Assembly (NCBI GenBank): GCA_003235555.1 | Contig: QJVY01000092.1 | Span: 17,257 to 81,256 of the forward strand | Source of the DNA: Ignavibacteria bacterium | GTDB taxonomy: Bacteria; Bacteroidota; Ignavibacteria; UBA10030; SZUA-254 | Reading direction: 5' to 3' | DNA: 64,000 nucleotides | Translations under genes and position numbers: made by a program | Notes under the pieces: generated by a model | What the model saw: the letters and a program-made list of their open reading frames with translations, nothing else | Told to the model about the DNA's origin: nothing | Database searches by the model: none | In this document: positions 1-64,000 of the stretch, one piece after another | Layout of the letters: each line of letters opens with the position of its first letter | Numbering within the stretch: the first letter of the stretch is position 1

Positions 1-1
1 C

Positions 2-409
2 ATCATCGCCTACAGCCACTGTATCGCACACGGCATCAACATGGGGAAGGGAATGACGAACCAGAAGGTCGCCGCCGAGAGCGGGTACTGGCCGCTCTAC
101 CGGTACAACCCCGTCCTCGCCGGGAGGGGCGAAAACCCCCTCCGCCTGGACTCGAAGCCGCCGAAACTCCGGTTCACGGACTTCGCGAACCTGGAGACGC
201 GCTACAAAATGCTGCGCAAGAGCCATCCCGACGCGGCCAGGGACCTGGCGCTCCTGGCCCAGGAGGACATCGACACGCGGTGGTCCGTCCTGGAAGAGAT
301 GGCACGGCCCCGGTCCGGCAACGGGCAGGGGGCGCCCCCCCCGGCCCCCGCACCCGCCGGGCACGATCTGGGCGCCCGGACAGGCGCCGGGGCAACGGAA
401 ACCAACTAA
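2..409 (+). CDS. nifJ: Pyruvate:ferredoxin(flavodoxin) oxidoreductase, C-terminal fragment; the gene starts upstream of the window.
   Basis: Translation ...[32 protein letters not shown] matches the conserved extreme C-terminus of PFOR/NifJ. The frame is open to the window edge. Confidence 0.8.
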
Positions 410-425
410 CCAACCACAGGGACCT

Positions 426-1415
426 ATGGACCTCACGACCTCATATCTCGGGCTGAAACTGAAAAACCCGATCGTCTCCTCCGCGGGACCGCTCTCCCAC
501 TCGCTCGACAGCATGAAAAAACTCGAGGACGCCGGCGCCTCTGCGGTGGTGATGTACTCGCTGTTCGAGGAGCAGATCGCGCACGATTCCGCCGAACTGA
601 ACCACTACCTCTCCTACGGCACTGAGAGCTTCGCCGAATCGCTGACGTACTTCCCCGAGGTGGGCGAGTACAACCTCGGGCCCGAGGAATACGTTGAGCT
701 GGTCCGGAGGGCGAAGGAGGCCCTCTCCATCCCGGTGATCGGGAGCCTCAACGGCATCACCTCCGGCGGGTGGACGGATTACGCGCGGAAGATCCAGCAG
801 GCGGGCGCCGACGCCCTGGAACTGAACGTCTACTACATCTCCACCGATCCCGACATCCCCGCCGCCGAAGTCGAGGACCGCTACGCCGAGGTGCTGCACG
901 CCGTCCGGCGCGCCGTCTCGATACCGGTCGCGATGAAGCTGAGCCCCTACTTCAGCTCCTTCGCAAACATGGCCCGCCGCCTCGACAACGCGGGCGTGAA
1001 CGGCCTGGTGCTCTTCAACCGCTTCTACCAGCCCGACATCGATCTCGAGGAACTGGAGGTCCTGCCCAACGTCATCCTGAGCACCCCGCAGGCCATCAGG
1101 CTCCCGATGCGCTGGGTCGCCATCCTCCACGGCCGGGTGAAGGCGAGCCTCGCCGCCACCAGCGGGATCCACACCGCGGAGGACGTCATCAAGATGCTCA
1201 TGGTCGGCGCCGACGTGACGATGATGTGTTCGGCCCTGCTGCGCCACGGCGCGGGGCACATCACCGAGGTCCTCGGGGAGATGGAACGGTGGATGATCGA
1301 TCACGAATACCTGAGCGTCGCCCAGATGAAGGGGAGCATGAGCCAGAAATCCGTCGCGGACCCGGCGGCCTTCGAGCGGGCCAACTACATGAAAGCCCTC
1401 CAGCGGTACAAATGA
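426..1415 (+). CDS. Dihydroorotate dehydrogenase-like protein (PyrD-like TIM barrel), a common PFOR neighbour.
   Basis: ATG at 426 sits 17 nt after the PFOR stop. The N-terminus [24 protein letters not shown]... and the [13 protein letters not shown] region are typical of the DHOD-like family. Confidence 0.75.
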
Positions 1416-1446
1416 TCAGTCACGCAACCATCATGACAACAACGCG

Positions 1447-2676
1447 ATGTTCTTCAGGGAAACCATTCACAGGGGCGGGCCGCTGACCGGATCCGGCCCG
1501 GTCACACACAGCGGCAGCGGAGCGGAAACGACCGGTCCGAATCCCCGGATAATCCGGAAAATCAAAAAACTCCCCCGGCACCTCCGCAAACCCCGGATCG
1601 ACTTCCGGGCCGAAACGGATTTCCTCAAACGCACCCTCCTGCGGCTCAGGTACGATTCGCAGTTCCTCCGGACGACAATCCAGATGGCCTTCCTTCTCCT
1701 CTGCGTCTGGATCGGCATGGAGTTCGCGCTTTTCGTGGCCTGGGGGGAGAGCGGCGGCTCGGCGGGCTTCACCGCCCGGCCCCCGGGCGTGGAGGGGTTC
1801 CTCCCGATCAGCGCGCTGATCTCCCTCGGCTACTGGCTGCGGACCGGTTTCATCAACGGCATCCACCCCTCGGGGCTCTTCATCTTCCTCGCCGTCGTCG
1901 CCCTGGGTTTTTTTCTGAAGAAATCATTCTGCAGCTGGATGTGCCCGGTGGGGACGGTGAGCGAATCCCTCTGGAAACTCGGAGAGAAAATTTTCGGCCG
2001 GAACCTGAAGCTGAACCGATGGATCGACTACCCGCTCCGGGCGGTCAAGTATCTCCTCCTGCTCTTTTTTCTCTGGTCCGTCGGCACGATGGACACGGCC
2101 TCCCTGAAGGCGTTCATCTACAGCCCGTACAACAAGATGGCCGACGTGAAGATGTATTATTTCTTCGCGCACATCGGAGAATTCGCCCTCTGGACGCTCG
2201 GGATCCTCGTCGTCCTCTCCGTCGTGATCAGGAATTTCTGGTGCCGCTACCTCTGCCCCTACGGCGCCCTCCTCGGGATCACCGGATGGTTCTCACCCGT
2301 GAAAATCACCCGGAACTCTTCGACCTGCATCGACTGCGAACTCTGCACGAAGGCCTGCCCCTCCTCGATCCGGGTCCACGCGTCAAACCGCGTCTTCAGT
2401 GACGAGTGCAGCGGGTGCCTGGACTGCGTCGACGCCTGCCCGGTGAAGGACACGCTCGGGATGAAGAGCGCGCACTCCGACCGCTACGTGCGCAACTGGG
2501 CGTTCGGTCTGCTGGTGGTCGGCCTGTTCGCGGGGATCACCGGCCTTGCGATGCTCGCCGGCCGCTGGGAGAACGACATGTCGAAGGAGGAATACCTTTT
2601 TCGTTTCCGGAACATCGACTCGCCGCTCTACGAACACGCGCGCGGTCAGGTACCCGAGTATGGACCGAACGACTGA
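1447..2676 (+). CDS. NapH/MauN/NosR-type membrane polyferredoxin (4Fe-4S binding, quinol-dehydrogenase family).
   Basis: Four to five predicted TM helices. Two membrane CxxCP motifs (CSWMCPVG, CRYLCPYG). Two ferredoxin motifs (CIDCELCTKACP, CSGCLDCVDACP). The first 79 codons are low-complexity, so the likely true start is the ATG at 1684 (MAFLLLCVW...). Confidence 0.7.
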   Translation: MFFRETIHRGGPLTGSGPVTHSGSGAETTGPNPRIIRKIKKLPRHLRKPRIDFRAETDFLKRTLLRLRYDSQFLRTTIQMAFLLLCVWIGMEFALFVAWGESGGSAGFTARPPGVEGFLPISALISLGYWLRTGFINGIHPSGLFIFLAVVALGFFLKKSFCSWMCPVGTVSESLWKLGEKIFGRNLKLNRWIDYPLRAVKYLLLLFFLWSVGTMDTASLKAFIYSPYNKMADVKMYYFFAHIGEFALWTLGILVVLSVVIRNFWCRYLCPYGALLGITGWFSPVKITRNSSTCIDCELCTKACPSSIRVHASNRVFSDECSGCLDCVDACPVKDTLGMKSAHSDRYVRNWAFGLLVVGLFAGITGLAMLAGRWENDMSKEEYLFRFRNIDSPLYEHARGQVPEYGPND

Positions 2677-3499
2677 GGCGGGGGGGCCGAGCGGACCCGC
2701 CGGCAGAACATCCCGTGCATCAGGACGCGACGGCGGTCCCGGCGCCCCCGATGAAATCCGGCGCTTCTACGACGGCCTCGCGCCCGATTACGACCGCATG
2801 ACTGACTTTCAGGCCCGCCTCGGGAGGGACGCTCCCGTTTTCTCCGCGATCGTCCGGCGGTTCGGGATCGGCCGGGCGCTCGACGCCGGCTGCGGCACCG
2901 GGTTCCATGCGATCCTTCTCGCCCGGGCGGGGGTGGAGGTCACCGGGATTGACCTATCAGCGGAAATGGTCCTTCGCGCCGTGGAGAACGCATCCCGTGC
3001 CGGCGTCACGATCCGGTTCTTTCAGTCGATGCTCCAGGAACCCGGAGGGCTGATCCGGCCCGCCGGGGGAGATACCTACGACGCCGTTTTCTGCCTCGGA
3101 AACACACTCGCGCACATGCCCGACGACGGGGCCCTGGATGCGACGCTGGAAAATTTTCGGGGGGTGTTGCGGCCGGGGGGATCGCTGATCGTCCAGTTGC
3201 TGAACTACGAGAAAATTCTCGCCGCGCGGAAAGAAACGCTCAACACCCGGAAGGTGGGAGACACGACGTTTGAAAGAACCTATGCGTACGGGGAGGAAAA
3301 CATCACGTTCACCGTTTCGATGACCGGACCGGAACGAAGCCGATCCGGTTCGGTCACACTCCGTCCCCTGACGCGGCCCCTTCTCATCGGTGCCCTCCGC
3401 CGCAGCGGTTTCCGTGACGTCCGGTCGTCCGGGAGCCTCCTTCTCGCGCCCTACGACCCGGGCGCCTCCCCCGACCTCGTGACGGTCGCCGTCCGCTGA
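2660..3499 (+). CDS. Class I SAM-dependent methyltransferase.
   Basis: SAM-binding motif LDAGCGTGFHAILLA and methyltransferase post-I/II motifs. Start chosen at the in-frame ATG 2660 (MDRTTEAG...), which overlaps the upstream gene by 17 nt. The ORF track lists 2546. Confidence 0.7.
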   Translation: MDRTTEAGGPSGPAGRTSRASGRDGGPGAPDEIRRFYDGLAPDYDRMTDFQARLGRDAPVFSAIVRRFGIGRALDAGCGTGFHAILLARAGVEVTGIDLSAEMVLRAVENASRAGVTIRFFQSMLQEPGGLIRPAGGDTYDAVFCLGNTLAHMPDDGALDATLENFRGVLRPGGSLIVQLLNYEKILAARKETLNTRKVGDTTFERTYAYGEENITFTVSMTGPERSRSGSVTLRPLTRPLLIGALRRSGFRDVRSSGSLLLAPYDPGASPDLVTVAVR

Positions 3500-3535
3500 A
3501 CCGTGCGGCGCCGGGGCGCCCGGAGGGTTTGCGGT

Positions 3536-4462
3536 TTACTCCCCCGGGTGCGTGCCGGAATGCTCGCTCATGATCACCCCGAGGGCGATGGAGAGGAGTT
3601 TCGCGTCGCTCTTGTCGGAGCGGGAGGGGATGAGCACCGGGATCCTCCCCCCGACGATCACGTGCGCGAGGCGCAGCCCTCCGAAATACGTCGTGCTCTT
3701 CGCCAGGCTGTTCGCCGATTCGATGTTGGCGGCCACGAGGATCTCCGCGCGGCCGGCAATCGGGGATTTGATCCCCTTCTCTTCGGCCGCCTCGACCGAA
3801 ATGGCGTTGTCGAGCGCCAGCGGCCCGTCGACGATGCATCCCCTGATCTGGCCCCGTTCGTTCATTTTGGAGAGCGCCGCCGCGTCGAGCGTGGACTGCA
3901 GGTTCGGCATGACGAACTCCGTCGCCGAGAGGACGGCCACCCTGGGATTGTCGTTCCCGAGCGCGTGCGCGACCTCCACGGCGTTCCGGATCAGTTCCAT
4001 CTTGTTTTTGAGATCGGGCGACATGGTCATGCCGCCGTCGGTGATCATGATGAACTTGTTGTCCGGGCGTTCGGGGAACTCCAGGAGAAAAATGTCCGAC
4101 AGGAGCCTTCCAGTCCGGACCCCGGTCCCCTCTTTCAGCACCGCCTTCATCATCGAGGAGGTGTCGATGCCACCCTTCATCAGGATGTCCGCCCGCCCGG
4201 CGCTCACGAGTTCGAGGGATTTCCCGAGGGCCGGGACCGCGCCTTCGATGTCGAAAATCTCGATGTCGGCCTCCCCCGATGCACCCGGCATGAATTTTTC
4301 TATCACGGCTTTTTCCCCGACCAGGAGGAACGAGGCGATGCCGTGTTCCCGGGCCCTGCGGACCGCCTCGAAGGTTTCCTCGTTGTTCGGGAAGACCACC
4401 AGCACCTTTTTTTTGCCGGACGCCCGCGCCGCGGTGAGCAGCGCCTCGAAATTCATGATCAT
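3536..4462 (-). CDS. ptb: Phosphate butyryltransferase / phosphotransacylase.
   Basis: 308 aa with Pta/Ptb family signatures (VVFPNNEE..., DGPLALDNAIS, ILVAANIESANSLAKS). Its start abuts the buk stop. Confidence 0.85.
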   Translation of the reverse strand: MIMNFEALLTAARASGKKKVLVVFPNNEETFEAVRRAREHGIASFLLVGEKAVIEKFMPGASGEADIEIFDIEGAVPALGKSLELVSAGRADILMKGGIDTSSMMKAVLKEGTGVRTGRLLSDIFLLEFPERPDNKFIMITDGGMTMSPDLKNKMELIRNAVEVAHALGNDNPRVAVLSATEFVMPNLQSTLDAAALSKMNERGQIRGCIVDGPLALDNAISVEAAEEKGIKSPIAGRAEILVAANIESANSLAKSTTYFGGLRLAHVIVGGRIPVLIPSRSDKSDAKLLSIALGVIMSEHSGTHPGE

Positions 4463-5560
4463 CTAATACTCCCTTTCTTGTTCTTCACCGGCCAGGACGC
4501 GCAAAGCGCCACCGGCAAGCGCCTCCATTTCCATCTCGCCGGGGTAGACGAGGACCTTCGCCAGGTACTTCACCCGGTCGGAGACCCAGCGGGTGAGCAT
4601 CTGCGACGACGCGAGACCGCCGGTGAGGATGACCCCGTCGACAAGGCCCCGCAAAACGGTCGCCATCGCCCCGATTTCCTTCGCGATCTGGTACCCCATC
4701 GCCCCGTACACCTCCGCCGCCCGGACGTCCCCCGTCGCAATCCGGGATTCGACCTCGACCGAATCGTTCGTGCCGAGGTAGGCCACCAGGCCCCCCGCGC
4801 CCATCACCATGCCCCGGAGTTCCTTTTCGGTGTACGCTCCCGAGACGCACAGTCCGATGAACTCCTGCAGGGGAAGCCCGCCCGAGCGTTCCGGTGAAAA
4901 CGGCCCGTCGCTCGCGGCGTCGTTGACGTCGATGATCCGCCCCCCGCGGACGGGCGCCACCGAGATCCCTCCCCCCATGTGGGCCACCACGAAAGAGGAA
5001 TGCGTGTGCGGGATCTTCAGGTCACGGGAGGCCGTCCGCGCGACCGCGTGGATATTGAGGACGTGGGCAAGGCTGGAACGGGAGATGAGCGGGTGTCCGG
5101 AGTATCGTGCCGGCGGTTCGAATTCGTCCACCGAAACGGGGTCGACGACGAAGGCGGGACAGTCGTACTCATCGGCGAGGGATCGGGCGATGAGGCACCC
5201 CAGGTTCGAGGCGTGTGCGCCCCTTTCACCGGCCCTGGCGTCGGCGCACATGGCCGCGTTCACCCTGTACGTCCCCCCCCCGACCGGCCTGAAGAGCCCC
5301 CCCGGGGCGACGACCGCGTCGCACGTCCGGGCCCGTTCCCGGAACCACGCGCGGGCTGCGCCGAGCCGAAGCTCCAGCTGGCCGGGGACGCTCCCGCACG
5401 CCGCGAGCTCCTCCGCGGAGTACCGGATCACCTCCCTCTGCGTGAACGCGTGCCTGTCGAATATTCCCAGCTTCGTCGAGGTCGAACCGGGATTCACCAC
5501 CAGCAGACTGAAGTCCCGCCGGAGGGGGTCTTGAGGATCCGCGACGGCGGGATGTTTCAT
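4463..5560 (-). CDS. buk: Butyrate kinase (acetate/butyrate kinase family).
   Basis: N-terminal LVVNPGSTSTKLGIF phosphate-1 motif and HMGGGISVAPV motif. 365 aa. Confidence 0.85.
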   Translation of the reverse strand: MKHPAVADPQDPLRRDFSLLVVNPGSTSTKLGIFDRHAFTQREVIRYSAEELAACGSVPGQLELRLGAARAWFRERARTCDAVVAPGGLFRPVGGGTYRVNAAMCADARAGERGAHASNLGCLIARSLADEYDCPAFVVDPVSVDEFEPPARYSGHPLISRSSLAHVLNIHAVARTASRDLKIPHTHSSFVVAHMGGGISVAPVRGGRIIDVNDAASDGPFSPERSGGLPLQEFIGLCVSGAYTEKELRGMVMGAGGLVAYLGTNDSVEVESRIATGDVRAAEVYGAMGYQIAKEIGAMATVLRGLVDGVILTGGLASSQMLTRWVSDRVKYLAKVLVYPGEMEMEALAGGALRVLAGEEQEREY

Positions 5561-5563
5561 CGG

Positions 5564-5806
5564 TCAGGAGGGGTTGACGAGTTCCCCGTCGCTCTTGATG
5601 CAGTCCATCGGGCAGACCGAGATCGCCTTCAGGATGTCGTCCTCCTCGCGCTGGTCGGCGGGCTGCTCGAGAACGTAATAGTACGACGAATCGCCCGCGT
5701 ACATGAAATTCTGCAGGGCGTACGCGAAACAGAGGCCGCAGCCGTTGCAGTCATCCGTGACGTAGTATTTTCCGGGGGTGTTGTCTTCAAGTTTCTGTGC
5801 TGCCAT
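5564..5806 (-). CDS. Small 4Fe-4S ferredoxin.
   Basis: 80 aa with CNGCGLC....CP cluster-binding motifs. It lies 4 nt upstream of buk. Confidence 0.65.
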   Translation of the reverse strand: MAAQKLEDNTPGKYYVTDDCNGCGLCFAYALQNFMYAGDSSYYYVLEQPADQREEDDILKAISVCPMDCIKSDGELVNPS

Positions 5807-5838
5807 GGGTTTCTCCTGGTGATCGGTGCTGTGGTGTA

Positions 5839-6357
5839 TTAATTATCGTGAATACCGGGGTTCTTTCCCCGCGATTTCTGTCTGATGAACGGCGCGAGGA
5901 CGTCACCCTCATGGATGATGTGCCTCCGCAGGACCGTGACGAGTTCCCGAATCGTACGGAGGAGGTCTCCCACCGAGCTGCCGTGGATGCGTCCCCCCTC
6001 GATGTCGCGGATGGTCGAGTGCAGTGTGCCGAGCAGCCCCCGTGTGGTGCGATGTTCTTCGCTGAACGACCTGGCGAGGGCGGGATCGATTTTCCGGAGT
6101 TCGGGGAAGAGGAGGTCCTCCTCCAGTTCTTCATGCCGCCGGAACATCTCGTCCAGTGTCGCGCCGACCGAGGAGATCGTATCGAACGAACGGGCCGTGA
6201 AACCCCGTTCGTGGATTGAACGGGCGGCTTCTTCCAGTTCCCTGATCGTTCCGAGGGTGGCGTCCCGGTCCCGTTCGAGGGCAAGCAGCGATCTGCTCCC
6301 TTTCCCGCCCCGGGGCTTCTCGAGGATGGGGACCGTATTTTTCGGCTGGCGGGGCAT
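5839..6357 (-). CDS. Hemerythrin-like (HHE cation-binding) domain protein.
   Basis: Repeated H...HxxxE spacing (HEELE, HIIHE) in a 172-aa acidic helical protein. Moderate confidence. Confidence 0.5.
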   Translation of the reverse strand: MPRQPKNTVPILEKPRGGKGSRSLLALERDRDATLGTIRELEEAARSIHERGFTARSFDTISSVGATLDEMFRRHEELEEDLLFPELRKIDPALARSFSEEHRTTRGLLGTLHSTIRDIEGGRIHGSSVGDLLRTIRELVTVLRRHIIHEGDVLAPFIRQKSRGKNPGIHDN

Positions 6358-6413
6358 AAGTACCGAAGAGAGTGCAACGGGCGTGCCAGTCCCGTCCGGG
6401 GGGCGAACGAACG

Positions 6414-6449
6414 AAAAAAGCCGTCGTTCGGCTGAACGACGGCTTTTGA
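6414..6449 (-). terminator. Rho-independent terminator of the porin-cytochrome operon; the hairpin is bidirectional.
   Basis: AAAAAAGCCGTCGTTC-ggct-GAACGACGGCTTTT: an 11-bp perfect stem with A-tract and T-tract flanks, about 130 nt after the stop of the cytochrome gene ending at 6577. Confidence 0.6.
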
Positions 6450-6576
6450 GAATCCTGAAACCGGCCTGAATGGTTACTTTTTCAAGTGTGAAAATCCGGG
6501 CGGGAGTGGGCTTTCACTTGTGAGAATCAGCCCCGAATCGCATCACTTCCGGAGGGGATGTGACCGCCGGCCCCGG

Positions 6577-7458
6577 TCAGAAAGGCCGCTCATAGTCAAA
6601 CGCGTTGATCTTGCCATTCATGTGGAGCGACTTGTCCGCAATCTTGCCCTGCGCGTCCACCACGCCGAGGTGGCAGTTACCGCAGGTGGTGAGCAATGCC
6701 GGCATGTGGCCGGCCGGGGGCAGCCCGTGGCAGCTGCCGCACGCCGCTTCCGCCGATCCGCCGGTCCAGACCGGGGTGGCGTTCGATCCGGTGATAAATG
6801 CTGATGTGTAGGCAAATTGCCTCGGAGAGGTCGCGCTGTCGGCCCTCCAGTTCCCGTGGCAGTAGGTGTCCGAACAGGTCAGGGCGGTGTAATCATGCGA
6901 GGGAGAGGGAACGATCCCGGCGCTGGCCGTGCGCGCCCGCGGTCCGTTCAGCGGGACCTCCGCCGGAAGGTCGGAGTCCACGTGGCCGGCCGCGTAGACC
7001 GACGTCGGCACGGTGTGGCACTCGTAACACCAGACGATCGAGGAGAGGTTTCCCCCCTGTACGTGCTTCTGGTGCGCGCCCACACCCGCTGCGGCGGTGG
7101 CGGTGTTGCCGGCGAGGTCCTCCGGCGGCGCGGGTGAGTTGGGTCCGCCGTGGCAGGTGGCGCAATTTTCAGGACCTCCTCCGTCCGTGTGGCACGTGCG
7201 GCAGGACACTTCCGCGACCCCGCCGGAGTAGTCGCTCCCGTGGCAGGTCCGGCACGACCGCATGTCCCACGAATCGGCCATGATGGCTTTCCCGTGGAAA
7301 TTCGCCGAGGAAGGGTTCGTCCAGCCCTCGGCGTGCACCGCGATCGCGGGGTTCGTTCCCGCGGGAAGTTTGTCCTTCAGCTCGGCGCACCCGCCGAACA
7401 TGGCCAGGGAGAGGACGGCCGCACTCAGCACCGGAACCAATGTAAGCTGTTTTTTCAT
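6577..7458 (-). CDS. Multiheme c-type cytochrome lipoprotein (6-7 hemes).
   Basis: Signal peptide with a lipobox-like LAMFGGC. CxxCH motifs CRTCH x2, CATCH, CYECH, CGSCH and CGNCH, plus one CX4CH (CSDTYCH). Confidence 0.85.
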   Translation of the reverse strand: MKKQLTLVPVLSAAVLSLAMFGGCAELKDKLPAGTNPAIAVHAEGWTNPSSANFHGKAIMADSWDMRSCRTCHGSDYSGGVAEVSCRTCHTDGGGPENCATCHGGPNSPAPPEDLAGNTATAAAGVGAHQKHVQGGNLSSIVWCYECHTVPTSVYAAGHVDSDLPAEVPLNGPRARTASAGIVPSPSHDYTALTCSDTYCHGNWRADSATSPRQFAYTSAFITGSNATPVWTGGSAEAACGSCHGLPPAGHMPALLTTCGNCHLGVVDAQGKIADKSLHMNGKINAFDYERPF

Positions 7459-7497
7459 CTGGATCGACTCATGCCCTTGATAATCGCCCTACCCCGC

Positions 7498-8613
7498 TCA
7501 GGGTTTCCGCAGCTCCTCAAGTGAGCTCGCGAGCAGCTCCCGCGCGTACTTGGTGTTATGGATCCCTTCGCTCAGATCGTGTTCGATGAAGAAATAATTG
7601 TACAGCGCTCCCGCCTTCACCGCCGGTGTGATCAGCAGTGGCGATGACGAACTCGCGTTGACGCTGCCGCCGGCGGTGATCCACCCCCGGCTCAGCAGCT
7701 CGTCGTGCAGAGCGTCGAGCGAGTCCTCGATGCCCTGCTGGACGAGGTGCATGTCGTCGGCGGAGAAGGACGAGGGGTGGCACCCGGACTGCAGGCAGCC
7801 GGTCAGGAGGGGAACTTCCCCTCCCCCCTCAACTTCGTAGTGGATGTTCATCGTGTGGCCGCCGGCTTTGCCCGTCCCCTGCGCGGGTGGGTACGACTGT
7901 TCGGCCATGTGGCAGGTGGGGCATCCCTCCTGCATGATGACCGCGTTGGTGGTGTGATTCGAGTTCCCCGTGTACGTGTATCCGGGGAACTGGTATCCGC
8001 CGTTGCCCGAGAGCATCTGGCTCTGGACGCCGTAGTGCGAATACCACCGGCTGCTCGTGATGCGGAGGGTGTCCGTCGCTCCGGGGTTCGAGGGCATCTT
8101 CGGCGACGTCGACCGGGGCATGTGGCACTGGGCGCAGAGGTTGCCCTTCCCGTAGTCGAATGTGGCGTCGGGCACGCCGTCGATATTTGAGAGCAGCGTC
8201 ACCGGTGTCGCCTTGCGGAGCGTGAAATTTCCCCTCGAATGCGGTGAATGGCAGGCGAAGCATCCCGGGGGGCTCGGGACGTACTGGTTGGTGACGGTTT
8301 CCCCGTTCATCCGCTGCACGAAACCCTCCGATGTATGGCACCCGGCGCACGACGACCCGTTGCGCTCGCTGTCTCCGCCGTTGGCGTGTTTCGACTGCGC
8401 CCACTGGTAGGCCCGTCCTGCGATGAAATAGGTGGTATCCACATCGGGGTTATGGCAGCTGGCGCATTGTATGCCCTCGGCGAATCCCTCGAAGGCATCG
8501 GATCCGGCTCCCGGCGGACCCTGCGGCCCCGGGTCGCCCTTGCAGCCCGTCATCAGGAATGACACAATCGCCGTGATCGTCAGCGCGAGTGATAGCGTTC
8601 GCATCCTGTTCAT
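7498..8613 (-). CDS. Multiheme c-type cytochrome lipoprotein (5-6 hemes).
   Basis: Signal peptide with lipobox LMTGC. CASCH, CAGCH, CFACH, CAQCH and CPTCH, plus CX4CH (CLQSGCH). Confidence 0.85.
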   Translation of the reverse strand: MNRMRTLSLALTITAIVSFLMTGCKGDPGPQGPPGAGSDAFEGFAEGIQCASCHNPDVDTTYFIAGRAYQWAQSKHANGGDSERNGSSCAGCHTSEGFVQRMNGETVTNQYVPSPPGCFACHSPHSRGNFTLRKATPVTLLSNIDGVPDATFDYGKGNLCAQCHMPRSTSPKMPSNPGATDTLRITSSRWYSHYGVQSQMLSGNGGYQFPGYTYTGNSNHTTNAVIMQEGCPTCHMAEQSYPPAQGTGKAGGHTMNIHYEVEGGGEVPLLTGCLQSGCHPSSFSADDMHLVQQGIEDSLDALHDELLSRGWITAGGSVNASSSSPLLITPAVKAGALYNYFFIEHDLSEGIHNTKYARELLASSLEELRKP

Positions 8614-8667
8614 CGTACTCTTCTCCTCATGATAAAAATTTTCCGAAATCCTGTCCGCGGCCCGCGC

Positions 8668-9807
8668 CTACCTGCCCGAATGACAGAGTATGCACGTCGG
8701 GTCCTGTCCCTCGACGTCGTGGCACGACACGCACGATTCGATGTCGCGGCGTCCCATCTGCGCGTGCCTCCCGCCTCCCGAACCGGAGGCGATCATGACC
8801 CATCCGGCTTCGAAATGGGACTGCGGTTTGATCTTTCCCTCCGTCAGGATGCCGCCGTTCTGGTGGCAATCGGCGCAGAAGGCCTGACGATCGTGGCAGC
8901 CGGAGCAATCGATCATCCTGTTGCGGGCGTCGACCGGGTGCGTGAACCGGTAGTTCAGGTCGTGCGCCGCCTGGAGGCGGAGTTCGTCGGGCGAGTCCTT
9001 CAGGGACTGCCGGGCTCCGGGGACGGTCATCAGTCCCCTCGTCCCGCCGAAGCCCCTCAACTGGTCCCCGGTATGGCAGTCCTGGCAGAAACTTTCGGTG
9101 TGGCATGTCGAACAGGTGACGTCCATCGAGCCGAGGCGGACGGCCCTGTCGTGTTCCTTCGCGAACCCCGAGACGAGATGATTTTCGGGGATGAGGTTCG
9201 TGAAGTTCGAGTGGCACGTCTCGCAGTTCACCGACACCTGCTTTGCGGAATGGCAATCGACGCACATCGCCATCGCCGGCATGTGCGATTCTGTGCCACC
9301 CGTTCCGGAATGTGTCATTGCGCCCCCGGCGTCCCCGCCCTCACCACCATTCCCGGTGTCGACCGGGGGGAGGCCGCCGTGGCAGGTTTCGCAGGCTATG
9401 CCGCCGGTGGTCGCGTGTTTCTTGTGTGAAAAAATGAGATCCCGGGAGGGAAGGACCATGGGTTCGATCGCGTCGGGGTTCGTGTGGCAGTAGGAGCAGT
9501 CGTTCTCTATCGCCTCCCCGTGGCATGTTTCGCAGCTCTGGTGGTCCGGGATCAGCCTGTCCAGGGAGGATTCACTTTCGGGGGCGGCTGTGTGGCAGTC
9601 GGCGCAGGCGATTTCCCTCTCGACCACGTGGTTCTCATGTGAGAACATGACGCTCTTCCCGGGCTGCTGCTGTCCGGTTCTGTCCTGTGCGGCGGGTGTG
9701 GCGGCCGCGGACGGTTGTTTCATACCGGTGGCGACGAACAATATGGCAAGCGCGGAAACCGTGATGACGGCCGCGGTGTTCATGGTTTTTCTCATCCCGG
9801 GCGTCAT
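8668..9807 (-). CDS. Periplasmic dodecaheme cytochrome c.
   Basis: N-terminal signal peptide and twelve CxxCH motifs in 379 aa (CADCH, CETCH, CSYCH, CETCH, CVDCH, CETCH, CSTCH, CQDCH, CSGCH, CADCH, CVSCH, CILCH). Its start overlaps the upstream porin gene stop by 4 nt. Confidence 0.85.
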   Translation of the reverse strand: MTPGMRKTMNTAAVITVSALAILFVATGMKQPSAAATPAAQDRTGQQQPGKSVMFSHENHVVEREIACADCHTAAPESESSLDRLIPDHQSCETCHGEAIENDCSYCHTNPDAIEPMVLPSRDLIFSHKKHATTGGIACETCHGGLPPVDTGNGGEGGDAGGAMTHSGTGGTESHMPAMAMCVDCHSAKQVSVNCETCHSNFTNLIPENHLVSGFAKEHDRAVRLGSMDVTCSTCHTESFCQDCHTGDQLRGFGGTRGLMTVPGARQSLKDSPDELRLQAAHDLNYRFTHPVDARNRMIDCSGCHDRQAFCADCHQNGGILTEGKIKPQSHFEAGWVMIASGSGGGRHAQMGRRDIESCVSCHDVEGQDPTCILCHSGR

Positions 9808-11093
9808 AGTAATCCGAGCTGGTGGTGGAACCAGTAACTGACCTTCAGGAACCCCCGCAGGTCGCTGTCCATGAACCTGTTGTTCAGCATCTGGACCTGG
9901 ACATCGAAAGAGAAATGGTCGGCGGGCCTGACCACCGCCCCGAGAGATCCGGCGAACATCGTCTCATCCGGCGACCCCGCCTCGAGCCGGTAACTCGAGT
10001 AGGAAATTGCCGCGGTGGGAACGAGTTTTCTCTCGAGGAGGGGATACATCCCCTGGAGGTAGAACGAGCTCAGCTCTCCGGCGTAACCGTTGGACCCGCT
10101 GTAACTGACGGTGAAATACGTCGTGGTCAACCCCGCCGAGAGCCGGCGGCTGAGGTCTCCATCGTACCCCACGTACGCGAACCGCGCGGAGGCCCGGAGG
10201 GTGCGGGTGAACGCGTACTCCACGCCCCCCTCGTATTCCCGGACCGGCGACAGGGGAAACATGGTGAAAAACGAATTGTAGGGAACCGCGGGTTCGCGGT
10301 AGATGAAGTTCGCGAGGAAGGTGAACTGCGCGGTGATCGCGGCCCGGGCGTTGAGTTCGCCCCTGCGGGTCCGCTCGAGGTTCAGGTCGTAGTCGTAGCG
10401 GCCGTAGAACGATGTCCCGCTCCCCGCGTCGTGGGACGCGTCCACCCCGAACAGTTGCGTCGCCCTCGATCCCGGAGAAATCAGCACCATGACCGGGTTG
10501 AAGAGGGAATCCGCCCGGAGGGTTTCGTATTCCTGCCGTTCGATCCTGCGGTTCACGTAGCTCACGCCGAGGCGGGTACCCGGTGCGATTTCTCCCACCG
10601 CCTGCGCCCCGAGCAGAAAATTTTTGTCCAGGTCGCGGTTATGGTCGTAGACAAGGGAGCCCGGCACGTTCGACCCGCCGTATACTGAAAACGACAATTT
10701 GTTTTCGGCCGCCCTGATTTTGACGAAGCCGCCATCCACACCTCCGACACCCACGCCCGCGAAGACCGGCACCCGGCCAAGCCGGAGTTCAAACGTCCGA
10801 TCGCCGTTGCGATACTTCGCGAAGAGGTTCCGGACACGGAGCTCCGCCCCGTCGCCGATCGACTCGGAGAGGGACGCGGTCCCGAAGACCGACGTGGAGA
10901 GCGTGAAGTTCCCCTGGTTGACGTCCACCTGGAAATTCTGCATTCCCAGGAGAACGTTGCCGGAAGCGCCGACGGTGTCGAATTTTTCCCAGCCGTAGAG
11001 CGATGTGGAGAAGCGTCCGTTGATTTCCTGGGCGGCCGCGGGGAGGGCGAGCAGCACGATCCCGGCGACGAACGTCCGGAGTGCGGTGCGCAT
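9804..11093 (-). CDS. Outer-membrane beta-barrel protein, the putative porin of a porin-cytochrome conduit.
   Basis: Signal peptide MRTALRTFVAGIVLLALPAAAQE. Alternating hydrophobic beta-strand pattern throughout, with an aromatic C-terminal region (KVSYWF). No cofactor motifs. Start taken at the in-frame Met (11093); the ORF track extends to 11123. Confidence 0.55.
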   Translation of the reverse strand: MRTALRTFVAGIVLLALPAAAQEINGRFSTSLYGWEKFDTVGASGNVLLGMQNFQVDVNQGNFTLSTSVFGTASLSESIGDGAELRVRNLFAKYRNGDRTFELRLGRVPVFAGVGVGGVDGGFVKIRAAENKLSFSVYGGSNVPGSLVYDHNRDLDKNFLLGAQAVGEIAPGTRLGVSYVNRRIERQEYETLRADSLFNPVMVLISPGSRATQLFGVDASHDAGSGTSFYGRYDYDLNLERTRRGELNARAAITAQFTFLANFIYREPAVPYNSFFTMFPLSPVREYEGGVEYAFTRTLRASARFAYVGYDGDLSRRLSAGLTTTYFTVSYSGSNGYAGELSSFYLQGMYPLLERKLVPTAAISYSSYRLEAGSPDETMFAGSLGAVVRPADHFSFDVQVQMLNNRFMDSDLRGFLKVSYWFHHQLGLL

Positions 11094-11323
11094 GCTGGCC
11101 CCTGTGAGGGGGAATGCAATCATGAGAATGCTTTAGAAGTCCGATCGCCGAATTGGTGGTGTGACACTACCCTTACGATCATCCGAAGTGAATATCCGCA
11201 AAAAAACAAAAAGATACAATGGAAGTATTGAAGATTTTTACACTGTGCCGGGACGGATTATCGAAAATCCGACCACTTCGGTCGGAGAATAAACCTCCGG
11301 CGATATCCTTCCTCCCGGGGGTA

Positions 11324-11377
11324 GAAATAAAAATCGGACGCGCGAGGGGAGGGCCTCTTCCTCCGGAACGCGCGTCC
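11324..11377 (-). terminator. Rho-independent terminator of the first T9SS cytochrome gene.
   Basis: Minus-sense GGACGCGCG-(24 nt)-CGCGCGUCC, a 9-bp perfect GC stem, followed by GAUUUUUAUUUC. Confidence 0.6.
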
Positions 11378-11468
11378 GATCATCCACCAGTGTACAGATT
11401 CAAGACCGACTGCAGAGTATCGGCCTGTACGGGCCCCGGAAACCCGGGGCCCGCCGGTCCGTTTAAGA

Positions 11469-13586
11469 CTATTTCAGCAGGATCATTTTCTTCACGGAAC
11501 TGAACTCCGCGGTCTGCATCCGGTAGATATAGATACCACCGGCAACATCCTTTCCCGACCCGTCCCTGCCGTCCCAGGAGACCTGGTACACGCCCGGAGC
11601 GTAAGTCCCGTCCATGAGCGTTGCGACCCTGGCACCGAGGACGTTGAAGACTTCCACCCTCACTTCGCCGCTCTTCACCATCCCCACCTTAAAGGTTGTC
11701 GTCGGGTTGAAGGGGTTCGGGTAGTTCTGCGTCAGGACGTATTCCGCGGGTAGCGGTTCGTTCCCGGAGAAATCGATCCCGGTCAACTGGTTCACCGTTG
11801 TCTGCAGGAGTCCGATCACGTATTTGGGATTGTGGGCTCCATGGCTGTGGTCCTCCACGACGTAGAGGTAGTTCCAGTAGACCTGTTTGAGGAAGACGGA
11901 ATCCGGCTCCTCACCGATCAGCGCCCGCGTGATATCGGTGCTGCCGAAGGGGGGAAGCTGCATCGCGATCATGTCGAGGAGCCCATCCACCTCGTGCATG
12001 AACGGTTCGAGCGTTCCGTCCTTGTCGTAGTCGACCGCCGCGACGATATCCGAGAACTCGGTGATCCCCGTGTGGCATTCCACGCACTTGGTCACGTTGT
12101 TGTACTCGACGGAATCCGGGCCCTCGTACTCCATGTTCCAGCTGTGACCGCCGATCTGGTCGCGTGCGACGCTGCCGGTGTCGGGCGTCGGAGACATGTG
12201 ACACCCCACGCAGAGATCATCCACGAGCCGGTGGCCGATGCTGATGGGGATCTCCTGGCCGAAGGTATACCCGTTCTGGCCGAGGAAAACATCGGTCGCG
12301 CCGCGATGGTGCGGCCCCCTGAAACTGGACGCCCGCGTGTTGGGGATGTACGATTCGGGTTCGCGACGATATTTATGACAGTTGGTGCAGAGTTTCCCCT
12401 TCCCGAAGAAAGTCTCGCCGGCATAGGAATAGCCGTTCGCGAGGGTGTCGCTCCCCGGGGGTGTGACCCGGAGTTCGGTCGAGTGGGGATTGTGGCAGGT
12501 CTGACAGGTCATTTCGGAACGTGTCAGTTTGCTGTATCCCGACGATATCCTGTTGTCGAAAGGTTCGCCCTTGGTGAAAGCGACGAATCCCCCGCCGTCG
12601 TGGCAGCGGATACAGGCATCCAGCGTGTAGTTTGTGACGAGCGTGTCCGCGTCGGAGTCGTAACTTCCCGACCACGGTGGGTTGGCATGGCCGGAATTCG
12701 ACCACATCGAATAGAAATTGTGCCGCCACGGTTCATCGTGGCATTGTCCGCACATTTCCGCTTTCATGGTCTTCGGCTGGGTGCCGGGACCGGCATGCGC
12801 CGGATTTTTCGGGCCGTGGCATTGCTCGCATCCGATCCCTGAAAGAAGGGTCATCGTTTTTTTGTCGGTTGTGAGCAGGGAATCGTAGAGACCCGGCCTC
12901 CAGGGCATCCACTGCGTGTCCACGAATCCGACCGCCTGTTGGACTTCATCGAATCCGCCGTTATTGGCGCTGAGGTTGAACCCCGTCGTATGGCATTTGA
13001 AACAGGCCTGACCCCAGTACGAGCCGTTGTCGCCGTTCATGCCCTTCTCGAATTTCTTTGCGTGCCCCGATTCCGACCATGCGGCGTACACCTCTGGCTT
13101 CACCGACGAGTGGCACGTCTTGCAGTTGAATGCGCCCCCGCCCACGTCGTGGCGGTCGACGCCGATGAAATTCGCGGCGACGATGTTCACCGACGTGTCA
13201 ACTCCGCCGATCGTCAACCGGACACTGTAGGTACCGGCAGAATCGGTGTGCAATGTCGTCCACTGTGTGGTCGTGGAATCCAAAACGGCTGCGGAACCCG
13301 CCGGTTTCGAGAGGAGCTCCCAGAGGTAATCCGCTCCCGGGGCGTAGTTCTGTCCGTCGGAAACGTCCCACCCCGAGAGGAAGACACGCGTTCCCTTCCC
13401 CACAAGTGGGAGACCGGTGGTCACGTTGTCATGCTCGTTGGGGTTTTCGAAACCCATCTCGCCGAGCCGATGGGGGCTCATCGGTTCGATCTTGATTGCC
13501 GTCGCAGTCGTCTGCGCGGACACCCCGCCGACGGCCAGGAACAGAAAGAGAATGGAAAGGGTGGAAAACAGTATCATTTTAGCCAT
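11469..13586 (-). CDS. Extracellular nine-heme c-type cytochrome with a T9SS (Por) C-terminal sorting domain; paralog 1.
   Basis: Signal peptide. CxxCH motifs CKTCH, CFKCH, CEQCH, CGQCH, CIRCH, CQTCH, CTNCH, CVGCH and CVECH. The C-terminus ...LTQNYPNPFNPTTTFKV...IYIYRMQTAEFSSVKKMILLK is a Por_Secre_tail-type CTD. Confidence 0.85.
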   Translation of the reverse strand: MAKMILFSTLSILFLFLAVGGVSAQTTATAIKIEPMSPHRLGEMGFENPNEHDNVTTGLPLVGKGTRVFLSGWDVSDGQNYAPGADYLWELLSKPAGSAAVLDSTTTQWTTLHTDSAGTYSVRLTIGGVDTSVNIVAANFIGVDRHDVGGGAFNCKTCHSSVKPEVYAAWSESGHAKKFEKGMNGDNGSYWGQACFKCHTTGFNLSANNGGFDEVQQAVGFVDTQWMPWRPGLYDSLLTTDKKTMTLLSGIGCEQCHGPKNPAHAGPGTQPKTMKAEMCGQCHDEPWRHNFYSMWSNSGHANPPWSGSYDSDADTLVTNYTLDACIRCHDGGGFVAFTKGEPFDNRISSGYSKLTRSEMTCQTCHNPHSTELRVTPPGSDTLANGYSYAGETFFGKGKLCTNCHKYRREPESYIPNTRASSFRGPHHRGATDVFLGQNGYTFGQEIPISIGHRLVDDLCVGCHMSPTPDTGSVARDQIGGHSWNMEYEGPDSVEYNNVTKCVECHTGITEFSDIVAAVDYDKDGTLEPFMHEVDGLLDMIAMQLPPFGSTDITRALIGEEPDSVFLKQVYWNYLYVVEDHSHGAHNPKYVIGLLQTTVNQLTGIDFSGNEPLPAEYVLTQNYPNPFNPTTTFKVGMVKSGEVRVEVFNVLGARVATLMDGTYAPGVYQVSWDGRDGSGKDVAGGIYIYRMQTAEFSSVKKMILLK

Positions 13587-13647
13587 TGGTGGTACCTTCT
13601 GATTATGATTCCGATGGATGATAACGTGATGATTTTGACCACACTAC

Positions 13648-13663
13648 CGCAAAAATCATGCCG
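13648..13663 (-). promoter_or_regulatory. Sigma-54 (-24/-12)-type promoter candidate for paralog 1.
   Basis: Minus-sense CGGCATgatttTTGCG, with GG and GC separated by 10 nt, about 62-77 nt upstream of the start at 13586. Confidence 0.4.
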
Positions 13664-13811
13664 TTGAAAATTTCAACACTTTTGGGGAAATTGGCGAGTT
13701 TTTATACTCTGAAAAGGGGGGAATTTCTCAAATCTGAGGAGTTGGGTGTGTTAACCCTCTGATGCACGGATCGGGGCGGAAGGACCCCCTTTCGGGGATA
13801 TCATGGGTGGA

Positions 13812-13862
13812 GACAAAAATCGGACGCGTGAAAGAGGGACTTCTCCTCCGCAACGCGCGTCC
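13812..13862 (-). terminator. Rho-independent terminator of the second T9SS cytochrome gene; a duplicated copy of the 11324-11377 element.
   Basis: Minus-sense GGACGCGCG...CACGCGUCC stem (1 mismatch) followed by GAUUUUUGUC. About 75 nt of flanking sequence is shared with the paralog-1 terminator. Confidence 0.5.
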
Positions 13863-13952
13863 GATCATCCACCAACGTACAAATATCTTATTTGACCGGA
13901 GAGTGCCGGCCCCGAGGGCCCCGCGTTCGCGGGGCCCTCGGCCCGATTACAA

Positions 13953-16052
13953 TCATTTCAGCAGGATCATCTTCTTCACGGAGCTGAATTCCGCGGTCTT
14001 CATCCGGTAGATATAGATGCCGCCCGCCGCATCCTTTCCGGAGACATCCTTGCCGTCCCACGTTACCTGGTAGACGCCGGGAGGATAGGTCCCCTCCATG
14101 AGTGTCGCAACCCGGGCGCCCAGGACGTTGAACACCTCAACCGTGACCTCTCCCCCCTTCGCCATCCCCACTTTCATGGTCGTGGTCGGGTTGAAGGGGT
14201 TCGGGTAGTTCTGCGTCAGGATATACTCCGACGGAACCGGCTCGTGGCCGCTGAAATCCACGCCCGTGAGGTTGCTGAGGGTCACCTGGAGCAAACCGAT
14301 GATATATTTCGGGTTGTGCGCCCCCTTGCTGTTGTCTTCCTTCACGTACGCGTAGTTGTAGTAGACCGCTTTCATCCGCGCGGAATCGGGATCCGCTTCG
14401 ATCAGGGCGAAATCGATGTCCGTGCTTCCGAACGGCGGCAGCCCCAGCTCCACCATTTCGAGGAGGCCTTCGACTTCCATCTGGAAGGGTTCGGTGGTGC
14501 CGTCCATGTCGTAGTCGAAGCCCGCGACGATATCGCTGAACTTGGTGATACCGGTATGGCACTCGACGCACTTGGTGATGTTGTCGTACTCGACTCCACC
14601 TTCGACATACTTCTGCGTCCAGCTGTGGCCGCCGATCTTGTCGCGGGCCACGGTGCCGGTATCCGCCGTCGCCGACATGTGGCAACCGACGCAGAGGTCG
14701 TCCACCAGCCTGTGGCCGATGCTGTTGGTCAGCGTCTGGCCGAAGGTGTAACCATTCTGCCCGAGGATAACGTCGGCCGCGCCCCGGTGGTGCGGACCGA
14801 AGTGGCTGGAGAGGCGCCCGAGGACGTATGTTTCAGCGTCCCTCCGGTATTTATGGCAGTTGACGCAGATCTTGCCCTTGCCGAAGTTGAACGCCGAGTA
14901 GTCGTACCCGTTGCCCAGAGTATCGCTGGCGGCGGGGGCAACTCTCAACGAAGCATCGTGCGGATCATGGCATGTCTGGCAGTTGATCTTCGTGTGCGTC
15001 AGTTCGCCATATCCCGACGAAATCCGGTTGTCGAAGGGTTCGCCCTTCGTGAACGCCACGAAACCCGCGCCGTCGTGACAGCGGATGCAGGTGCTCAGGC
15101 CGTATTCGGTGACCGGGTTGGCGCCGTCGCTGTCGAAACTACCCGACCAGACCGCCTCGGCGTGGACCGAGTTTTCGAATTCGGAGACCTTGTTGTGCCG
15201 CCACGGTTCGTCGTGGCACTGTGCACAGAGAAGGAAGTCCATCGATTTGGGCTGCGTCCCGGCTCCCGCGTGCGCGGGGTTTTTCGGACCGTGGCAGTTT
15301 TCACAGCCGATACCGGCGACCATGCTCAGCTTGGCCTGGGGGGTGGTGAGCAACGAATCATAGAGGCCGGCCCTCCAGGGTGTCCACTCGGTGTCCACGA
15401 ATCCGAGCGCCTGGGCGACGTCGTCGAACCCGCCGTTGTTCGCGAACTCGTTGTAACCGACCGTGTGGCATCCCCAGCAGGACGGACCCCAGTGGTCGCC
15501 CCACACGTTGTTCAATCCGTTCTCCCACATCATCGCGTGCCCGGAACCGCTCCACTTGCTGACGATCTCGGGGGTGGCCCCGTTGTGGCATGTGAGGCAG
15601 TTGAACGCCCCGCCGCCCACGTTGTTCCTGTCGGCTCCGATGTAGTTGGCCGCAATGATATTGATGCTCGTGTCCTTGCCGCCGATCGTCAGTTTCACGG
15701 TGTAGGTTCCGGCCGAATCGGTATGCAGTGAGGTCCATTGCATCGTGGTCGAATCGAGTATCGCCGCCGAGTTCGCCGGCCGCGCGGTCAGCTCCCAGAG
15801 GTAATCTGCCCCCGGCAGGAACTCATCACTACTGACGTCCCAGCCCGAGAGGTACACCCAGGTGCCTTTTCCCACGACGGGCAGGCCCGACGTCGTGTTA
15901 CCGGCGCCGTTGGCGGATTCGAACCCCATCGTCTCGAGACTATGAGGGGTCAGCGCCTCGATCCTGATGGCAGTCCGCTGGGCGAAGAGATCTCCCCCGG
16001 TTGCGACCAGGATACACATCATGATTACCGCAAACAGTATCGATTTTTTCAT
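13953..16052 (-). CDS. Extracellular nine-heme c-type cytochrome with T9SS C-terminal sorting domain; paralog 2.
   Basis: 699 aa, collinear with 11469-13586. Nine CxxCH motifs. The CTD ...LTQNYPNPFNPTTTMKV...KKMILLK is near-identical to that of paralog 1. Confidence 0.85.
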   Translation of the reverse strand: MKKSILFAVIMMCILVATGGDLFAQRTAIRIEALTPHSLETMGFESANGAGNTTSGLPVVGKGTWVYLSGWDVSSDEFLPGADYLWELTARPANSAAILDSTTMQWTSLHTDSAGTYTVKLTIGGKDTSINIIAANYIGADRNNVGGGAFNCLTCHNGATPEIVSKWSGSGHAMMWENGLNNVWGDHWGPSCWGCHTVGYNEFANNGGFDDVAQALGFVDTEWTPWRAGLYDSLLTTPQAKLSMVAGIGCENCHGPKNPAHAGAGTQPKSMDFLLCAQCHDEPWRHNKVSEFENSVHAEAVWSGSFDSDGANPVTEYGLSTCIRCHDGAGFVAFTKGEPFDNRISSGYGELTHTKINCQTCHDPHDASLRVAPAASDTLGNGYDYSAFNFGKGKICVNCHKYRRDAETYVLGRLSSHFGPHHRGAADVILGQNGYTFGQTLTNSIGHRLVDDLCVGCHMSATADTGTVARDKIGGHSWTQKYVEGGVEYDNITKCVECHTGITKFSDIVAGFDYDMDGTTEPFQMEVEGLLEMVELGLPPFGSTDIDFALIEADPDSARMKAVYYNYAYVKEDNSKGAHNPKYIIGLLQVTLSNLTGVDFSGHEPVPSEYILTQNYPNPFNPTTTMKVGMAKGGEVTVEVFNVLGARVATLMEGTYPPGVYQVTWDGKDVSGKDAAGGIYIYRMKTAEFSSVKKMILLK

Positions 16053-16117
16053 ATGAGTGTCCTGTCTAGTTACAGTGAATGGTGAATTTTCGATCGAGTG
16101 TGTTTATCACCAAAAGG

Positions 16118-16132
16118 GCAAGAATTATGCCA
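16118..16132 (-). promoter_or_regulatory. Sigma-54-type promoter candidate for paralog 2.
   Basis: Minus-sense TGGCATaattcTTGC, 66-80 nt upstream of the start at 16052. This is the same spacing as the paralog-1 motif. Confidence 0.45.
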
Positions 16133-16329
16133 CGGTGACGGCCTGTACAAAAAATGTTTGGGGAGCTGAATTACGGTGGAAGGATGCCGGGGAGAAGAAA
16201 GTGATCAATACACCGCCGGATCGGTGTCGAAATTTTCAACAACCTCTGGATGAAGGGAAGTCCCCCACTCTCGGGGGGAATCCTGTTCTCACACCTGAAA
16301 GGGGGTGGGGGTAATGGGTTAAAATCCCC

Positions 16330-16368
16330 AAAAAAAACCCGGTATGGATGCCGAACATCCATACCGGG
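16330..16368 (-). terminator. Rho-independent terminator of the tetraheme cytochrome gene.
   Basis: Minus-sense CCCGGTATGGATG-uucgg-CAUCCAUACCGGG, a 13-bp perfect stem, followed by UUUUUUUUGGGG, starting 26 nt after the stop. Confidence 0.75.
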
Positions 16369-16393
16369 AACAGGTACGAAGGGATCGTCCCCT

Positions 16394-16936
16394 TTATTTC
16401 TTCGGAACCCGGTGCTCGATCTGCGGCCACATCTTGGCGTATTCGAATTTCTTCGCCGTCGGGCTCTTCTCGTTGTGGCATGTGACACAGAGCGCCGTGA
16501 TCGCCTTCTCGTCCTCGTACATCAACAGGCCGGCTTTTTCGGCTTTCTTCGCGTCCTTCATCGTCGCCATGTTCTTGTATCCAGATCCTGCACCGTGGCA
16601 CGATTCACACTGTACACCGTCCTTGACGTCGAATTTCTTGTCGAGCAGTTTGGCATCGGCGGTGATCGTGTGGCATCCCAGACACTCGGGTGTTTCAACG
16701 GCCTTCGTCTTGAATCCCTTCTTGGTGGCGATGGCGTCCGCTTCCTTCGTCAGGAGCACACTGTAGGCCTCGGAGTGTTTGCTCTTCGACCAGATCTCGA
16801 ATTGTTTACCCTGCTTTTCAGTATTGTGGCACATCTTGCACGTCGTCGTGCCCACGTATGTGTTCTGGGCGCTCGTGAGGGATGACAACACGAAGATGAG
16901 GCCGGCCAGGAGGGCGATGATTGTGAATCTGCTCAT
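16394..16936 (-). CDS. Periplasmic tetraheme c-type cytochrome.
   Basis: Signal peptide MSRFTIIALLAGLIFVLSSLTSAQ. CKMCH, CLGCH, CESCH and CVTCH in 180 aa. Confidence 0.8.
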   Translation of the reverse strand: MSRFTIIALLAGLIFVLSSLTSAQNTYVGTTTCKMCHNTEKQGKQFEIWSKSKHSEAYSVLLTKEADAIATKKGFKTKAVETPECLGCHTITADAKLLDKKFDVKDGVQCESCHGAGSGYKNMATMKDAKKAEKAGLLMYEDEKAITALCVTCHNEKSPTAKKFEYAKMWPQIEHRVPKK

Positions 16937-17049
16937 GGGGATCTCTCTTTCTTGTGTGAATTGGAGGTTTATGTAAAAGACTCTCGTACCGTGGATAAAT
17001 TTATGGTTTTTTCAGCTCATTTTCCTCAATCAAACCTACCAACTAATAC

Positions 17050-17065
17050 TGCATATTTCGTGCCA
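17050..17065 (-). promoter_or_regulatory. Sigma-54 promoter, near consensus, for the tetraheme cytochrome.
   Basis: Minus-sense TGGCACgaaatATGCA (GG-N10-GC), about 115 nt upstream of the ATG at 16936, in an AT-rich intergenic region. Confidence 0.5.
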
Positions 17066-17121
17066 TTACCATCAATATGAAAAAGGCACGAATTTAACCG
17101 TTTTTCAAAATTTTCACTCGC

Positions 17122-17170
17122 GCATCCGGATGAAACTGTCTTCTTTTTGAGAAATGATTATCCCGGATGC
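17122..17170. promoter_or_regulatory. Inverted repeat, a candidate enhancer-binding-protein (UAS) site.
   Basis: GCATCCGGA-(30 nt)-TCCCGGATGC, located 60-110 bp upstream of the sigma-54 promoter at 17050-17065. Confidence 0.25.
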
Positions 17171-17216
17171 ATATCCGACCGGAAAAAAGCCGGTATTGGA
17201 GGGTTCCGGGGGCACC

Positions 17217-17633
17217 TCAATTCACGGAGTTCAGGATCTTCCGGACGAGTGAAACCATAAAGTTGAGGTTGAACGGTTTTTCAACGAAATAGTCCACCAT
17301 CCTGCTTTTCCCCACCTCTTCGAGTGACTCCTCCCCGTGTTCGATCGCCAGTACGAGGGGGGTCCTCCCCGAGATCGTCTTGATCCGCACCGCAAGTTCC
17401 AGGCCGTCCATCCCGGGGAGGTGGTAGTCGCTGATCACAAGGTCGACCGGTCCCTCGTTGAATTTCCGGAGAGCATCCTCGCCGCATTCCACGACATCTG
17501 GATCATAGCCGGCGCGCCCGAGGGCGTTCGCCATTGACCAGCCCAGGAGCGCTTCGTCTTCGACGATCAGGATCTTCTTGACATCCCGTGAGGGTACGGG
17601 TGGCGGGAGGGAATATGGTGAATTATTCAGCAC
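17217..17633 (-). CDS. Stand-alone response-regulator receiver (CheY-like).
   Basis: KKILIVEDE...DLVISDYHLPGMDGLEL...K receiver motifs. 138 aa with no output domain. Confidence 0.75.
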   Translation of the reverse strand: MLNNSPYSLPPPVPSRDVKKILIVEDEALLGWSMANALGRAGYDPDVVECGEDALRKFNEGPVDLVISDYHLPGMDGLELAVRIKTISGRTPLVLAIEHGEESLEEVGKSRMVDYFVEKPFNLNFMVSLVRKILNSVN

Positions 17634-17667
17634 CGTAACCGGTTGCGATCTGTGTGCGTACAGGAAG

Positions 17668-17682
17668 GCAAACTTTATGCCA
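17668..17682 (-). promoter_or_regulatory. Sigma-54-type promoter for the stand-alone receiver gene.
   Basis: Minus-sense TGGCATaaagtTTGC, 35-49 nt upstream of the start at 17633. Confidence 0.45.
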
Positions 17683-17804
17683 CCGCCAGAAAGGGGGATT
17701 GAGGCGTGGGTGTATGGTTATCGGCCGGTGGCGCGTAAGGGCACTGATCGTGATGACCCGTTTGTGTCAAATCACCCAGAGAGAGGCTCCGGTGCCGCGG
17801 ATGG

Positions 17805-19165
<1,361 letters not shown>

Positions 19166-19166
<1 letters not shown>

Positions 19167-20689
19167 TACGATTTGTCCTTCGCGATCTCCCCGGGATCGA
19201 CGGGGAGGCGTACACGGCAGGTCGTCCCTGCCTGGTCCCCGCTTTCGAGGGAGATGGTACCATGGTGCTGTTCAACGATGCGCCGGGAGATGGTCAGCCC
19301 CAGACCGGTCCCCTGGTGCTTGGTCGTGTAGAACGGCCTGAAAATATTTTCACGTTCGGCCGGGGCGATCCCCTTCCCGGTGTCGCGGACGGTCACCGTC
19401 ACCGACCCGTTCCCGCCCTCGGTCGCGACGCTCACCCGCCCACCGTCGTCGGCGGCCTGCACGGCGTTTAAAATGACGTTCCAGAGGAGCTGCTGGAGGA
19501 GTTTCCTGTCCGCCGTCAGCCGCGGCAGCTCCCTGTCGAGCGACAGGTCGACCGTCACGTTTTTCTTCAACGCCTGCGAGGTCATGATCGAGACCGTCCG
19601 GTCGATGATGCCGTTCAGGTCGGTGAGGTCGAACCTGGGCGGGGAGGGCCTCGCGTAGCTCAGCAGGTCGTTGACCGCGAGGTTCATCCGCTCCATCTGC
19701 ACCATCATCTCCTGGAGTATCGGTTTGTTCGGGTCGACGTCGGCCAGGTCTGAATCGATCACCTGGAGCGCCCCCAGGACCCCCGCCAGCGGGTTTCGGA
19801 TTTCATGCGCCATGCTGGCCGCCATCTCACCGGTGGTCGCCAGCCGGTCGGCGTGCTCCAGCTGTTCATGGTGGAGTTGATGGAGGCGCCCGTGGGCCTC
19901 GTTCAACCGCTCCACCAGTGTGTTGAACGTGGTGATCAGGTCGGAAATTTCATCGTTTCTCGGAGACGGTTCCAGCGTGGAAAAAATCACCGGCTGCCCC
20001 TTTTCGACCCCCGCCAGCTGGTTCTGCAGCGTCCCCATCCGCTGCCGCAGAGTGGAAACGGGCCGGATCACCAGGACGAGCAGCGCCCCGGAAATGACCA
20101 GGCCGATTCCGCCGAACGTCACGATCGTCATCAGGATGTTCATCGTCCGGTGGTTCATGGACGCCTCCTGGATGTGGCCCATGGTGATCTTGACGGCCAT
20201 GTATCCGAGGACAGGTGCGGTGCCCGCGTGACATCCCGAGCAGCTCGGTTTCCTCTCGAGCGGCGTGAGGACGTACTGGAAGGGGGTCCCATCTTCCGTC
20301 CGCGAGAGGAACATCCCCCCGGGGAAACCTTCGCTCTCCCGGTACTCCGAGATCCGGAAGACCCGTCCGGAACTGTCCGGTACCGTGCTCACGCTGATTC
20401 CACCGTCGGGTTTGAGTAAGAACAGTGCCGCGATGTGGCCGGTGGAGTCTATCGTCCGCATGGCCGCCTGGAGGTGACTTTTTTCACCCTGGAGCATCAT
20501 GAATTCCACCACCCCCCTGCCGTACCGTGCGAGCGTGTACGCCTTGTCCCGTCCGTACTCGTTCAACATCTCCGTGCCCGTCCTGTAGGCGAAGTACGCG
20601 AAGCTGCCGCCGGCCACGACCAGGGCCGCCGCGACCGCCGCGATCATCTTCCGCCCGACGGAGTTGAATATTCGGGGGAGCATGGTCAT
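19166..20689 (-). CDS. Sensor histidine kinase with a heme-c (CxxCH) motif in its periplasmic sensor domain.
   Basis: TM1 at about residues 15-35 and TM2 at about 183-208 flank a ~145-aa periplasmic domain containing CSGCH. The cytoplasmic part carries HisKA (HEIRNPL) and HATPase_c. The start overlaps the ccmF stop by 4 nt, and the stop overlaps the NtrC start by 1 nt. Confidence 0.85.
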
Positions 20690-22944
20690 ACCATGGTCAC
20701 TGCGTCCGACTTCAGCCGTTTGACAAATGCGAGCAGGGTACCCCCGATGATGAACACGACGCCCGTCCAGAGCACCATCATCATCGGGATCATGCTGACA
20801 TCCAGCAGGAGCGCGGTGTTCTGCGGGGAGGACTCGTCCCCCTCGAAACCATGGAATTCCAGCAGGATTTTTTTGGCCTCGACCTGCATGCCGGCCAGGA
20901 TGACCTGGGGTTGCACCGTCCCCTTCGAGGGGTTGACCAGGGCCGGCAGGTCGACGGGCCCCGATTCCCGTTCACCGTTGCGGTTGAACGCGACCGTGGG
21001 GACGACGGAGTGGTCGTTCCCGTGGACGGGAACGTTGAGAACCGCTCCCACCATCATCGCGCCGGACTCGCTGTGCTGGGTCATGTCGAACTTCCGGAAC
21101 TCGATCTCGTAGCCATTGATGGATTTCTTCTCCCCCATGACGAGCTCCAGGGACGGATGGTTGTGGCCGCCCCCCGAACCCTGAAGTTCCATCGGGGAGA
21201 GGTAGAGGTCCTTGAGGGGCAGGACCCTGATGTGCGGCTCGCGCATGACACCCTTGTTGTATTCGCTGTAATAGAGTTTCGGCGTGGCCGCGAACTTCGA
21301 GACCCCGTCGGAGATTTCCAGGACGACGACGTTTTTCGCGTCGGGGGCCGGCTCCATGCCCCTGAAGGTGACGTCATAGCCGAACACACTCTGAGGCTCG
21401 TTCTCCTTCAACAGCACCTTCCGTGATTCCGTGAAGTTCCCCGATCCGACGATCCCGAGCATCAGCAGGGCCGCTCCGATGTGGCCGATCGGCCCGCCGA
21501 GCCCCAGGAACCCTGAGCGGTACTGCCTGAATGCAATGATCGAATTGCTGATCAGCGCGAATGCCGACATCGCGGTGAACAGGAGCATCATCGGCTCGGT
21601 GACGCCGGCCACGAACGCGATGACACCCCCAAGGACCGTCAGCACCAGCGGCAGGGAAAGCCGCCTCAGCAGCGACGCGGTATTGTCCCCCGCCCAGCCG
21701 AGAAAGGGTGTCACGCCCAGCAGGAGCGCCATCACGATCGCCACCGGCAGGTTGACCCTGTTGTAGAAGGAGATGTCCACCTGGGATGCCTTTCCCACCA
21801 GCCCGGTGAGGATCGGCGACGACATTCCGACGAAGGTGAACGCCGCGCAGGCCGAAAGCGCGTAGATGCTGAGCACGAGGAAGATTTCCCGGTAGAACGA
21901 GTGGTGGTCCACCGGCGGCGATTTGATTTCCCGGAACCGCCTGAAAAACATCCCGAATCCGAAGAGCGCTGTCGCCAGCATGACCGCGACGAGGTAGTTG
22001 TTGATTCCGAGGTCGACGAAGGAGTGCACGGAAAAATCCGCGAGGACACCGCTGCGGGTCAGGAAGGTCGCATAGAGGACCAGTAAAAAAACGATGATGG
22101 CGAGGAACATGTTCGTCCGCCGGAGGGACCCCCTTCCCCTCTCGACGACCATTCCGTGGATGAGCGCCAGCATCATCAGCCAGGGGACCAGGGAGGAATT
22201 TTCCACCGGGTCCCACCCCCAGTACCCGCCCCATCCCAGGACTTCGTAGGCCCAGAATCCTCCGATGATGATCCCCGCGCCGAGCATGGTCCCCGCAAAG
22301 AGCGTCCATCTGAACCCGAACGTCTTCCAGGCATCGTATTTCCGCGTCGTGAGGCCGGCCATCACGAGCGCGAAGGGAAAGATCGCCGCGGCGTAGCCCA
22401 CGAACAGAATCGGCGGATGGATGGCCATCCAGGGGTCCTGCAGGAGTGGGTTCATCCCCTGCCCGTCCGGCGGTACCATCTTTGTCATCTCGAACGGGCT
22501 CTGTACCAGCATCAGGAGATGTAAAAACGCGATATAGAGGCACACCACCGCGGGCGCGACCCCGGACCTGATCCCCTGCTTATGGATTAAAACGAGTCCC
22601 ATCAGCGCCACCATCAGGGCCCAGAGGAGGAATGTTCCTTCCTGTCCCGCCCAGAAAGAGGAGATGAGGTAGAGCATCGGCAGCGAACGTGAACTGTAAT
22701 GCGCCACGTAGGCGTATTCGAAGGAGTGGGTGAGGAGATGATAGTAGAGCAGGATCGACGAAGCGATGACCGACACGGTCGCGACGTGGTAGAGCTGTAT
22801 CGCGGCACGCGGCGGCGTCCCCCCTCTATTCCCCCTTTGCGCCCGGTTTTTCGGGTCCTGTCTGCCCGGTGCGGTGAAGAAAAACCACGCGGCGCCGAGC
22901 GACGCCAGGAACGTGATGAGTATGGTCAACTGGCCGGAATTCAT
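20686..22944 (-). CDS. ccmF: Cytochrome c-type biogenesis heme lyase CcmF/NrfE family.
   Basis: Polytopic, 752 aa. Diagnostic CcmF motifs: WAGQEGTFLLWA, NPLLQDPWMAIHPPILFVGY and the WWD region WAYEVLGWGGYWGWDPVENSSLVPWL, followed by a CcmF C-terminal domain. Confidence 0.85.
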   Translation of the reverse strand: MNSGQLTILITFLASLGAAWFFFTAPGRQDPKNRAQRGNRGGTPPRAAIQLYHVATVSVIASSILLYYHLLTHSFEYAYVAHYSSRSLPMLYLISSFWAGQEGTFLLWALMVALMGLVLIHKQGIRSGVAPAVVCLYIAFLHLLMLVQSPFEMTKMVPPDGQGMNPLLQDPWMAIHPPILFVGYAAAIFPFALVMAGLTTRKYDAWKTFGFRWTLFAGTMLGAGIIIGGFWAYEVLGWGGYWGWDPVENSSLVPWLMMLALIHGMVVERGRGSLRRTNMFLAIIVFLLVLYATFLTRSGVLADFSVHSFVDLGINNYLVAVMLATALFGFGMFFRRFREIKSPPVDHHSFYREIFLVLSIYALSACAAFTFVGMSSPILTGLVGKASQVDISFYNRVNLPVAIVMALLLGVTPFLGWAGDNTASLLRRLSLPLVLTVLGGVIAFVAGVTEPMMLLFTAMSAFALISNSIIAFRQYRSGFLGLGGPIGHIGAALLMLGIVGSGNFTESRKVLLKENEPQSVFGYDVTFRGMEPAPDAKNVVVLEISDGVSKFAATPKLYYSEYNKGVMREPHIRVLPLKDLYLSPMELQGSGGGHNHPSLELVMGEKKSINGYEIEFRKFDMTQHSESGAMMVGAVLNVPVHGNDHSVVPTVAFNRNGERESGPVDLPALVNPSKGTVQPQVILAGMQVEAKKILLEFHGFEGDESSPQNTALLLDVSMIPMMMVLWTGVVFIIGGTLLAFVKRLKSDAVTMV

Positions 22945-23037
22945 GATGTATTCTCGTGATCGGTATTGGAGTGCACGTCTTCATTCGAGGGAAAGCGACA
23001 TCAAAATCCAGAATTTCTTCCCTTTCCGGGCAATAAT

Positions 23038-23052
23038 GCAATCTTTATGCCA
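23038..23052 (-). promoter_or_regulatory. Sigma-54-type promoter for the ccmF-kinase-NtrC operon.
   Basis: Minus-sense TGGCATaaagaTTGC, about 95-108 nt upstream of the ccmF start at 22944. Confidence 0.45.
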
Positions 23053-23202
23053 GAGCGGGATATCGGTCAGGACGGGTGGGTTTTTTCACCCACCCCCGGC
23101 GGAGGGGGCCCTTTTTTTCAGCGGTGAAAAATATTACATCAAAACGATCTCAGAAATGACTCGGACTCGGTATATCGAAATGGAGGGGATGATCAGGTCG
23201 GG

Positions 23203-24564
23203 CTATTTTTCGGTCGATATGGAAAGTTCTTTGATCCTACGGTATAACGTGGGCAGGCTGATTTGAAGTGATTTCGCCGTCTTTTCCTTGTCGAAATCGT
23301 TTTTCCTGAGGACGGCGACGATGTATTCCCTGGCGAGGTCGTTCACCACCTGGTCGAGGGATTTGTCCCCGTCGGCGGAGGGGACGGGCGGATAATTGTG
23401 GAAGGTGTCGGGGAGATCGGCAACGGTAATGGAGTCCCCCTTCGCGAAGATGACCGCACGCTCCACGATATTCTCCAGTTCCCGGACCTCCCCTCTCCAC
23501 GGGTGGTGGATCAGCAGGCGCATGACCTCCTGGTCGACCCCCTGCATCTTTCTGCCCATCTCCGACGAAAATTTTTCGAGGAAATGGTTGACCAGTATCG
23601 GGATGTCTTCCTTTCTTTCCGTCAGCGACGGCAGCCGGATTTCGACAATGTTGAGACGGTAGAAGAGGTCCTCGCGGAACCTTCCTGCTTCGATTTCTTT
23701 GCGGAGGTCCCGGTTGGTCGTCGCGATGAACCTCACGTCGACGGCCTGGGGTTCCGACGTCCCCACCGGAACGATTTCCTTCTGCTCGATCGCGCGCAGG
23801 AGTTTCACCTGGAGCTGGACCGGCATCTCGCTGATCTCGTCGAGCAGGAGCGTTCCCCCGTCGGCGGCCTTGAAGTAGCCCCCGCGGTCGGCGAGCGCCC
23901 CGGTGAAGGATCCTTTTTTATGGCCGAAGAGTTCGCTCTCGATGAGAGATTCGGGGATCGCGCCGCAGTTGACCGCGATGAAGGGCCTGTCGGCCCGCGG
24001 GCTGTTGGCATGGACCGCCCTCGCCACCATCTCCTTCCCCGTTCCGCTCTTCCCGGTGATGAGGACGGTCCCGTCGGTCGCCGAGATCCGCCGGACCGTG
24101 TCGAAGATCCGTTCCATCGCGGGACTCTGCCCGATGAGGTTCTTGAAGTCCACCCCACCGCTCGCTTCCTCGCGAAGGTACTGGTTTTCCCAGATGAGTT
24201 TCCTGTGCTCGAGCAGCCGCCGGATTTTGAGAGTGAGCTCGTCGAATTCGATCGGCTTCAGGATGTAGTCGTTCGCACCCTTGCGCAGCGCCGCGATAGC
24301 GGTCTCCATCGACCCGTACGCGGTGATGATCACGACGATGGTCTGGGGGCTGAGCTCCTTGATTTTTTCGAGGAGTTCCATCCCCTTCATTTCCGGCATC
24401 TCGAGGTCGGTGATCACCAGGTCGTACGATTTTTCGACGAACTTGTCGTAGGCCACCCTCCCGTTCGGGGCCTCCTCGACGCGGAACCCCTCCTTCTTCA
24501 GGATGAACGATGCGGATTCCCTGATGATCTGTTCGTCGTCGACGATGAGTATCGTGTCTGCCAT
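23203..24564 (-). CDS. Sigma-54-dependent response regulator (NtrC family), second copy.
   Basis: Receiver domain (ILIVDDE..DLVITDLEMP), then an AAA+ sigma-54 activator domain (GKSGTGKE..), then HTH. 453 aa. Confidence 0.9.
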   Translation of the reverse strand: MADTILIVDDEQIIRESASFILKKEGFRVEEAPNGRVAYDKFVEKSYDLVITDLEMPEMKGMELLEKIKELSPQTIVVIITAYGSMETAIAALRKGANDYILKPIEFDELTLKIRRLLEHRKLIWENQYLREEASGGVDFKNLIGQSPAMERIFDTVRRISATDGTVLITGKSGTGKEMVARAVHANSPRADRPFIAVNCGAIPESLIESELFGHKKGSFTGALADRGGYFKAADGGTLLLDEISEMPVQLQVKLLRAIEQKEIVPVGTSEPQAVDVRFIATTNRDLRKEIEAGRFREDLFYRLNIVEIRLPSLTERKEDIPILVNHFLEKFSSEMGRKMQGVDQEVMRLLIHHPWRGEVRELENIVERAVIFAKGDSITVADLPDTFHNYPPVPSADGDKSLDQVVNDLAREYIVAVLRKNDFDKEKTAKSLQISLPTLYRRIKELSISTEK

Positions 24565-24591
24565 GGTTATCGCTTGATGATGTGCACGGTG

Positions 24592-26094
24592 TCAGATGTC
24601 CGTCTTCCGGGGAGCAGCGGGACGCCCGGGCGCCCCCGGCTGCGGTTTCACGCCCCCGTGGAGCGGCAGTGTGATCGTAAATGTCGTCCCCTCCCCCACG
24701 AGGCTGTCCACCCGGATTTCTCCATCGAAACTCTTGATGATCCCGTAACTGATCCAGAGACCGAGGCCGGTGCCCTCCCCCACCTGTTTCGTCGTGAAGA
24801 ACGGCTCGAAGATCTTGGCGAGGTGTTCGTCGCTGATCCCCCTGCCGTTGTCCGAGATTTCGGTGACGACGGAGTCCCCGTCGGCGCGGGTCCTGCAGAT
24901 GATTTTCCCCGTCCGTTCTCCGGGCGGCACCGCCGCGAATTTATCATCCACCGCGTCCACGGCGTTGATCAGTACGTTAACGAACACCTGCTGGATCTGG
25001 TCCGAGACCACCGCCAGGCGCGGCAGGTTGTCCGCGGTGTGGACTTCGAGGGCGACCGTTTTCGCCTTCCTGGCCACACCGACGATGGCGGTCGCTTCCC
25101 GCAGGCACGCGTTGACGTCCGTCAGCTGGATTTCGTAGTTCGAGCGGCGGGAGAAATCGACCAGGTCACGGATGATCCGCGATATCCTGTTCACCTGGTT
25201 TTTGATGAGTTCAAGCTTGTCCCGCGTGAAGGCGTCCTCGGTCGTCCTTTCCAGCACCTGCACCAGCGAGGAGATGGACGTGAGCGGATTGCCCACTTCG
25301 TGCGCGATTCCGGCCGTCAGCAATCCCATGCTCTCCATCTTCTGCGCCTGGAGGAGATGCTTCTCGAGGGATTTCTGTTCGGTGATGTCCCGGTGGATGC
25401 CGAAATATCCGACCACCGTACCGTCGCCGTCGAGGATCGGCGAAATCAGCAACTGTGTATGGAATGGTTCCCCGCCGCGTTTCCGGTTCTCCACCTCCCC
25501 CGTCCAGACCTTCCCGGCCTTGATGGTCTCCCACATCTTCTTCCAGAATATCGCGGGGTGTTTCCCGCTGGAAAAGATGTTCGGGTTCCTGCCGATGAGT
25601 TCCGCGCCGGAATACCCGCTCGCGGCCTCGAATGCGGGGTTGACGTAGATGATCCGGCCTTCGGGGTCAGTGATTTCGAGGGGGTTGACGGTGTGGTGTG
25701 CGAGGTTCGAAAACCTCAGGAAGTCGAGGTCTTTCTTCTTCTCTTCCGATATATCGCGGCCGATAGCCAGGATGACGGCTCCGTGGTCTCCCTTCAGGGG
25801 GGAAAACGAAAACGACACTACCCGTTCGTCCCCGTCATCCCCTGCGAGCGTCAATTCGGTCCCGTCCGTACCACCGGTCCCGGACTCGTCCATCGCCCTC
25901 CTGAAAGCCGCCCGTGTCGATGGTGAGAGGAACTCCTCCATAGACCTGCCCGCAGGACTCATCCTCCCTGCTCCGAGGGTCTTCATGGTGGTGGTGTTCA
26001 GGTGCACGATGGAGCCGTCGGGGTTCAGGAGGAGGCAGAAATATGGAATTGCGTCGAGCAGGGATACCGGGATGGAATCCCGTCTCGCGCTCAT
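24592..26094 (-). CDS. PAS-domain sensor histidine kinase (cytoplasmic).
   Basis: Two PAS-like regions, HisKA ([10 protein letters not shown]) and HATPase_c. No TM segments. Lies immediately upstream of the NtrC-type regulator. Confidence 0.85.
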
Positions 26095-26244
26095 CCCCGC
26101 CGCAGGAGCTCTCCTTCGACTTTTCGTTGTCTGCCGCGGTTTCGGAATAACGGACTCCCGGGATGGGTATGGAGCATTCTCAGAATTGATAAAATATAGT
26201 GTATCCGGGAGGGAATTCCAACTTACCGGGGATCCCCCGGGGCC

Positions 26245-26739
26245 TCACCTCTGGCGACGCTGGAGGCTGTCGGGCGGATAGGTGGATTTCATGTATGCCC
26301 GGGAATCCTGGACCCACGCGTTCAGAAGGTCCTTCTGTTCAATGGTGAGGGATGCGTGGCGGTGGACGAGGAGGTAGGACGGGAGGGGCATTTCGCCGAG
26401 GTCGATCTGCTCGGTGATTTCTTCGAGCTTATGGTATTGCCGTCGGAGGCTCGAGACGGCGAAATCTGAAAAGTTCAGGTGTTGTTTGGCCTCCCTGATA
26501 TGGTCGTCGAGCCACCAGCCGACCGGCTGGACCTCGAAATACCACGGGTACCGGGTCTCCTCACTGTGGCAGTCATAGCAGGACTCCCGGAGGATCGCCG
26601 CGACGGTGTCGGGAACAGGAAGAGCAGTGGAGATATCCTTCGAGAGGTCGGGCGCGGCCGTGTTCTTCTCCGGCCGGATGAACTGGACGATCACGAACAC
26701 GACGAAGAGGAGTATGAGAACGGTTTTGATGATTTTCAT
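26245..26739 (-). CDS. Single-heme 'haem-binding domain' protein (CxxCH), membrane-anchored.
   Basis: N-terminal TM/signal anchor. SCYDCHSEETRYPWYF resembles the Haem_bd domain family. Confidence 0.5.
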   Translation of the reverse strand: MKIIKTVLILLFVVFVIVQFIRPEKNTAAPDLSKDISTALPVPDTVAAILRESCYDCHSEETRYPWYFEVQPVGWWLDDHIREAKQHLNFSDFAVSSLRRQYHKLEEITEQIDLGEMPLPSYLLVHRHASLTIEQKDLLNAWVQDSRAYMKSTYPPDSLQRRQR

Positions 26740-26816
26740 GGTTCCACCTGATGGTCGCCTGATCTCAAGATAACCATTCGGGGAACAAAATCCATCATCC
26801 TACCCCCGCCGTCGGC

Positions 26817-29039
26817 TCACGACCTCCACAAGTAGGACATTTTCAGGAAGAGGCCTCTGCGCATTTCCAGGAACCGGTCGCTGTCGACGTACTGCGCACC
26901 GTCCCACCGGAGTTTTTCATAGACCGATCCGTACCCCAGGTAGATCACCGTGCCCGGGATGTAGGTGAACGACGCCAGGAATTCCGTGTTCAGGCTTTTC
27001 CGGAAATCATTGTACTCGCCGATTCCGCGGAAGAAGAGATACTGGTTCACCTGGTAGGTGAGCCGGAGGCGCGTGATCATGTAGTCGTAGAGCTTCTCGC
27101 CGCCCGCGTCGCGGTAAAAATCGGAATAGGTGAAGCTGACGTCGGAGCGGAGATTGTCCAGCGGGTCGATGGTAACCGACGCGCTGAGTGCGTTGCTCTT
27201 CCCCTGCTCCGGAGTCTCGTAGAAGATCGAGCGGATTCGCCGGTGGACGATGTTGACGAACAACCGTTTTGAGATCTGCGACCGGATCTGCGTGTGGATG
27301 CCGCTGGTCTGGAACCTCTGCCCCCCGAAGATCTCCGTGGAGTAATTGAGGCGCGTCCTGAACAGCCAGTTCCCGCCGAAGAAGAAATTGACCGCGGCGT
27401 CGTTACCGGTTTCCCAGAGCCCGCTCGGCCGGTCCTTCGTATGCGAGGAAGTGAATTCGAACCCGATTTTCTGTATAAAATCGGTCTCGGGAAAGATCCT
27501 GGGATTCAGATACCCGGCGATGTTCACCAGGTTCGTCCGCGTGAGGAACCCCATGTCGGCCCTGAAATTCTCCGAAACCTCCCGGACGGATGCGCTGTAG
27601 GTCAGGTCGCGCGTGTCGCGCATGAAATCCAGGCCCACCGTGTGCCCGTTCATCGTCTCCGCGGAGGGCCCGTCCTTCGCCGTGGAGATGAAACCGTTGC
27701 CCGACAGCACTGCCGCGTCCGAGACGCGCACCATCTCGTCAAAGCCGAACACGCGGTTGTTCGCGTGCTCGAGCTCCCTCCCGGTGTACAGCAGCCCCAC
27801 GTAGCTGTCGTCGGAGAGGGACCGTTTGTAGCGGACGACGGGCGTGTGCACGTACCGTCCCAGGGCCGGCCTGTCCGGTTCGAGCACATTGTCCAGGGCG
27901 TAGAGGACCGCGACGGTGTTCGCCCCTCCGATCTTGCCGGTCACCTTCGTCCCGACGACCGGGTCCGCGATCGTACGGGAATAAAAAATCAGCGGATCAT
28001 ACGAGCCGGACGAGGCGGCAGTGTTGTAGTTGTCTTTTCCTTCCAGGAAGAACGGCCTCTTCTCCGAATAGAAGAGGCTGTACCGGAGGTTGATGTCCAC
28101 CTGGCCCGCGTCGGATTCCACCTGGCTGAAGTCGGGGTTGAGCGTCCCGTCCAGTATCAGGTCCGAGGTGAGGCCGTATTTTCCCGTGAGGCTGACCTCC
28201 CCTTCCTGTTTGTCGCGGACAAGGTTGGTTCCCCGCCGGACGTCCTGGCGCGTGGCAGTCACCGCCGGGAGGAGTTCATAGAGCGTGTAGTGTTCGATGC
28301 CATCGTACCGGACGGGCGTCATCTGCGTCAGGAGGGCGAACCCCTTCGCCGGATCGAGCCGCGGGACGGAACTGTGCTCGCTGCGCCGGCTGATGTACCT
28401 CTCGAGGATCACACCCATGTACGTCGGGTCACCGTCCCGGTATCGCAGGCTCTTGAAGGGAAGGCGCACCTCCACGGTGAAGCCGATCGAATCGATCTTC
28501 CCCGCGCTGTACCAGACGAAATCGGGTGAAAAATCCTCGTTGCCCGCCGCGAATCGGCTGTCCCCCTGGATCCCGAGCGGGTTGACGTAGAAGGCGTTCA
28601 GACCCTGCTGGTCGTTGAAGGGGTCCAGGTTGATGCAGATGAAATCGTCCGACAGCATCTTGTCCCGGGCCGAAACAGACGCCTTGATCTGGGAGATGTC
28701 ATCGTAGCATCGGAACGCGAAATAGATATTCTCCCGATCGTAGGCGAGCGCGACCTCGGTCTGCTCCTTCGGGACGATATCGAAGTCGGGGATGAACGTC
28801 TTGAAACCGGTGAGGCTCGGGGCGGTTTTCCAGAACGCTTCGTCGAACACGCCGTCGATGACGGGCGGCGTCGACGTGAAGACCGGGACGAGCGTGTCCG
28901 TGCTTGCCGGCGCGGGAGCGAAGGGGGAGGATCCCGGGCCTGGTACACCGGCCTCGGTCCTTCCGAATGAGGTGAGCAGGAGAAGCAGGCACAAAACGGA
29001 GACTGTTGAGCGGATGTCGGCGGCGGCGATGGAGGTCAT
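26817..29039 (-). CDS. Large secreted, outer-membrane-associated protein with an N-terminal CBM9-like domain (DUF5916-like).
   Basis: Signal peptide. The VIDGVFDEAFWK motif is typical of the CBM9/DUF5916 N-terminus. 740 aa with beta-rich composition. Family assignment is tentative. Confidence 0.4.
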   Translation of the reverse strand: MTSIAAADIRSTVSVLCLLLLLTSFGRTEAGVPGPGSSPFAPAPASTDTLVPVFTSTPPVIDGVFDEAFWKTAPSLTGFKTFIPDFDIVPKEQTEVALAYDRENIYFAFRCYDDISQIKASVSARDKMLSDDFICINLDPFNDQQGLNAFYVNPLGIQGDSRFAAGNEDFSPDFVWYSAGKIDSIGFTVEVRLPFKSLRYRDGDPTYMGVILERYISRRSEHSSVPRLDPAKGFALLTQMTPVRYDGIEHYTLYELLPAVTATRQDVRRGTNLVRDKQEGEVSLTGKYGLTSDLILDGTLNPDFSQVESDAGQVDINLRYSLFYSEKRPFFLEGKDNYNTAASSGSYDPLIFYSRTIADPVVGTKVTGKIGGANTVAVLYALDNVLEPDRPALGRYVHTPVVRYKRSLSDDSYVGLLYTGRELEHANNRVFGFDEMVRVSDAAVLSGNGFISTAKDGPSAETMNGHTVGLDFMRDTRDLTYSASVREVSENFRADMGFLTRTNLVNIAGYLNPRIFPETDFIQKIGFEFTSSHTKDRPSGLWETGNDAAVNFFFGGNWLFRTRLNYSTEIFGGQRFQTSGIHTQIRSQISKRLFVNIVHRRIRSIFYETPEQGKSNALSASVTIDPLDNLRSDVSFTYSDFYRDAGGEKLYDYMITRLRLTYQVNQYLFFRGIGEYNDFRKSLNTEFLASFTYIPGTVIYLGYGSVYEKLRWDGAQYVDSDRFLEMRRGLFLKMSYLWRS

Positions 29040-29164
29040 CGGGAGGAACCCTGAGTAAAAATCTGTAAAAATTATATAAATCCTGATACGGCTGGAAATC
29101 AGCGGAGTTTCATTCGGAAGGGGGGGACAGGAGAATTCTGCACTCCCGGACGGATTGGACCCTC

Positions 29165-30217
29165 TCAGGATCGTCGATTCACGGTTTCATGGTCAATGAG
29201 CCATTTTTTTCGCCAGACTCCCCCCCCGTAGCCGGAAAGGGACCCGTCCGACCTGATGACCCGGTGGCAGGGAATCACGATGGCCAGGTAATTCCGCCCG
29301 TTGGCCTGTGCCACCGCGCGGACCGCCTTCGGATCCCCCGACTTCACTGCGAGTTTCGCGTACGACCAGGTGGTGCCGTGGGGAATTTTCCGCAGGTTGG
29401 ACCAGACCCGTTTGTCGAACGGCGAACCGCCCGGCAGGAGCGGAACGGTGAAGGCGTTCAGTTTTCCCTCGAAGTACGATGCGAGCTCCCGGGTGATCGT
29501 GTCGAGGTGCGGGTTCTCCCCCGGGACGATGACGCATTTCATCCGCCGCCGGAGCGTCCCGATCGCGCGTTCGAGTCCGCGCCGGTCCACGAAATCCAGC
29601 AGGCAGACACCATCGTCGTTCGCCACCGCGAGCATCGCCCCCAGGGGGGTATCGATCCATCTGGCGGCGAGGACCCCCACCCCGTTCGCGGCCCCGGGCC
29701 GCTCACCAAAAATCTTCCTGAACGCCCGCCAGAAACCGCTCGCCGATTCGTACCCCTGGTTCAGCTGCGCCCCGATGACGCTTTCACCCCCCCGGACCTC
29801 CCGCAGCGCCCGCCCCATCCTGCGCGCACGGTGGTACGCGTGGAACGTCATACCGTAATACCTCTTGAACTGCCTGCGGGCCGTGGACGGATCGATTCCC
29901 CGCTCAAGGAGTGCCGCGTCGGTCAGCCTTCCGTCGGGCAGGGCCTCGATGGTCCGACGGAGCGTCTTCACCAGCGGCGGGGGATCCACGCGCGATTCCA
30001 GCGGTTTGCACCTCTCGCACGGCCGGTAACCCGCGAAGAGGGCGTCGCGCGAGGTCGGGAAATATTCGACGTTCGCCGGCTTGGGTTTTTTGGCCCCGCA
30101 GGTCGGCCTGCAGAAGATCGAGGTGGTTTTCACCCCGGCGTAGAACACACCCTCGAAAGAGGAATCCCTCTTCACGAGGGCGTTGTACATCGTTTTTGTC
30201 GATGGCAGAGTTGTCAT
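29165..30217 (-). CDS. ada: Bifunctional Ada: methylphosphotriester-DNA methyltransferase / AraC-type regulator fused to O6-methylguanine-DNA methyltransferase.
   Basis: N-terminal Ada Zn-binding domain (FCRPTCGAKKP..CERC), AraC HTH, and C-terminal MGMT with the PCHRV active site. Confidence 0.8.
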   Translation of the reverse strand: MTTLPSTKTMYNALVKRDSSFEGVFYAGVKTTSIFCRPTCGAKKPKPANVEYFPTSRDALFAGYRPCERCKPLESRVDPPPLVKTLRRTIEALPDGRLTDAALLERGIDPSTARRQFKRYYGMTFHAYHRARRMGRALREVRGGESVIGAQLNQGYESASGFWRAFRKIFGERPGAANGVGVLAARWIDTPLGAMLAVANDDGVCLLDFVDRRGLERAIGTLRRRMKCVIVPGENPHLDTITRELASYFEGKLNAFTVPLLPGGSPFDKRVWSNLRKIPHGTTWSYAKLAVKSGDPKAVRAVAQANGRNYLAIVIPCHRVIRSDGSLSGYGGGVWRKKWLIDHETVNRRS

Positions 30218-30297
30218 GGCTTCATTCCCGCAATGTCGTTCACGGGAAAAAGATACGGACTCCCCCGGAGCCGTGCATTCGAAAAACGGGCGGTGAA

Positions 30298-31029
30298 TTA
30301 CAACACTTTCGCGAGCACCTTCGTGAGGCCGACCTGAATCTGCCAGTCCGCCGCGTCATCGCTCAGGCCGATGAAGAACGCAGCGTCCACCACGAAATCC
30401 CTGGAGACCGAAAACAACACTCCGGCGTCGAAATAGAACGGGGAGTAATTACTGGCGGATTCACCGTAAAACTCTCCGTAGACGCTCACCGGCGACGGCA
30501 TGACCGGCGCGAACGCGACGGCGTAGACGAGGGAGGTCGTGCCGCTCCAGGTGGTGAATCCGAACGTCCCGTCGAACTGGCCGAAAAACGGGGTCAGGGT
30601 GGGAACGGCGGTGGCGGTGAACCGGGTGCCGCCGTCGGCAAAGTCCAGCCGTGCCACGCCTGCGACCGCCGTGTTGCCTTCGTTCATGAACTGATATTTC
30701 GCCTGGATCCCCGGGTCACCGATCTCCGTCGAGGTCACTCCCTTCGATGTATGGTTGATCAGTCCCGACATGAGGAAACCGAACTCGAAGTTGTGGACGA
30801 GCGAGGCCTTCACGAGCGTCGGGATCGAATAGAATCCGTCGCTCAGGAGCAATCCGGTTTCGACTTCGAGGTATCCGGGGGCGGTCAGGAACGCGTTGTC
30901 CGCCGCCGAGGGGCGCGTGGGGTTGGCGGCCGGGAGGCCGCCGCCGGCATTGTCATCCGTCCGGTCCTGCCCGGCTGCCGGCAGGGAGATCACGAAAAGT
31001 GTTGCAAGAACGGGGAAGAATTTTCTCAT
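30298..31029 (-). CDS. Putative outer-membrane beta-barrel protein (hypothetical).
   Basis: Signal peptide MRKFFPVLATLFVISLPAAGQ and a beta-strand pattern ending in aromatic residues. Start taken at the internal Met; the ORF track lists 31095. Confidence 0.35.
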   Translation of the reverse strand: MRKFFPVLATLFVISLPAAGQDRTDDNAGGGLPAANPTRPSAADNAFLTAPGYLEVETGLLLSDGFYSIPTLVKASLVHNFEFGFLMSGLINHTSKGVTSTEIGDPGIQAKYQFMNEGNTAVAGVARLDFADGGTRFTATAVPTLTPFFGQFDGTFGFTTWSGTTSLVYAVAFAPVMPSPVSVYGEFYGESASNYSPFYFDAGVLFSVSRDFVVDAAFFIGLSDDAADWQIQVGLTKVLAKVL

Positions 31030-31062
31030 ACGGTTCGAATTTTTGGTTGAATGATACCGTAA

Positions 31063-31102
31063 ATATAACAAAAAACGGGGAGGATGTACCCGCACACCCC
31101 CG
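31063..31102 (-). terminator. Candidate intrinsic terminator of the BNR-repeat gene.
   Basis: Minus-sense CGGGGGUGUGCGGGUACAUCCUCCCCG hairpin followed by UUUUUUGUUAUAUUU. The stem is short. Confidence 0.35.
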
Positions 31103-31126
31103 AAAATACCTGCCGCAGTGCGCCGG

Positions 31127-34100
31127 CTATCGTAACAGCATCATCTTCCTGACGTCGACTGTCCCCGCGTGGGTCAGTCGGAGAATGTACAATCCGCTCG
31201 GCAGCCCGGTGCCGTCGAATGTCAGCGAGTGCGTACCGGCCGCCTGGGTTTCGTCCACGAGGACGGCCACCCGCCGCCCCGCGGTGTTGAAGACTGTGAG
31301 CCCCACCCGCCCTGTCCGCGGAATTTCGTATGCGATCCGCGTCGCGGGGTTGAACGGGTTCGGGTAGTTCTGCGACAATCCGAAACCCCCGGGTACAGAC
31401 GGACCCCCCGGAGCCTCGTCCGGACGCGGGGGCGGCGGGGGCAGTTCGGACGTGTGCGTGATCCGTATCCGGTTCAACGGCGTCGCGCCGGCTCCCCCTT
31501 CCAGGGTGAGTGTTCCCGCCGAATCCACCTTCACCCAGTAGGCCTCCCCCGGCCGGACGGTGTCCGAGGGGAGATACCCTCCCGAGTACCCGTAGAACTG
31601 ACTCGTTACCATGCCGGCGGGATCGGAGGTGATCGAACCGGCCGGCACGGGGGTCGTCATCGAACCGATGATGTTCCAGCCCGCCTCCACGGTGATGGTT
31701 ATCTCGATGATTTCCGTCCCGTCCAGCGTTCGGGGGGAGACCGGCACGTCCGGGAACTTCGCCCAGTATCCCCTCCCGGGAAGGAGGGAATCCCCGGGAG
31801 CGTACGAACCGCCCGTGTAGGCATATGCCGGTGAAACCGCGTCGGGAAAATTGGTTGAAAGCCTGGGATCGCCGAGCGTCACCGGGTTCGAGATCAGGTT
31901 CCATCTGGCGTGTACCTCCACGTCCACCGTCCCGGGGCCGATGACCGGCAGGCTCGTCGTGTACACCGACCTCCCGTGCGTGAAGGCGGCGAGGGTCCGC
32001 GACCCCGCGTGGATGTCGATGTCGTGCACCGTCACCCCCGGAAGGTCGTCGCCAAACTCTGTCCAGGTGGCTCCGAGGTCGGTGGTCCGCATCACGTTCA
32101 GGTCGGAGGCCACGTAGAGCGTGTTCGGATAGAGCGGGTCCACCAGGACGTCGTTCAGCGGAATGTCCGGGAGCCCGCTGCCGATATCGGTCCAGGAGGC
32201 GCCGTAGTCCGTCGTGCGGTAAATATGCCCCTGGTCGTCGTACTCCCTGAACCCGGAGAGCGTCACGTAGGCCACGTTCGCGCTCTCCGGGTCCGCGGTC
32301 ACCCGGGACACCCACCGCAGCGGCAGCCCACTGTCAATTTCCGTCCAGCCGCCGCCCCCGTCGGTGGTCACCCAGACGCGCCCGTCCCCGGTGCCGGCGT
32401 AGACCACGTTCGAATCGGTGCGGGAGACGTCGATTGTCGACATCGTGCTGTAGAAACCCGGGAGGCCGTAGGTGAGTGTCGGGGATATTTTCGTCCACGA
32501 CTGCATGTTGTTCGTCGTGCGGTAGACGGCGTTCGTGCCCGTGTAGAGCGTCTTCGGGTGCTGCAGGTCCATGGCGATGGGGGTCTGCCAGTTCACCGGT
32601 TCGGCGAAGTTGATCCCCGTCGTGCCGTTGCTGAACGATGCGCCGCCGTTCGTGGAATAGAGCAGGCCGGCGTTCTGGTATTCGGCGTAGATGTAATTCG
32701 AGTCGGTCGGATCGACGAGGCAGTTGAACCCGTCTCCGCCGGCGATGATGCCCCAGTCGTCGGGGACGCTCGTGTGGGTCCGCGAGGTGGAATTGTCCTG
32801 TGCCCCGCCGAGAAGGTGGTACTCGTTCTGCGGCGCGATCGTGCCTGCGTAGAACTGCGTGACGGGCAGGTTCGGACACTTCACCCAGGTCAGCCCGCCG
32901 TTCGTCGAGGTGAACACACCCCCGTCATTTCCGAAAACCATTTTGGCCGTGTCCGAGGGGGCGTATTCGATAACGTGGTGGTCCACGTGATAGCTCCCGC
33001 CGATTCCCGCGTGACCGAAGGTGGCCCCGTCGAACGATTTGTACATCGATGTCATTCCCACCCAGAGGCGGTTGGGATCGTCGGGGTGAATCCTGAGGAT
33101 ATTGTTGTACCAGACCTGCCCTTCCGAAAACCCCCCGCTGTTGTCGTACACTTTCGACCAGTTGAAGCCGTGGTCGAAGCTTTTATAGACGCCGTCCCAG
33201 TTGTAGCCGCCGCCGCCCGCGACGCTCGCGTAGACGACCGCGTTGTCACTCTTCGACCAGTCGATGGAGATCGACCCGATGTCGGGGTCGTTGAACGGAA
33301 AACCGCCCGTCACCTGGATCCAGAGCGCCCCCCCGTTCGTTGTCATGTACAGACCGCTCCCCGGACCGGAACGGGAGACCGTCGGGAGGGTTCTGTAGTA
33401 TGTGAATGTCGCCGCCAGGACACGCGCGGTGTCGCTCGGGTCGATCAGGATGTCCGAGGCGCCGGTGGTATCGTCGACCTGGAGAATTTGCGTCCACGAT
33501 CCCCCGGCGTCCGTCGATTTATACACCCCCTTGTCGGTGTTCTTGCTCCTGTAGAGGCCGAACGCCGCCACGTAGATGGTGGAGGGATTGAGCGGGTTGA
33601 CGGCGATCTTCGCGATATGCCCGGTCTCCTCCAGTCCGAGGTTCGTCCACGTGGCGCCCGCGTCGGTCGACCTCCAGATACCGTTCCCGGGGTAGGTGTC
33701 GACGCTGCTCGGGTTCGATTCGCCGGTCCCGACGTAGATCGTCGAAGGATCCGCCGGGTCGAAGGCCAGCGCTCCGCTCGAAAAACTTTCGTTGAAGACG
33801 TTGGCCCACGTCAGGCCGAAATCGGTCGATTTCCACACCCCGCCCGATGCGGCGGCGGCGTATAGGATATCTGGATCGGTTGGGTGGATGAGCACCGCCG
33901 TGATCCGCCCGCCGATGTTCGTCGGCCCGACGGATGTCCACGTCGGTGAAGCCGCGGCCTGCGGAACGGCGGTGAGCCGGGTTTTCCGGAACGCAGTCGC
34001 CGAGCGTCGGATTTTGGAGGCCACCCGGTCCGGCAGGGACATCTGCGGGTACGCCCGCCGGGCGAAAAACCAGTCGTCTTCGGGCTGGGCGCCTCCCGCG

Positions 34101-34225
34101 GCCAATTCCGCCCGGACCTTCGCGAGCGCCGCGAGGCGGTCATGACGCGGGTGGTGCCGTTGCGTCTGGAGGAAGAACGCCAGGAACAACACGAGGGGCG
34201 CAACGGGCTGGTAGACGAATTTCAT
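31127..34225 (-). CDS. BNR/Asp-box repeat beta-propeller protein (sortilin/GH74-like) with T9SS C-terminal sorting domain.
   Basis: Many S-x-D-x-G-x-T-W repeats (WKSTDFGLTW, WRSTDAGATW, YKSTDAGGSW...). C-terminal LSQNYPNPFNPATRIAYEIP...VRKMMLLR Por CTD. 1032 aa. Confidence 0.75.
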   Translation of the reverse strand: MKFVYQPVAPLVLFLAFFLQTQRHHPRHDRLAALAKVRAELAAGGAQPEDDWFFARRAYPQMSLPDRVASKIRRSATAFRKTRLTAVPQAAASPTWTSVGPTNIGGRITAVLIHPTDPDILYAAAASGGVWKSTDFGLTWANVFNESFSSGALAFDPADPSTIYVGTGESNPSSVDTYPGNGIWRSTDAGATWTNLGLEETGHIAKIAVNPLNPSTIYVAAFGLYRSKNTDKGVYKSTDAGGSWTQILQVDDTTGASDILIDPSDTARVLAATFTYYRTLPTVSRSGPGSGLYMTTNGGALWIQVTGGFPFNDPDIGSISIDWSKSDNAVVYASVAGGGGYNWDGVYKSFDHGFNWSKVYDNSGGFSEGQVWYNNILRIHPDDPNRLWVGMTSMYKSFDGATFGHAGIGGSYHVDHHVIEYAPSDTAKMVFGNDGGVFTSTNGGLTWVKCPNLPVTQFYAGTIAPQNEYHLLGGAQDNSTSRTHTSVPDDWGIIAGGDGFNCLVDPTDSNYIYAEYQNAGLLYSTNGGASFSNGTTGINFAEPVNWQTPIAMDLQHPKTLYTGTNAVYRTTNNMQSWTKISPTLTYGLPGFYSTMSTIDVSRTDSNVVYAGTGDGRVWVTTDGGGGWTEIDSGLPLRWVSRVTADPESANVAYVTLSGFREYDDQGHIYRTTDYGASWTDIGSGLPDIPLNDVLVDPLYPNTLYVASDLNVMRTTDLGATWTEFGDDLPGVTVHDIDIHAGSRTLAAFTHGRSVYTTSLPVIGPGTVDVEVHARWNLISNPVTLGDPRLSTNFPDAVSPAYAYTGGSYAPGDSLLPGRGYWAKFPDVPVSPRTLDGTEIIEITITVEAGWNIIGSMTTPVPAGSITSDPAGMVTSQFYGYSGGYLPSDTVRPGEAYWVKVDSAGTLTLEGGAGATPLNRIRITHTSELPPPPPRPDEAPGGPSVPGGFGLSQNYPNPFNPATRIAYEIPRTGRVGLTVFNTAGRRVAVLVDETQAAGTHSLTFDGTGLPSGLYILRLTHAGTVDVRKMMLLR

Positions 34226-34348
34226 CTCTTCGAACGCGCTGGTGAGGTGACGGATCCGGAATCATGAAATCCCGGCGTGGCAGAAGGAAAGGTAGGTAAA
34301 GGGAGGATAACCATCAAGCGTTTGGAGGGGCCCGCGGCTCCGGCTCCC

Positions 34349-36271
34349 TCATTTCAGCAGCACGAGCCTCCTCGTTTCCGTGTCGTCCCCGGCCTGCAGC
34401 CGGTAAAAGTAGACGCCCCCGGCGAGGCCGCCGGCGTCCCAGCGAAGGGCATGGTTTCCGGCGGGAAGTCTCGCGGAGACCAGCGTACTCACTTCCCTCC
34501 CCAGCATGTCGTAGATTTTCAGCGTGACGTCGGCCGGCGACCCGATCCGGAAGGAGATCGTCGTGACGGGGTTGAACGGGTTGGGATAGTTCTGTCCGAG
34601 GGCAAACCCTCCCGGCAGGGATTCGTCACGGACGGCCGTCGTGAGGGACGGGCCGGTGACCGGCAGTTCGATCCACGACGGCCCGCCGGGCGAGGAAAGC
34701 ACTTCGGAGTGCGACGACAGGAAATACGGGATCGTGTTGGCCTGGTCCGGCTGGAGGAGGTCGAACGACGTGACTTCCACGCCGATGCGGTGCCCCGCGG
34801 GAACGAAATGCGACAGCGCCCTTCCTTCGATGTCGATCGTGCGGATCTCCCCCGGGACGTTGTCACGGACACCGTTGATGGCCCGGCTCATGAGGTTCCA
34901 GGCGTACCCGGTGTCCTGCCATGAAACGTCATAGTACCGGACGTGGGCCTGGAATTTTGCGGCGTCGCTCCTGACGTGGATCCTCCCGGTGGGAGTTCCG
35001 GTGATCTCCGCGTCCGCGTCGAGGGGTTCGGACATCAGCCGGACGGGCGCGCTCGTGAACGCCGACATGAACTCCGTCCCGCCGTAGAGGTGCTCCCATG
35101 CGCTGTCGGCGGAGTAGGCGGTGTCGTATTCCAGAGAGAACGGGAGTTCAGAGGAGTCGGACGGCGCGGCCGCGGTGAGGCCGGACGCTGTGAGATAGAA
35201 ACGCGCCATGCTGTGCGGCTGCGGGGGCCAGACGGGTACGGTGTGGAGGGGCCATCCCGGTCTGTCGTCGGCGTAGAGGACCAGCGGAAGGGAGTCGTCG
35301 TCGAGCGAAAAACCCTTGATCCAGTGGTCGAACCACTCGACCGTCTTCTGGAGAAGCGTGAGTGCCTGGGAGTTGTCCAGGGGTTCGCCGTGACCGTTGG
35401 TCCCGAAATAGGACCGGACGGGGACGCCCCGGGCCGCGATCGACTCGCGGGCCCGGATCCCGCCGTTCGCCGGAAAGAGGAAATCGGCCCAGCCGAGCTG
35501 CTGGAACACCGGAATCCGGACGCTGTCGAGCCGCGCCTCGAGGTCGCGGAGGTTGATGTACGCCATCAGTGAGTCGTACTCGTCGGCGATGATCAGCTCG
35601 CGGACCGAGTCGCGGTCGTCGCAGTACCGGACTGACCCGATGCTCAGCTCGCGGGGAAGGCCGCGGGTGACGCAATTGTTGGGAACGAGGTCGGTCGCGT
35701 AGCTCGGCGTGCCGATGATCGGAACGACGGCCCTGATCCCCGGCATCCGTGCCACGGCCGCCATCCAGGAGTGTATCCCCCCCTGCGAACCGCCCGTCAC
35801 CCCGAGGGCATCGGGATTGATCTGGCTGTAGTTCCGGAAATAATTGATGATCTCGACGAGGTCCTGCTCCTCCCTCGGGCCGCTCACCGTCGAACATCCT
35901 CCGGAGGCCCCCTGCCCCCTCACGCTGTAGGCGAGCGAGGCATACCCGTAGAACGCCGCGGTCTGCGCGATGGACTGCATGTCCCCCCTGCTCCCGCCGT
36001 ACCCGTGGATGAGGATGATGCCGTCGAAGCCTTCCGCCGGCGGTAGTCCGATCGGCTTCATGATCCGCGCCTCGAGGAGGACCCCGTCGCTCATGAGGAC
36101 CTCCACGTCCGTCTGGACCTGGGCGCGAACCCGGCCCGGGAACATCAGCAACAACAGGCAGGCGATCCCCGCCCCGACGGGCATGAGAAACGCGCGGGTC
36201 GTGAGCCTCTTCATGTTCATCTCAACGCCTCCGGGGGGAGATTGGTCGCGGGCGCACAAAACCCGGTTCAC
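34349..36271 (-). CDS. CocE/NonD (S15, X-Pro dipeptidyl-peptidase-like) alpha/beta hydrolase with T9SS C-terminal sorting domain.
   Basis: Alpha/beta-hydrolase nucleophile elbow GGSQGG. C-terminal LGQNYPNPFNPVTTISFRI...RLVLLK CTD. The true start is probably the internal Met (MKRLTTRAF..., around 36217). Confidence 0.7.
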   Translation of the reverse strand: MNRVLCARDQSPPGGVEMNMKRLTTRAFLMPVGAGIACLLLLMFPGRVRAQVQTDVEVLMSDGVLLEARIMKPIGLPPAEGFDGIILIHGYGGSRGDMQSIAQTAAFYGYASLAYSVRGQGASGGCSTVSGPREEQDLVEIINYFRNYSQINPDALGVTGGSQGGIHSWMAAVARMPGIRAVVPIIGTPSYATDLVPNNCVTRGLPRELSIGSVRYCDDRDSVRELIIADEYDSLMAYINLRDLEARLDSVRIPVFQQLGWADFLFPANGGIRARESIAARGVPVRSYFGTNGHGEPLDNSQALTLLQKTVEWFDHWIKGFSLDDDSLPLVLYADDRPGWPLHTVPVWPPQPHSMARFYLTASGLTAAAPSDSSELPFSLEYDTAYSADSAWEHLYGGTEFMSAFTSAPVRLMSEPLDADAEITGTPTGRIHVRSDAAKFQAHVRYYDVSWQDTGYAWNLMSRAINGVRDNVPGEIRTIDIEGRALSHFVPAGHRIGVEVTSFDLLQPDQANTIPYFLSSHSEVLSSPGGPSWIELPVTGPSLTTAVRDESLPGGFALGQNYPNPFNPVTTISFRIGSPADVTLKIYDMLGREVSTLVSARLPAGNHALRWDAGGLAGGVYFYRLQAGDDTETRRLVLLK

Positions 36272-38355
36272 TCCAAACCCCGCCGCCTGAGGAGTGCGTC
36301 GACCTTCGGCTCGGCTCCGCGGAACTTCACGTACTGCGCCATCATGTCGTTCGAGCCCGCCGAGAGCAGGTGCTTCCTGAAGGAGGCGGCGAGTTCCCGG
36401 TTGAACAGGCCCGTTTCCTTGAAGGCCTGGAAGGCGTCGGCGTCGAGGACCTCCGCCCAGATATAGCTGTAATACCCGGACGAGTAACTCTCACCGGAAA
36501 AGATGTGGCTGAAGTTGGTGCTCAGGTACCGGGGTTCGATTTCATCCATGATCCCCATTTTTTCGAGTGAGGCTTTCTCGAAAGCGGCGGCATCGGCGGG
36601 GGTTGCGTCGGTCAGGACGTGCCAGTCCATGTCCAGGAACGACGCCGCCAGGTATTCCACCGTCGCGAACCCCTGGTTGAAGTGTTTCGACATCTCGAGT
36701 TTGCCGATCAGTTCCTGCGGGATCGGCTCGCCGGTCAGGTAATGCACCGCGTAGGTTTTCATGACGGCCGGGTCCATGGCCCAGTTTTCCATGATCTGAG
36801 AGGGCATTTCAACGTAATCCCTCGGCGTCGATCTCGACCCGGAATAGACCGTGTTCCCGAAGAGGCTGTTCAGGGCGTGCCCCAGTTCGTGAAACAGTGT
36901 CTGCACCTCGTCGACGCTCATCAGCGACGGTTTGTCCGCGGTGGGTTTGGAAAAATTTCCGACGTTGTAGACCAGCGGCGTCACGAATTTCCCGTCCATG
37001 TTCGACTGGCTCCTGAAACTGCTGGACCAGGCGCCCGCCCTCTTGCCGTCACGGGGGTAATAATCGCTGTAAAACAGGCCGAGGTGTTTCCCGTCGCCTT
37101 CGGTCACCTCGAAGACCTCGACGTCGGGGGCGTACACCTGGATGTCCTTCCTGGGGATGAACCGGATCCCGTAGAGCTTCTCCGCCACGTCGAACGCCCC
37201 GCGGCGCACGTTTTCCATTTTAAAATAGGGACGGAGCATCGCTTCGTCGAGCGCGTATTTTTCCTTCTTGACCTTCTCCGCATAGTACCACCAGTCCCAT
37301 GCCGCCAGCCTGAATCCGCCCCCCTCCCGGTCGATGATGGCCTGCATGTCCGCGATCTCCGCGCGGGCGCGTTTCAGTGAGGGCGTCCAGAGGTCGTTCA
37401 GGAATCTGAAGACGTTCTCCGGGTTCTTGGCCATGTTCCGTTCGAGGATGTAGTCGGCGTGCGTCCTGTAGCCGAGGAGATTCGCCCGCTTCACGCGGAG
37501 TGCCGCTATCGAGGCGATGATCTTCTTGTTGTCGAACCCGTCGTCGTTGTTTCCGCGGTTGACGTAACCCTTGAAAACGATCTCCCGCAGGTTCCGCTTC
37601 TGTGCATACTGCAGAAAGGGGATGAAACTCGGTTTCTGGAGTGTGAACGCCCACTTCCCCTCCATGTTTTTCGCGGCGGCGAGATCGGCGGCCCCCCTGA
37701 CCGCGTCCTCCGGCAGTCCCGCGAGATCATCCTGCTTGTCGATGACGAGGATGACCGCGTTCGTCTGGTTGAGGTGGTTCTGGCGGAACTTCACGTAGAG
37801 GTTGCTCAGCTCCTCGTTGATCTTCCGCAGTGTCGCCTTGTCCTCGTCGTTGAGGTTCGCCCCGCTCCGGACGAAATTCTTGTAGTAGTTCTCCAGGAGG
37901 GTGTTCTCCTCGGCGTTCAACCCGAGGGTTTCCTTCCCGTCCCAGAGCGCCTTCACGCGTGCGAACAGTTTCGGGTTCAGGCTGATGTCGTCGCCGTGCC
38001 TGGTCAGCAGCGGGTCGACCTCCTGCGAGATTTTCTGGAGCTCGTCGTTCGTGTTGGCCCCGTTCAGGCATCCGAACACGCGGGAGACGTTGTCGAGCGT
38101 CCTGCCGCTCTTTTCGAGGGCAGCGATGGTGTTCGCGAAGGTCGGTCCGTCGGGGTTGTCGGCGATCGCCTCCACCTCCGCCGCCTCGAGCCTCATCCCC
38201 TCCCGGAACGCGGGCATGAAGTGGGCTTCCGTGATCGCGTCGAACGGAGGCGTCTCGAACGGCGTGTCCCATTTTCCGAGGAGCGGATTGCCGGTTTGGT
38301 CCGATTGTCCGGGGATGAGCATGAGGGCTGTCAGGGCGAGTGAATATTTTATCAT
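36268..38355 (-). CDS. dcp: M3 family peptidyl-dipeptidase (Dcp / oligopeptidase A-like).
   Basis: 695 aa with zinc motif FHELGHALN and a downstream E. Signal peptide present. M3 fold signature throughout. Confidence 0.85.
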   Translation of the reverse strand: MIKYSLALTALMLIPGQSDQTGNPLLGKWDTPFETPPFDAITEAHFMPAFREGMRLEAAEVEAIADNPDGPTFANTIAALEKSGRTLDNVSRVFGCLNGANTNDELQKISQEVDPLLTRHGDDISLNPKLFARVKALWDGKETLGLNAEENTLLENYYKNFVRSGANLNDEDKATLRKINEELSNLYVKFRQNHLNQTNAVILVIDKQDDLAGLPEDAVRGAADLAAAKNMEGKWAFTLQKPSFIPFLQYAQKRNLREIVFKGYVNRGNNDDGFDNKKIIASIAALRVKRANLLGYRTHADYILERNMAKNPENVFRFLNDLWTPSLKRARAEIADMQAIIDREGGGFRLAAWDWWYYAEKVKKEKYALDEAMLRPYFKMENVRRGAFDVAEKLYGIRFIPRKDIQVYAPDVEVFEVTEGDGKHLGLFYSDYYPRDGKRAGAWSSSFRSQSNMDGKFVTPLVYNVGNFSKPTADKPSLMSVDEVQTLFHELGHALNSLFGNTVYSGSRSTPRDYVEMPSQIMENWAMDPAVMKTYAVHYLTGEPIPQELIGKLEMSKHFNQGFATVEYLAASFLDMDWHVLTDATPADAAAFEKASLEKMGIMDEIEPRYLSTNFSHIFSGESYSSGYYSYIWAEVLDADAFQAFKETGLFNRELAASFRKHLLSAGSNDMMAQYVKFRGAEPKVDALLRRRGLE

Positions 38356-38538
38356 GGTGTTTGGCCTTTTGCCTTGGCCGGATAGGAGTACCCGGGCGGA
38401 TTTTCGATACTCATGATGGAACCGGGCCGGCAGTCTGCGTCCACCGACGCCGGGCCGACAATGGGTCTGACATTCGGTCGGCGGGTGATAGCGGGAATAT
38501 AAGGTTTCGGGTCGAGAGATTCAATCGTGGTTCCGGGA

Positions 38539-41355
38539 TCACCTCACGAAGGTATTTTTAACCCGTTTGGAGGTGAGGAAGTAGGGAACCCAGATGATGA
38601 CGGAGAGGAGGTCCCTGACCAGGTCCGTTGAATCATCCCCCTGTACCGCGGTGACCGCATACTGGAGGTGATCAACGACAAGGGCGTCGAGAAGGAAGAG
38701 GGCCGGGCCGGCGATGATCAGGATGATCATCAGACGGGGTGCCTCCTTCAGTTTTCTGAAGAAGTAAATCGCAGCCACCACTCCGAAAAGAATCAATGCC
38801 CCGTTCAGGAAATACTCCGCTCCGATGAGCGCACCGAAGTACGGCATGTATCCTTCCCCCGATTCGGTTGTCAGGGCATCCCATCGGCCGGAATTGAAGA
38901 GGGCGATAAAATCCCCCATTTCCACCATGTTCACCAGCGGTCGGAAAATCAGGCCCATGGCCGGAAGGAGAAGAAATCCCGAAATACCCTCCGGGACGGG
39001 GGCGGGGACCACCGGGTCGGCGGGCGGGGAGTCGGGGTCTTCCTCCTCCGCCGGATCGTCGACCGTCGGGGATTGTTCGATCACCGGAGTATCCCCCCCG
39101 GCCGGCGTTGTGCTCTCCGCCGGCGATCCCGCGTCCGGTTCAGGCGGATCCGCCCCGGCCTTACGAAGTCTCACTGCCCGCCGGATCGGGAAAAACCCTC
39201 CGAGCAGCAATGCCCCGGTCAGAATGAAGAAGACCGGGGTGAAGCTCATGATACCGTCCGGGTACTTGGTGAAGATCGTCCCGATGTTACTCAACGCACT
39301 GGTCACGTCCGCCTCGTATTTCCGGAAGGACTCGGGCGGCACCCGGTCCGTCAGTGTGGTGTACCCGTACTCGATCTTCACCCTGTTGCCCGCGCCGGTC
39401 AGGCTGTAGGTGAACTGAAATGCCTCATTATTCACGAAGGATGCGTCGTCCTCGACGTCCCACGGTTCCGGGAAATCCACGAACGTGACGTACTCGATGG
39501 ACCTCGGGTGATTGATCCCCAGCGGTACGGTCCTCCCCTCATCCGGGAGACCCCCCAACAACCGCCGGACCAGGGTCGCGTATACGGCCGCCTGCTTTCG
39601 GTTGATCGTCGCCGAACGGGTCCAGAAAGAATCGATGGAATACCGCTCCGAGAGGGTGAAGGTATTGCCGACGGTGTCGTCCTCCTCGACTCTCATCGGT
39701 TCCAGGGTGTGGACGCCGTCGTATTCGCCGGAATAGTATTCGTAACCGATCTTCTCGAGTTCTTTCGCGGTCCGGCGTCCGAAAAAGTTCCGTGCATAGT
39801 TTGCACGGGCACCGTAGAATTTTGATACAACCTCCAGCTCCACCGGCCGTGAAAAGTCCGTGATCCGGAAATATTCCTCGTACTGTTCCCGGGAGGAGAC
39901 ACCTTCCCGCGGATGGATATCCACGAGTCCGTCGGATCCCTCCCCGACCACCAGGCCCTTTGTCTCCAGGGCCATGCACCGTCCGGTGAGGGGTCCGCGC
40001 TCGAGGGTTTCGGTGGGATCGACAAAATATTCCTCTCCGTCGAGACCGATTCTCACCACGACGTGATCGAACGCGAGCGGCCAGGGGTGATCGACGACGA
40101 TTTCCGCCCGTTTCCATGAGTTGACGAGCACAGGGTCGGCGGCAATGCCCGCCCCCTCCAGCAATGCGCAGAGCAGGAGTGATTTGTCCTTGCAGTCTCC
40201 GAACCGCTGCTTCAGCACCTTCGCGGGGGATGTCGGCCGGTGGGAACTCTGACCGACCTCAATGCCGAAATACCGTATCTCGTCCTGGACGAATGTCAGT
40301 GCGGCGCAGGCGTACTCTTCGGGAGTCGGATGGTCGGCCCGGAGACGGTCGACGACTTCTTCCAGGCCCCCCGTTTCAGAACGCGAAGCCGCGTACACAT
40401 CCCTCGCCCACCCGGCCACGTCCTGCCAGGAATGAAATTCGCTCAACCGGATTCTGGGGTAGGGATCGTACCAGGACGGAACGTCCTCTTCCATGGTCAG
40501 GGCTGGTACGTTCTTCTCCCTCCAGACATATGTGGAGTGCCCCCCCTCGTCCGCAGGTTTGGGCAGCGTGTAGGGGGTATCGGCGGTGATTTCGATCGTC
40601 CTCCCCGCGGGGACCCTGAGACGGCAGTACCTCAACTGGATCGGGATCGAGTACCGCATTTCAAAGGACCCGAGAAACTTGCCGCCGAAGATGGGGTTCT
40701 GGCCTCTGACCGAATAGGCGTACTCCAGCGTATCGCCGGGGCGAACGTCTTCCAGCAGCAGGACACCGGTGAGCCGTCCGTCGTAGAGGTTATACTCGAG
40801 GCTGTTCTCCCTCTGGAGAATGTTGAAGGTCTGCCTCGAGAGCAGGTCGTGGATGAGGCCGTTACGCCTGACTCGCACGTAATGAACGCTCGCGCGGTTG
40901 TAGGAAGGTGCGTAGGTAATCTTGAGTGTCGAGAGTTCCTGCAGACCCGTGGGCCCGAGGACCTTCACCGCGACATGGTAGAACCAGGTGAGCGATGCCA
41001 CATCGTACTGTTCGTCCACGAGGAGGTAGGACGATCCCTCCCCGGCGGCCGGACTGAAATCCGGGTCCGCCCCGGGTATGCGGACGGTACTGACCCAGGA
41101 GGGGATGGCCCGGATGGTGATCCCGTCACGCGTTCCCGCTTCGAGGAAAGTCGTCCGACAGGCAGTCACGAAAATGATCAGGACTGCCGCCCTGACGACC
41201 TCCCGGAAGATTCCCGTTCGGCCGTGGTGGACACCGGGATTGCCGTACTCCCGTGATGACATCGGTGCGCCTCCTGATTGCCTCCCCTGAGTACCTCCGG
41301 GGAAGTATAGATAATTTTCTCTCAAATTCAAGTCCGGAAATCCGCTCGTCGACAC
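38539..41355 (-). CDS. DUF3857 / transglutaminase-like cysteine protease domain protein with a C-terminal polytopic membrane domain.
   Basis: Transglutaminase core motif FGDCKDKSLLLCALL. Pro/Asp/Glu-rich linker. Four to five C-terminal TM helices. 938 aa; the start is uncertain. Confidence 0.6.
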   Translation of the reverse strand: MSTSGFPDLNLRENYLYFPGGTQGRQSGGAPMSSREYGNPGVHHGRTGIFREVVRAAVLIIFVTACRTTFLEAGTRDGITIRAIPSWVSTVRIPGADPDFSPAAGEGSSYLLVDEQYDVASLTWFYHVAVKVLGPTGLQELSTLKITYAPSYNRASVHYVRVRRNGLIHDLLSRQTFNILQRENSLEYNLYDGRLTGVLLLEDVRPGDTLEYAYSVRGQNPIFGGKFLGSFEMRYSIPIQLRYCRLRVPAGRTIEITADTPYTLPKPADEGGHSTYVWREKNVPALTMEEDVPSWYDPYPRIRLSEFHSWQDVAGWARDVYAASRSETGGLEEVVDRLRADHPTPEEYACAALTFVQDEIRYFGIEVGQSSHRPTSPAKVLKQRFGDCKDKSLLLCALLEGAGIAADPVLVNSWKRAEIVVDHPWPLAFDHVVVRIGLDGEEYFVDPTETLERGPLTGRCMALETKGLVVGEGSDGLVDIHPREGVSSREQYEEYFRITDFSRPVELEVVSKFYGARANYARNFFGRRTAKELEKIGYEYYSGEYDGVHTLEPMRVEEDDTVGNTFTLSERYSIDSFWTRSATINRKQAAVYATLVRRLLGGLPDEGRTVPLGINHPRSIEYVTFVDFPEPWDVEDDASFVNNEAFQFTYSLTGAGNRVKIEYGYTTLTDRVPPESFRKYEADVTSALSNIGTIFTKYPDGIMSFTPVFFILTGALLLGGFFPIRRAVRLRKAGADPPEPDAGSPAESTTPAGGDTPVIEQSPTVDDPAEEEDPDSPPADPVVPAPVPEGISGFLLLPAMGLIFRPLVNMVEMGDFIALFNSGRWDALTTESGEGYMPYFGALIGAEYFLNGALILFGVVAAIYFFRKLKEAPRLMIILIIAGPALFLLDALVVDHLQYAVTAVQGDDSTDLVRDLLSVIIWVPYFLTSKRVKNTFVR

Positions 41356-41401
41356 CGGTCGAACCGTGCCCCGGAATCATCGGACGAGACGACGGATATC
41401 C

Positions 41402-42931
41402 CTATCTTTTTGTACAGAACCTCCTCACCATGGCTGCCGCGATACGCTCCGCGTTCGCGAGGATCGTGAGGCTCGAATTGACGGCCAGCGACGTCGGTAT
41501 CGCGGCACCGTCCGTCACGAAGAGGCCCGGATAATCGAAGACTTCCCCGTACGCGTCCGTGACCCCGTCCTCCTTGCGGTCCGCCATCCTGCACGACCCG
41601 ATCATGTGTGTGGTCTCGAACCGGATCCCCGCGCGTGCGGCGCCTTCGTCGTCCACGCCGGTGATCCTGACGACGCGTGCCCCGTTGCGGGTGAGGATCG
41701 AGTGGAGGATGTCCTTGGTGTTTCTGTAATAGGCCGCCAGGACGGAGTCGATCGGCAGCTCGGGAGTGATCTTCCCATCGGGTCCCAGGGTCACCGAGGC
41801 CGCCGGAGGTGTGAGCCCGAGTGCGTACAGGACGATCATCCGCCGGCGGAACTGTTTCATGAGCTCGACGTGCGCCTCCCCCCAGTAATCGGGTTCACGG
41901 TCCTCCCCCTCCAGGACCAGGCGGGCGGCCGAGACGGCGTGCAGCGGCAGTGGTTTCGCCGAGGAGATCGTAATCCCCAGGGAGTCCAGGAACTCGTAAC
42001 TGATCATACCGGGGTGTGACCTTCCGAGGAGCATGTCGCCGTCCATGAAACCGTCGGGCAGGAGCCCGGCGGCCTTGACGCTTCCGTTGAACGCGATGTT
42101 TTTTCCGACGTGCGAACTTAACCGCGGCATCAGGGCGGTCGAGCCGAGCAGGAGTTTCGCCGAACCGATCGTTCCCCCGCCGAGGACGACCAGTTTTGCC
42201 CGGACCGCGAAGGAATCGCCGGACAACACGTTCCGGCACTCAACCTCGTACCGCTCGGGAATCTGCCCGATCGGGATTTGCCGGGACGCCGGACCGCCGT
42301 CCGGACGGAGGGGCCGGATGCGAACCGCCTCCGTGTCGGTGAGGAACCCGACCCCGGCCCTCTTCGCCTGAGGCAGATAATTCATGTGGAGAGATTGTTT
42401 CGCCTGGTAGATGCATCCCGAGACGCAGTAACCGCTCCCCTGACAGCCCCGTACCGCGTACCGGGCCCGGTCGCAGGAATATCCGAGGTTCTTCATGAGT
42501 TTCGCGAACACGACACCCGATTTGGGGATTTCGTCGGGACCGATCTGCTCGACGTTGATCATCTCCTCGGCGATATCGTAGTAGGGATCCATCGCCCGCC
42601 GGTCGAGGGCCCCGGGCCAGAGCCGTTTTCCGTCGGGACCGGCAAGGTCAAAAGCGACCGAGGGAGCGCGCAGCGAGACCATTTCGTAAAATCCCGACCC
42701 GCCGCCGAGCCCTTCCGCATAGGTAAATCCCACGTTGTCGGATGATGTCCCCTTGAGATAGTGTAAGAGGTACTTCGGATCGTTTGTCTGTCGGAAATCC
42801 TTTTCAGGATCGATGTTTCCCCCCTTCTCGAGGACCAGGACGCTGCATCCGGCCTGACCCAGTCTGAGGGCCGGCGCCGCCGCCCCGAATCCGCTTCCGA
42901 TGACCAGTATTTCCGTGTGCAGAGTGCGCAT
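41402..42931 (-). CDS. GMC family FAD-dependent oxidoreductase.
   Basis: N-terminal Rossmann motif ILVIGSGFGAAAPALRL. C-terminal GMC signature HMIGSCRM..DGAAIPTS. Confidence 0.8.
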   Translation of the reverse strand: MRTLHTEILVIGSGFGAAAPALRLGQAGCSVLVLEKGGNIDPEKDFRQTNDPKYLLHYLKGTSSDNVGFTYAEGLGGGSGFYEMVSLRAPSVAFDLAGPDGKRLWPGALDRRAMDPYYDIAEEMINVEQIGPDEIPKSGVVFAKLMKNLGYSCDRARYAVRGCQGSGYCVSGCIYQAKQSLHMNYLPQAKRAGVGFLTDTEAVRIRPLRPDGGPASRQIPIGQIPERYEVECRNVLSGDSFAVRAKLVVLGGGTIGSAKLLLGSTALMPRLSSHVGKNIAFNGSVKAAGLLPDGFMDGDMLLGRSHPGMISYEFLDSLGITISSAKPLPLHAVSAARLVLEGEDREPDYWGEAHVELMKQFRRRMIVLYALGLTPPAASVTLGPDGKITPELPIDSVLAAYYRNTKDILHSILTRNGARVVRITGVDDEGAARAGIRFETTHMIGSCRMADRKEDGVTDAYGEVFDYPGLFVTDGAAIPTSLAVNSSLTILANAERIAAAMVRRFCTKR

Positions 42932-42943
42932 GGCTGACCCCTT

Positions 42944-43582
42944 CTAGACGTAGTTTCCGTTGGTCGTCAGTTCGTGGGAGAGAAAGGGGGACGGGTCACG
43001 GTAATAGATCTCGTCGGGATCGTACACCCTGCCGGTCCCGGGGTATCCGATCAGGGGACAGCCGCCCTCATCGTCATAAATACTCCCGAAAAAACTCACC
43101 TGGCACATGAAAACGGCCGCCTGGTAGAGACGCGAGATGATCGCATCGCCGCGAAGTCCCTCCCGGATGACCCGTGTGCGGTCCGCCGGCGCGAGCAGGT
43201 GAAACCGCTCATCCCCGTGGAGATCGGCGCTGCGCGAAGCGAGGTCGGAGACGAAAAACCGGCAGTGCGTGTGGAAGGGGTAATATTCGTCGGTATAGAT
43301 ACGCACAAGGTTGGGGTCGCCGATCCACGCCCCCGGGATCACCGTCACGACGAACGCCCGGAGATATTCTTCGACGAGATCAGGGTCGTCCTTGAATTTC
43401 GAGGGATAGGCCTTGAACAGGATCTTCGCGGGAGTGCATCCGACGAGCGTGGCGCCGAGCAACAGGCTGATCCGGGCGACGAACGCCTTGCGGGTGATCA
43501 GGTTCCCGGGCCGGTCCTCACCGGAGAGCGTGACACCCTTCGGTGGACGGTGATCGGACGGTATATTGTTGCCGTTTCGCAT
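42944..43582 (-). CDS. Gluconate 2-dehydrogenase subunit 3-like small subunit, partner of the GMC oxidoreductase.
   Basis: 212 aa. Tat-like leader (ITRKAFVARISLLLGATLVGC). Lies immediately upstream of the GMC gene, as in GADH-type operons. Confidence 0.55.
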   Translation of the reverse strand: MRNGNNIPSDHRPPKGVTLSGEDRPGNLITRKAFVARISLLLGATLVGCTPAKILFKAYPSKFKDDPDLVEEYLRAFVVTVIPGAWIGDPNLVRIYTDEYYPFHTHCRFFVSDLASRSADLHGDERFHLLAPADRTRVIREGLRGDAIISRLYQAAVFMCQVSFFGSIYDDEGGCPLIGYPGTGRVYDPDEIYYRDPSPFLSHELTTNGNYV

Positions 43583-43710
43583 CTTCGGTATCCCGGGACA
43601 AGATACCGCATGCGGCAGGCGTCTTTGTCAGAATAATGTCAGGGTGTTGTAAATGATTCCCACCCTGCGGGAAGGCGGGGGCTGGGAGAGGCGGTCGTCA
43701 CGGAGTGGAG

Positions 43711-43914
43711 TCAGTCGTGATGATCAGCCGGTTCCATGCCCTCGGCCCCGGGGAGTTTTCCGGCGAGGGATTGCGGATCGTGGATGAGCATCGGGAGGTG
43801 TTGTGGACAGATCAGAAATTTCTTTCCACGGTAGTCGAGGGTGATGAGGGGAACCTCCCGGGCGGTCCTGCCGCAGGCGAGGCATCGTGGTGGGGTGTCG
43901 TGTTCGGAGGCCAT
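43711..43914 (-). CDS. Small zinc-ribbon hypothetical protein.
   Basis: 67 aa with CLACG...CPQH metal-binding spacing. No other similarity recognised. Confidence 0.3.
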   Translation of the reverse strand: MASEHDTPPRCLACGRTAREVPLITLDYRGKKFLICPQHLPMLIHDPQSLAGKLPGAEGMEPADHHD

Positions 43915-43938
43915 GGTCCGGATCTGATCCGATGATGG

Positions 43939-44286
43939 TTATTGGACGACGTAATTCATCTTTTGAAGCTCCTCCCGCGCGCGGGCGCGCTGGTCCCCCT
44001 GGAGTTCGATGTTCCCCCCCTTCACCGTGCCGCCGGTACCGCACCGTTCCTTCAGCGCGTGCGCGATTTCCTTCATGGTGTCCGGGTTGTGGTGCAGTCC
44101 GGTGACCAGCGTGACGGTCTTCCCCTTGCGCCCCTTTCTGTCGAGCCTCAGCCTGACTGCCTGCCCCCTCCCGTCATGACCGCGGGGCGGGCCCCCGGCC
44201 GGACCCCGCCCCGGGACGGCTGCGGATGCGTCCTTTCCCGAACCGGGGAGCAGTACGCGCAGATCTTCGAGCGATTTGAGTTTCAT
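43939..44286 (-). CDS. yciH: Translation initiation factor SUI1/YciH family.
   Basis: MKLKSLEDL...RKGRKGKTVTLVTGL...CGTGGTVKGGNIELQGDQR is the canonical YciH/eIF1 core. Start at the internal ATG; the ORF track extends to 44430. Confidence 0.75.
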   Translation of the reverse strand: MKLKSLEDLRVLLPGSGKDASAAVPGRGPAGGPPRGHDGRGQAVRLRLDRKGRKGKTVTLVTGLHHNPDTMKEIAHALKERCGTGGTVKGGNIELQGDQRARAREELQKMNYVVQ

Positions 44287-44342
44287 GACCCGTGTGTGTT
44301 CGTTCGGCGCATGATCGGGACCCGGTGCCCGGGACGGTCGGT

Positions 44343-47300
44343 TCACCGGTCCGGTTTCAGGACCGTCATCCGGCGTTCGGCCAGCATCGCATTGATCCCG
44401 GCCATCGCCGTACCGGTGAAGGCGGTCCATTGGGTTTCCATGGCCTTCACCGCCGTCTCCCCCTCGCGCACGGCCGCAGCCTGGGATTCCGTCGGCTGGG
44501 CGTCGGCATTTTGAAGGATGAGCATGACGTACATCAGCCGGCGCTGGATACCGTTGAGGGTCTGCTTGACGGATTTCCCCTCCCGGACGGTCGTGTAGAT
44601 GATGTCGACATCCTGGGGCGGACCGTCTCCCTCCGACACCCGGAGTATCCTGTCGAAAGCGTCGAGCGAGTCGAGCAGGACCCGGTCTTTCACCTCGCCG
44701 CGGAGCGCCGCGATCTGGGAACGGAGGGAGTTCGATCCACGGACCAGACGCTGTATCCTGTCCAACCCGTCGTAACAGTTCATCGAGAGGTCGAACTGGC
44801 GCCTCAACACCGGGGCCGCGGCCGTCACCCTGGGGTCCATCGTCACGGTCAGCGTCCTGGGGATGCTCTTCCCGTCAACGGTGAGGATCACCGTGTAGGG
44901 ACCGGGCATGACCCACGGGCCGTCCGGGCCGCTCGCGGTGTTCCCGTACACCGCGGCGATCGGAAACGACCGGGGCAGATTCTCAGGCGGGGGGTAATGC
45001 AGGTCCCACACGAACCGGTGCGTCCCCGGGTCGGCCGACAGCGACATCCGCGGACGGATCCAGTAGGTGGGGAACCTCAGGTCGCGCTCGTCGATCTCCT
45101 CCGGGGGGTCTTTGCTGGAGAACTTCCGGATGATGGTCCCCTTCGGGTCGATGATGTCGAGCGTGACCTCCCCGGCTGCGGAGGGCAGGTAGTAGTCGAG
45201 GACCGCCCCGTCCGGGGGGTTCTCCCCGGCGGGTTCGTCCGGCGGAAGGGGGGTGTCCGTGTTCATGTTCCACCGGACGCGGACGGCCGGGTGGGGCTCA
45301 AAAAACCTGACGCCCGTGCCGGGATCCCCCGCAGATCCCGTCGCGGCCATCTGGCGCAGCGAGCTGACGTCGTCGAGGATCCAGAACGAGCGGCCGTGCG
45401 TACCGACCACGATGTCGGCATCGTGTATCACCAGGTCGCGGATCGATGTGGCGGGCATGTTGTTCCGGAGTGATTGCCAGTGGTCCCCGTCGTCGAAGGA
45501 GACGTACACTTCCCTCTCCGTCCCCGCGAAGAGGAGACCTTGTTGTTCGGGGTCCTCCCGTATGGTGTTCACCGGTCCGCTCACCGGGAGACCGGCGACG
45601 ATTTCTTTCCAGGTCGCACCCCCGTCATGAGTCCGGAAGATATGCGGGCGCCAGTCGTCGAGTTTCATGCTGTTGACGGCTGCGTACGCCGTGCTCCCGT
45701 CATGGTGACCCGCGTCCATGCCTGCGACCTTGCTCCAGGATGTCAGTTGCGGGGGAGTGACGTTTTTCCAGTTCCGGCCGCCGTCGCGCGTCAGGTGCAC
45801 CAGTCCGTCGTCCGTCCCAGCCCAGATGAGGCCGGCGTCCACCGGGGAGAGTGCCAGTGAATAGATGACTCCCCTGCGGGGCTGGTCGGCGAGCTCCGGG
45901 GTGGTGAAGATCCCGATGTTCGGGGGGACCTCCGGTTTTTCGCGCGAAAGATCGGGGCTGATCGCTTCCCACCTGGCCCCTCCCGTGGTCGTTTTGAACA
46001 ACACGTTCGCCGCGAAGTAGAGCGCGGTCCGGTCGATCGGAGAGAACATCAGCGGAGCCGTCCGGAGGGTGCGGTACTTTCCGGAACGGACCGCCTCGGG
46101 GGCTACGTATTGCGTCTGCCCGGTGGATTTGTCGAACCGTGTGACCCTGCCGCCGTAGATGATGTCCGGATGAAGCGGGTCGGGGGCGATGTATCCGTAT
46201 TCGTCCGCTCCGACCGGATGCCATTCCCTGAACGTGATCTGGCCGTCGTTCCCCCTGCTCACGATCCCGACCGAACCGCTTTCCTGCTGGCCCCCGTACA
46301 CGTTGTAGGGAAACTGGTCGTCGGTGATGACGTGGTAGAACTGCGCCGTCGGCTGGTTGTACCAGGAGCCCCACGATTCCCCGCCGTTGACGGTGACGAC
46401 TGCGCCCTGGTCGGCCGCCAGAATCATGATGTCGGGATGGAGGGGGTTGATCCAGATCGTGTGATAATCGTCCCCGCCCGGGGCACCCTTGAATCCGGTC
46501 CACGTTACGCCGGCATCGGTGGACTTGTATGTCTGGATGTTCCCCGAAAAGAGGACGTCCTTGTTTTTGGGGTGCACCTTCAGTTCCGCGAAATCGCTTC
46601 CCCGGCTCCAGACCCTCCTCTCGGATGCGACGTGCGTCCAGCTTTCCCCCGCGTCGTCGGAACGATAGATCCCCCCGTCCTGCCCGGCGTCCACCGCCGC
46701 GTACATCCTCGACGGGTCGTCCGGCGCAATGGCGATGCCGATCCTCCCCAGCCCCTGGTCCGCGGTCGGCAGTCCCCTGGTCATCTGCCTCCAGGTGTCG
46801 CCTCCGTCCGTCGATTTGAAGAGCCCGCTGGTCCTCCCCTGCCATGCGCCGTTTTCCCACGGTCCCTGTCGCGCCGACCAGAGCACTGCGAAGAGGGTTC
46901 GCGGGTTCCCCGGATCGAACTCCAGGGCGATCGCGCCTGTGTTCTCGTCTTTATACAGGACCTTCTCCCAGGACGATCCTCCGTCGGTCGATCTGAACAC
47001 GCCGCGTTCCTCATTGGGTCCGTAGGGATGGCCGAGGGCCGCGACGAACACCCTGTCCGGGTCGCCGGGATCCACGATCACCGCGCCGATCTGCAGGGCA
47101 TCTGACAGCCCCCTCTGCGTCCAGGTCCTGCCGGCGTCGGTGGACCTGAACACTCCGTCGCCGACGGAGAGGTCCGGCCGTTGGAGCCCCTCGCCGCTTC
47201 CCACATAGAGGATGTCGGGATTCGAGGGTGCCAGCGCGATCGCGCCGATCGAACCGGTGGGTTGGTCGTCGAAGATCGGCTTCCAGGTCCGGCCGTAATC

Positions 47301-47534
47301 ACTCGTGCGCCACACGCCCCCGTTGTTGACTCCGATATAGAAGACGTTTGGCTGGCCGGGAATACCGGCGACGCCGACCGTCCTCCCCCCCCTGTGGGGT
47401 CCGATCATGCGCCATCGGAGGTGGGAGGTTTCGATGGGATTCTGGGCCCGGGTTCCCGTTGCCATCGTGAACATGACGATGAGAAGGGAAACAATCGACG
47501 TGCGTCTGGTATTCATGGTTGATCCGGTTTTCAT
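44343..47534 (-). CDS. BNR/sortilin (VPS10)-like beta-propeller glycosidase-family protein.
   Basis: Repeated Asp-box motifs (WRTSDYGRTW, FRSTDAGRTW, FRSTDGGSSW, FKSTDGGDTW...). Signal peptide at the internal Met (MKTGSTMNTRRTSIVSLLIV). No T9SS CTD. Confidence 0.7.
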   Translation of the reverse strand: MKTGSTMNTRRTSIVSLLIVMFTMATGTRAQNPIETSHLRWRMIGPHRGGRTVGVAGIPGQPNVFYIGVNNGGVWRTSDYGRTWKPIFDDQPTGSIGAIALAPSNPDILYVGSGEGLQRPDLSVGDGVFRSTDAGRTWTQRGLSDALQIGAVIVDPGDPDRVFVAALGHPYGPNEERGVFRSTDGGSSWEKVLYKDENTGAIALEFDPGNPRTLFAVLWSARQGPWENGAWQGRTSGLFKSTDGGDTWRQMTRGLPTADQGLGRIGIAIAPDDPSRMYAAVDAGQDGGIYRSDDAGESWTHVASERRVWSRGSDFAELKVHPKNKDVLFSGNIQTYKSTDAGVTWTGFKGAPGGDDYHTIWINPLHPDIMILAADQGAVVTVNGGESWGSWYNQPTAQFYHVITDDQFPYNVYGGQQESGSVGIVSRGNDGQITFREWHPVGADEYGYIAPDPLHPDIIYGGRVTRFDKSTGQTQYVAPEAVRSGKYRTLRTAPLMFSPIDRTALYFAANVLFKTTTGGARWEAISPDLSREKPEVPPNIGIFTTPELADQPRRGVIYSLALSPVDAGLIWAGTDDGLVHLTRDGGRNWKNVTPPQLTSWSKVAGMDAGHHDGSTAYAAVNSMKLDDWRPHIFRTHDGGATWKEIVAGLPVSGPVNTIREDPEQQGLLFAGTEREVYVSFDDGDHWQSLRNNMPATSIRDLVIHDADIVVGTHGRSFWILDDVSSLRQMAATGSAGDPGTGVRFFEPHPAVRVRWNMNTDTPLPPDEPAGENPPDGAVLDYYLPSAAGEVTLDIIDPKGTIIRKFSSKDPPEEIDERDLRFPTYWIRPRMSLSADPGTHRFVWDLHYPPPENLPRSFPIAAVYGNTASGPDGPWVMPGPYTVILTVDGKSIPRTLTVTMDPRVTAAAPVLRRQFDLSMNCYDGLDRIQRLVRGSNSLRSQIAALRGEVKDRVLLDSLDAFDRILRVSEGDGPPQDVDIIYTTVREGKSVKQTLNGIQRRLMYVMLILQNADAQPTESQAAAVREGETAVKAMETQWTAFTGTAMAGINAMLAERRMTVLKPDR

Positions 47535-47614
47535 CCTGGAAGCGTGAGTCGCAGACCGAGGTTGAACATCGTCCGTGGGAATGGTGTTGAAATAATAGTA
47601 ATAAATCGGGATTA

Positions 47615-48937
47615 ATGGAAGTAGCGGGCAGCCGCGTCCCCCCCCCGAATCCCCGTCCGTTGGACACAATCAGCCGGGATTTTTGTTCCACTCCCCCACA
47701 ATCCCTATATTCCACCGGATATCACGTGAAGTACACAGAGAAAACCAACACCCGGCCCGGGTTCCGCCTGGCTCTCGCCCTTGCATTGTCGGTCTTCTGT
47801 GGGTGCGGTGTCGGGCCGTATTACCTTCACCCCGGTGAGTCGGCGGCGCCCGACTCACTCACCGGTCCGGCCCCGGGCACCGTACCGGTCTTCCACATCG
47901 GCCTGATCGGCGACGCCGGGTACGCGGGACCGGAAAACGACGCCCCCATCCGGGCGCTCGCCGCCGAATCGAGATCCATTACGACGCCCGGACTCATCGC
48001 ATACCTGGGGGATAACGTGTATCCCGACGGCATGCCCGGCCTGGACGACCCGGACCGCGACCGTACCGAGCGGGTCCTCGACACACAGATCGCTCCGTTC
48101 CTGGCCGATACGACCATGGATGTGGTTTTCATCCCAGGCAACCACGACTGGGGGGGAATGGGAAGGGAGGGCCGCGCGAGGGTCATCCTGCAGGGTGCAT
48201 ACCTCCGCGCGGCCACGGCATCGCGGATCGGTCTCGTCCCGGAGAACGCCGGACCGGGCCCGGCGCTCGTCATGCGCAACGATGTCGTACAGGTCATCGC
48301 CCTGGACACCCAGTGGTGGCTCCACGAATACGACAAACCGCTCTATCCGGGGGAATCGTCGGACTCCGCCACCGCCGAATTCCTGGCGGATTCCCTCTGG
48401 GGCATGATGTCAGAGTTCGGTGGAAAGGTGACGGTCATCCTCGGGCACCATCCCTTTGAGACGCACGGCCCGCACGGCGGCTTCTTCGACTGGCGTGACC
48501 ACATCTTTCCGCTGCGCAACCTCGCCCCCTGGCTATGGCTCCCCCTGCCGCTCATCGGATCGGCCTACCCCTGGTTGCGCACCTCCGGCTGGTCCGGGCA
48601 GGATATTTCCAACGGACGCTACAGAAAGATGGTGCACACGCTCGGACCCCTCCTCGTCCGCGGAGGCCGCGTCATCTACGCCTCCGGCCATGAACACGAC
48701 CTGCAGGTGATCCGGCCCACCGACGACCTCTGGTTCCTCGTGAGCGGCAACGGTATCCTTGAACACGCGTCCCCTCTCTCCCCCGGCGCCAATACGGTCT
48801 TCGCCTCCGAGATACCGGGATTTATGACGCTTGATATATACGATGACGGTGGTGTCCTCCTGAAAACGGTCGGATTCCCCGGCGGGGAGACGGAAGGAAG
48901 GGTGTTGTTCGAACGGTGGATCCCCGCTAAAAAATAA
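47615..48937 (+). CDS. Calcineurin-like metallophosphoesterase, probable lipoprotein.
   Basis: GDAGY / GDNVYP / GNHDW / GHEHD phosphoesterase motifs. Lipobox LSVFCGC. The true start is probably downstream of 47615. Confidence 0.7.
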   Translation: MEVAGSRVPPPNPRPLDTISRDFCSTPPQSLYSTGYHVKYTEKTNTRPGFRLALALALSVFCGCGVGPYYLHPGESAAPDSLTGPAPGTVPVFHIGLIGDAGYAGPENDAPIRALAAESRSITTPGLIAYLGDNVYPDGMPGLDDPDRDRTERVLDTQIAPFLADTTMDVVFIPGNHDWGGMGREGRARVILQGAYLRAATASRIGLVPENAGPGPALVMRNDVVQVIALDTQWWLHEYDKPLYPGESSDSATAEFLADSLWGMMSEFGGKVTVILGHHPFETHGPHGGFFDWRDHIFPLRNLAPWLWLPLPLIGSAYPWLRTSGWSGQDISNGRYRKMVHTLGPLLVRGGRVIYASGHEHDLQVIRPTDDLWFLVSGNGILEHASPLSPGANTVFASEIPGFMTLDIYDDGGVLLKTVGFPGGETEGRVLFERWIPAKK

Positions 48938-49847
48938 TACAGGTCAGCGTCAGTCCCCCGGGGCCGAAACCCCAGCCGAAACGGCTCGTGCCATGCTCCG
49001 CGGCCGATCCTTCATCACCACCGGCTTTCCCGCCCGACCTCCTCTCCGCTTCCCGTGAAACGGCGAAACTTCCCGCCAGGTAGCCGATCGCGGAGCCGAG
49101 CAGGACGTCGGAGGGCCAGTGCTCGTTCCCCCACGCCATCGCGAGGGCCGTGAGCCCGGCGAACGAATACAACGGTACGCCCGCCCACGTCCGGTCGATC
49201 CGTTTCGCGAGGACGGTCGAGATGGCGAACGCGACCGTCGCGTGTCCGGAGGGGAGTGACTGGTGCTCGTTCCCCCACTCGAAGAAATTGTAACGGTACG
49301 CTCCACTGCCTTCGTGCGGCCTGCTCCTGCCCAGACCGTACTGGATCGTGATCGCGGGGGTTCCGGCCAGCAGCAGCGCCTCGCCCATCAGGCGGCCGGT
49401 GACGCGGATCCCGTCGTTCCCGGCGAACAACCCTCCGAAATACAATCCCAGGCTCGCGTACTGCATCGTACGCAGCCTCCCCCACTCCTTCGCCCACTCG
49501 AGCGGGTCCTCCAGGAAACCCCGGCCCGGGTGACTCACCAGAAGCCCGTTGAGGGGCTCGTCCATTCCCATGATGATTCCGAGCGCGCCGGCTCCGGTCG
49601 CGGTCCGGTCCCAGTCCGATTTTCCGAAGCGAAGGGGAGCGGTGAAGAACCCGAGAACGTCGTCGAAAGCCGTTCGGATATCCCCGACGACGGTGGCGGG
49701 GATGGTCGCATCTCGTGACTGTCGGGCGGAGTCACTCTCCGGCCGGGGGATCCGGCCGGTGGCGTTTGCGACAGGCAGGCAGAGGAAGGCTACGATGAGG
49801 GCGACGCGGACCCCCCCGTTCGAGGGATCGGAACGGACCTCACCCAA
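48927..49847 (-). CDS. PAP2 family acid phosphatase.
   Basis: PAP2 motifs KRIDRTWAG...SLPSGHAT...SDVLLGSAIG. Start uncertain: a TTG at 49847 is chosen; the ORF track extends to 49988, overlapping sixA. Confidence 0.6.
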   Translation of the reverse strand: MGEVRSDPSNGGVRVALIVAFLCLPVANATGRIPRPESDSARQSRDATIPATVVGDIRTAFDDVLGFFTAPLRFGKSDWDRTATGAGALGIIMGMDEPLNGLLVSHPGRGFLEDPLEWAKEWGRLRTMQYASLGLYFGGLFAGNDGIRVTGRLMGEALLLAGTPAITIQYGLGRSRPHEGSGAYRYNFFEWGNEHQSLPSGHATVAFAISTVLAKRIDRTWAGVPLYSFAGLTALAMAWGNEHWPSDVLLGSAIGYLAGSFAVSREAERRSGGKAGGDEGSAAEHGTSRFGWGFGPGGLTLTCIIF

Positions 49848-50349
49848 GGTGGTTCTTCGGCATTTCGAAGAACATGAGTGTTCCGGCGCCGGGACGCACC
49901 ATCCGCCAGGTTTCGACCGGAAACCGGAGAGCGACGATGCTGCAGGTGGGCATGTGGGTGATGGGGGTCGGGGAAAGGAGGGCCGCAAACCGGGTCATCC
50001 CGGGATTGTGTCCTACCAGCATGGCGCTCGAGAATTTGTCGTCGAGTCCGTAGACGACGTCCTGGAGCGCGTCGGGATCGGCGTTGTAGATACCCCTGGC
50101 CTCATGGATGTTCGCGGGCGGTACGGCGAGCGCCCCGGCAAAGTGCCTCGCAGTTGCCGCCGCCCGTTTCGCCGGGCTGGTCATGATGAGTCCGACGGAA
50201 TCTCCCCGTCCGGCGAGCAGGCCCGCGAGGACGCCCCCCATGAAGGGGGCGTCCCGGAGTCCGCGATTGTTGAGCGGCCGGTCGACGTCCCTCATTCCGG
50301 GAGTGTCCCAGCTCGATTTTGCGTGGCGGACGAGGTACAGAATCTTCAT
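49840..50349 (-). CDS. sixA: Histidine phosphatase family protein (SixA-like).
   Basis: LYLVRHAKS motif and a downstream conserved His. Start at the in-frame ATG (MKILYL); the ORF track lists an alternative TTG at 50358. Confidence 0.65.
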   Translation of the reverse strand: MKILYLVRHAKSSWDTPGMRDVDRPLNNRGLRDAPFMGGVLAGLLAGRGDSVGLIMTSPAKRAAATARHFAGALAVPPANIHEARGIYNADPDALQDVVYGLDDKFSSAMLVGHNPGMTRFAALLSPTPITHMPTCSIVALRFPVETWRMVRPGAGTLMFFEMPKNHLG

Positions 50350-50507
50350 TGCCTGCAAAGATAGGCATTACTCCAGAGTATTCAAACCGTCCGGACGCGA
50401 TCCCCCCCCGGGGGTATTTTGACGCACCCTTTACATTTTGGTGACATTCCTCCCTCCCTCCCGCCGTACTTTTCCCGAAGAACATTATCAAGGAAAATGG
50501 AAAAACG

Positions 50508-50627
50508 ATGACACTCGTACTGATTACCGGATTGGCCCTGACACTCGCAGGAATCCTGCTGAGAAAGTTCGTTCGGACCGCCTTTGAATGTCTCGGCGCC
50601 ATCTCGTCGATCCTGAGGACACGGTAA
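50508..50627 (+). CDS. Possible small membrane protein (39 aa).
   Basis: ATG preceded by an AGGAAAA-rich Shine-Dalgarno region. Encodes MTLVLITGLALTLAGILLRKFVRTAFECLGAISSILRTR with one TM helix. Lower GC than surroundings. Not in the ORF track because it is below 60 aa. Confidence 0.2.
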   Translation: MTLVLITGLALTLAGILLRKFVRTAFECLGAISSILRTR

Positions 50628-50668
50628 TGATCCCTGACCATCAAGTACCGCTGTGAAAGGAGAACATC

Positions 50669-51478
50669 ATGAAAACAGCCATCATCACGGTGTTTTGCAT
50701 GCTTCTTCCGGTCTTCGGGCCGGCAGTCCCGCAATCCGGAAACAACGCCGTCTTCCGCGCCGGGGAGGAGCTTGTCTATGCGGTGAAGTGGAACTTCATC
50801 CCCCTGGGCAGGATCATCATCCGGACGAATATCGACTCCGCGGACACCAACCGCGTTATGGTGCTCATGGTTGTCGAGTCCACGCCCGGCCTTCCGTTCA
50901 TCTCTATCAGGGACGTCAACAGGAGCGTCATCGACAGGAACCATTCCAATACCCTCCGGTACACCGGAAAACACTGGAAGGGGGACGACACGCTCTCCAT
51001 CGAATACGTGTACGACCAGGAGACGAAAACGCTCACTTTTTCGGAGTGGGATCTCACCGAGAACGTCTCCCTCCACCGGGAGGTCAGTAACGACATTCCA
51101 CCGTTCGTGGACGGGAACGCGCTCTTCTTCTACGCGAGGTGGAGGTCCAGTTCGGGAAAGTCCTTCCGGGTCCCCACGGTGGTGGACGGGAAATTGAGTT
51201 ATACGACCCTCACTTTTTCGGGGGAGCGGGAAGCTATCGAGGTGGACGCGATTCCGGGTCCCGTCGTGGTGCGGAAATATACCGGACGGGCCGAATGGAC
51301 CGGCGGGAGCTCCGCCGGACTTTCCGGCGAATTCACGGGTTGGGTGAGCGACGATCCCGCCGCGGTACCGGTGCGTGCCGAGATGCAGATCGCGCTCGGT
51401 TCCATCACCATCGAACTGGAACAGTGGAAACGGAGTGGCTGGACGCCGCCGCTTTCACTGGACTCCCGCCTTGATTAA
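50669..51478 (+). CDS. Secreted DUF3108-like protein.
   Basis: Strong RBS (GAAAGGAG) 8 nt upstream. Signal peptide, then a beta-rich 269-aa protein. Family assignment is tentative. Confidence 0.5.
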   Translation: MKTAIITVFCMLLPVFGPAVPQSGNNAVFRAGEELVYAVKWNFIPLGRIIIRTNIDSADTNRVMVLMVVESTPGLPFISIRDVNRSVIDRNHSNTLRYTGKHWKGDDTLSIEYVYDQETKTLTFSEWDLTENVSLHREVSNDIPPFVDGNALFFYARWRSSSGKSFRVPTVVDGKLSYTTLTFSGEREAIEVDAIPGPVVVRKYTGRAEWTGGSSAGLSGEFTGWVSDDPAAVPVRAEMQIALGSITIELEQWKRSGWTPPLSLDSRLD

Positions 51479-51502
51479 CGGACAGAAAGGAGGAAAAGGG
51501 CG

Positions 51503-52474
51503 ATGAAAACGACCGTATCACGCATCAGACGATTGTTCATCGAATTGCGGAGTGTCGATCTCCTGATACTGACATTCATCCTCCTCCTGGCGGCGGTGGA
51601 GACGGCCTTCCGGTCGAACATCGGGGGGTGGGGGACACGGGTCCTGACTGCGATGTTGCTGGCGTCGGGGTATGCGGCCGCGGTCATGGTCATCGGCCGG
51701 AGCGGGCGCGCGTCCGGATTCCTGATATCCTGCCTGCGCATCACCCTGGTGATGGCTGCGTCTTCGGTGATCTACGGTGAGGTCGGCCATCTCATCCATG
51801 CCATTTTCCCCTTCTCGTGGGACTCGATGATCCACGCGATCGACCTGGCCGTCTTCGGCCGATTCCCGACGCTCTGGTTTGAGTCCTTCGCCCGGCCCTG
51901 GCTGACGGAAATCATGATGTTCGCCTATGTCGTCTACCTTCCCCTCCTTCCCGCTGTCGCGTTCATGGCCTACCGCAGCGTGGGACGGGACGGGATGGAA
52001 CAATTTCTCTTCGAGCTGACCCTCGTCAATTTTCTCTGCTACCTCGCGTATTTCCTGATTCCGGTCTCCGGTCCCACGCGCGCGCTCGCGGACCAGTTTT
52101 CGGGGCCGCTCGACGGGTATTTCTTCACATCGGTCACCGGATACATGGCGGCGAACGTCCACCTTCCGGGGGGAGCGTTCCCGAGCGCCCACTGCGCGGC
52201 GTCCACGACGTTCCTCCTGGCCGCGCTGCGGTACAACAGGAAAACCGGGATCCTCCTCAGCCCCGTCGTGGCCCTGATCTACATCTCGACCGTGTACGGC
52301 CGGTTCCACTACGTGGTCGACGCCATCGCCGGCATTCTCGTGGCGGCGGCCGTCTACCGTTTCGCGCCGCTCCTCCACCACCGCTTCGACCGCTGGGTGC
52401 TGGGAATCGCATTCACAAAAGAACCGGAACGTGCGTTCCTGCAGCCCGCCGAACAACGGGGGGAAACGATATGA
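51503..52474 (+). CDS. PAP2-superfamily integral membrane protein.
   Basis: Six TM helices. PAP2 motifs PSAHCAAS and YGRFHYVVDAIAG. Confidence 0.6.
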   Translation: MKTTVSRIRRLFIELRSVDLLILTFILLLAAVETAFRSNIGGWGTRVLTAMLLASGYAAAVMVIGRSGRASGFLISCLRITLVMAASSVIYGEVGHLIHAIFPFSWDSMIHAIDLAVFGRFPTLWFESFARPWLTEIMMFAYVVYLPLLPAVAFMAYRSVGRDGMEQFLFELTLVNFLCYLAYFLIPVSGPTRALADQFSGPLDGYFFTSVTGYMAANVHLPGGAFPSAHCAASTTFLLAALRYNRKTGILLSPVVALIYISTVYGRFHYVVDAIAGILVAAAVYRFAPLLHHRFDRWVLGIAFTKEPERAFLQPAEQRGETI

Positions 52475-53469
52475 AAACATTCATGACGGGAGCCACCGGG
52501 TTCATCGGCGGCCGGCTGGCCGGGGAACTGTCACGGCGCGGGGGTGAACTCGTCGTTCTGCGCCGGGAGGGTCCGGTGTGCCCGGTGTCCGGGCTGCCCG
52601 GAGTTGAGACGGTGACTGGTGACATCCTCGATCTCCGGTCACTCGAAACCGCGATGGCGGGTTGCGGCAGTGTTTACCACCTTGCGGGGTACGCGAAAAA
52701 CTGGGCGAACGACCCCGCCACCTTTACGCGCGTCAATGTGGACGGGCTCTGCAACATCCTCGAGGCCGCGCGCCGTTCGGGCGTCCGGAGGGTGGTCTGG
52801 ACCTCGAGCGCGGTTACCCCCGGACCCTCGAACGGTACACCCGTCACGGAGTCGACCCTCCGGGAACATTCCTTCTACACGCCGTACGAAGCATCGAAAT
52901 ACGCTGCGGAACAGCGGGTCCGGGAATTTACCGGCAGCGGGCTGGAGGTCGTCACGGTCAACCCCTCGAGGGTCTTCGGTCCGGGGGTCCTCAACGAAGG
53001 AAATTCCGTCACCCGGATGATCGCGCTCACGCTCGCCGGCAGGTTCCGGTTCATCCCGGGCGACGGGGAGGCGGTCGGGAACTACGCCTTCGTGGAGGAC
53101 GTCGTCAACGGGATGATCCTCGCCATGGAGCATGGGAGGCCGGGCGAGCGGTACATCCTCGGGGGCGAGAACGTGAGCTACAATGAATTCTTCCGCACCG
53201 TCTCCCTCGTGTCCGGCAGGCGACGGAAGATGTTCCACCTTCCCCGCGGCCTCGCGATGACGTTCTCACGGTTCGAGGAATTCCGCTCGGTGTTGGGGGG
53301 CCATCCCCTCATCACACCAGGCTGGATGAGGACGTTCCTGGGGAACTGGGAGGTCTCCGTGGAGAAATCCCGGAGGGAACTGGGGTACGAAACGACCCCC
53401 TTTGCCGATGCGGTGGGGAAAACGGTCAGATGGCTGTCGGACCTGCGGAAACGGGGAGGTTCGAAGTGA
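52471..53469 (+). CDS. NAD-dependent epimerase/dehydratase (extended SDR).
   Basis: GATGFIG Rossmann motif and YxxxK catalytic dyad (YEASK). Overlaps the upstream gene by 4 nt. Confidence 0.8.
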   Translation: MKTFMTGATGFIGGRLAGELSRRGGELVVLRREGPVCPVSGLPGVETVTGDILDLRSLETAMAGCGSVYHLAGYAKNWANDPATFTRVNVDGLCNILEAARRSGVRRVVWTSSAVTPGPSNGTPVTESTLREHSFYTPYEASKYAAEQRVREFTGSGLEVVTVNPSRVFGPGVLNEGNSVTRMIALTLAGRFRFIPGDGEAVGNYAFVEDVVNGMILAMEHGRPGERYILGGENVSYNEFFRTVSLVSGRRRKMFHLPRGLAMTFSRFEEFRSVLGGHPLITPGWMRTFLGNWEVSVEKSRRELGYETTPFADAVGKTVRWLSDLRKRGGSK

Positions 53470-53492
53470 ACGCTCCCGGGGTGCTCGCTGAA

Positions 53493-54179
53493 ATGAGATC
53501 TCTCATCCCCGCCGGGCGGGCCAGGCCTGCGATGGTCCTGATCGTGGGAACGCTGATGGTGGTGATCAGCAGGCATACCGGGGCGGTGCCCTTCAGGGGC
53601 GCGGATTTCGCGGGGACGGGGAGTATCGGCTCCCTTCTGTCCCTCTTCCTGCCGACGTTTTTGCTCTTCGGTGTCCTGCCCGCCGCGGGTGTCGGGGTTC
53701 TGTTCGGGGGACAGTGGAGGTCCTTCGGGTTGTGCGTCGGCGACTGGAAGGCCGGCCTCAGGTTGCTCGCGGTCTCCTACCCTGTCATCGCCCTCGCGCT
53801 GCTTCTTCCCGCCGCGCTCACCCCGGAGATCAGGGACTTCTATCCGATCGACCGCACGGCCCTCGTGTCCTGGGGCGCCTTCGCACGGCTCGAGATCACC
53901 CGGATCGTGGTGTTCTACACCGCCTGGGAGTTCATCTTCCGGGGATTCATGCTCTTCGGGGTGGAAAAATCGGCCGGGCCGTGGATCGCCATCGCCGCGC
54001 AGACCATCCCCTCCTGCCTCTGGCACATCGGGATGCCGACATCCGAACTGGTCTCCTCCATTGCGGGGGGAATTCTCTTCGGGATGATGGCGGTCCGCAC
54101 GCGGTCGATCCTCTGGCCATTCATCCTGCACTGCCTGATCGGCACGACCCTCGATTCTTTCATCGTTCTGACAACATAA
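53493..54179 (+). CDS. CPBP (CAAX/Abi) family intramembrane metalloprotease.
   Basis: Motifs EFIFRG (motif 1), FxxxH (ILHCLIG) and WHIGM, with six TM helices. Start at the internal Met. Confidence 0.6.
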   Translation: MRSLIPAGRARPAMVLIVGTLMVVISRHTGAVPFRGADFAGTGSIGSLLSLFLPTFLLFGVLPAAGVGVLFGGQWRSFGLCVGDWKAGLRLLAVSYPVIALALLLPAALTPEIRDFYPIDRTALVSWGAFARLEITRIVVFYTAWEFIFRGFMLFGVEKSAGPWIAIAAQTIPSCLWHIGMPTSELVSSIAGGILFGMMAVRTRSILWPFILHCLIGTTLDSFIVLTT

Positions 54180-54191
54180 GGAGAAACAGCC

Positions 54192-55181
54192 ATGAACGTA
54201 CTCATCACCGGGGCGACGGGATTCATCGGTAGCCACCTCGCGACGAAGCTCCATGAGAGGGGGGACCGCGTGACCTGTATTTCCAAGGATGCGATGAACA
54301 GCAGGTATCTGGAATCGCTGGGAATGGAGGTGGTGCTGTCGGACCTGGGAAACGGAATCAACTGGGTCAGGACCCTGCGGGACGTGGAGATTGTCTTTCA
54401 CCTGGCCGGACTGACCCGGGCCAGGAAGGCGGAGGAATACTACAGGGAAAACCGGTCGGCCACGGCCAGGTTCATCCGCACGTGCGCGGCGCACGCCCCC
54501 GCCCTTCGCCGGTTTGTCCATGTGAGCAGCCAGGCCGCGGCCGGCCCCTCTCCGGACGGACGTCCCGTGACCGAGGACATGCCATGCCGTCCCGTCTCCC
54601 ACTACGGAAGGAGCAAACTCCTCGGGGAGGAGGAAGTGCGCTCATGGAGCGGCGAACTTCCCGTGACCATCGTCCGTCCATCGGCCGTGTACGGCCCGAG
54701 GGAGCGCGACATGTACGAATATTTCAGGATGATCCGGATGGGAATCCAGCCGCTCGTCGGTTTCAGGGAGAAACTGCTCTCGCTCATCCACGTCGATGAC
54801 CTCGTCGACGGGATCATCGCGGCGGCGCACAGCCCGGTCGCGGTCGGCCGGACCTATTTCCTCGCCGGGGAACACCCGCACACCACTTCCCAAATCGGGG
54901 ATGCGATCGCCGAGACACTCTCGAAGAAGCCCCTGAAGGTCCGGCTCCCCCACGCGCTGGTCTTCGGGGTGGGAGGTGTCATGGAGGTGATCGCGCGGTT
55001 GTCCGGCAGGCAGGTCTTTTTCAACCTCCAGAAGGTGAGGGAATCGGTGTGCAGCGCCTGGGTGTGCTCCGTCGGAAAAGCCGCGGCGGAATTCGGCTTC
55101 GCAACGAAGAAAACCCTCTCCGCAGGCATGAAGGAAACGTACCGGTGGTACGTCGAGCACGGGTGGCTCGATGATCGGTAG
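54192..55181 (+). CDS. NAD-dependent epimerase/dehydratase (extended SDR), second copy.
   Basis: GATGFIGSHL Rossmann motif and YGRSK catalytic motif. Confidence 0.8.
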   Translation: MNVLITGATGFIGSHLATKLHERGDRVTCISKDAMNSRYLESLGMEVVLSDLGNGINWVRTLRDVEIVFHLAGLTRARKAEEYYRENRSATARFIRTCAAHAPALRRFVHVSSQAAAGPSPDGRPVTEDMPCRPVSHYGRSKLLGEEEVRSWSGELPVTIVRPSAVYGPRERDMYEYFRMIRMGIQPLVGFREKLLSLIHVDDLVDGIIAAAHSPVAVGRTYFLAGEHPHTTSQIGDAIAETLSKKPLKVRLPHALVFGVGGVMEVIARLSGRQVFFNLQKVRESVCSAWVCSVGKAAAEFGFATKKTLSAGMKETYRWYVEHGWLDDR

Positions 55182-55247
55182 GTGGTGCGGTCGCGGGAGC
55201 GCCGGACGACGACCCGGGAGCGACCGGCGCCGCCCGCCCTGGTTCGG

Positions 55248-56924
55248 CTAGTTGACTTTCTTGCGGGGTCCGGTGGGTTTCACCTGCGCCATTTTTTCCG
55301 CCTCGGGGAGGAGCTCGAGGGCCTTCCCCACCTGGTTGTCGGACGGGAGCATCGTCCGGAACCATCCTGGATCGTTGAAGAGGCTCTGTCCGATCTGGGC
55401 CTTCAACCGTGTCCTGATGTACGGTTCGTCGGTCGAAAACTCATCCCCGTCGACGGCGATCTCCTTGCTCTTCACGAAATCCACGAACGATTTCACGATG
55501 GCATCATCGATGTGGAAACGGTCCGTGAAGGAATCGAGGTCCGGGAAGTCGGCCCGCAGGGAGCGCCCGTCGCCGTCAAGATACGCGGAGACGAACAGGT
55601 AGAACACGTTCCGGCGGAGCATGTTGGAGGTGGTCCCCGTGAGGGTTCCCGGTTTCACGATGTGGTCCGGGGTGATGCCGCCCCCCCCGTAGACGATCCG
55701 GCCGGCGCCCGTGGCGTATTCCGGGCGCGCGGAGTCCTGCCGTCCCGGCACCGCCCCCGCCGGGTCCCCTCCCGACCGCGGGCGGTCCTCCACTCCGGTG
55801 GTGTCGTCCGTCGTATACGCCTGCATCACGTATTCGTCCCGGTCGAGGCCGTCGTAGGGACGCTGGATGAGCCGTCCGCTCGGCGTGTAGTACCGTGCGA
55901 CCGTCAGGCGCACCGCCGATCCGTCGGGGAGTTCCCACTGCCTCTGCACCAGCCCCTTGCCGAAACTCGTTTCCCCCACGATGAGCGCCCGGTCCCAGTC
56001 CTGCAACGCGCCGGCGACGATCTCACTCGCGCTCGCCGAACCGTGGCTGATGAGCACGACCAGCGGAAGTTTTTCGTAGGCTTCGCCGGTTTTCGCGTAG
56101 AACGTTTCGTCCATCCGGCCGTCGTGCGATTTCGTGTAGACCACCTTCCGCTGCGCCCCGCCGGGACCGCCGTCGAGGAATTCGTCGGCCATGTCCACCG
56201 CCTCGTTCAGGATCCCGCCGGGGTTCCCGCGGAGGTCGAGGATCAGCTTCTTCATCCCCTGTCGCCGCAGGGTGTCGAGGGCGGCACGCATCTCATCGTC
56301 GGTCGTGGCCGCGAACCGGTTGACGCTGATGTACCCCACGTCGTCGCGCAGCATGAGCGCCACGTCCACCGATGTGATCGAAATATTGTCGCGCACGATG
56401 TCGTACTTCAGGGGCTCTTTCTCGCCCGCGCGGAGGATCGTGACGCCCACCTTCGTCCCCTTCGGCCCGCGGAGTTTCTTCGCAGCCCCCTGTGTCGTGA
56501 TGCCGATGCAGCCCGTATCGCTGATTTCAATGATACGGTCGTTCGAAAGGATTCCCAGCCTCGCGGCGGGCCCTCCGCCCATCGGGTTCACCACCATGAG
56601 CGTGTCGTTCACCACGAGGATCTCGAGGCCGACGCCCTGGTACGATCCCTGGAACCGTTCCCCCTCCTGCTCGGTGACCTGGGGGGTCATGTAGACGGAG
56701 TGGGGATCCAGCTGGGAGAGCATGGAGGTGATCGCGTTGGACGTGAGTTCCTGGACGTCGACGGTGTCCACGTAGTTGTTCTGGATCAGTGACAGCACGT
56801 CCTTGATCTTGTTGAGCTGCGTGAAGATGTTGCCGTCGTCGAGGAAGTTCGAAACGCCGATGCCTACGACCAGCGCCGTCACCACCAGGACCATCGTCAT
56901 CCAGAGTGATATTTTCCGTTTCAT
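55248..56924 (-). CDS. ctpA: S41 family C-terminal processing peptidase with PDZ domain.
   Basis: N-terminal TM anchor, PDZ domain and S41 catalytic region (GSASASEIVAGALQD, K in the TSFGKG region). Confidence 0.85.
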   Translation of the reverse strand: MKRKISLWMTMVLVVTALVVGIGVSNFLDDGNIFTQLNKIKDVLSLIQNNYVDTVDVQELTSNAITSMLSQLDPHSVYMTPQVTEQEGERFQGSYQGVGLEILVVNDTLMVVNPMGGGPAARLGILSNDRIIEISDTGCIGITTQGAAKKLRGPKGTKVGVTILRAGEKEPLKYDIVRDNISITSVDVALMLRDDVGYISVNRFAATTDDEMRAALDTLRRQGMKKLILDLRGNPGGILNEAVDMADEFLDGGPGGAQRKVVYTKSHDGRMDETFYAKTGEAYEKLPLVVLISHGSASASEIVAGALQDWDRALIVGETSFGKGLVQRQWELPDGSAVRLTVARYYTPSGRLIQRPYDGLDRDEYVMQAYTTDDTTGVEDRPRSGGDPAGAVPGRQDSARPEYATGAGRIVYGGGGITPDHIVKPGTLTGTTSNMLRRNVFYLFVSAYLDGDGRSLRADFPDLDSFTDRFHIDDAIVKSFVDFVKSKEIAVDGDEFSTDEPYIRTRLKAQIGQSLFNDPGWFRTMLPSDNQVGKALELLPEAEKMAQVKPTGPRKKVN

Positions 56925-57031
56925 CCTATTGTCGATTTTAGCCCGATATGCCCGGATCGCCGTTGAATCCCCGCCCCGGGTCCCTTAATATACGAAAGAA
57001 TCCGCGCCGGGATGCGGCACGGCCGTCCGGC

Positions 57032-59095
57032 TCACTCGTGATCACTCTCCCGGGTAACTTTCAGCTCCGCGCCGTCGTAATGGCAGTATTCGTACCCGAA
57101 GTCGTACTCCCTTTGGCAGGAGGGGCAGTATTTCACCAGCGGCGTCGCCGCCGGGTTCCGGCTCCCCAGCCATTCCCTCCTGAACGACAGCATCCCCTCC
57201 GTCACCGGGAGGCCGGCCTTCTCGAACGTGACGACTTCCATGGCCGGCTCTTCGATGAAGGTGATCCGGCCCGTGCGATGCACTCCGCGCTGGACGTATT
57301 CGATGTCGACCGTCTGTCCCGGTTTGTGTTTACCGAACAGGGAATCGAGGTCCGCCTGCGATGCGACCTTCCCGCCGGCGATCGTCAGGACGGTGTCGAA
57401 CCGGTCGAGGCCGGCCCGGTACCAGGCGCTTGTTTCGACTGTGCCCGACTCCATGACGACCCTGTCGTCGTGGAACCCGACGGTCCCCGGTCCGAAGGAG
57501 GTTTTTCCGCTGTCCTTCATCCTGTAGAGGAGACCCGCGGACTCCAGGAGTTGCCGGTAATCGGCGGCTTCGTGTCCCCCGATATATCTCCGGAAGAAAT
57601 CCTCCGCGAACTCCTTTCCCGCGTACTCTCCGAGCAGCATCCGGAGGTCGTCATTCGTGTAGGGCGTGCCGGTCCTGCCGTGCGTGATCCAGACTCTTTC
57701 CATGAAGCCGTCGAGCGACAGCGGCTCCGCTCCCCCCGACCCGTTCCCCCGTCCCCGCAACGTCAGGTCGAGGGCGGTGGCGATGGCGTCACCGAATGAA
57801 TAGTACGACAGGAAGGTGTTGGCCCAGTTCATCCTGTCGGGAAACTGGGCGCCGTCGGTCAGCGCCGCCTTGGCGCTCATCCCCTCCGCGCTGAAATAAT
57901 TCCTCCCGGGGGCCCGCACGACGCCGTCGAGGTTCCCCCCGAGGCTCGATACGAACCTGTCGATCCCGAAGATCCCCGCCCGCATCCGGAGCAGCCGGCT
58001 GTAATAATTCGTGAAACCTTCAGCGAACCAGAGCTCGGCGGACATATTCGACCGCTCGAAGTCGAACGGTTCCAGCGACCGGGGTCGCATCCGCTCCACG
58101 TTCCACGCGTGGAAGAATTCGTGGGTGACCGTCCCCAGGTGGCCTACGGCGTCCGTCTTCAGCGGCCGGGTGGACAGGATGAACGTCGAGTTCCGGTGCT
58201 CCATCCCGTCGCCGGCGATCCAGGGGAGGTAGTCCACGATGAAGGTGTACGTCCCGTTGTCGAACCGGGGAAATTCCCCGAACACCGTCCATTCCTCCTC
58301 CACCACCCGCCTGCACATCGAGGCGAATGCCTCCGCCTCGGCCTCCGAGCCCTTGTGGTGAAGGGCGAGCCTGAACGTGTACGTGCTGTCGCGGTCCTTC
58401 ACCTCCCACGTCCGGAGTGTGAAATCGCTGATCTCGGTGGGGCTGTCCATGAAATACTGCAGCTCCGGGGCGGTGAACATCCGGGGATGGTGCGTCCCGA
58501 ACAGCTGCGTGGCGATCTTCCATCCCGATCCATGCGGGATTTTGAATTCGATCTCGACGGGCCGCGATTCCATCCCGCGGGCCCAGGCGAAGGTGGCCGG
58601 CATATTCAGGTGCGCGTGACTCGCGTCGATCCCCGTGAACGTGCCGTTCCCGTAATCGCCGTACAGGGTGTACCTGATCTCGACGGTGCCGTCGTGCCCC
58701 GCGACGTTCCACTGGTGGGGGTCCGGCCGGGTCACCGCGAGCTCGCGCCCGCGGCCGTCGACCGCCCTGAAATTGTAGACGTTCCGCGAGAAATCCATCC
58801 GGCCGTATCTGCCGGGCGAGGAGACGCTCATTCGGACCTCGAGGGTATCCCGGTTCACGTCCCTGAACAGCACCGTCACCTCCGCCTCGTGGTGGACCGC
58901 GTTGTCGAAGGATATCGTGTAGCCCACCGGGCCCTCCCGGGGCGGTTTATCGGGTGCGACCGGGGGCGCGGCGGACAACGACAGTGTGTGCATCGTCAGA
59001 ATGGCCAGGATGACCGCTGTTCGCGGCGCCCGTCCGGCCCCGGGCGGGACGCCCAAACCGGTGGTTCCCGTGTCAGTTGAACTTGTTTCCATCAT
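57032..59095 (-). CDS. M61 family glycyl aminopeptidase with C-terminal PDZ-like domain.
   Basis: Zinc motif HEFFHAWN...E. Signal peptide after the Met at 59095 (MMETSS...). Its start forms a 4-nt ATGA overlap with the upstream gene's stop. The upstream 198 codons of the track ORF are rejected. Confidence 0.8.
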   Translation of the reverse strand: MMETSSTDTGTTGLGVPPGAGRAPRTAVILAILTMHTLSLSAAPPVAPDKPPREGPVGYTISFDNAVHHEAEVTVLFRDVNRDTLEVRMSVSSPGRYGRMDFSRNVYNFRAVDGRGRELAVTRPDPHQWNVAGHDGTVEIRYTLYGDYGNGTFTGIDASHAHLNMPATFAWARGMESRPVEIEFKIPHGSGWKIATQLFGTHHPRMFTAPELQYFMDSPTEISDFTLRTWEVKDRDSTYTFRLALHHKGSEAEAEAFASMCRRVVEEEWTVFGEFPRFDNGTYTFIVDYLPWIAGDGMEHRNSTFILSTRPLKTDAVGHLGTVTHEFFHAWNVERMRPRSLEPFDFERSNMSAELWFAEGFTNYYSRLLRMRAGIFGIDRFVSSLGGNLDGVVRAPGRNYFSAEGMSAKAALTDGAQFPDRMNWANTFLSYYSFGDAIATALDLTLRGRGNGSGGAEPLSLDGFMERVWITHGRTGTPYTNDDLRMLLGEYAGKEFAEDFFRRYIGGHEAADYRQLLESAGLLYRMKDSGKTSFGPGTVGFHDDRVVMESGTVETSAWYRAGLDRFDTVLTIAGGKVASQADLDSLFGKHKPGQTVDIEYVQRGVHRTGRITFIEEPAMEVVTFEKAGLPVTEGMLSFRREWLGSRNPAATPLVKYCPSCQREYDFGYEYCHYDGAELKVTRESDHE

Positions 59096-60444
59096 TCCGC
59101 CCTGAGATTGATCGTGAGGTGTGAACGAAGCCCGGCTTTTTCGAGCTCGACGAGGACCGGACGGTAGATCGCGGGATGGGTCGGTATATGGCACCCCGTC
59201 AGCGGGATCTTCCCGTTCAGGATCAGGCGCGTGGTGATGGCCAGGGGGAGTCCCACCGTTCTGGAGATCGCCGTCTCGCCGCGGGGTTTTCCGTATTCGA
59301 TCATCGTGTCCGTGATTTTCTCCAGCCGGTTTTTTTCCTTCGGGTAGAGCGCCTCGACCTCGTGCACGAGGATCACCATGTCCCGGGCACCGTTCGGAAG
59401 CCGGAGTTTTTCCTGCATGAGGTGGATCATGACGTCGGCGGCGGTCTCCACGTCCAGCCCGATTTTGTCTTTCGAGAAGAGCCCCAGCCATTTCAGGTTT
59501 TGCATGATATGGCCCGTGGGGCTGATGCCGAGGTAGCTCGCCATCTGCTGTTCGAGCTTCATTTTCCCCTCGATCGCCGGGACGAACATTTCGGTCAGCT
59601 CCCGGTAGGTCATCTCCCGGAGGTTGGGAATCCGGAGCGATTCGTTGGCGAGGCCGAGGTGGACGATCCACTGCCAGGTCTCGCTCCATCCCGGGTACCG
59701 GAGCGTCCCGCGGACGATCGTGTGGTTCTGCCTCAGTCCCAGGATGTGCTCGTAGGCGAGGGAGTCACGGTTCGGGTACGCCTCCATCGTGCCCACGCCC
59801 TCGACCTCGACGATCCACGTCCGCTGGAAGACCTGGTGGAAGGGGAGCACCTTGATCTTGCCGTCCTCCTTGAAGATCGCCCCGTCCTCCCCGGCCATCA
59901 GGACGTTCCGGGGGTTCCAGGTGATCGCGTACTTCAGGGGTCCCGCGGCCACCTCGGGCGCAGGGAGTCCGCTTCCGTATGACCGGAAACTCGTGACGAA
60001 TCCGCCGTTCGACCTGATTTTTTCCAGGATGGCCATGCCTGTCATGTGGTCGATGCCCGGGTCCAGTCCCATCTCGTTCAAAATGAGAATATTCCGCCGG
60101 TGCGCATCGGGTTCCAGCGTGCGGACCCTGATGTCTTCGTACGAAGCGCTCAGCATGTGTGCGTTGTTGTTGAGACAGTCCACCGCGATGAGGTACTGGT
60201 AGGGACGGGTCAGCATGTTGACCACGATGTGGGCCTTGCCGATCATCGAGGCACGTGCGGTCGTATCGTTGATGTCCAGCCCGATCGCCTGGCCCCTCGG
60301 GTGGTTCCGAATGCGGCTCTGCGCGGTGGAGAGGTCCTTGTCACAGACGGTGACGAACCAGTCCTGTTCCTGTGCCTCCTCCAGCAGGTGTGAGATCAGG
60401 TACGAGGTGCTCTTTCCCGCACCGAGGACGAGAATGTGCTTCAT
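59092..60444 (-). CDS. Saccharopine dehydrogenase-like NAD(P)-binding oxidoreductase.
   Basis: N-terminal Rossmann ILVLGAGKSTSYL and saccharopine-dehydrogenase C-terminal domain. 450 aa. Confidence 0.75.
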   Translation of the reverse strand: MKHILVLGAGKSTSYLISHLLEEAQEQDWFVTVCDKDLSTAQSRIRNHPRGQAIGLDINDTTARASMIGKAHIVVNMLTRPYQYLIAVDCLNNNAHMLSASYEDIRVRTLEPDAHRRNILILNEMGLDPGIDHMTGMAILEKIRSNGGFVTSFRSYGSGLPAPEVAAGPLKYAITWNPRNVLMAGEDGAIFKEDGKIKVLPFHQVFQRTWIVEVEGVGTMEAYPNRDSLAYEHILGLRQNHTIVRGTLRYPGWSETWQWIVHLGLANESLRIPNLREMTYRELTEMFVPAIEGKMKLEQQMASYLGISPTGHIMQNLKWLGLFSKDKIGLDVETAADVMIHLMQEKLRLPNGARDMVILVHEVEALYPKEKNRLEKITDTMIEYGKPRGETAISRTVGLPLAITTRLILNGKIPLTGCHIPTHPAIYRPVLVELEKAGLRSHLTINLRAE

Positions 60445-60453
60445 GGCCGTCGC

Positions 60454-61827
60454 TCAGGAATCCCTGGAATCTTTGGAAGCGCTTCCCCCGCGGAGGAGGT
60501 TGTCGTGAAGATACGAAAATTCCGGCGTCAATTCCCCCGCGTGCGCGATGAGCGCCCGGCGGAATTCGTCCGGAAGGTCTAGCGAGGCGGCGGGCCCGGA
60601 AAAATCCACCCGGGCGAGACCGGGGACGAAACGTTCGAGGGCGTTCCCGAACGACTCGGAGGCCTCGTGCGGCAGCTCGGTCGGGAGTTTGTCCACGGCC
60701 ATGACCACCGGGCCCCTGCCCTTCCACCCGTCGGTGACGCGGCCGGTCCGTGGATCGTAGACGAACACCGGGTTGTCCGCGTTGGTTTCCCTGACCGTCA
60801 CCTCGACCGATCCGCCGATATCGCAGGTGATGTCGCCGATGACCCGCAGACGCGGCGCCGTCCCCCCTTTTCCCGCACTCCCCTCTCCCGCGCCGGAAAA
60901 CAGCCGCCTCACATCGTCCCTGCTGATCAGCCGGGGGAAACGCGGCTCCCAGTAAATGCCGTTCACGACGACGGTGAGGTGCGGCAGGTAGTCCGCGAAC
61001 CTGCCGCGGAAGAGGTCGGGACGGGATGCGAATTTTTCGGGGTTGAAACTCCCGCCCTCCGTATCGGCGTACAGATCGGGTTTATGGAACTCGCACTTGT
61101 ACACCTTCCTGTCGGAGAATTTCCCCCGGGCGATGAACGACGCGAGGTCGCAGGGCGCGACCGGCTCCGACGGGAGGAGGTCGTAGAGCTCCTGCGCGGA
61201 CTTCGAAACGTGTCCGTACCCGGTGAATCCCGTGATGAACGGTACGAGGCGCCCGGGAAGCCCCTTCGAGGAGATCTCGTCCCCGATGACCCGCAGCGCC
61301 GCCCTCGCGCGTTCGAGGCGGTCGTATCCGGTCGCGTAGCGCACCGACGAGAAGGGGTTCGGGATACCCTCCCACGCGAGCCTCTTTCCCAGCGCCCACA
61401 GCGTATCGATCATGCCGGCATAGCCCGCGAACGGCCCGAAGAACACCAGCCGTTTCCCGCGGTCGTCCCGCACGAGCTCGTAATCGAACAGGGTGACCCT
61501 GCGGTCGAGGATCTCGCGGAGCATCGGCATGTTATAATCCTGCCCCTTCACCGTGTGCGAAAAAAAACAGTACGCCGAACCGGGGGTGAGGTGGGGCGCG
61601 TAGATCTCCTTGACGCCGAGGATGACGTTGCAGCCGGAGAGATCGTGCGAGATCGACGCCCCTGCGTCCGCGTACGTCGCGTCCGGGAAAACCCGGTTTT
61701 TCCACGGTTCGACGACGACCTTCAGGCCGTGGTCGCTCACCAGGCGCCGGACGTTCGCGGGGGAGAGCGGTGCCCTTCGCTGCGTGTTGTCCTTCGTCTC
61801 TTTGCGGACACCGACCGTCCCTCTCAT
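60454..61827 (-). CDS. Lysine-ketoglutarate reductase-like (alanine dehydrogenase/PNT fold) protein.
   Basis: N-terminal GVRKETKDNTQRRAPLSP and an AlaDH/PNT-type fold typical of LKR domains. Adjacent to the SDH-like gene. Confidence 0.65.
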   Translation of the reverse strand: MRGTVGVRKETKDNTQRRAPLSPANVRRLVSDHGLKVVVEPWKNRVFPDATYADAGASISHDLSGCNVILGVKEIYAPHLTPGSAYCFFSHTVKGQDYNMPMLREILDRRVTLFDYELVRDDRGKRLVFFGPFAGYAGMIDTLWALGKRLAWEGIPNPFSSVRYATGYDRLERARAALRVIGDEISSKGLPGRLVPFITGFTGYGHVSKSAQELYDLLPSEPVAPCDLASFIARGKFSDRKVYKCEFHKPDLYADTEGGSFNPEKFASRPDLFRGRFADYLPHLTVVVNGIYWEPRFPRLISRDDVRRLFSGAGEGSAGKGGTAPRLRVIGDITCDIGGSVEVTVRETNADNPVFVYDPRTGRVTDGWKGRGPVVMAVDKLPTELPHEASESFGNALERFVPGLARVDFSGPAASLDLPDEFRRALIAHAGELTPEFSYLHDNLLRGGSASKDSRDS

Positions 61828-62333
61828 CGACCCCGTGACTTTTTGACGAGCCGTTTGATCAGCCGGATCTGCCCGGCGTGATAGACGTCGTGCGCCCCGA
61901 TGCCGATGATCATGTGGATGTTGGGCTGGCGGCTCCCCCGGGATTTCCTGCCGAGGTCACGGTCGCCGAGGGACGCGACCGCCCTCCGCAGCGAACGGTG
62001 GGTCTCCTCCAGCATCCTGAGGTCCTCCCTCCAGTCGGCCCCCCGGGCGGGACGCCTGAACCAGTCGCTCCCCCGGAGGGGAAAGGACCCCCGCTTCTCG
62101 CCGAGGATGCGGCGCCGCACCGCGTACTTCCAGTAGGCGGCGTGGACGGCGATCTCCCAGATGTTGTGACGGCCGGGGGCGGGTCTGCGCGACGCGTCCT
62201 CCGCGGTGAGCCCCCGGAGGGCTCCCCGCAGGTTCGGGCCGTGCCAGGCGCGCCTGCCGTATCCCTCGTCGATGAGGCGCAGGACGGCTTTCATCGCCGG
62301 TCCGGAGGCGGGTGTTGTTCTTTTTCGCGGCAT
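61824..62333 (-). CDS. DinB/YfiT-like (DinB_2) metal-dependent protein.
   Basis: Four-helix-bundle His triad (HAAYW...HDVYHAGQI). 4-nt overlap with the upstream gene. Confidence 0.55.
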   Translation of the reverse strand: MPRKRTTPASGPAMKAVLRLIDEGYGRRAWHGPNLRGALRGLTAEDASRRPAPGRHNIWEIAVHAAYWKYAVRRRILGEKRGSFPLRGSDWFRRPARGADWREDLRMLEETHRSLRRAVASLGDRDLGRKSRGSRQPNIHMIIGIGAHDVYHAGQIRLIKRLVKKSRGR

Positions 62334-62454
62334 GGGGTCGGTCTCCTCTGTTCGGTTGGATGGTCGTCCGGGTCAAAACTGGCGACGGCCCCGACAGGGG
62401 CCGCCGCCGACACACGCCGGACAACCGTGAATCGAAATCCGGTGTTCGCGGGAA

Positions 62455-63057
62455 TTATTTCCCGGCTTTGTCCATCGTCTCCTGTTCGGCGGCCCGTTCC
62501 GCGACGGTCCACGGCGGCACCACATTGTTCATCCGGGCGTAGGCGATCGACTGCCCGAGGTGTTCGTGAATGTGTCCCACCGCCTCGAGCATCGCGTGCC
62601 TCTTGGTCATTTCGGTCCCGAAAAAATTCATCGTCTCATCGAGCTGCGCGGGGGTGACTTTCTGGGCGGAGGCGCGGAGAAAACTGAACGACGCCTTCAG
62701 GATGTCGGCGATTGTGGACAGGTCGGTTGTCTGCGTGTCCCATTTTTTTATGTCCATGGAGAAATTCACGTCGGCCGGGGGTTCGAATCCCACGAGCTTC
62801 ATCATGAGATAGTTCCCGAACGCGACGTGGAGGTAGGTTTCGCTAACCGACCTCACGCCCTCCATCGGGCGCCAGGATTCCTTACCCTTCATCGCCCCCT
62901 CGAGGGCCAGGAGTTTTCCCTCGGCCGCTTCGACAGCGCCGGTGAAATCCTTGATGAACGGGGACCCGGCCTCGCCGGACGAGCCCTGCCCGAAGGCTGT
63001 GGACGCGATCGAAAGCGACAGGATGACCGCGAAAGTAACCAATAGCGAAATTTTCAT
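62455..63057 (-). CDS. Secreted DinB family protein.
   Basis: Signal peptide and HIHEHLGQ His-rich motif. 200 aa. Confidence 0.55.
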   Translation of the reverse strand: MKISLLVTFAVILSLSIASTAFGQGSSGEAGSPFIKDFTGAVEAAEGKLLALEGAMKGKESWRPMEGVRSVSETYLHVAFGNYLMMKLVGFEPPADVNFSMDIKKWDTQTTDLSTIADILKASFSFLRASAQKVTPAQLDETMNFFGTEMTKRHAMLEAVGHIHEHLGQSIAYARMNNVVPPWTVAERAAEQETMDKAGK

Positions 63058-63170
63058 GATTTTTGACTCCTTAGATAATATATTGAGGGTGGAACAAACG
63101 TGACTGGGGTGATTAACCCGACAATGTAATCAGTCCCGGCCTCTGAATCAACCCATACGCGGTTCCCGGT

Positions 63171-64000
63171 TCACCGTCGGCGGGTGGGGCGGCCCTCCCC
63201 GGCGTAGATTTTCGCGTATTTTTTCGCGCTTTCCCCCCATCCGAATCTGGCCTTCCGGGCTGCCTCCACCACCTCTTTCCACCCCCGTGGATCGTCGCGG
63301 CGGAGATCGAGGGCCCGCCTGACTGTCCCCACGAAATTGTCCACTTTTTCGACCAGCGTCGAACCCCCGAATGTAAACCCGTCCCCGCCGTCGATGACGG
63401 TGTCCTTCAGCCCCCCCACCGCGTGTACGAGGCAGGGCTGACCCTCGCGCATCGCCTGCATCTGCGTGATCCCGCACGGCTCGTACGAACTCGGCATCAC
63501 GAATAGGTCACCCCGCGTGAACAGGCCGCGCGCCGATTCCCTGTAGAAACCGTTGAGAAAGATGAAAGATTCGTACCTCCGGAAGGCCTCCCCGAGGGCC
63601 TTTTCGTATTCATCCGCGCCGGAACCGATGAAAATGTACCCGGCCCCCCGTTCGGTGACCAGGGAGAGGATGCGCTCCAGCGCGGTCCTCCCGTCGCTTC
63701 CCTTCTCGAACATCAACCGGACCTTCTGTTCGGAAATCCTCGTGACGCTCGACAGCACGAACCTCCCGGTGCCGTCCAGAATCCTGCGGACGCGGCGGGG
63801 GATCTCGTCGGCGAAGGGCGCCCGGATGCGGTCCGGGGCCCCGGAGATTTCGGCGATGATCGTCTTCGCGAGTGCTTCGTCGTCGACGCCCGGATCCGCC
63901 GCCCTGGACGCGGTCTCCGGACGCGCAGGGTATTCCACGCCGTTCAGGATCCCGACGAGCCGGCCCTCGTCGTGCGCCGCCCTCAGCGCCACCTCCAGCC
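63171..64000 (-). CDS. glgA: Glycosyltransferase family 1 / glycogen(starch) synthase-like, C-terminal part; the gene continues past the window end.
   Basis: GT-B C-terminal domain with FVMPSSYEPCGITQMQAMREG (the GlgA E-x7-E region). Confidence 0.7.
   Translation of the reverse strand, partial: LEVALRAAHDEGRLVGILNGVEYPARPETASRAADPGVDDEALAKTIIAEISGAPDRIRAPFADEIPRRVRRILDGTGRFVLSSVTRISEQKVRLMFEKGSDGRTALERILSLVTERGAGYIFIGSGADEYEKALGEAFRRYESFIFLNGFYRESARGLFTRGDLFVMPSSYEPCGITQMQAMREGQPCLVHAVGGLKDTVIDGGDGFTFGGSTLVEKVDNFVGTVRRALDLRRDDPRGWKEVVEAARKARFGWGESAKKYAKIYAGEGRPTRRR

Follow-up and report, generated by a model that had tools for sequence, protein, structure and literature searches.

Lyases of the CcmF family can be dedicated to particular heme attachment sites, as NrfEFG is to CXXCK and Shewanella SirEFG to CX15CH, and cytochrome c maturation System I is generally able to mature CX3CH and CX4CH sites. 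A streamlined form of System I, CcmABCEF, with a CxxxY CcmE and neither CcmH nor CcmI, was reportedly recognized by Allen et al. in 2006 in archaea and Desulfovibrio-type bacteria. The streamlined CcmABCEF System I has been described (PMC9084895), and in its model CcmF by itself does the job of CcmF/H. Known sCache_heme sensors include the Tll0287-like/DUF3365 domain (PF11845), Geobacter GSU0582 and GSU0935, and PF21563 (PMC12889525). Geobacter-type porin-cytochrome (Pcc) conduits have been reported in Ignavibacteria genomes (PMC7399161), and we found no description in the literature of how Pcc-type clusters are regulated in this phylum.

The window analyzed here, 64,000 nucleotides of contig QJVY01000092.1 from an Ignavibacteria bacterium, carries four consecutive minus-strand genes at the center of our analysis. 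These are ccmF (20686-22944), encoding a 752-aa heme lyase of cytochrome c maturation System I (PF01578 plus PF16327) in the long form that accompanies streamlined CcmABCEF systems; a sensor histidine kinase (19166-20689) composed of TM1, a periplasmic heme-c Cache-like domain, TM2, HAMP, HisKA and HATPase; the NtrC-type sigma-54 activator NtrC2 (17805-19166), with REC, Sigma54_activat (AAA+) and HTH_8 domains; and a CheY-like receiver with a REC domain only (17217-17633). An ORF check confirmed these positions, which a preliminary description of this DNA had given, and the ORF coordinates reproduced the overlaps of 4 nt (ATGA) between ccmF and the kinase gene and of 1 nt between the kinase gene and ntrC2. 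Both overlaps are kept in the 74%-identical ortholog L001, and receiver orthologs occupy the equivalent position in L001 and L087-L090. The overlaps and a promoter-like site before ccmF support the proposed single, sigma-54-driven and translationally coupled ccmF-kinase-activator unit, although we infer both co-transcription and promoter use from sequence features. Only weak terminator-like hairpins, at chance level, were found inside the block (18 in the region versus 13.9 expected). We regard it as probable that this locus forms the core, for regulation and maturation alike, of a respiratory/extracellular-electron-transfer supercluster rich in cytochromes and that its ccmF is a relocated general lyase. 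The gene content, overlaps, promoter-like sites, conserved synteny, CXXCH and upstream motifs on which this reading draws were observed directly.

By its profile matches and conserved residues, the window CcmF is genuine and intact, yet it belongs to a branch divergent from canonical CcmF/NrfE. It scored 113.7 bits against PF01578 (cut-off 29.9) and 62.5 bits against CcmF_C, PF16327 (cut-off 28.7), and matched Thermus CcmF 6ZMQ with an E value of 1e-70. The WWD motif, WGGYWGWD at residues 238-245, was invariant in 74 aligned relatives, a set collected with scan patterns that themselves included this motif, and H176, H263, H307 and H488, aligned to 6ZMQ, were invariant in 74/74 sequences. Two of the four histidines typical of CcmF flank the WWD motif, which sits in a periplasmic loop, and two are transmembrane ligands of heme b. 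NCBI records label relatives 'CcsA'. System I is streamlined in related phyla as well: in a genome scan ccmF was often preceded by ccmA, ccmB, ccmC or ccmE; all 51 CcmE proteins neighboring ccmF contained CPSKY, CPTKY or CPSRY (CxxxY), and no ccmH was seen among the flanking genes clustered or annotated around the relatives' ccmF. The long CcmF with WWD motif and four histidines, together with the CxxxY of the relatives' CcmE, thus resembles the streamlined CcmABCEF system, and because the relatives use that system a missing ccmH is expected. The window-type ccmF differs from it in lying apart from ccmABCE and inside cytochrome operons, and the window copy in standing behind its own sigma-54 promoter, joined to a two-component system. 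The preliminary description had called this a lone CcmF. Tblastn with CcmB, CcmC and CcmE as queries indeed found no other ccm gene within the 64-kb window, but the term is overstated, given a System I without CcmH in this phylum and ccmC-ccmE on the ccmF contig of a relative (L090).

Comparison with E. coli NrfE (nrfEFG) and Shewanella SirE yields a likeness in placement, with a CcmF-family gene in or beside the operon of its presumed substrates, and the best NCBIfam matches of the window protein are CcmF/NrfE models. The protein is nevertheless far under the family cut-offs, at 266.6 bits (267, rounded) versus 569 for TIGR00353. Neither NrfF/NrfG-like partners in the Pfam annotation of neighboring window genes, nor CXXCK or long-spacer (CX15CH) heme sites in the neighboring window cytochromes, were found, and here the comparative data favor a general over a dedicated lyase.

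The kinase has a single CSGCH (C150-x-x-C153-H154) between TM1 and TM2, in a periplasmic domain of residues ~34-186. CXXCH was present in 31 of the 32 representatives of its family (one per cluster at 50% identity, among 1.84 billion) and in 101 of 112 orthologs, about 90%; ten orthologs have lost it. The periplasmic CXXCH can therefore be called a hallmark of the family, in support of the preliminary proposal of a kinase carrying a heme-c motif. The extracytoplasmic domain of the sensor has the fold of a single Cache (PDC) domain, in which a short helix inserted between beta strands bears the CXXCH, and M65, C150, C153, H154 and H180 are invariant, making Met65 and His180 candidate distal ligands of the heme. 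The window domain matched only PF21563, under threshold (E = 0.12), and not PF11845; among 42 relatives, all likewise sub-threshold, 29 matched PF11845 (best 0.0015) and 26 PF21563 (best 6e-5). By all sequence signs this is a divergent heme-c Cache domain that would bind heme. It shares with the sCache_heme sensors the single Cache fold, one near-invariant CXXCH and the junction to a histidine kinase, whereas the family is small, too divergent for the Pfam thresholds, marked by its invariant Met65 and His180, and has lost the motif in ~10% of members versus ~1% in PF11845 (preprint PMC12889525).

Motif scans placed sigma-54-type sites where they had been noted, both on the minus strand: a strong one, TGGCATAAAGATTGCA at 23052-23037, 92 nt 5' of the ccmF start codon, and TGGCATAAAGTTTGC at 17682-17668 (extended as TGGCATAAAGTTTGCC, 17667-17682) before the receiver gene. 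Measured against TGGCAC-N5-TTGCW, with GG and GC 10 nt apart, both depart from the consensus in base six alone, which is T instead of C, except that the 17682 site additionally ends in C. The pattern TGGCAY-N5-WTGCW has 3 matches in the window versus 0.03 expected, and a weighted scan returned six coding-strand sites, all intergenic and 5' of minus-strand genes (23052, 17682, 17065, 16132, 13663 and 6388). The site at 17065-17050 precedes a 4-heme c554-like cytochrome gene (16394-16936; 16394-17065 with the site), after which comes a strong terminator (16368-16338). The sites at 16132-16117 and 13663-13648 precede the genes of two 9-heme cytochromes (13953-16052 and 11469-13586, respectively), which are paralogs and both carry T9SS sorting tails; the whole covers 11469-16132. 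The hemerythrin gene (5839-6357, within a region of 5839-6526) follows the site at 6388-6373. The receiver-gene site is conserved in position in 6/6 loci, L001 and L087-L090 included, and the receiver-gene and cytochrome promoters keep their positions across loci of 39-77% protein identity. The ccmF promoter is present only in the window and L001, where it reads TTGT rather than TTGC at -12. The gene rpoN itself was not seen. The six sites support the earlier suggestion that neighboring cytochrome genes are probably controlled through sigma-54 promoters.

Between the 9-heme cytochrome and hemerythrin genes, also on the minus strand, lies a porin-cytochrome-like block (6577-11123), whose orthologous counterpart in L090 is 49-51% identical. 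It encodes a 439-aa protein (9804-11123) with a signal peptide, beta-rich and secreted, that had no Pfam or NCBIfam match; a 12-heme cytochrome (8668-9807); and two lipoprotein cytochromes with lipoboxes and one CX4CH each (7498-8613 and 6577-7458). The gene order, in which the beta-rich protein overlaps by 4 nt with the 12-heme periplasmic cytochrome and the lipoprotein multiheme cytochromes come next, recalls Pcc conduits; the differences are that the 439-aa protein is only a putative porin, and that there are extra 9-heme cytochromes with T9SS tails. Altogether the genes neighboring the kinase contain ~47 heme sites.

Upstream of ccmF lies a second two-component pair (23203-26094, minus strand), consisting of a cytoplasmic double-PAS kinase (24592-26094) and the NtrC-type activator NtrC1 (23203-24564), with NtrC1 orthologs in L001 (81%) and L007 (65%). 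The palindrome TTTTCAGCGGTGAAAA (UAS1, 23115-23130), ~78 nt 5' of the -24 element of ccmF, is a perfect match to TTTTCA-N4-TGAAAA and a candidate NtrC1 binding site. With up to two mismatches allowed, UAS1 occurs nine times in the window versus 0.73 expected, two of these in tandem 5' of the hemerythrin gene (6479-6494 and 6511-6526), and in L001 and L007 it lies directly 3' of the gene for the NtrC1 ortholog. UAS1 before the ccmF promoter, tracking NtrC1, is thus a candidate second input that the preliminary description overlooked. Between UAS1 and the ccmF promoter, an inverted repeat on the minus strand, GGGTGGGTG-AAAAAA-CCCACCC (23074-23096), contains TGGGTGAAAA, and TGGGTGATTT (17769-17778, minus strand) lies 5' of the receiver promoter; both are candidate NtrC2 sites. 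These are the only two occurrences of TGGGTGAWWW in the window, a count reached by 8 of 100 shuffles and so weak taken alone. In L001 the motif is likewise conserved 5' of the ccmF promoter, and it recurs 3' of ntrC2 in six related loci (L001, L003, L087-L090), which makes the autoregulation proposed earlier plausible. Taken together, the conserved upstream motifs suggest autoregulation plus input from the adjoining PAS-kinase/activator pair, UAS1 being assigned to NtrC1 and TGGGTGAWWW to NtrC2 by co-location only.

NtrC2 matched the REC (E = 3.6e-28), AAA+ (E = 4.3e-68) and HTH_8 (E = 1.8e-15) profiles. Its REC, AAA+ and Fis-type HTH arrangement, strong matches to AtoC, NtrC and ZraR models, pairing with an AtoS/ZraS-like transmitter kinase and GG-N10-GC target promoters are those of NtrC/AtoC/ZraR activators. 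It falls, however, under every equivalog cut-off, its regulon would comprise multiheme cytochromes, a porin-like protein, the receiver and ccmF, and the sigma-54 contact loop GAFTGA reads GAFTDA in the window protein and all seven orthologs examined, retaining F and T; the NtrC1 loop is GSFTGA.

The preliminary description had explained the operon by the kinase's need for covalent heme, so that lyase and sensor would form a dedicated maturation-and-sensing pair. The 4-nt overlap in the window and L001 would fit such a pair, as would the CXXCH kept in most kinase orthologs and the widespread ccmF-kinase adjacency in the clade: kinase-NtrC(-REC) genes lie 3' of ccmF in the window, L001-L004, L087, L089 and L090, and 21 coincidences, putative shared contigs, link the ccmF and kinase homolog lists. 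The two genes nevertheless come apart, with ccmF but no kinase in L005 and L007 and the kinase-activator-receiver triad without ccmF in L088. Moreover, at least two of the ten CXXCH-less kinases (L089, L090) still lie 34-38 nt downstream of ccmF in a full cluster, and two further ones are on a contig shared with ccmF. Because ccmF and the kinase each occur apart, and CXXCH was lost beside ccmF, the lyase is apparently not kept for the sensor's heme. In addition, the kinase CXXCH is canonical, a site with which any System I should cope, and the many other heme sites in the neighboring genes argue in the same direction. We therefore disfavor the dedicated pair as the explanation and consider it very improbable. 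Adjacency without functional coupling, with inactive sigma-54-like sites, other promoters in use and a neutral remnant of rearrangement, seems to us even harder to credit. The Rieske/cytochrome b part of the ancestral cluster was lost from the window locus, so a rearrangement did occur, and the ccmF promoter of L001 is degenerate at -12. Against this stand the six strand-correct intergenic sigma-54 sites versus ~0.03 expected for the strict pattern, the positions that the receiver-gene and cytochrome promoters keep from locus to locus, the two sigma-54 activators encoded at the locus, and the overlapping start and stop codons kept in L001.

A specialized second lyase, an NrfE/SirE-like paralog beside a housekeeping ccmABCEF cluster elsewhere, is unlikely in our view but deserves more weight. 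Its targets would be the CX3CH (CGETCH) heme of a NapC-like protein, invariant in 6/6 NapC-like neighbors in relatives, or else the hemes at the CX4CH motifs of both lipoprotein cytochromes. CcmFs of the window type make up a separate clade whose genes do not adjoin ccmE, with 32-37% identity to the ccmE-linked CcmFs of Ignavibacteria and Melioribacter, and other Ignavibacteria carry ccm(AB)CEF clusters (for the M. roseus CcmF, see PMC5492636). CcmC of L090, in comparison, is 62-66% identical to CcmC of ccmE-linked ccmF clusters, and from these low CcmF and high CcmC identities it follows that a paralog or xenolog fits as well as a relocated ortholog. On the other side, no genome with both ccmF copies was found among the homolog lists compared, no NrfF/NrfG-like partner genes lie nearby, and System I generally handles CX3CH and CX4CH. 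The window also keeps ccmF although tblastn found no NapC-like/Rieske operon in it; in L003, L005, L007, L087, L089 and L090, ccmF closes a NapC-like/Rieske/cyt b/11-heme operon. Finally, ccmF-less ccmABCE or ccmCE loci exist and form clades. One of them joins L090 CcmC to L097 and to L091, where ccmE is not followed by ccmF; another ccmF-less clade matches the low-GC window-type loci in GC content, and L105, also ccmF-less, matches the window. Arguing the presence of ccmABCE and the lack of a second ccmF from the relatives L090, L091 and L105, we conclude that window-type ccmF probably encodes the general lyase of its lineage and was relocated to the cytochrome supercluster.

With ccmF as a relocated general lyase, the locus may be pictured as follows. 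In this clade ccmF would have become unlinked from ccmABCE and embedded in cytochrome operons, its ancestral place being the last in the NapC-like/Rieske/cytochrome b/11-heme operon, and CcmF would be the general, possibly the only, lyase of the lineage, dependent on CcmABCE encoded elsewhere. In the window lineage it would have gained its own sigma-54 promoter and translational coupling to the kinase and NtrC2. The kinase, its periplasmic single-Cache domain bearing one covalently bound heme c, would respond to the redox state of the periplasm, or to a small ligand of its heme, for instance NO, and phosphorylate NtrC2, which in turn would activate the sigma-54 promoters of the receiver, multiheme cytochrome and porin genes and, as positive feedback, of its own operon. 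The PAS-kinase/NtrC1 pair would add a second input through TTTTCA-N4-TGAAAA. The signal sensed, the activator-motif pairing and the standing of ccmF as sole copy are presumptive parts of this scheme, the net effect of which would be that heme-attachment capacity rises along with the ~47-heme load of the regulon. If ccmF is the sole copy, its complete dependence on sigma-54 and an activator would render cytochrome c maturation as a whole conditional, and basal or read-through transcription would then be needed.

It is tempting to speculate, although we think it quite unlikely, that the heme-sensing circuit also regulates the capacity for cytochrome c maturation, the sole CcmF being transcribed from an activator-dependent sigma-54 promoter along with a kinase that is signal-competent only once CcmF has hemylated it. 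A variant would have the lyase specialized for the NapC-like quinol dehydrogenase and its invariant CX3CH heme. If maturation capacity were so regulated, formation of the holo-sensor would be a built-in checkpoint tying transcription of electron-export cytochromes with these ~47 heme sites to a working heme-attachment machinery. The checkpoint would in some relatives also cover ccmC-ccmE: in L090 these two genes lie ~7 kb downstream of ccmF on the same strand of the same contig, and a sigma-54-like site precedes ccmC.

The locus is best read as a sigma-54 regulon of electron-export cytochromes to which a heme lyase gene belongs; under the control of a heme-c Cache kinase and its NtrC partner, maturation capacity would then rise along with the cytochrome load. 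The features of the locus are real and conserved. Four minus-strand ORFs, whose coding frames were confirmed by high third-position GC, occupy the coordinates assigned to them in the preliminary description: ccmF (20686-22944; 752 aa; Pfam Cytochrom_C_asm and CcmF_C), the sensor kinase (19166-20689; 507 aa; HAMP, HisKA and HATPase_c), an NtrC-type activator referred to here as NtrC2 (17805-19166; 453 aa; Response_reg, Sigma54_activat and HTH_8) and a receiver (17217-17633; 138 aa; Response_reg only). The overlaps reported for ccmF, kinase and activator also follow from the ORF coordinates. The ccmF stop and the kinase start have ATGA in common, the kinase stop and the activator start one base, and the same overlaps are retained in L001, a 74%-identical ortholog among the related loci (L numbers) compared with the window. 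Hairpins of terminator type within this block were weak and occurred at chance frequency; the sole strong terminator (16368-16338) lies 3' of the 4-heme cytochrome gene, and an Rfam search of the whole window found no RNA family.

Both proposed sigma-54-type sites proved to be real sequence features, one before ccmF (23052-23037, minus strand, TGGCATAAAGATTGCA) and one before the receiver (17682-17667, minus strand, TGGCATAAAGTTTGCC). The strict sigma-54 pattern gave 3 matches in the window where 0.03 were expected, and a weighted scan produced six sites, all intergenic and on the coding strand, that precede ccmF, the receiver, three cytochrome genes and one hemerythrin gene. A site before the receiver gene was found in L001 and L087-L090 as well as in the window, and most loci carry sites before the first downstream cytochrome. 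Putative promoters of the clade with TTGT, not TTGC, at -12 were seen at L001 9889, L003 15335 and L090 13661.

Two candidate operator motifs accompany these promoters. The palindrome TTTTCA-N4-TGAAAA, with up to two mismatches allowed, occurs at nine sites in the window against 0.73 expected. It is perfect at 23115-23130, with the ccmF -24 element approximately 78 nt downstream of it, and at 6479-6494; the promoter of the hemerythrin gene is preceded by this latter site and by a second copy (6511-6526). In L001 it follows the ortholog of NtrC1, the second activator of the window (23203-24564), which lies upstream beside a double-PAS kinase; in L007 it follows the NtrC1 ortholog twice, there before the sigma-54 promoter of a whole Rieske/cytochrome b/ccmF operon, and the activator of L007 resembles NtrC1 (65% identity) more than NtrC2 (41%). 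From this placement we infer that NtrC1 and its cytoplasmic double-PAS kinase would form a second input. The other motif, TGGGTGAWWW, occurs only twice in the whole window (23092-23083 and 17778-17769), each time upstream of one of two near-identical promoters. In L001, L003 and L087-L090 it stands right after ntrC2 or before receiver or cytochrome promoters, often as an inverted pair, and in L001 it also precedes the ccmF promoter. Since a strict inverted-repeat pattern for TGGGTGA had no match in the window, we regard it as a half-site of conserved position and not a perfect palindrome. Its distribution suggests that NtrC2 would act on its own operon, the receiver and the cytochromes, and the position of the motif upstream of the ccmF promoter and, in relatives, after ntrC2 argues for the autoregulation that had been proposed. 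All NtrC2 orthologs (window, L001, L003, L087-L090) have GAFTDA in place of GAFTGA, the canonical sequence of the loop that contacts sigma-54; NtrC1 has GSFTGA or GAFTGA. An AT-rich palindrome, TTGAAA(A/T)TTTC(A/G)A (TTGAAAWTTTCRA), lies near two cytochrome sigma-54 promoters at 13664-13676, where it abuts the -24 element, and at 16227-16239. It could be an IHF-like or an activator site, its copies being too few to judge.

The comparison of related loci separated two modules that are usually neighbours. In a Neighbor Joining tree the window CcmF groups with those of L001, L003, L005 and L007, and the members of this clade never adjoin ccmE; they are set apart from the ccmE-linked CcmFs of Ignavibacteria and Melioribacter, to which identity is 32-37%. 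Assemblies with this type of ccmF include GCA_031379665.1 (L001, the closest), GCA_033852415.1 (L090), GCA_964523395.1, GCA_963583855.1 and GCA_016214905.1. In L003, L005, L007, L087, L089 and L090, ccmF closes a conserved operon for a NapC/NirT-like 6-heme cytochrome, a Rieske protein, cytochrome b and an 11-heme membrane-anchored cytochrome. The Rieske/cytochrome b part has been lost from this position in the window and L001, and a sigma-54-type promoter precedes ccmF there. Kinase and activator follow ccmF in the window, L001/L002, L003/L004, L087, L089 and L090, and at most such loci the receiver and then multiheme cytochrome genes come next. The best 120 CcmF matches and the best 120 kinase matches showed 21 apparent contig coincidences, and the two genes were adjacent in all seven loci opened; the ccmF-kinase link is therefore common. 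The NapC/NirT-like cytochrome (approximately 498 aa; L003 5354-6850, L005 2750-4243, L007 5471-6970, L087 3179-4675, L089 3212-4708, L090 3187-4683) has, in addition to six CXXCH, an invariant non-canonical CX3CH, CGETCH at residue 130, in 6/6 loci.

The preliminary description had suggested a dedicated module in which the lyase would mature the sensor, and that purpose of the lyase is contradicted by the relatives. CXXCH is kept in 101 of 112 full-length kinase orthologs; the segment is replaced in ten (protein homologs P0355, P0356, P0366, P0368, P0371, P0377, P0378, P0382, P0383 and P0385) and one has a frameshift. Two kinases lacking the motif, L089 10001-11524 and L090 10001-11518, lie 34-38 nt downstream of ccmF in a complete cluster, and two more are apparently on the same contig as ccmF. 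In L005 and L007 ccmF is present with neither kinase nor NtrC2 after it, and L088 has kinase, NtrC, receiver and cytochromes with unrelated genes upstream. Thus one module consists of the bc-type complex and ccmF, the other of the kinase-NtrC-receiver triad and the outer cytochromes, and the presence of the lyase does not track the kinase heme site. The heme sites of the six neighbouring window cytochromes comprise 45 CXXCH and two CX4CH; the kinase motif itself is a canonical CXXCH. The roughly 10% of orthologs that have swapped the CXXCH segment retain their gene neighbourhood and an otherwise intact Cache domain, and would be natural heme-less variants of a heme sensor.

In the window kinase two hydrophobic segments flank a single CSGCH (residues 150-154). 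An exhaustive HMMER search of 1.84 billion representative clusters with residues 36-184 matched only 32 clusters, nearly all of them kinases of approximately 500 aa with the domain in the same place, and the position of CXXCH is shared by 31 of the 32. When 42 members with CXXCH were aligned, M65, C150, C153, H154, H180 and N184 proved invariant, which makes Met65 and His180 candidate distal ligands. A comparison of the domain sequence with the PDB gave nothing significant, and its placement comes only from a fold search and from profile matches in relatives, namely weak, sub-threshold Pfam matches to Tll0287-like in 29/42 members and to the Geobacter GSU0582-type sensor model in 26/42. On these matches the sensor is predicted to fall within sCache_heme, a recently defined group of heme-c Cache domains, as a small divergent branch. 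The preprint on that family describes NO sensing for kinase-fused members and redox-protein behaviour for those that stand alone (PMC12889525).

The window CcmF aligns with Thermus thermophilus CcmF (6ZMQ; E = 1e-70) and keeps the WWD motif and H176, H263, H307 and H488, which are invariant across 74 relatives. It scores far below the NCBI CcmF/NrfE cut-offs and thus represents a divergent branch, whose homologs come from Ignavibacteria/Bacteroidota metagenome-assembled genomes. NCBI records name this branch 'cytochrome c biogenesis protein CcsA' (P0021, P0037, P0058 and others), a System II name; given the CcmF C-terminal domain and the Thermus match, the label can mislead the reconstruction of pathways. 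Two relatives, P0061 and P0210, bear a ResB Pfam mark. A CcmH-like role for the C-terminal extension was rejected, since no Cys motif occurs in it.

A scan of species-representative genomes gave at least 80 loci with CcmFs of approximately 750 aa in many phyla; among the matches listed, one, L007 (52%), was a close relative of the window CcmF. In 51 of these loci ccmF comes shortly after a CcmE gene, in most cases as the very next gene, and ccmC, ccmB and ccmA often stand before that CcmE gene; all 51 CcmE proteins have CPSKY, CPTKY or CPSRY. The CxxxY variant of CcmE belongs to a streamlined CcmABCEF system that is functional without CcmH (PMC9084895). As the System I of the relatives is of this type, a missing ccmH is expected and is no peculiarity. 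The notion of a lone CcmF is correspondingly weakened. It holds for the 64-kb window, where homologs of ccmB, ccmC and ccmE were sought and none was found; it does not hold for L090, where ccmC (PF01578, 230 aa) and ccmE (PF03100) follow the receiver at a distance of approximately 7 kb, on the same strand, and the sequence stops 47 nt into ccmE. At least one genome with window-type ccmF therefore has System I partners. A sigma-54-like site in L090 (20602-20617, TGGCACAAAGGTTGTT), 32 nt upstream of ccmC, hints that ccmC-ccmE may share the regulon.

Window-type ccmF might be the general lyase of its lineage, unlinked from the other ccm genes, or an additional copy of paralog or xenolog origin. 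The L090 CcmC was used to scan metagenome contigs, and the results were pooled with the earlier genome loci: ccmC-ccmE is followed by ccmF in 81 loci and not in 8 that have enough downstream sequence. The ccmF-less loci cluster in a CcmC tree; those on metagenome contigs with ccmABCE or ccmCE (L091, L105, L132, L144, L150, L152 and L161) form coherent clades. L090 groups with L091 (78% identical) and L097. In L091, its closest metagenomic relative, unrelated metabolic genes follow ccmE, and in L097 a homolog of the 439-aa porin-like gene of the window does (L097 5609-6358). A second ccmF-less clade (GC 0.39-0.46) is similar in composition to the low-GC loci carrying window-type ccmF, and ccmF-less L105 has a GC of 0.61, like the window. 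This clustering and GC match favour, short of proof, a general, unlinked lyase. An origin as paralog or xenolog is possible: the distance to ccmE-linked CcmFs exceeds what CcmC would predict, the L090 CcmC being 62-66% identical to the CcmC of such clusters. Among the best 120 matches to a ccmE-linked Ignavibacteria/Bacteroidota CcmF no contig coincided with the window-type list, the family being too large for this to inform. The loci would add examples of streamlined CcmABCEF with ccmF outside the ccm cluster, which bears on the matching of lyase supply to cytochrome load.

Every component has precedents and is of a known kind; what the locus contributes is a defined regulon and a sensor subfamily, not a new principle. 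Neither the arrangement nor the sensor subfamily, which is apparently a small branch of heme-c Cache sensor kinases that had gone unrecognised, appears to be described in the searchable literature. Ignavibacteria have repeatedly been met on anodes and in iron-cycling sediments and carry porin-cytochrome clusters (PMC7399161); nothing was found in the searchable literature on the regulation or maturation of these clusters. The locus offers a concrete, testable circuit with two sigma-54 activators, a sensor branch, a conserved receiver, candidate operator motifs and a lyase gene within the regulon.

The genes that come after the receiver encode a 4-heme c554-like cytochrome and, in tandem, two paralogous 9-heme cytochromes (11469-16052; 699 and 705 aa), whose FlgD-Ig and T9SS C-terminal sorting domains suggest that multiheme cytochromes reach the cell surface through type IX secretion. 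They are followed by a secreted 439-aa beta-rich protein gene that overlaps a 12-heme cytochrome, and then by two lipoprotein cytochromes. This block has L090 orthologs (49-51% identity) and resembles the porin-cytochrome conduits reported in Ignavibacteria (PMC7399161). The hemerythrin gene is downstream of the cytochromes (5839-6526 region), and its consensus sigma-54 site is just 16 nt or so before the annotated start, which points to a wrongly placed start codon or to a nearly leaderless transcript. Just past the cytochrome cluster, on the same strand, are phosphate acetyl/butyryl-transferase and acetate-kinase-family genes (3536-5560). Two genes at 26245-29039, upstream of the PAS-kinase/NtrC1 pair, encode a DUF5916 protein of 740 aa and a Haem_bd (PF14376) protein that has one CXXCH; both are syntenic in L001 (2951-5688).

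Follow-up and report, generated by a model that had tools for sequence, protein, structure and literature searches.

The sCache_heme family unites DUF3365/Tll0287 with the Geobacter sensors GSU0582 and GSU0935 and, in several phyla, occurs in over half of the genomes (PMC12889525). Its members are extracytoplasmic single Cache domains into which a short helix bearing a strictly conserved CXXCH is inserted (PMC12889525). Geobacter sulfurreducens has twelve signal transducers with c-heme motifs (PMC8396549). In GSU0935, the axial heme ligands are His144 and Met60; the crystal shows Met60 in the distal position, and its ligation in the reduced state was inferred (PMC8396549). The sixth position varies among relatives: Tll0287 and a P. 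putida protein have Cys/His ligation, whereas a P. azotoformans receptor has no protein sixth ligand. DcrA of Desulfovibrio vulgaris is likewise a membrane signal transducer with a covalent periplasmic heme; its c-type heme was proposed to sense redox potential or oxygen (PMC8396549). On the side of regulation, BccR (GSU0598) of Geobacter is a sigma-54 regulator required for the induction of a sigma-54-promoter operon at low redox potential (bioRxiv 10.1101/2021.04.15.440034). This operon, GSU0597-0593, encodes the single receiver GSU0596 and the cytochromes CbcBA (bioRxiv 10.1101/2021.04.15.440034), and the next locus tag to BccR, GSU0599, belongs to a two-component protein that has two c-heme motifs (PMC8396549).

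We analyzed a stretch of 64,000 nucleotides (the window) from an Ignavibacteria/Bacteroidota-like metagenome-assembled genome. It contains a histidine kinase gene whose predicted sensor domain resembles GSU0935 and GSU0582, which come from Desulfuromonadales. By analogy, the closest functional counterpart of its regulatory system is BccR beside the heme-motif protein GSU0599. The kinase can be likened by description to DcrA as well, the difference being that the output of DcrA is chemotaxis.

Kinase Gene and Membrane Topology

The kinase was delimited as an open reading frame encoding 507 amino acids, with its parts in the order TM1, predicted periplasmic heme-c Cache domain, TM2, HAMP, HisKA, and HATPase_c:

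19166..20689, minus strand: sensor histidine kinase gene (open reading frame and translation)
20585..20647, minus strand: TM1, about residues 15-35
20138..20584, minus strand: periplasmic sensor domain, residues 36-184 (149 aa), single Cache fold of the sCache_heme type
20063..20137, minus strand: TM2, about residues 185-209, followed by RPVSTLRQR on the cytoplasmic side
19898..20071, minus strand: HAMP linker, residues 207-264 (PF00672, E 7e-5)
19646..19831, minus strand: HisKA dimerization/phospho-acceptor domain (PF00512, E 7e-13)
19805-19807, minus strand: codon of the phospho-acceptor His295 in the H-box HEIRNP (motif search)
19196..19510, minus strand: HATPase_c catalytic domain (PF02518, E 1e-28)

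The 507-aa protein has both the H-box with its His and the HATPase_c domain of a HisKA-type kinase. The HAMP match (PF00672) scored 23.5 bits, just under the Pfam cutoff of 25, and Pro210 in this region is conserved in the alignment of kinase homologues. Kyte-Doolittle hydropathy placed the two membrane helices at about residues 15-35 and 185-209, in agreement with an earlier note on this DNA that had put helices at about 15-35 and 183-208 on either side of a periplasmic domain. In the AF2 model, which forms a helical hairpin, TM1 is one continuous helix. The charge is +3/0 in residues 1-14 and again +3/0 in residues 209-223. Because HAMP, HisKA, and HATPase_c follow TM2 and positive charges flank the helices, segment 36-184 must be periplasmic. 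Hydropathy, flanking charges, and domain order thus put the CxxCH motif on the periplasmic side, the topology on which the earlier note had staked its proposal, and the location is extracytoplasmic as in sCache_heme proteins.

The Sensor Is a Divergent Cache Domain

The AF2 model of the sensor (pLDDT 93.3, pTM 0.81) has the long N-terminal helix and five-stranded antiparallel sheet of a single Cache/PDC domain. Its elements follow the order a1-a2-b1-b2-loop-b3-b4-short helix-b5-helix (model segments H2-56, H59-70, E75-81, E86-90, E115-121, E124-134, H137-141, E149-158, and H160-200), and the short helix between strands four and five (model residues 137-141) carries CSGCH. The top Foldseek matches were the Cache sensors WalK, KinD, DctB, and CitA, plus 3B42, and PctA matched as well. 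A PAS-like or a four-helix fold had been suggested at the outset; AF2 and Foldseek ruled out a four-helix or cytochrome-like sensor in favor of a single Cache (PDC) domain whose short inserted helix bears the CxxCH.

Family membership emerged at the profile level. In hmmsearch against the PDB, the profile of our 35-sequence sensor alignment matched 3B42 (E 4.3e-14) and 3B47 (E 1.7e-11) over the whole domain, and hhalign aligned the sensor family with the Geobacter heme-c sensors at 98.1% probability (E 1e-13). PF21563 matched 25 of the 35 family members (best E 3e-11), and PF11845, the Tll0287-like family, matched 17 of 35 weakly. Alone, the kinase stayed below the Pfam gathering score for PF21563 (E 0.11-0.24; 12-13 bits with a cutoff of 27) and gave no Pfam match to PF11845, while phmmer of the sensor domain alone against the PDB returned only noise. 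Since the profile-level searches succeeded, these single-sequence failures do not make the domain new; the subthreshold score instead marks a divergent member that routine annotation leaves unlabeled. As judged from sequence profiles and the predicted model, the sensor belongs to the known sCache_heme family as a divergent member that falls below the Pfam threshold on its own. The kinship with Geobacter heme-c sensors drawn in the earlier note is supported by the matches to the GSU0935/GSU0582 structures, but its view that such domains are rare does not hold, because sCache_heme has thousands of members (PMC12889525).

Compared with GSU0935/GSU0582 (3B42, 3B47; PF21563 Mcp40H-20_sensor), the kinase likewise has its sensor between two transmembrane helices followed by HAMP, aligns colinearly over the whole domain, and has its CxxCH on the short helix that precedes the final beta strand. 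Identity between its sensor and GSU0935 is only 18%, and the outputs differ, with methyl-accepting chemotaxis in the Geobacter proteins and HisKA/HATPase leading to a sigma-54 activator here. In the crystals, the Geobacter domains form a domain-swapped dimer. The fusion of the domain to a signaling module is as in Cluster 2 of Deshpande, Xing, Gumerov, Crane and Zhulin 2026 (PMC12889525).

Conservation of the CSGCH Motif and Met65

Two sites in the sensor would hold the heme:

20228..20242, minus strand: CSGCH, residues 150-154 (predicted thioether Cys150 and Cys153, predicted proximal ligand His154)
20495..20497, minus strand: codon of Met65, the predicted distal (sixth) heme ligand

The translation of the kinase contains exactly one CxxCH, in the periplasmic domain where it had first been noticed, and includes the peptide LTPLERKPSCSGCHAGTAPVLGYMAVKI that was quoted for it. 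Two of only three Cys residues in the protein fall within CSGCH. Given the composition of the window's non-cytochrome proteins (Cys 0.70%, His 2.0%), about 5e-4 CxxCH motifs would be expected by chance per 507 aa.

A HMMER scan of 1.84 billion representatives provided 41 homologues at 21-38% identity. C150, C153, and H154 are each retained in 40 of the 41, distant ones included, so the motif is present in the orthologs, as the proposal of a heme site demands. The Met65 column holds Met in 39 of 41. Within the 35-sequence alignment, C150, C153, and H154 are the only invariant columns, and Met65 is nearly invariant; the single homologue without CxxCH (P0027) also lacks Met at column 65. The invariance across homologues led us to reject CSGCH as a chance occurrence or relic. 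A word-indexed homologue search found only four to five proteins, with a single sequence and with a profile alike, and a single-protein scan for related loci returned mostly matches to the kinase core (e.g., in Gemmatimonadota) that were uninformative on the sensor.

The Kinase Lies Among Multiheme Cytochrome Genes

The genes around the kinase are the following:

20686..22944, minus strand: CcmF/NrfE-like heme lyase homologue, 752 aa (PF01578, PF16327), first gene of the operon
17805..19166, minus strand: NtrC-type response regulator (REC, sigma-54 AAA+, HTH_8; Pfam, NCBIfam)
17217..17633, minus strand: single-domain receiver protein, 138 aa (PF00072)
16394..16936, minus strand: periplasmic tetraheme cytochrome (c554-like), 180 aa (four CxxCH; PF13435)
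6577..16052, minus strand: cytochrome cluster (CxxCH counts, Pfam)
13953-16052 and 11469-13586, minus strand: 9-heme cytochrome genes
24592-26094 and 23203-24564: second pair, a cytoplasmic PAS kinase and a sigma-54 regulator, respectively

The stop codon of the CcmF-like gene overlaps the kinase start (ATGA), and the start of regulator 17805-19166 overlaps the kinase stop by one base; we presume this regulator to be the cognate partner of the kinase. The CcmF-like protein scored 267 bits with TIGR00353, under the cutoff of 569. Its presence in the kinase operon, together with at least 45 CxxCH motifs in neighboring secreted proteins, points to a possible capacity for heme attachment. The tetraheme cytochrome is a candidate target gene of the system and may also be the redox partner of the heme in the sensor. 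Cluster 6577-16052 encodes two 9-heme proteins with T9SS C-terminal sorting domains, 12-, 5-, and 6-heme cytochromes, and a 439-aa Cys-free protein with no Pfam match that may be a porin. Pfam matches and CxxCH counts bear out the earlier observation that a sigma-54 activator gene adjoins the kinase, with multiheme cytochromes downstream.

This arrangement can be likened by description to the BccR system, in which an NtrC-type regulator also stands beside a sensor with periplasmic c-heme motifs (two in GSU0599, one in the window kinase). In both, a -24/-12 promoter stands ahead of an operon in which a single receiver is encoded together with c-type cytochromes. The differences lie in the targets and in the layout. 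CbcBA is an inner-membrane complex of a di-heme b-type quinol oxidoreductase and a 7-heme cytochrome c, whereas no gene between 6577 and 29039 in the window matched a b-type cytochrome family; the targets here would be 4-, 9-, 9-, 12-, 5-, and 6-heme c-type cytochromes plus the possible porin, which look periplasmic or surface located. Gene orientation differs also, bccR being divergent from its target. The BccR paper does not discuss the kinase (bioRxiv 10.1101/2021.04.15.440034), and the literature searched described no direct connection of a heme-sensor kinase with a sigma-54 cytochrome regulator.

Gene Order Is Conserved in Related Loci

We compared eight related loci (L001/L004, L002, L005, and L057-L061), labeled as Ignavibacteria/Bacteroidota and Planctomycetia or lying on unassigned metagenome contigs. 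All eight have the order kinase, sigma-54 regulator, single receiver, and then multiheme cytochromes. The regulator directly follows the kinase in every case, and the receiver directly follows the regulator in seven; in L005, which is labeled Planctomycetia and is 33% identical, three ORFs intervene. Cytochrome-maturation genes are nearby in six of the eight loci, NHL-repeat proteins together with proteins of ∼550 aa that lack a Pfam match occur in five, and a small 4-heme cytochrome is found in L002, L005, L057, L060, and L061.

Sigma-54 Promoters Precede the Operon and the Cytochrome Genes

Elements of the sigma-54 -24/-12 type lie upstream of the genes of the cluster:

23037..23052, minus strand: -24/-12 element TGGCATAAAGATTGCA, 92 nt upstream of the CcmF-like/kinase/regulator operon
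17667..17682, minus strand: sigma-54 type element TGGCATAAAGTTTGCC, 33 nt upstream of the receiver gene
17050..17065, minus strand: sigma-54 type element TGGCACGAAATATGCA, 113 nt upstream of the 4-heme cytochrome gene
16117..16132, minus strand: sigma-54 type element TGGCATAATTCTTGCC, 64 nt upstream of the 9-heme gene 13953-16052
13648..13663, minus strand: weaker sigma-54 type element CGGCATGATTTTTGCG, 61 nt upstream of the 9-heme gene 11469-13586

Over the whole window, -24/-12 matches are not above chance (11 found vs. 15 expected), so only their placement and conservation are informative. Five of the seven minus-strand matches with at most two mismatches fall in intergenic DNA directly upstream of the cluster's minus-strand genes, where we estimate that ∼0.5 would be expected. 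The element before the kinase operon is conserved in the intergenic alignment with L002 and L004. The one before the receiver gene is conserved in the same two loci and has equivalents before the receiver gene in L005, L057, L059, and L061. Elements 17050-17065 and 16117-16132 recur unchanged in L002, each at the same distance from its gene, and the weaker element has three mismatches and retains GG-N10-GC. Matching promoters occur in six of the eight related loci; a pattern search found no -24/-12 site in L058 and L060. Among the upstream palindromes tested, only TTTTCA-N4-TGAAAA was above chance. A shared palindrome TTGAAA-N2-TTTCAA was not supported by the search, and the two matches to TTGAAA-N-TTTCAA were not significant.

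From gene order and these promoters, we infer that the kinase would phosphorylate the translationally coupled activator 17805-19166. The activator would in turn drive the sigma-54 promoters of its own operon (CcmF-like lyase, kinase, and regulator) and of the single-receiver gene, along with those of the tetraheme and the surface or outer-membrane multiheme cytochrome genes. Most likely, then, the kinase switches on the neighboring multiheme cytochrome genes via the sigma-54 activator.

Predicted Heme Site and Signal

In the alignment with GSU0935, His154 of the kinase falls on His144, the proximal ligand, and Met65 falls on Met60, the distal ligand, with a His-to-Met spacing of 89 residues compared with 84. 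As in the GSU0582/0935 subgroup, the alignment places a Met on the N-terminal helix, a predicted ligand from sequence. We infer that one heme is bound covalently through Cys150 and Cys153, with His154 as the proximal ligand and Met65, located where the long N-terminal helix lies farthest from the membrane, as an exchangeable distal ligand. By analogy with GSU0582/0935, reduction of the heme, or a small ligand ousting Met65, would alter its spin and coordination state, and this change would shift the N-terminal helix that is continuous with TM1. The helix shift would then pass through TM2 and HAMP to the HisKA/HATPase core and His295. The most likely signal appears to be the redox poise of the periplasmic cytochrome pool, in which case the extracellular-electron-transfer machinery would be induced as needed. 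On balance, we think it more likely than not that the parts act together as a heme-c Cache redox kinase that signals through a sigma-54 activator to cytochrome genes.

The main alternative is that the heme-c Cache domain is a periplasmic sensor of NO (or CO), with the gas, rather than redox potential, displacing Met65 from the ferrous heme. We regard this as unlikely but serious. A hemerythrin-domain gene at 5839-6357 has a perfect -24/-12 site and has the exact palindrome TTTTCA-N4-TGAAAA in common with the kinase operon. Hemerythrin-like proteins are often linked to NO or oxidative stress. None of the genes for NO reductase, flavohemoglobin, or hybrid-cluster protein, however, was seen in any of the loci, whose conserved neighbors are instead multiheme cytochromes, NHL-repeat proteins, and cytochrome-maturation genes. 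Biochemistry lends the gas reading some weight: in GSU0582/0935, Met60 gives way to NO in either redox state and to CO in the reduced state (PMC8396549), and the signaling-type sCache_heme protein of P. azotoformans, the only one of its type studied biochemically, behaves as an NO sensor, with an NO koff of ∼6e-4 per second and no stable O2 complex (PMC12889525). The authors of that study propose that sCache_heme domains fused to signaling modules are NO sensors (PMC12889525). However, the kinase family keeps its Met (39 of 41), like the redox-linked sensors of Geobacter, whereas the protein supplies no sixth ligand in the P. azotoformans case. Signaling-fused domains were assigned to NO sensing, but the context of the kinase points to control of respiratory cytochromes.

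A second alternative accepts the heme-c sensor and assigns the cytochrome genes to the PAS kinase 24592-26094 and its regulator 23203-24564, leaving the heme kinase to regulate its own operon only, or targets elsewhere. Two NtrC-type regulators do lie within 7 kb, the second pair recurs upstream in the related contig L001, different promoters are preceded by differing palindromes, and sequence alone cannot assign promoters to activators. Yet no second sigma-54 regulator was called in the stretches compared around L057-L061 and L005 (mostly 10 kb on each side), and these loci keep the order of kinase, regulator, receiver, and cytochromes, mostly with -24/-12 sites too, which makes control by the second pair improbable. 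A third alternative, very improbable, is an ordinary ligand-binding Cache domain in which the CxxCH binds no heme and serves as a metal-binding or disulfide redox switch or persists as a relic. In its favor, the kinase alone falls under the Pfam threshold for heme-Cache families. Against it, homologues at 21-38% identity retain both Cys, the His, and the distal Met; two crystal structures homologous over the whole domain have heme covalently attached at the aligned motif; and the CxxCH is periplasmic, with a gene for a heme-lyase homologue in the kinase operon.

Implications for Redox Sensing Outside the Cytoplasm

A CxxCH motif in the periplasmic sensor domain of a kinase is by itself a known phenomenon that will not surprise specialists. 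How metal- and electrode-respiring bacteria sense redox potential outside the cytoplasm, and hence choose among electron-transfer pathways, is only partly understood, and a sensor for BccR was not described in the literature searched. The loci compared here connect a heme-c Cache kinase by gene order with a sigma-54 regulator and cytochrome clusters in distant lineages, and this tie makes the kinase a concrete, testable candidate for a BccR-type sensor. More tentatively, the three genes for the heme-c Cache kinase, the sigma-54 activator, and the single receiver may form a cassette that works across phyla as a master switch for the hardware of extracellular electron transfer. Its heme might equilibrate with the periplasmic cytochrome pool, perhaps via the tetraheme cytochrome, and report redox potential through the binding and release of Met65. 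If so, the kinase would fill the place of the missing sensor that acts upstream of BccR-type regulators, and the cassette could serve as a sequence marker of regulated extracellular electron transfer in uncultured lineages. Pfam labels only the core of this kinase, and surveys of heme-based periplasmic sensors therefore undercount such proteins.

Divergent Heme-c Cache Sensor in the Kinase

The ORF at 19166–20689 (minus strand) encodes a 507-aa sensor histidine kinase with a single CxxCH motif, CSGCH, at residues 150–154 (window 20228–20242). The peptide quoted in the earlier note was found there, in one copy between two hydrophobic segments at about residues 15–35 (TM1) and 185–209 (TM2). Three positive and no negative charges flank TM1 on its N-terminal side, and TM2 likewise on its C-terminal side. 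TM2 is followed by HAMP (slightly below the Pfam cut-off), HisKA, and HATPase_c domains, and the kinase core is intact, with an HEIRNP H-box containing His295. Because this ATP-using core must be cytoplasmic, residues 36–184 are periplasmic; the periplasmic placement of the motif proposed earlier is thus borne out by the two segments, the flanking charges, and the domain order, and the topology is established. The protein has three cysteines, two of them within CSGCH, and 5e-4 CxxCH motifs would be expected by chance per protein of this length, given the composition of the window's non-cytochrome proteins.

A word-indexed search returned close relatives only, and those spanning the region retain the motif (RKAGCSSCHAG, RKPECYACHAG). 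We also ran an exhaustive HMMER scan of residues 30–190 against 1.84 billion cluster representatives, which yielded 42 proteins at E ≤ 1e-3 (17 of these at E ≤ 1e-10), nearly all of them kinases of ∼500 aa with the layout of the query. CxxCH is present in 40 of the 42 and lies at the aligned position in all 39 related kinases; the two exceptions are a fragment ending before the motif and the 202-aa protein P0027. Across 35 aligned sensor domains (19–37% identical to the query), no columns are invariant but C150, C153, and H154 (full-protein numbering); M65, G96, and P210 are nearly so. When the query was aligned with 41 homologues, both cysteines and the histidine were each kept in 40/41 and the methionine in 39/41, so the motif persists in the orthologs, where the earlier note had asked for it. 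Fixed residues limited to Cys-x-x-Cys-His and one Met have, at the sequence level, the appearance of a His/Met c-type heme site. P0027, the sole full-domain homologue without CxxCH, has PDPDASAHAS at the motif site and an Ile at the position of the conserved Met and is truncated past TM2; it is possibly a sensor derivative that has lost its heme.

Searched alone, the sensor domain gave no meaningful match in the PDB, and its one Pfam match, located around the motif, was PF21563 (Mcp40H-20_sensor) at E 0.11. Searched as the 35-sequence profile, it matched the Geobacter heme-c sensors GSU0935 (PDB ID code 3B42; E 4.3e-14) and GSU0582 (PDB ID code 3B47; E 1.7e-11), colinearly over the whole domain. 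Comparison by hhalign with the GSU0935 sequence gave a probability of 98.1% (E 1e-13, 18% identity), and among the individual family members, 25/35 matched PF21563 (best E 3e-11) and 17/35 matched PF11845 (Tll0287-like). In the 3B42 alignment, chain residue 110 lies opposite the motif His and chain residue 26 opposite the conserved Met; this spacing of 84 is identical to that of Met60 and His144 in GSU0935. One heme of the GSU0935 crystal shows His144–Met60 ligation. The two Geobacter sensors are high-spin in the oxidized state and low-spin in the reduced state, the latter probably because Met60 binds; CO and NO displace this Met (PMC8396549).

The earlier note had suggested testing for a PAS-like or four-helix fold; structure prediction corrects this to Cache. 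An AlphaFold2 model built with the 35-sequence alignment (mean pLDDT 93.3) begins with a long helix that extends TM1 and a second helix, followed by two strands, a loop, two further strands, a short helix, a fifth strand, and a helix leading into TM2, with CxxCH on the short helix before the fifth strand. Foldseek matched it in the PDB to the Cache/PDC sensors WalK, KinD, DctB, CitA, and PctA, with 3B42 at rank 2. The sCache_heme family, as defined in 2026, is marked by a strictly conserved CXXCH on a helix inserted into a Cache fold and takes in DUF3365/Tll0287 and GSU0582/0935 (PMC12889525). Of the defining features accessible to sequence and model, the kinase domain shares the location, the fold, the placement of the motif, and homology at the profile level and falls short only of the single-sequence Pfam threshold. 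We are highly confident that the domain is a heme-c Cache; since model and Foldseek results match the definition, it is a divergent member of this known family, with the ligand residues conserved, and one that routine annotation would overlook. The earlier description of such sensors as rare no longer stands, the family now being known as widespread (PMC12889525). Reports of kinases with periplasmic heme-c sensors go back to 2006–2008, from Geobacter and Anaeromyxobacter (PMC8396549, PMC3831638), so the present one is another, divergent case of a known kind.

A Cytochrome Cluster Behind Sigma-54-Type Promoters

The nearest genomic relatives are MAGs labeled Bacteroidota bacterium, at 75–81% identity, and uncultured Ignavibacteria bacterium, at 70%. 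Several neighboring proteins bear sorting domains for type IX secretion, in keeping with this lineage. The kinase gene sits between the CcmF/NrfE-like gene and a sigma-54 activator gene in a trio coupled at the level of translation, and gene order confirms the proximity of the activator and of multi-heme cytochrome genes.

Genes around the kinase (all minus strand)
26245–26739, secreted Haem_bd (PF14376) protein, 164 aa, one CxxCH; upstream of the regulatory genes
23203–26094, second two-component pair directly upstream: cytoplasmic 500-aa kinase bearing two PAS domains, and NtrC-type sigma-54 activator (453 aa)
20686–22944, CcmF/NrfE-like heme-lyase homologue, 752 aa; stop overlaps kinase start
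17805–19166, NtrC-type sigma-54 activator; start overlaps kinase stop
17217–17633, single-domain receiver, first gene downstream of the trio
13953–16052 and 11469–13586, paralogous c-type cytochromes of 699 and 705 aa, nine hemes each, with C-terminal FlgD_ig and Por_Secre_tail, a type IX secretion sorting signal
8668–11123, 439-aa protein (signal-like N terminus, no Cys) and 12-heme cytochrome

Downstream of the receiver come, in order, a tetraheme c554-like cytochrome, the two 9-heme cytochromes, the 439-aa protein, and 12-, 5-, and 6-heme cytochromes. The sorting signals suggest that type IX secretion exports and anchors surface multi-heme cytochromes in this Ignavibacteria-like host. The same 9-heme pair occurs in the related locus L002. 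The 439-aa protein has no Pfam match; its gene overlaps the start of the 12-heme gene, a layout resembling porin–cytochrome conduits, and the protein is possibly a porin. Cys-free counterparts of 430–460 aa stand beside multi-heme cytochromes in L002 and in the metagenome contig L057. The CcmF/NrfE-like protein carries a WGGYWGWDPVEN motif and scores 267 bits, far below the NCBIfam cut-off of 569. The Haem_bd protein is conserved in the related contig L001, which also has the PAS-kinase/sigma-54 pair. The two sigma-54 activators may converge on one cytochrome regulon.

We scanned the whole window for TGGCAC-N5-TTGCW with up to two mismatches. The window-wide total was not above chance (11 found vs. 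15 expected). Five of the seven minus-strand matches lie in short intergenic DNA directly upstream of minus-strand cluster genes, where we estimate that ∼0.5 would be expected in an equal amount of upstream DNA.

Promoter elements (sigma-54 sites on the minus strand)
23115–23130, palindrome TTTTCA-N4-TGAAAA, upstream of the kinase operon promoter
23037–23052, sigma-54 site, 92 nt before the CcmF-like/kinase/regulator operon
17667–17682, sigma-54 site, 33 nt before the receiver gene
17050–17065, sigma-54 site, 113 nt before the tetraheme gene
16117–16132, sigma-54 site, 64 nt before the first 9-heme gene
13648–13663, weaker sigma-54 site, before the second 9-heme gene
6479–6494, palindrome TTTTCA-N4-TGAAAA, ∼90 nt further upstream of the hemerythrin-gene promoter
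6373–6388, sigma-54 site TGGCACGCCCGTTGCA, perfect match, 15 nt before a hemerythrin HHE-domain gene (5839–6357)

Sigma-54-type promoters thus precede the cytochrome genes. In L002, the tetraheme and 9-heme sites lie at the same distances; L005, L057, L059, L061, and L004 each have a perfect or near-perfect site ahead of the receiver gene, and L057 has perfect sites before both its kinase and its CcmF-like gene. In intergenic alignments with L002 and L004, the −24/−12 blocks stand out as islands of conservation, accompanied upstream by other blocks, possibly activator sites. The cytochrome cluster is very probably a sigma-54 regulon. The palindrome, with two exact copies in the window vs. 0.05 expected by chance, is a candidate shared activator site. 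Besides the −24/−12 blocks, the same alignments contain two conserved blocks: an inverted repeat, TGGGTGAAAAAACCCACC, in 22945–23202 (minus), just upstream of the operon promoter, and TGGGTCATTTGACGCA, which includes GTCA-N2-TGAC and lies in 17634–17804 (minus), ∼90 nt ahead of the promoter of the receiver gene. Either could be an activator or IHF site.

Conservation of the Cassette

Kinase, sigma-54 regulator, single receiver, and multi-heme cytochromes follow in the same order in 8/8 readable related loci: the close relatives L002 and L001/L004, the Planctomycetia-labeled L005 (kinase 33% identical to the query), and metagenome contigs L057–L061 (25–35% sensor identity). The whole arrangement is therefore conserved. 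Frequent neighbors are NHL-repeat proteins, ∼550-aa proteins without a Pfam match, and cytochrome c maturation genes; a CcmF-like gene or ResB/CcsA occurs in 6/8 of the clusters, and the CcmF/NrfE-like protein may serve the cytochrome cluster as its own heme lyase. L005 also encodes a 42-heme protein, a 1042-aa ORF with 42 CxxCH (6852–9980 of contig CAYVEO010000006.1) that lies directly upstream of and overlaps the heme-sensor kinase gene, flanked by ResB/CcsA-like genes. In L001/L004 (Ignavibacteria MAG contig_56271), the kinase is called as 142 + 364 aa, the CcmF-like protein as 543 + 186 aa, and the regulator, also split, as a truncated 375 aa; these look like long-read-assembly frameshift errors rather than real pseudogenes. 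The distant members P0034 and P0046, with two heme motifs, adjoin molybdopterin oxidoreductase/NrfD operons, which suggests that modules of anaerobic respiration are under the control of the wider group. We found no description in the searchable literature of a link between this heme-sensor subfamily and sigma-54 regulators or cytochrome clusters; its conservation across phyla may be new.

Signal and Mechanism

A periplasmic maturation system would attach heme to C150 and C153, with H154 and M65 as the probable axial ligands. Reduction, or ligand exchange on the Met side, would then shift the N-terminal helix and, through TM1/TM2 and HAMP, the kinase, whose coupled regulator would switch on the cytochrome genes. 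The main rival holds that the kinase senses NO. The sole biochemically characterized signaling-type sCache_heme binds NO tightly (PMC12889525), the Geobacter sensors bind NO and CO too (PMC8396549), and the hemerythrin gene has the palindrome in common with the kinase operon (2 exact vs. 0.05 expected). We consider NO sensing unlikely. The redox poise of the periplasm is favored as the signal because the Met is kept, like that of the Geobacter sensors in which spin state tracks the redox state, because the conserved regulon is electron-transfer hardware, and because a functional analogue, BccR, exists in Geobacter. The full model, in which redox sensing controls the cytochrome cluster, is modestly favored.

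BccR (GSU0598) is a sigma-54 response regulator needed for strong operon induction as redox potential falls; the operon has a sigma-54 promoter and encodes the cytochromes CbcBA along with a single receiver, GSU0596, and the paper is silent on the kinase (bioRxiv 10.1101/2021.04.15.440034). GSU0599, the locus tag beside BccR, is listed among two-component proteins as carrying two c-heme motifs (PMC8396549, PMC3831638). The window locus would work alike, as a functional analogue of the BccR system and not necessarily a member of it, and its target is not CbcBA.
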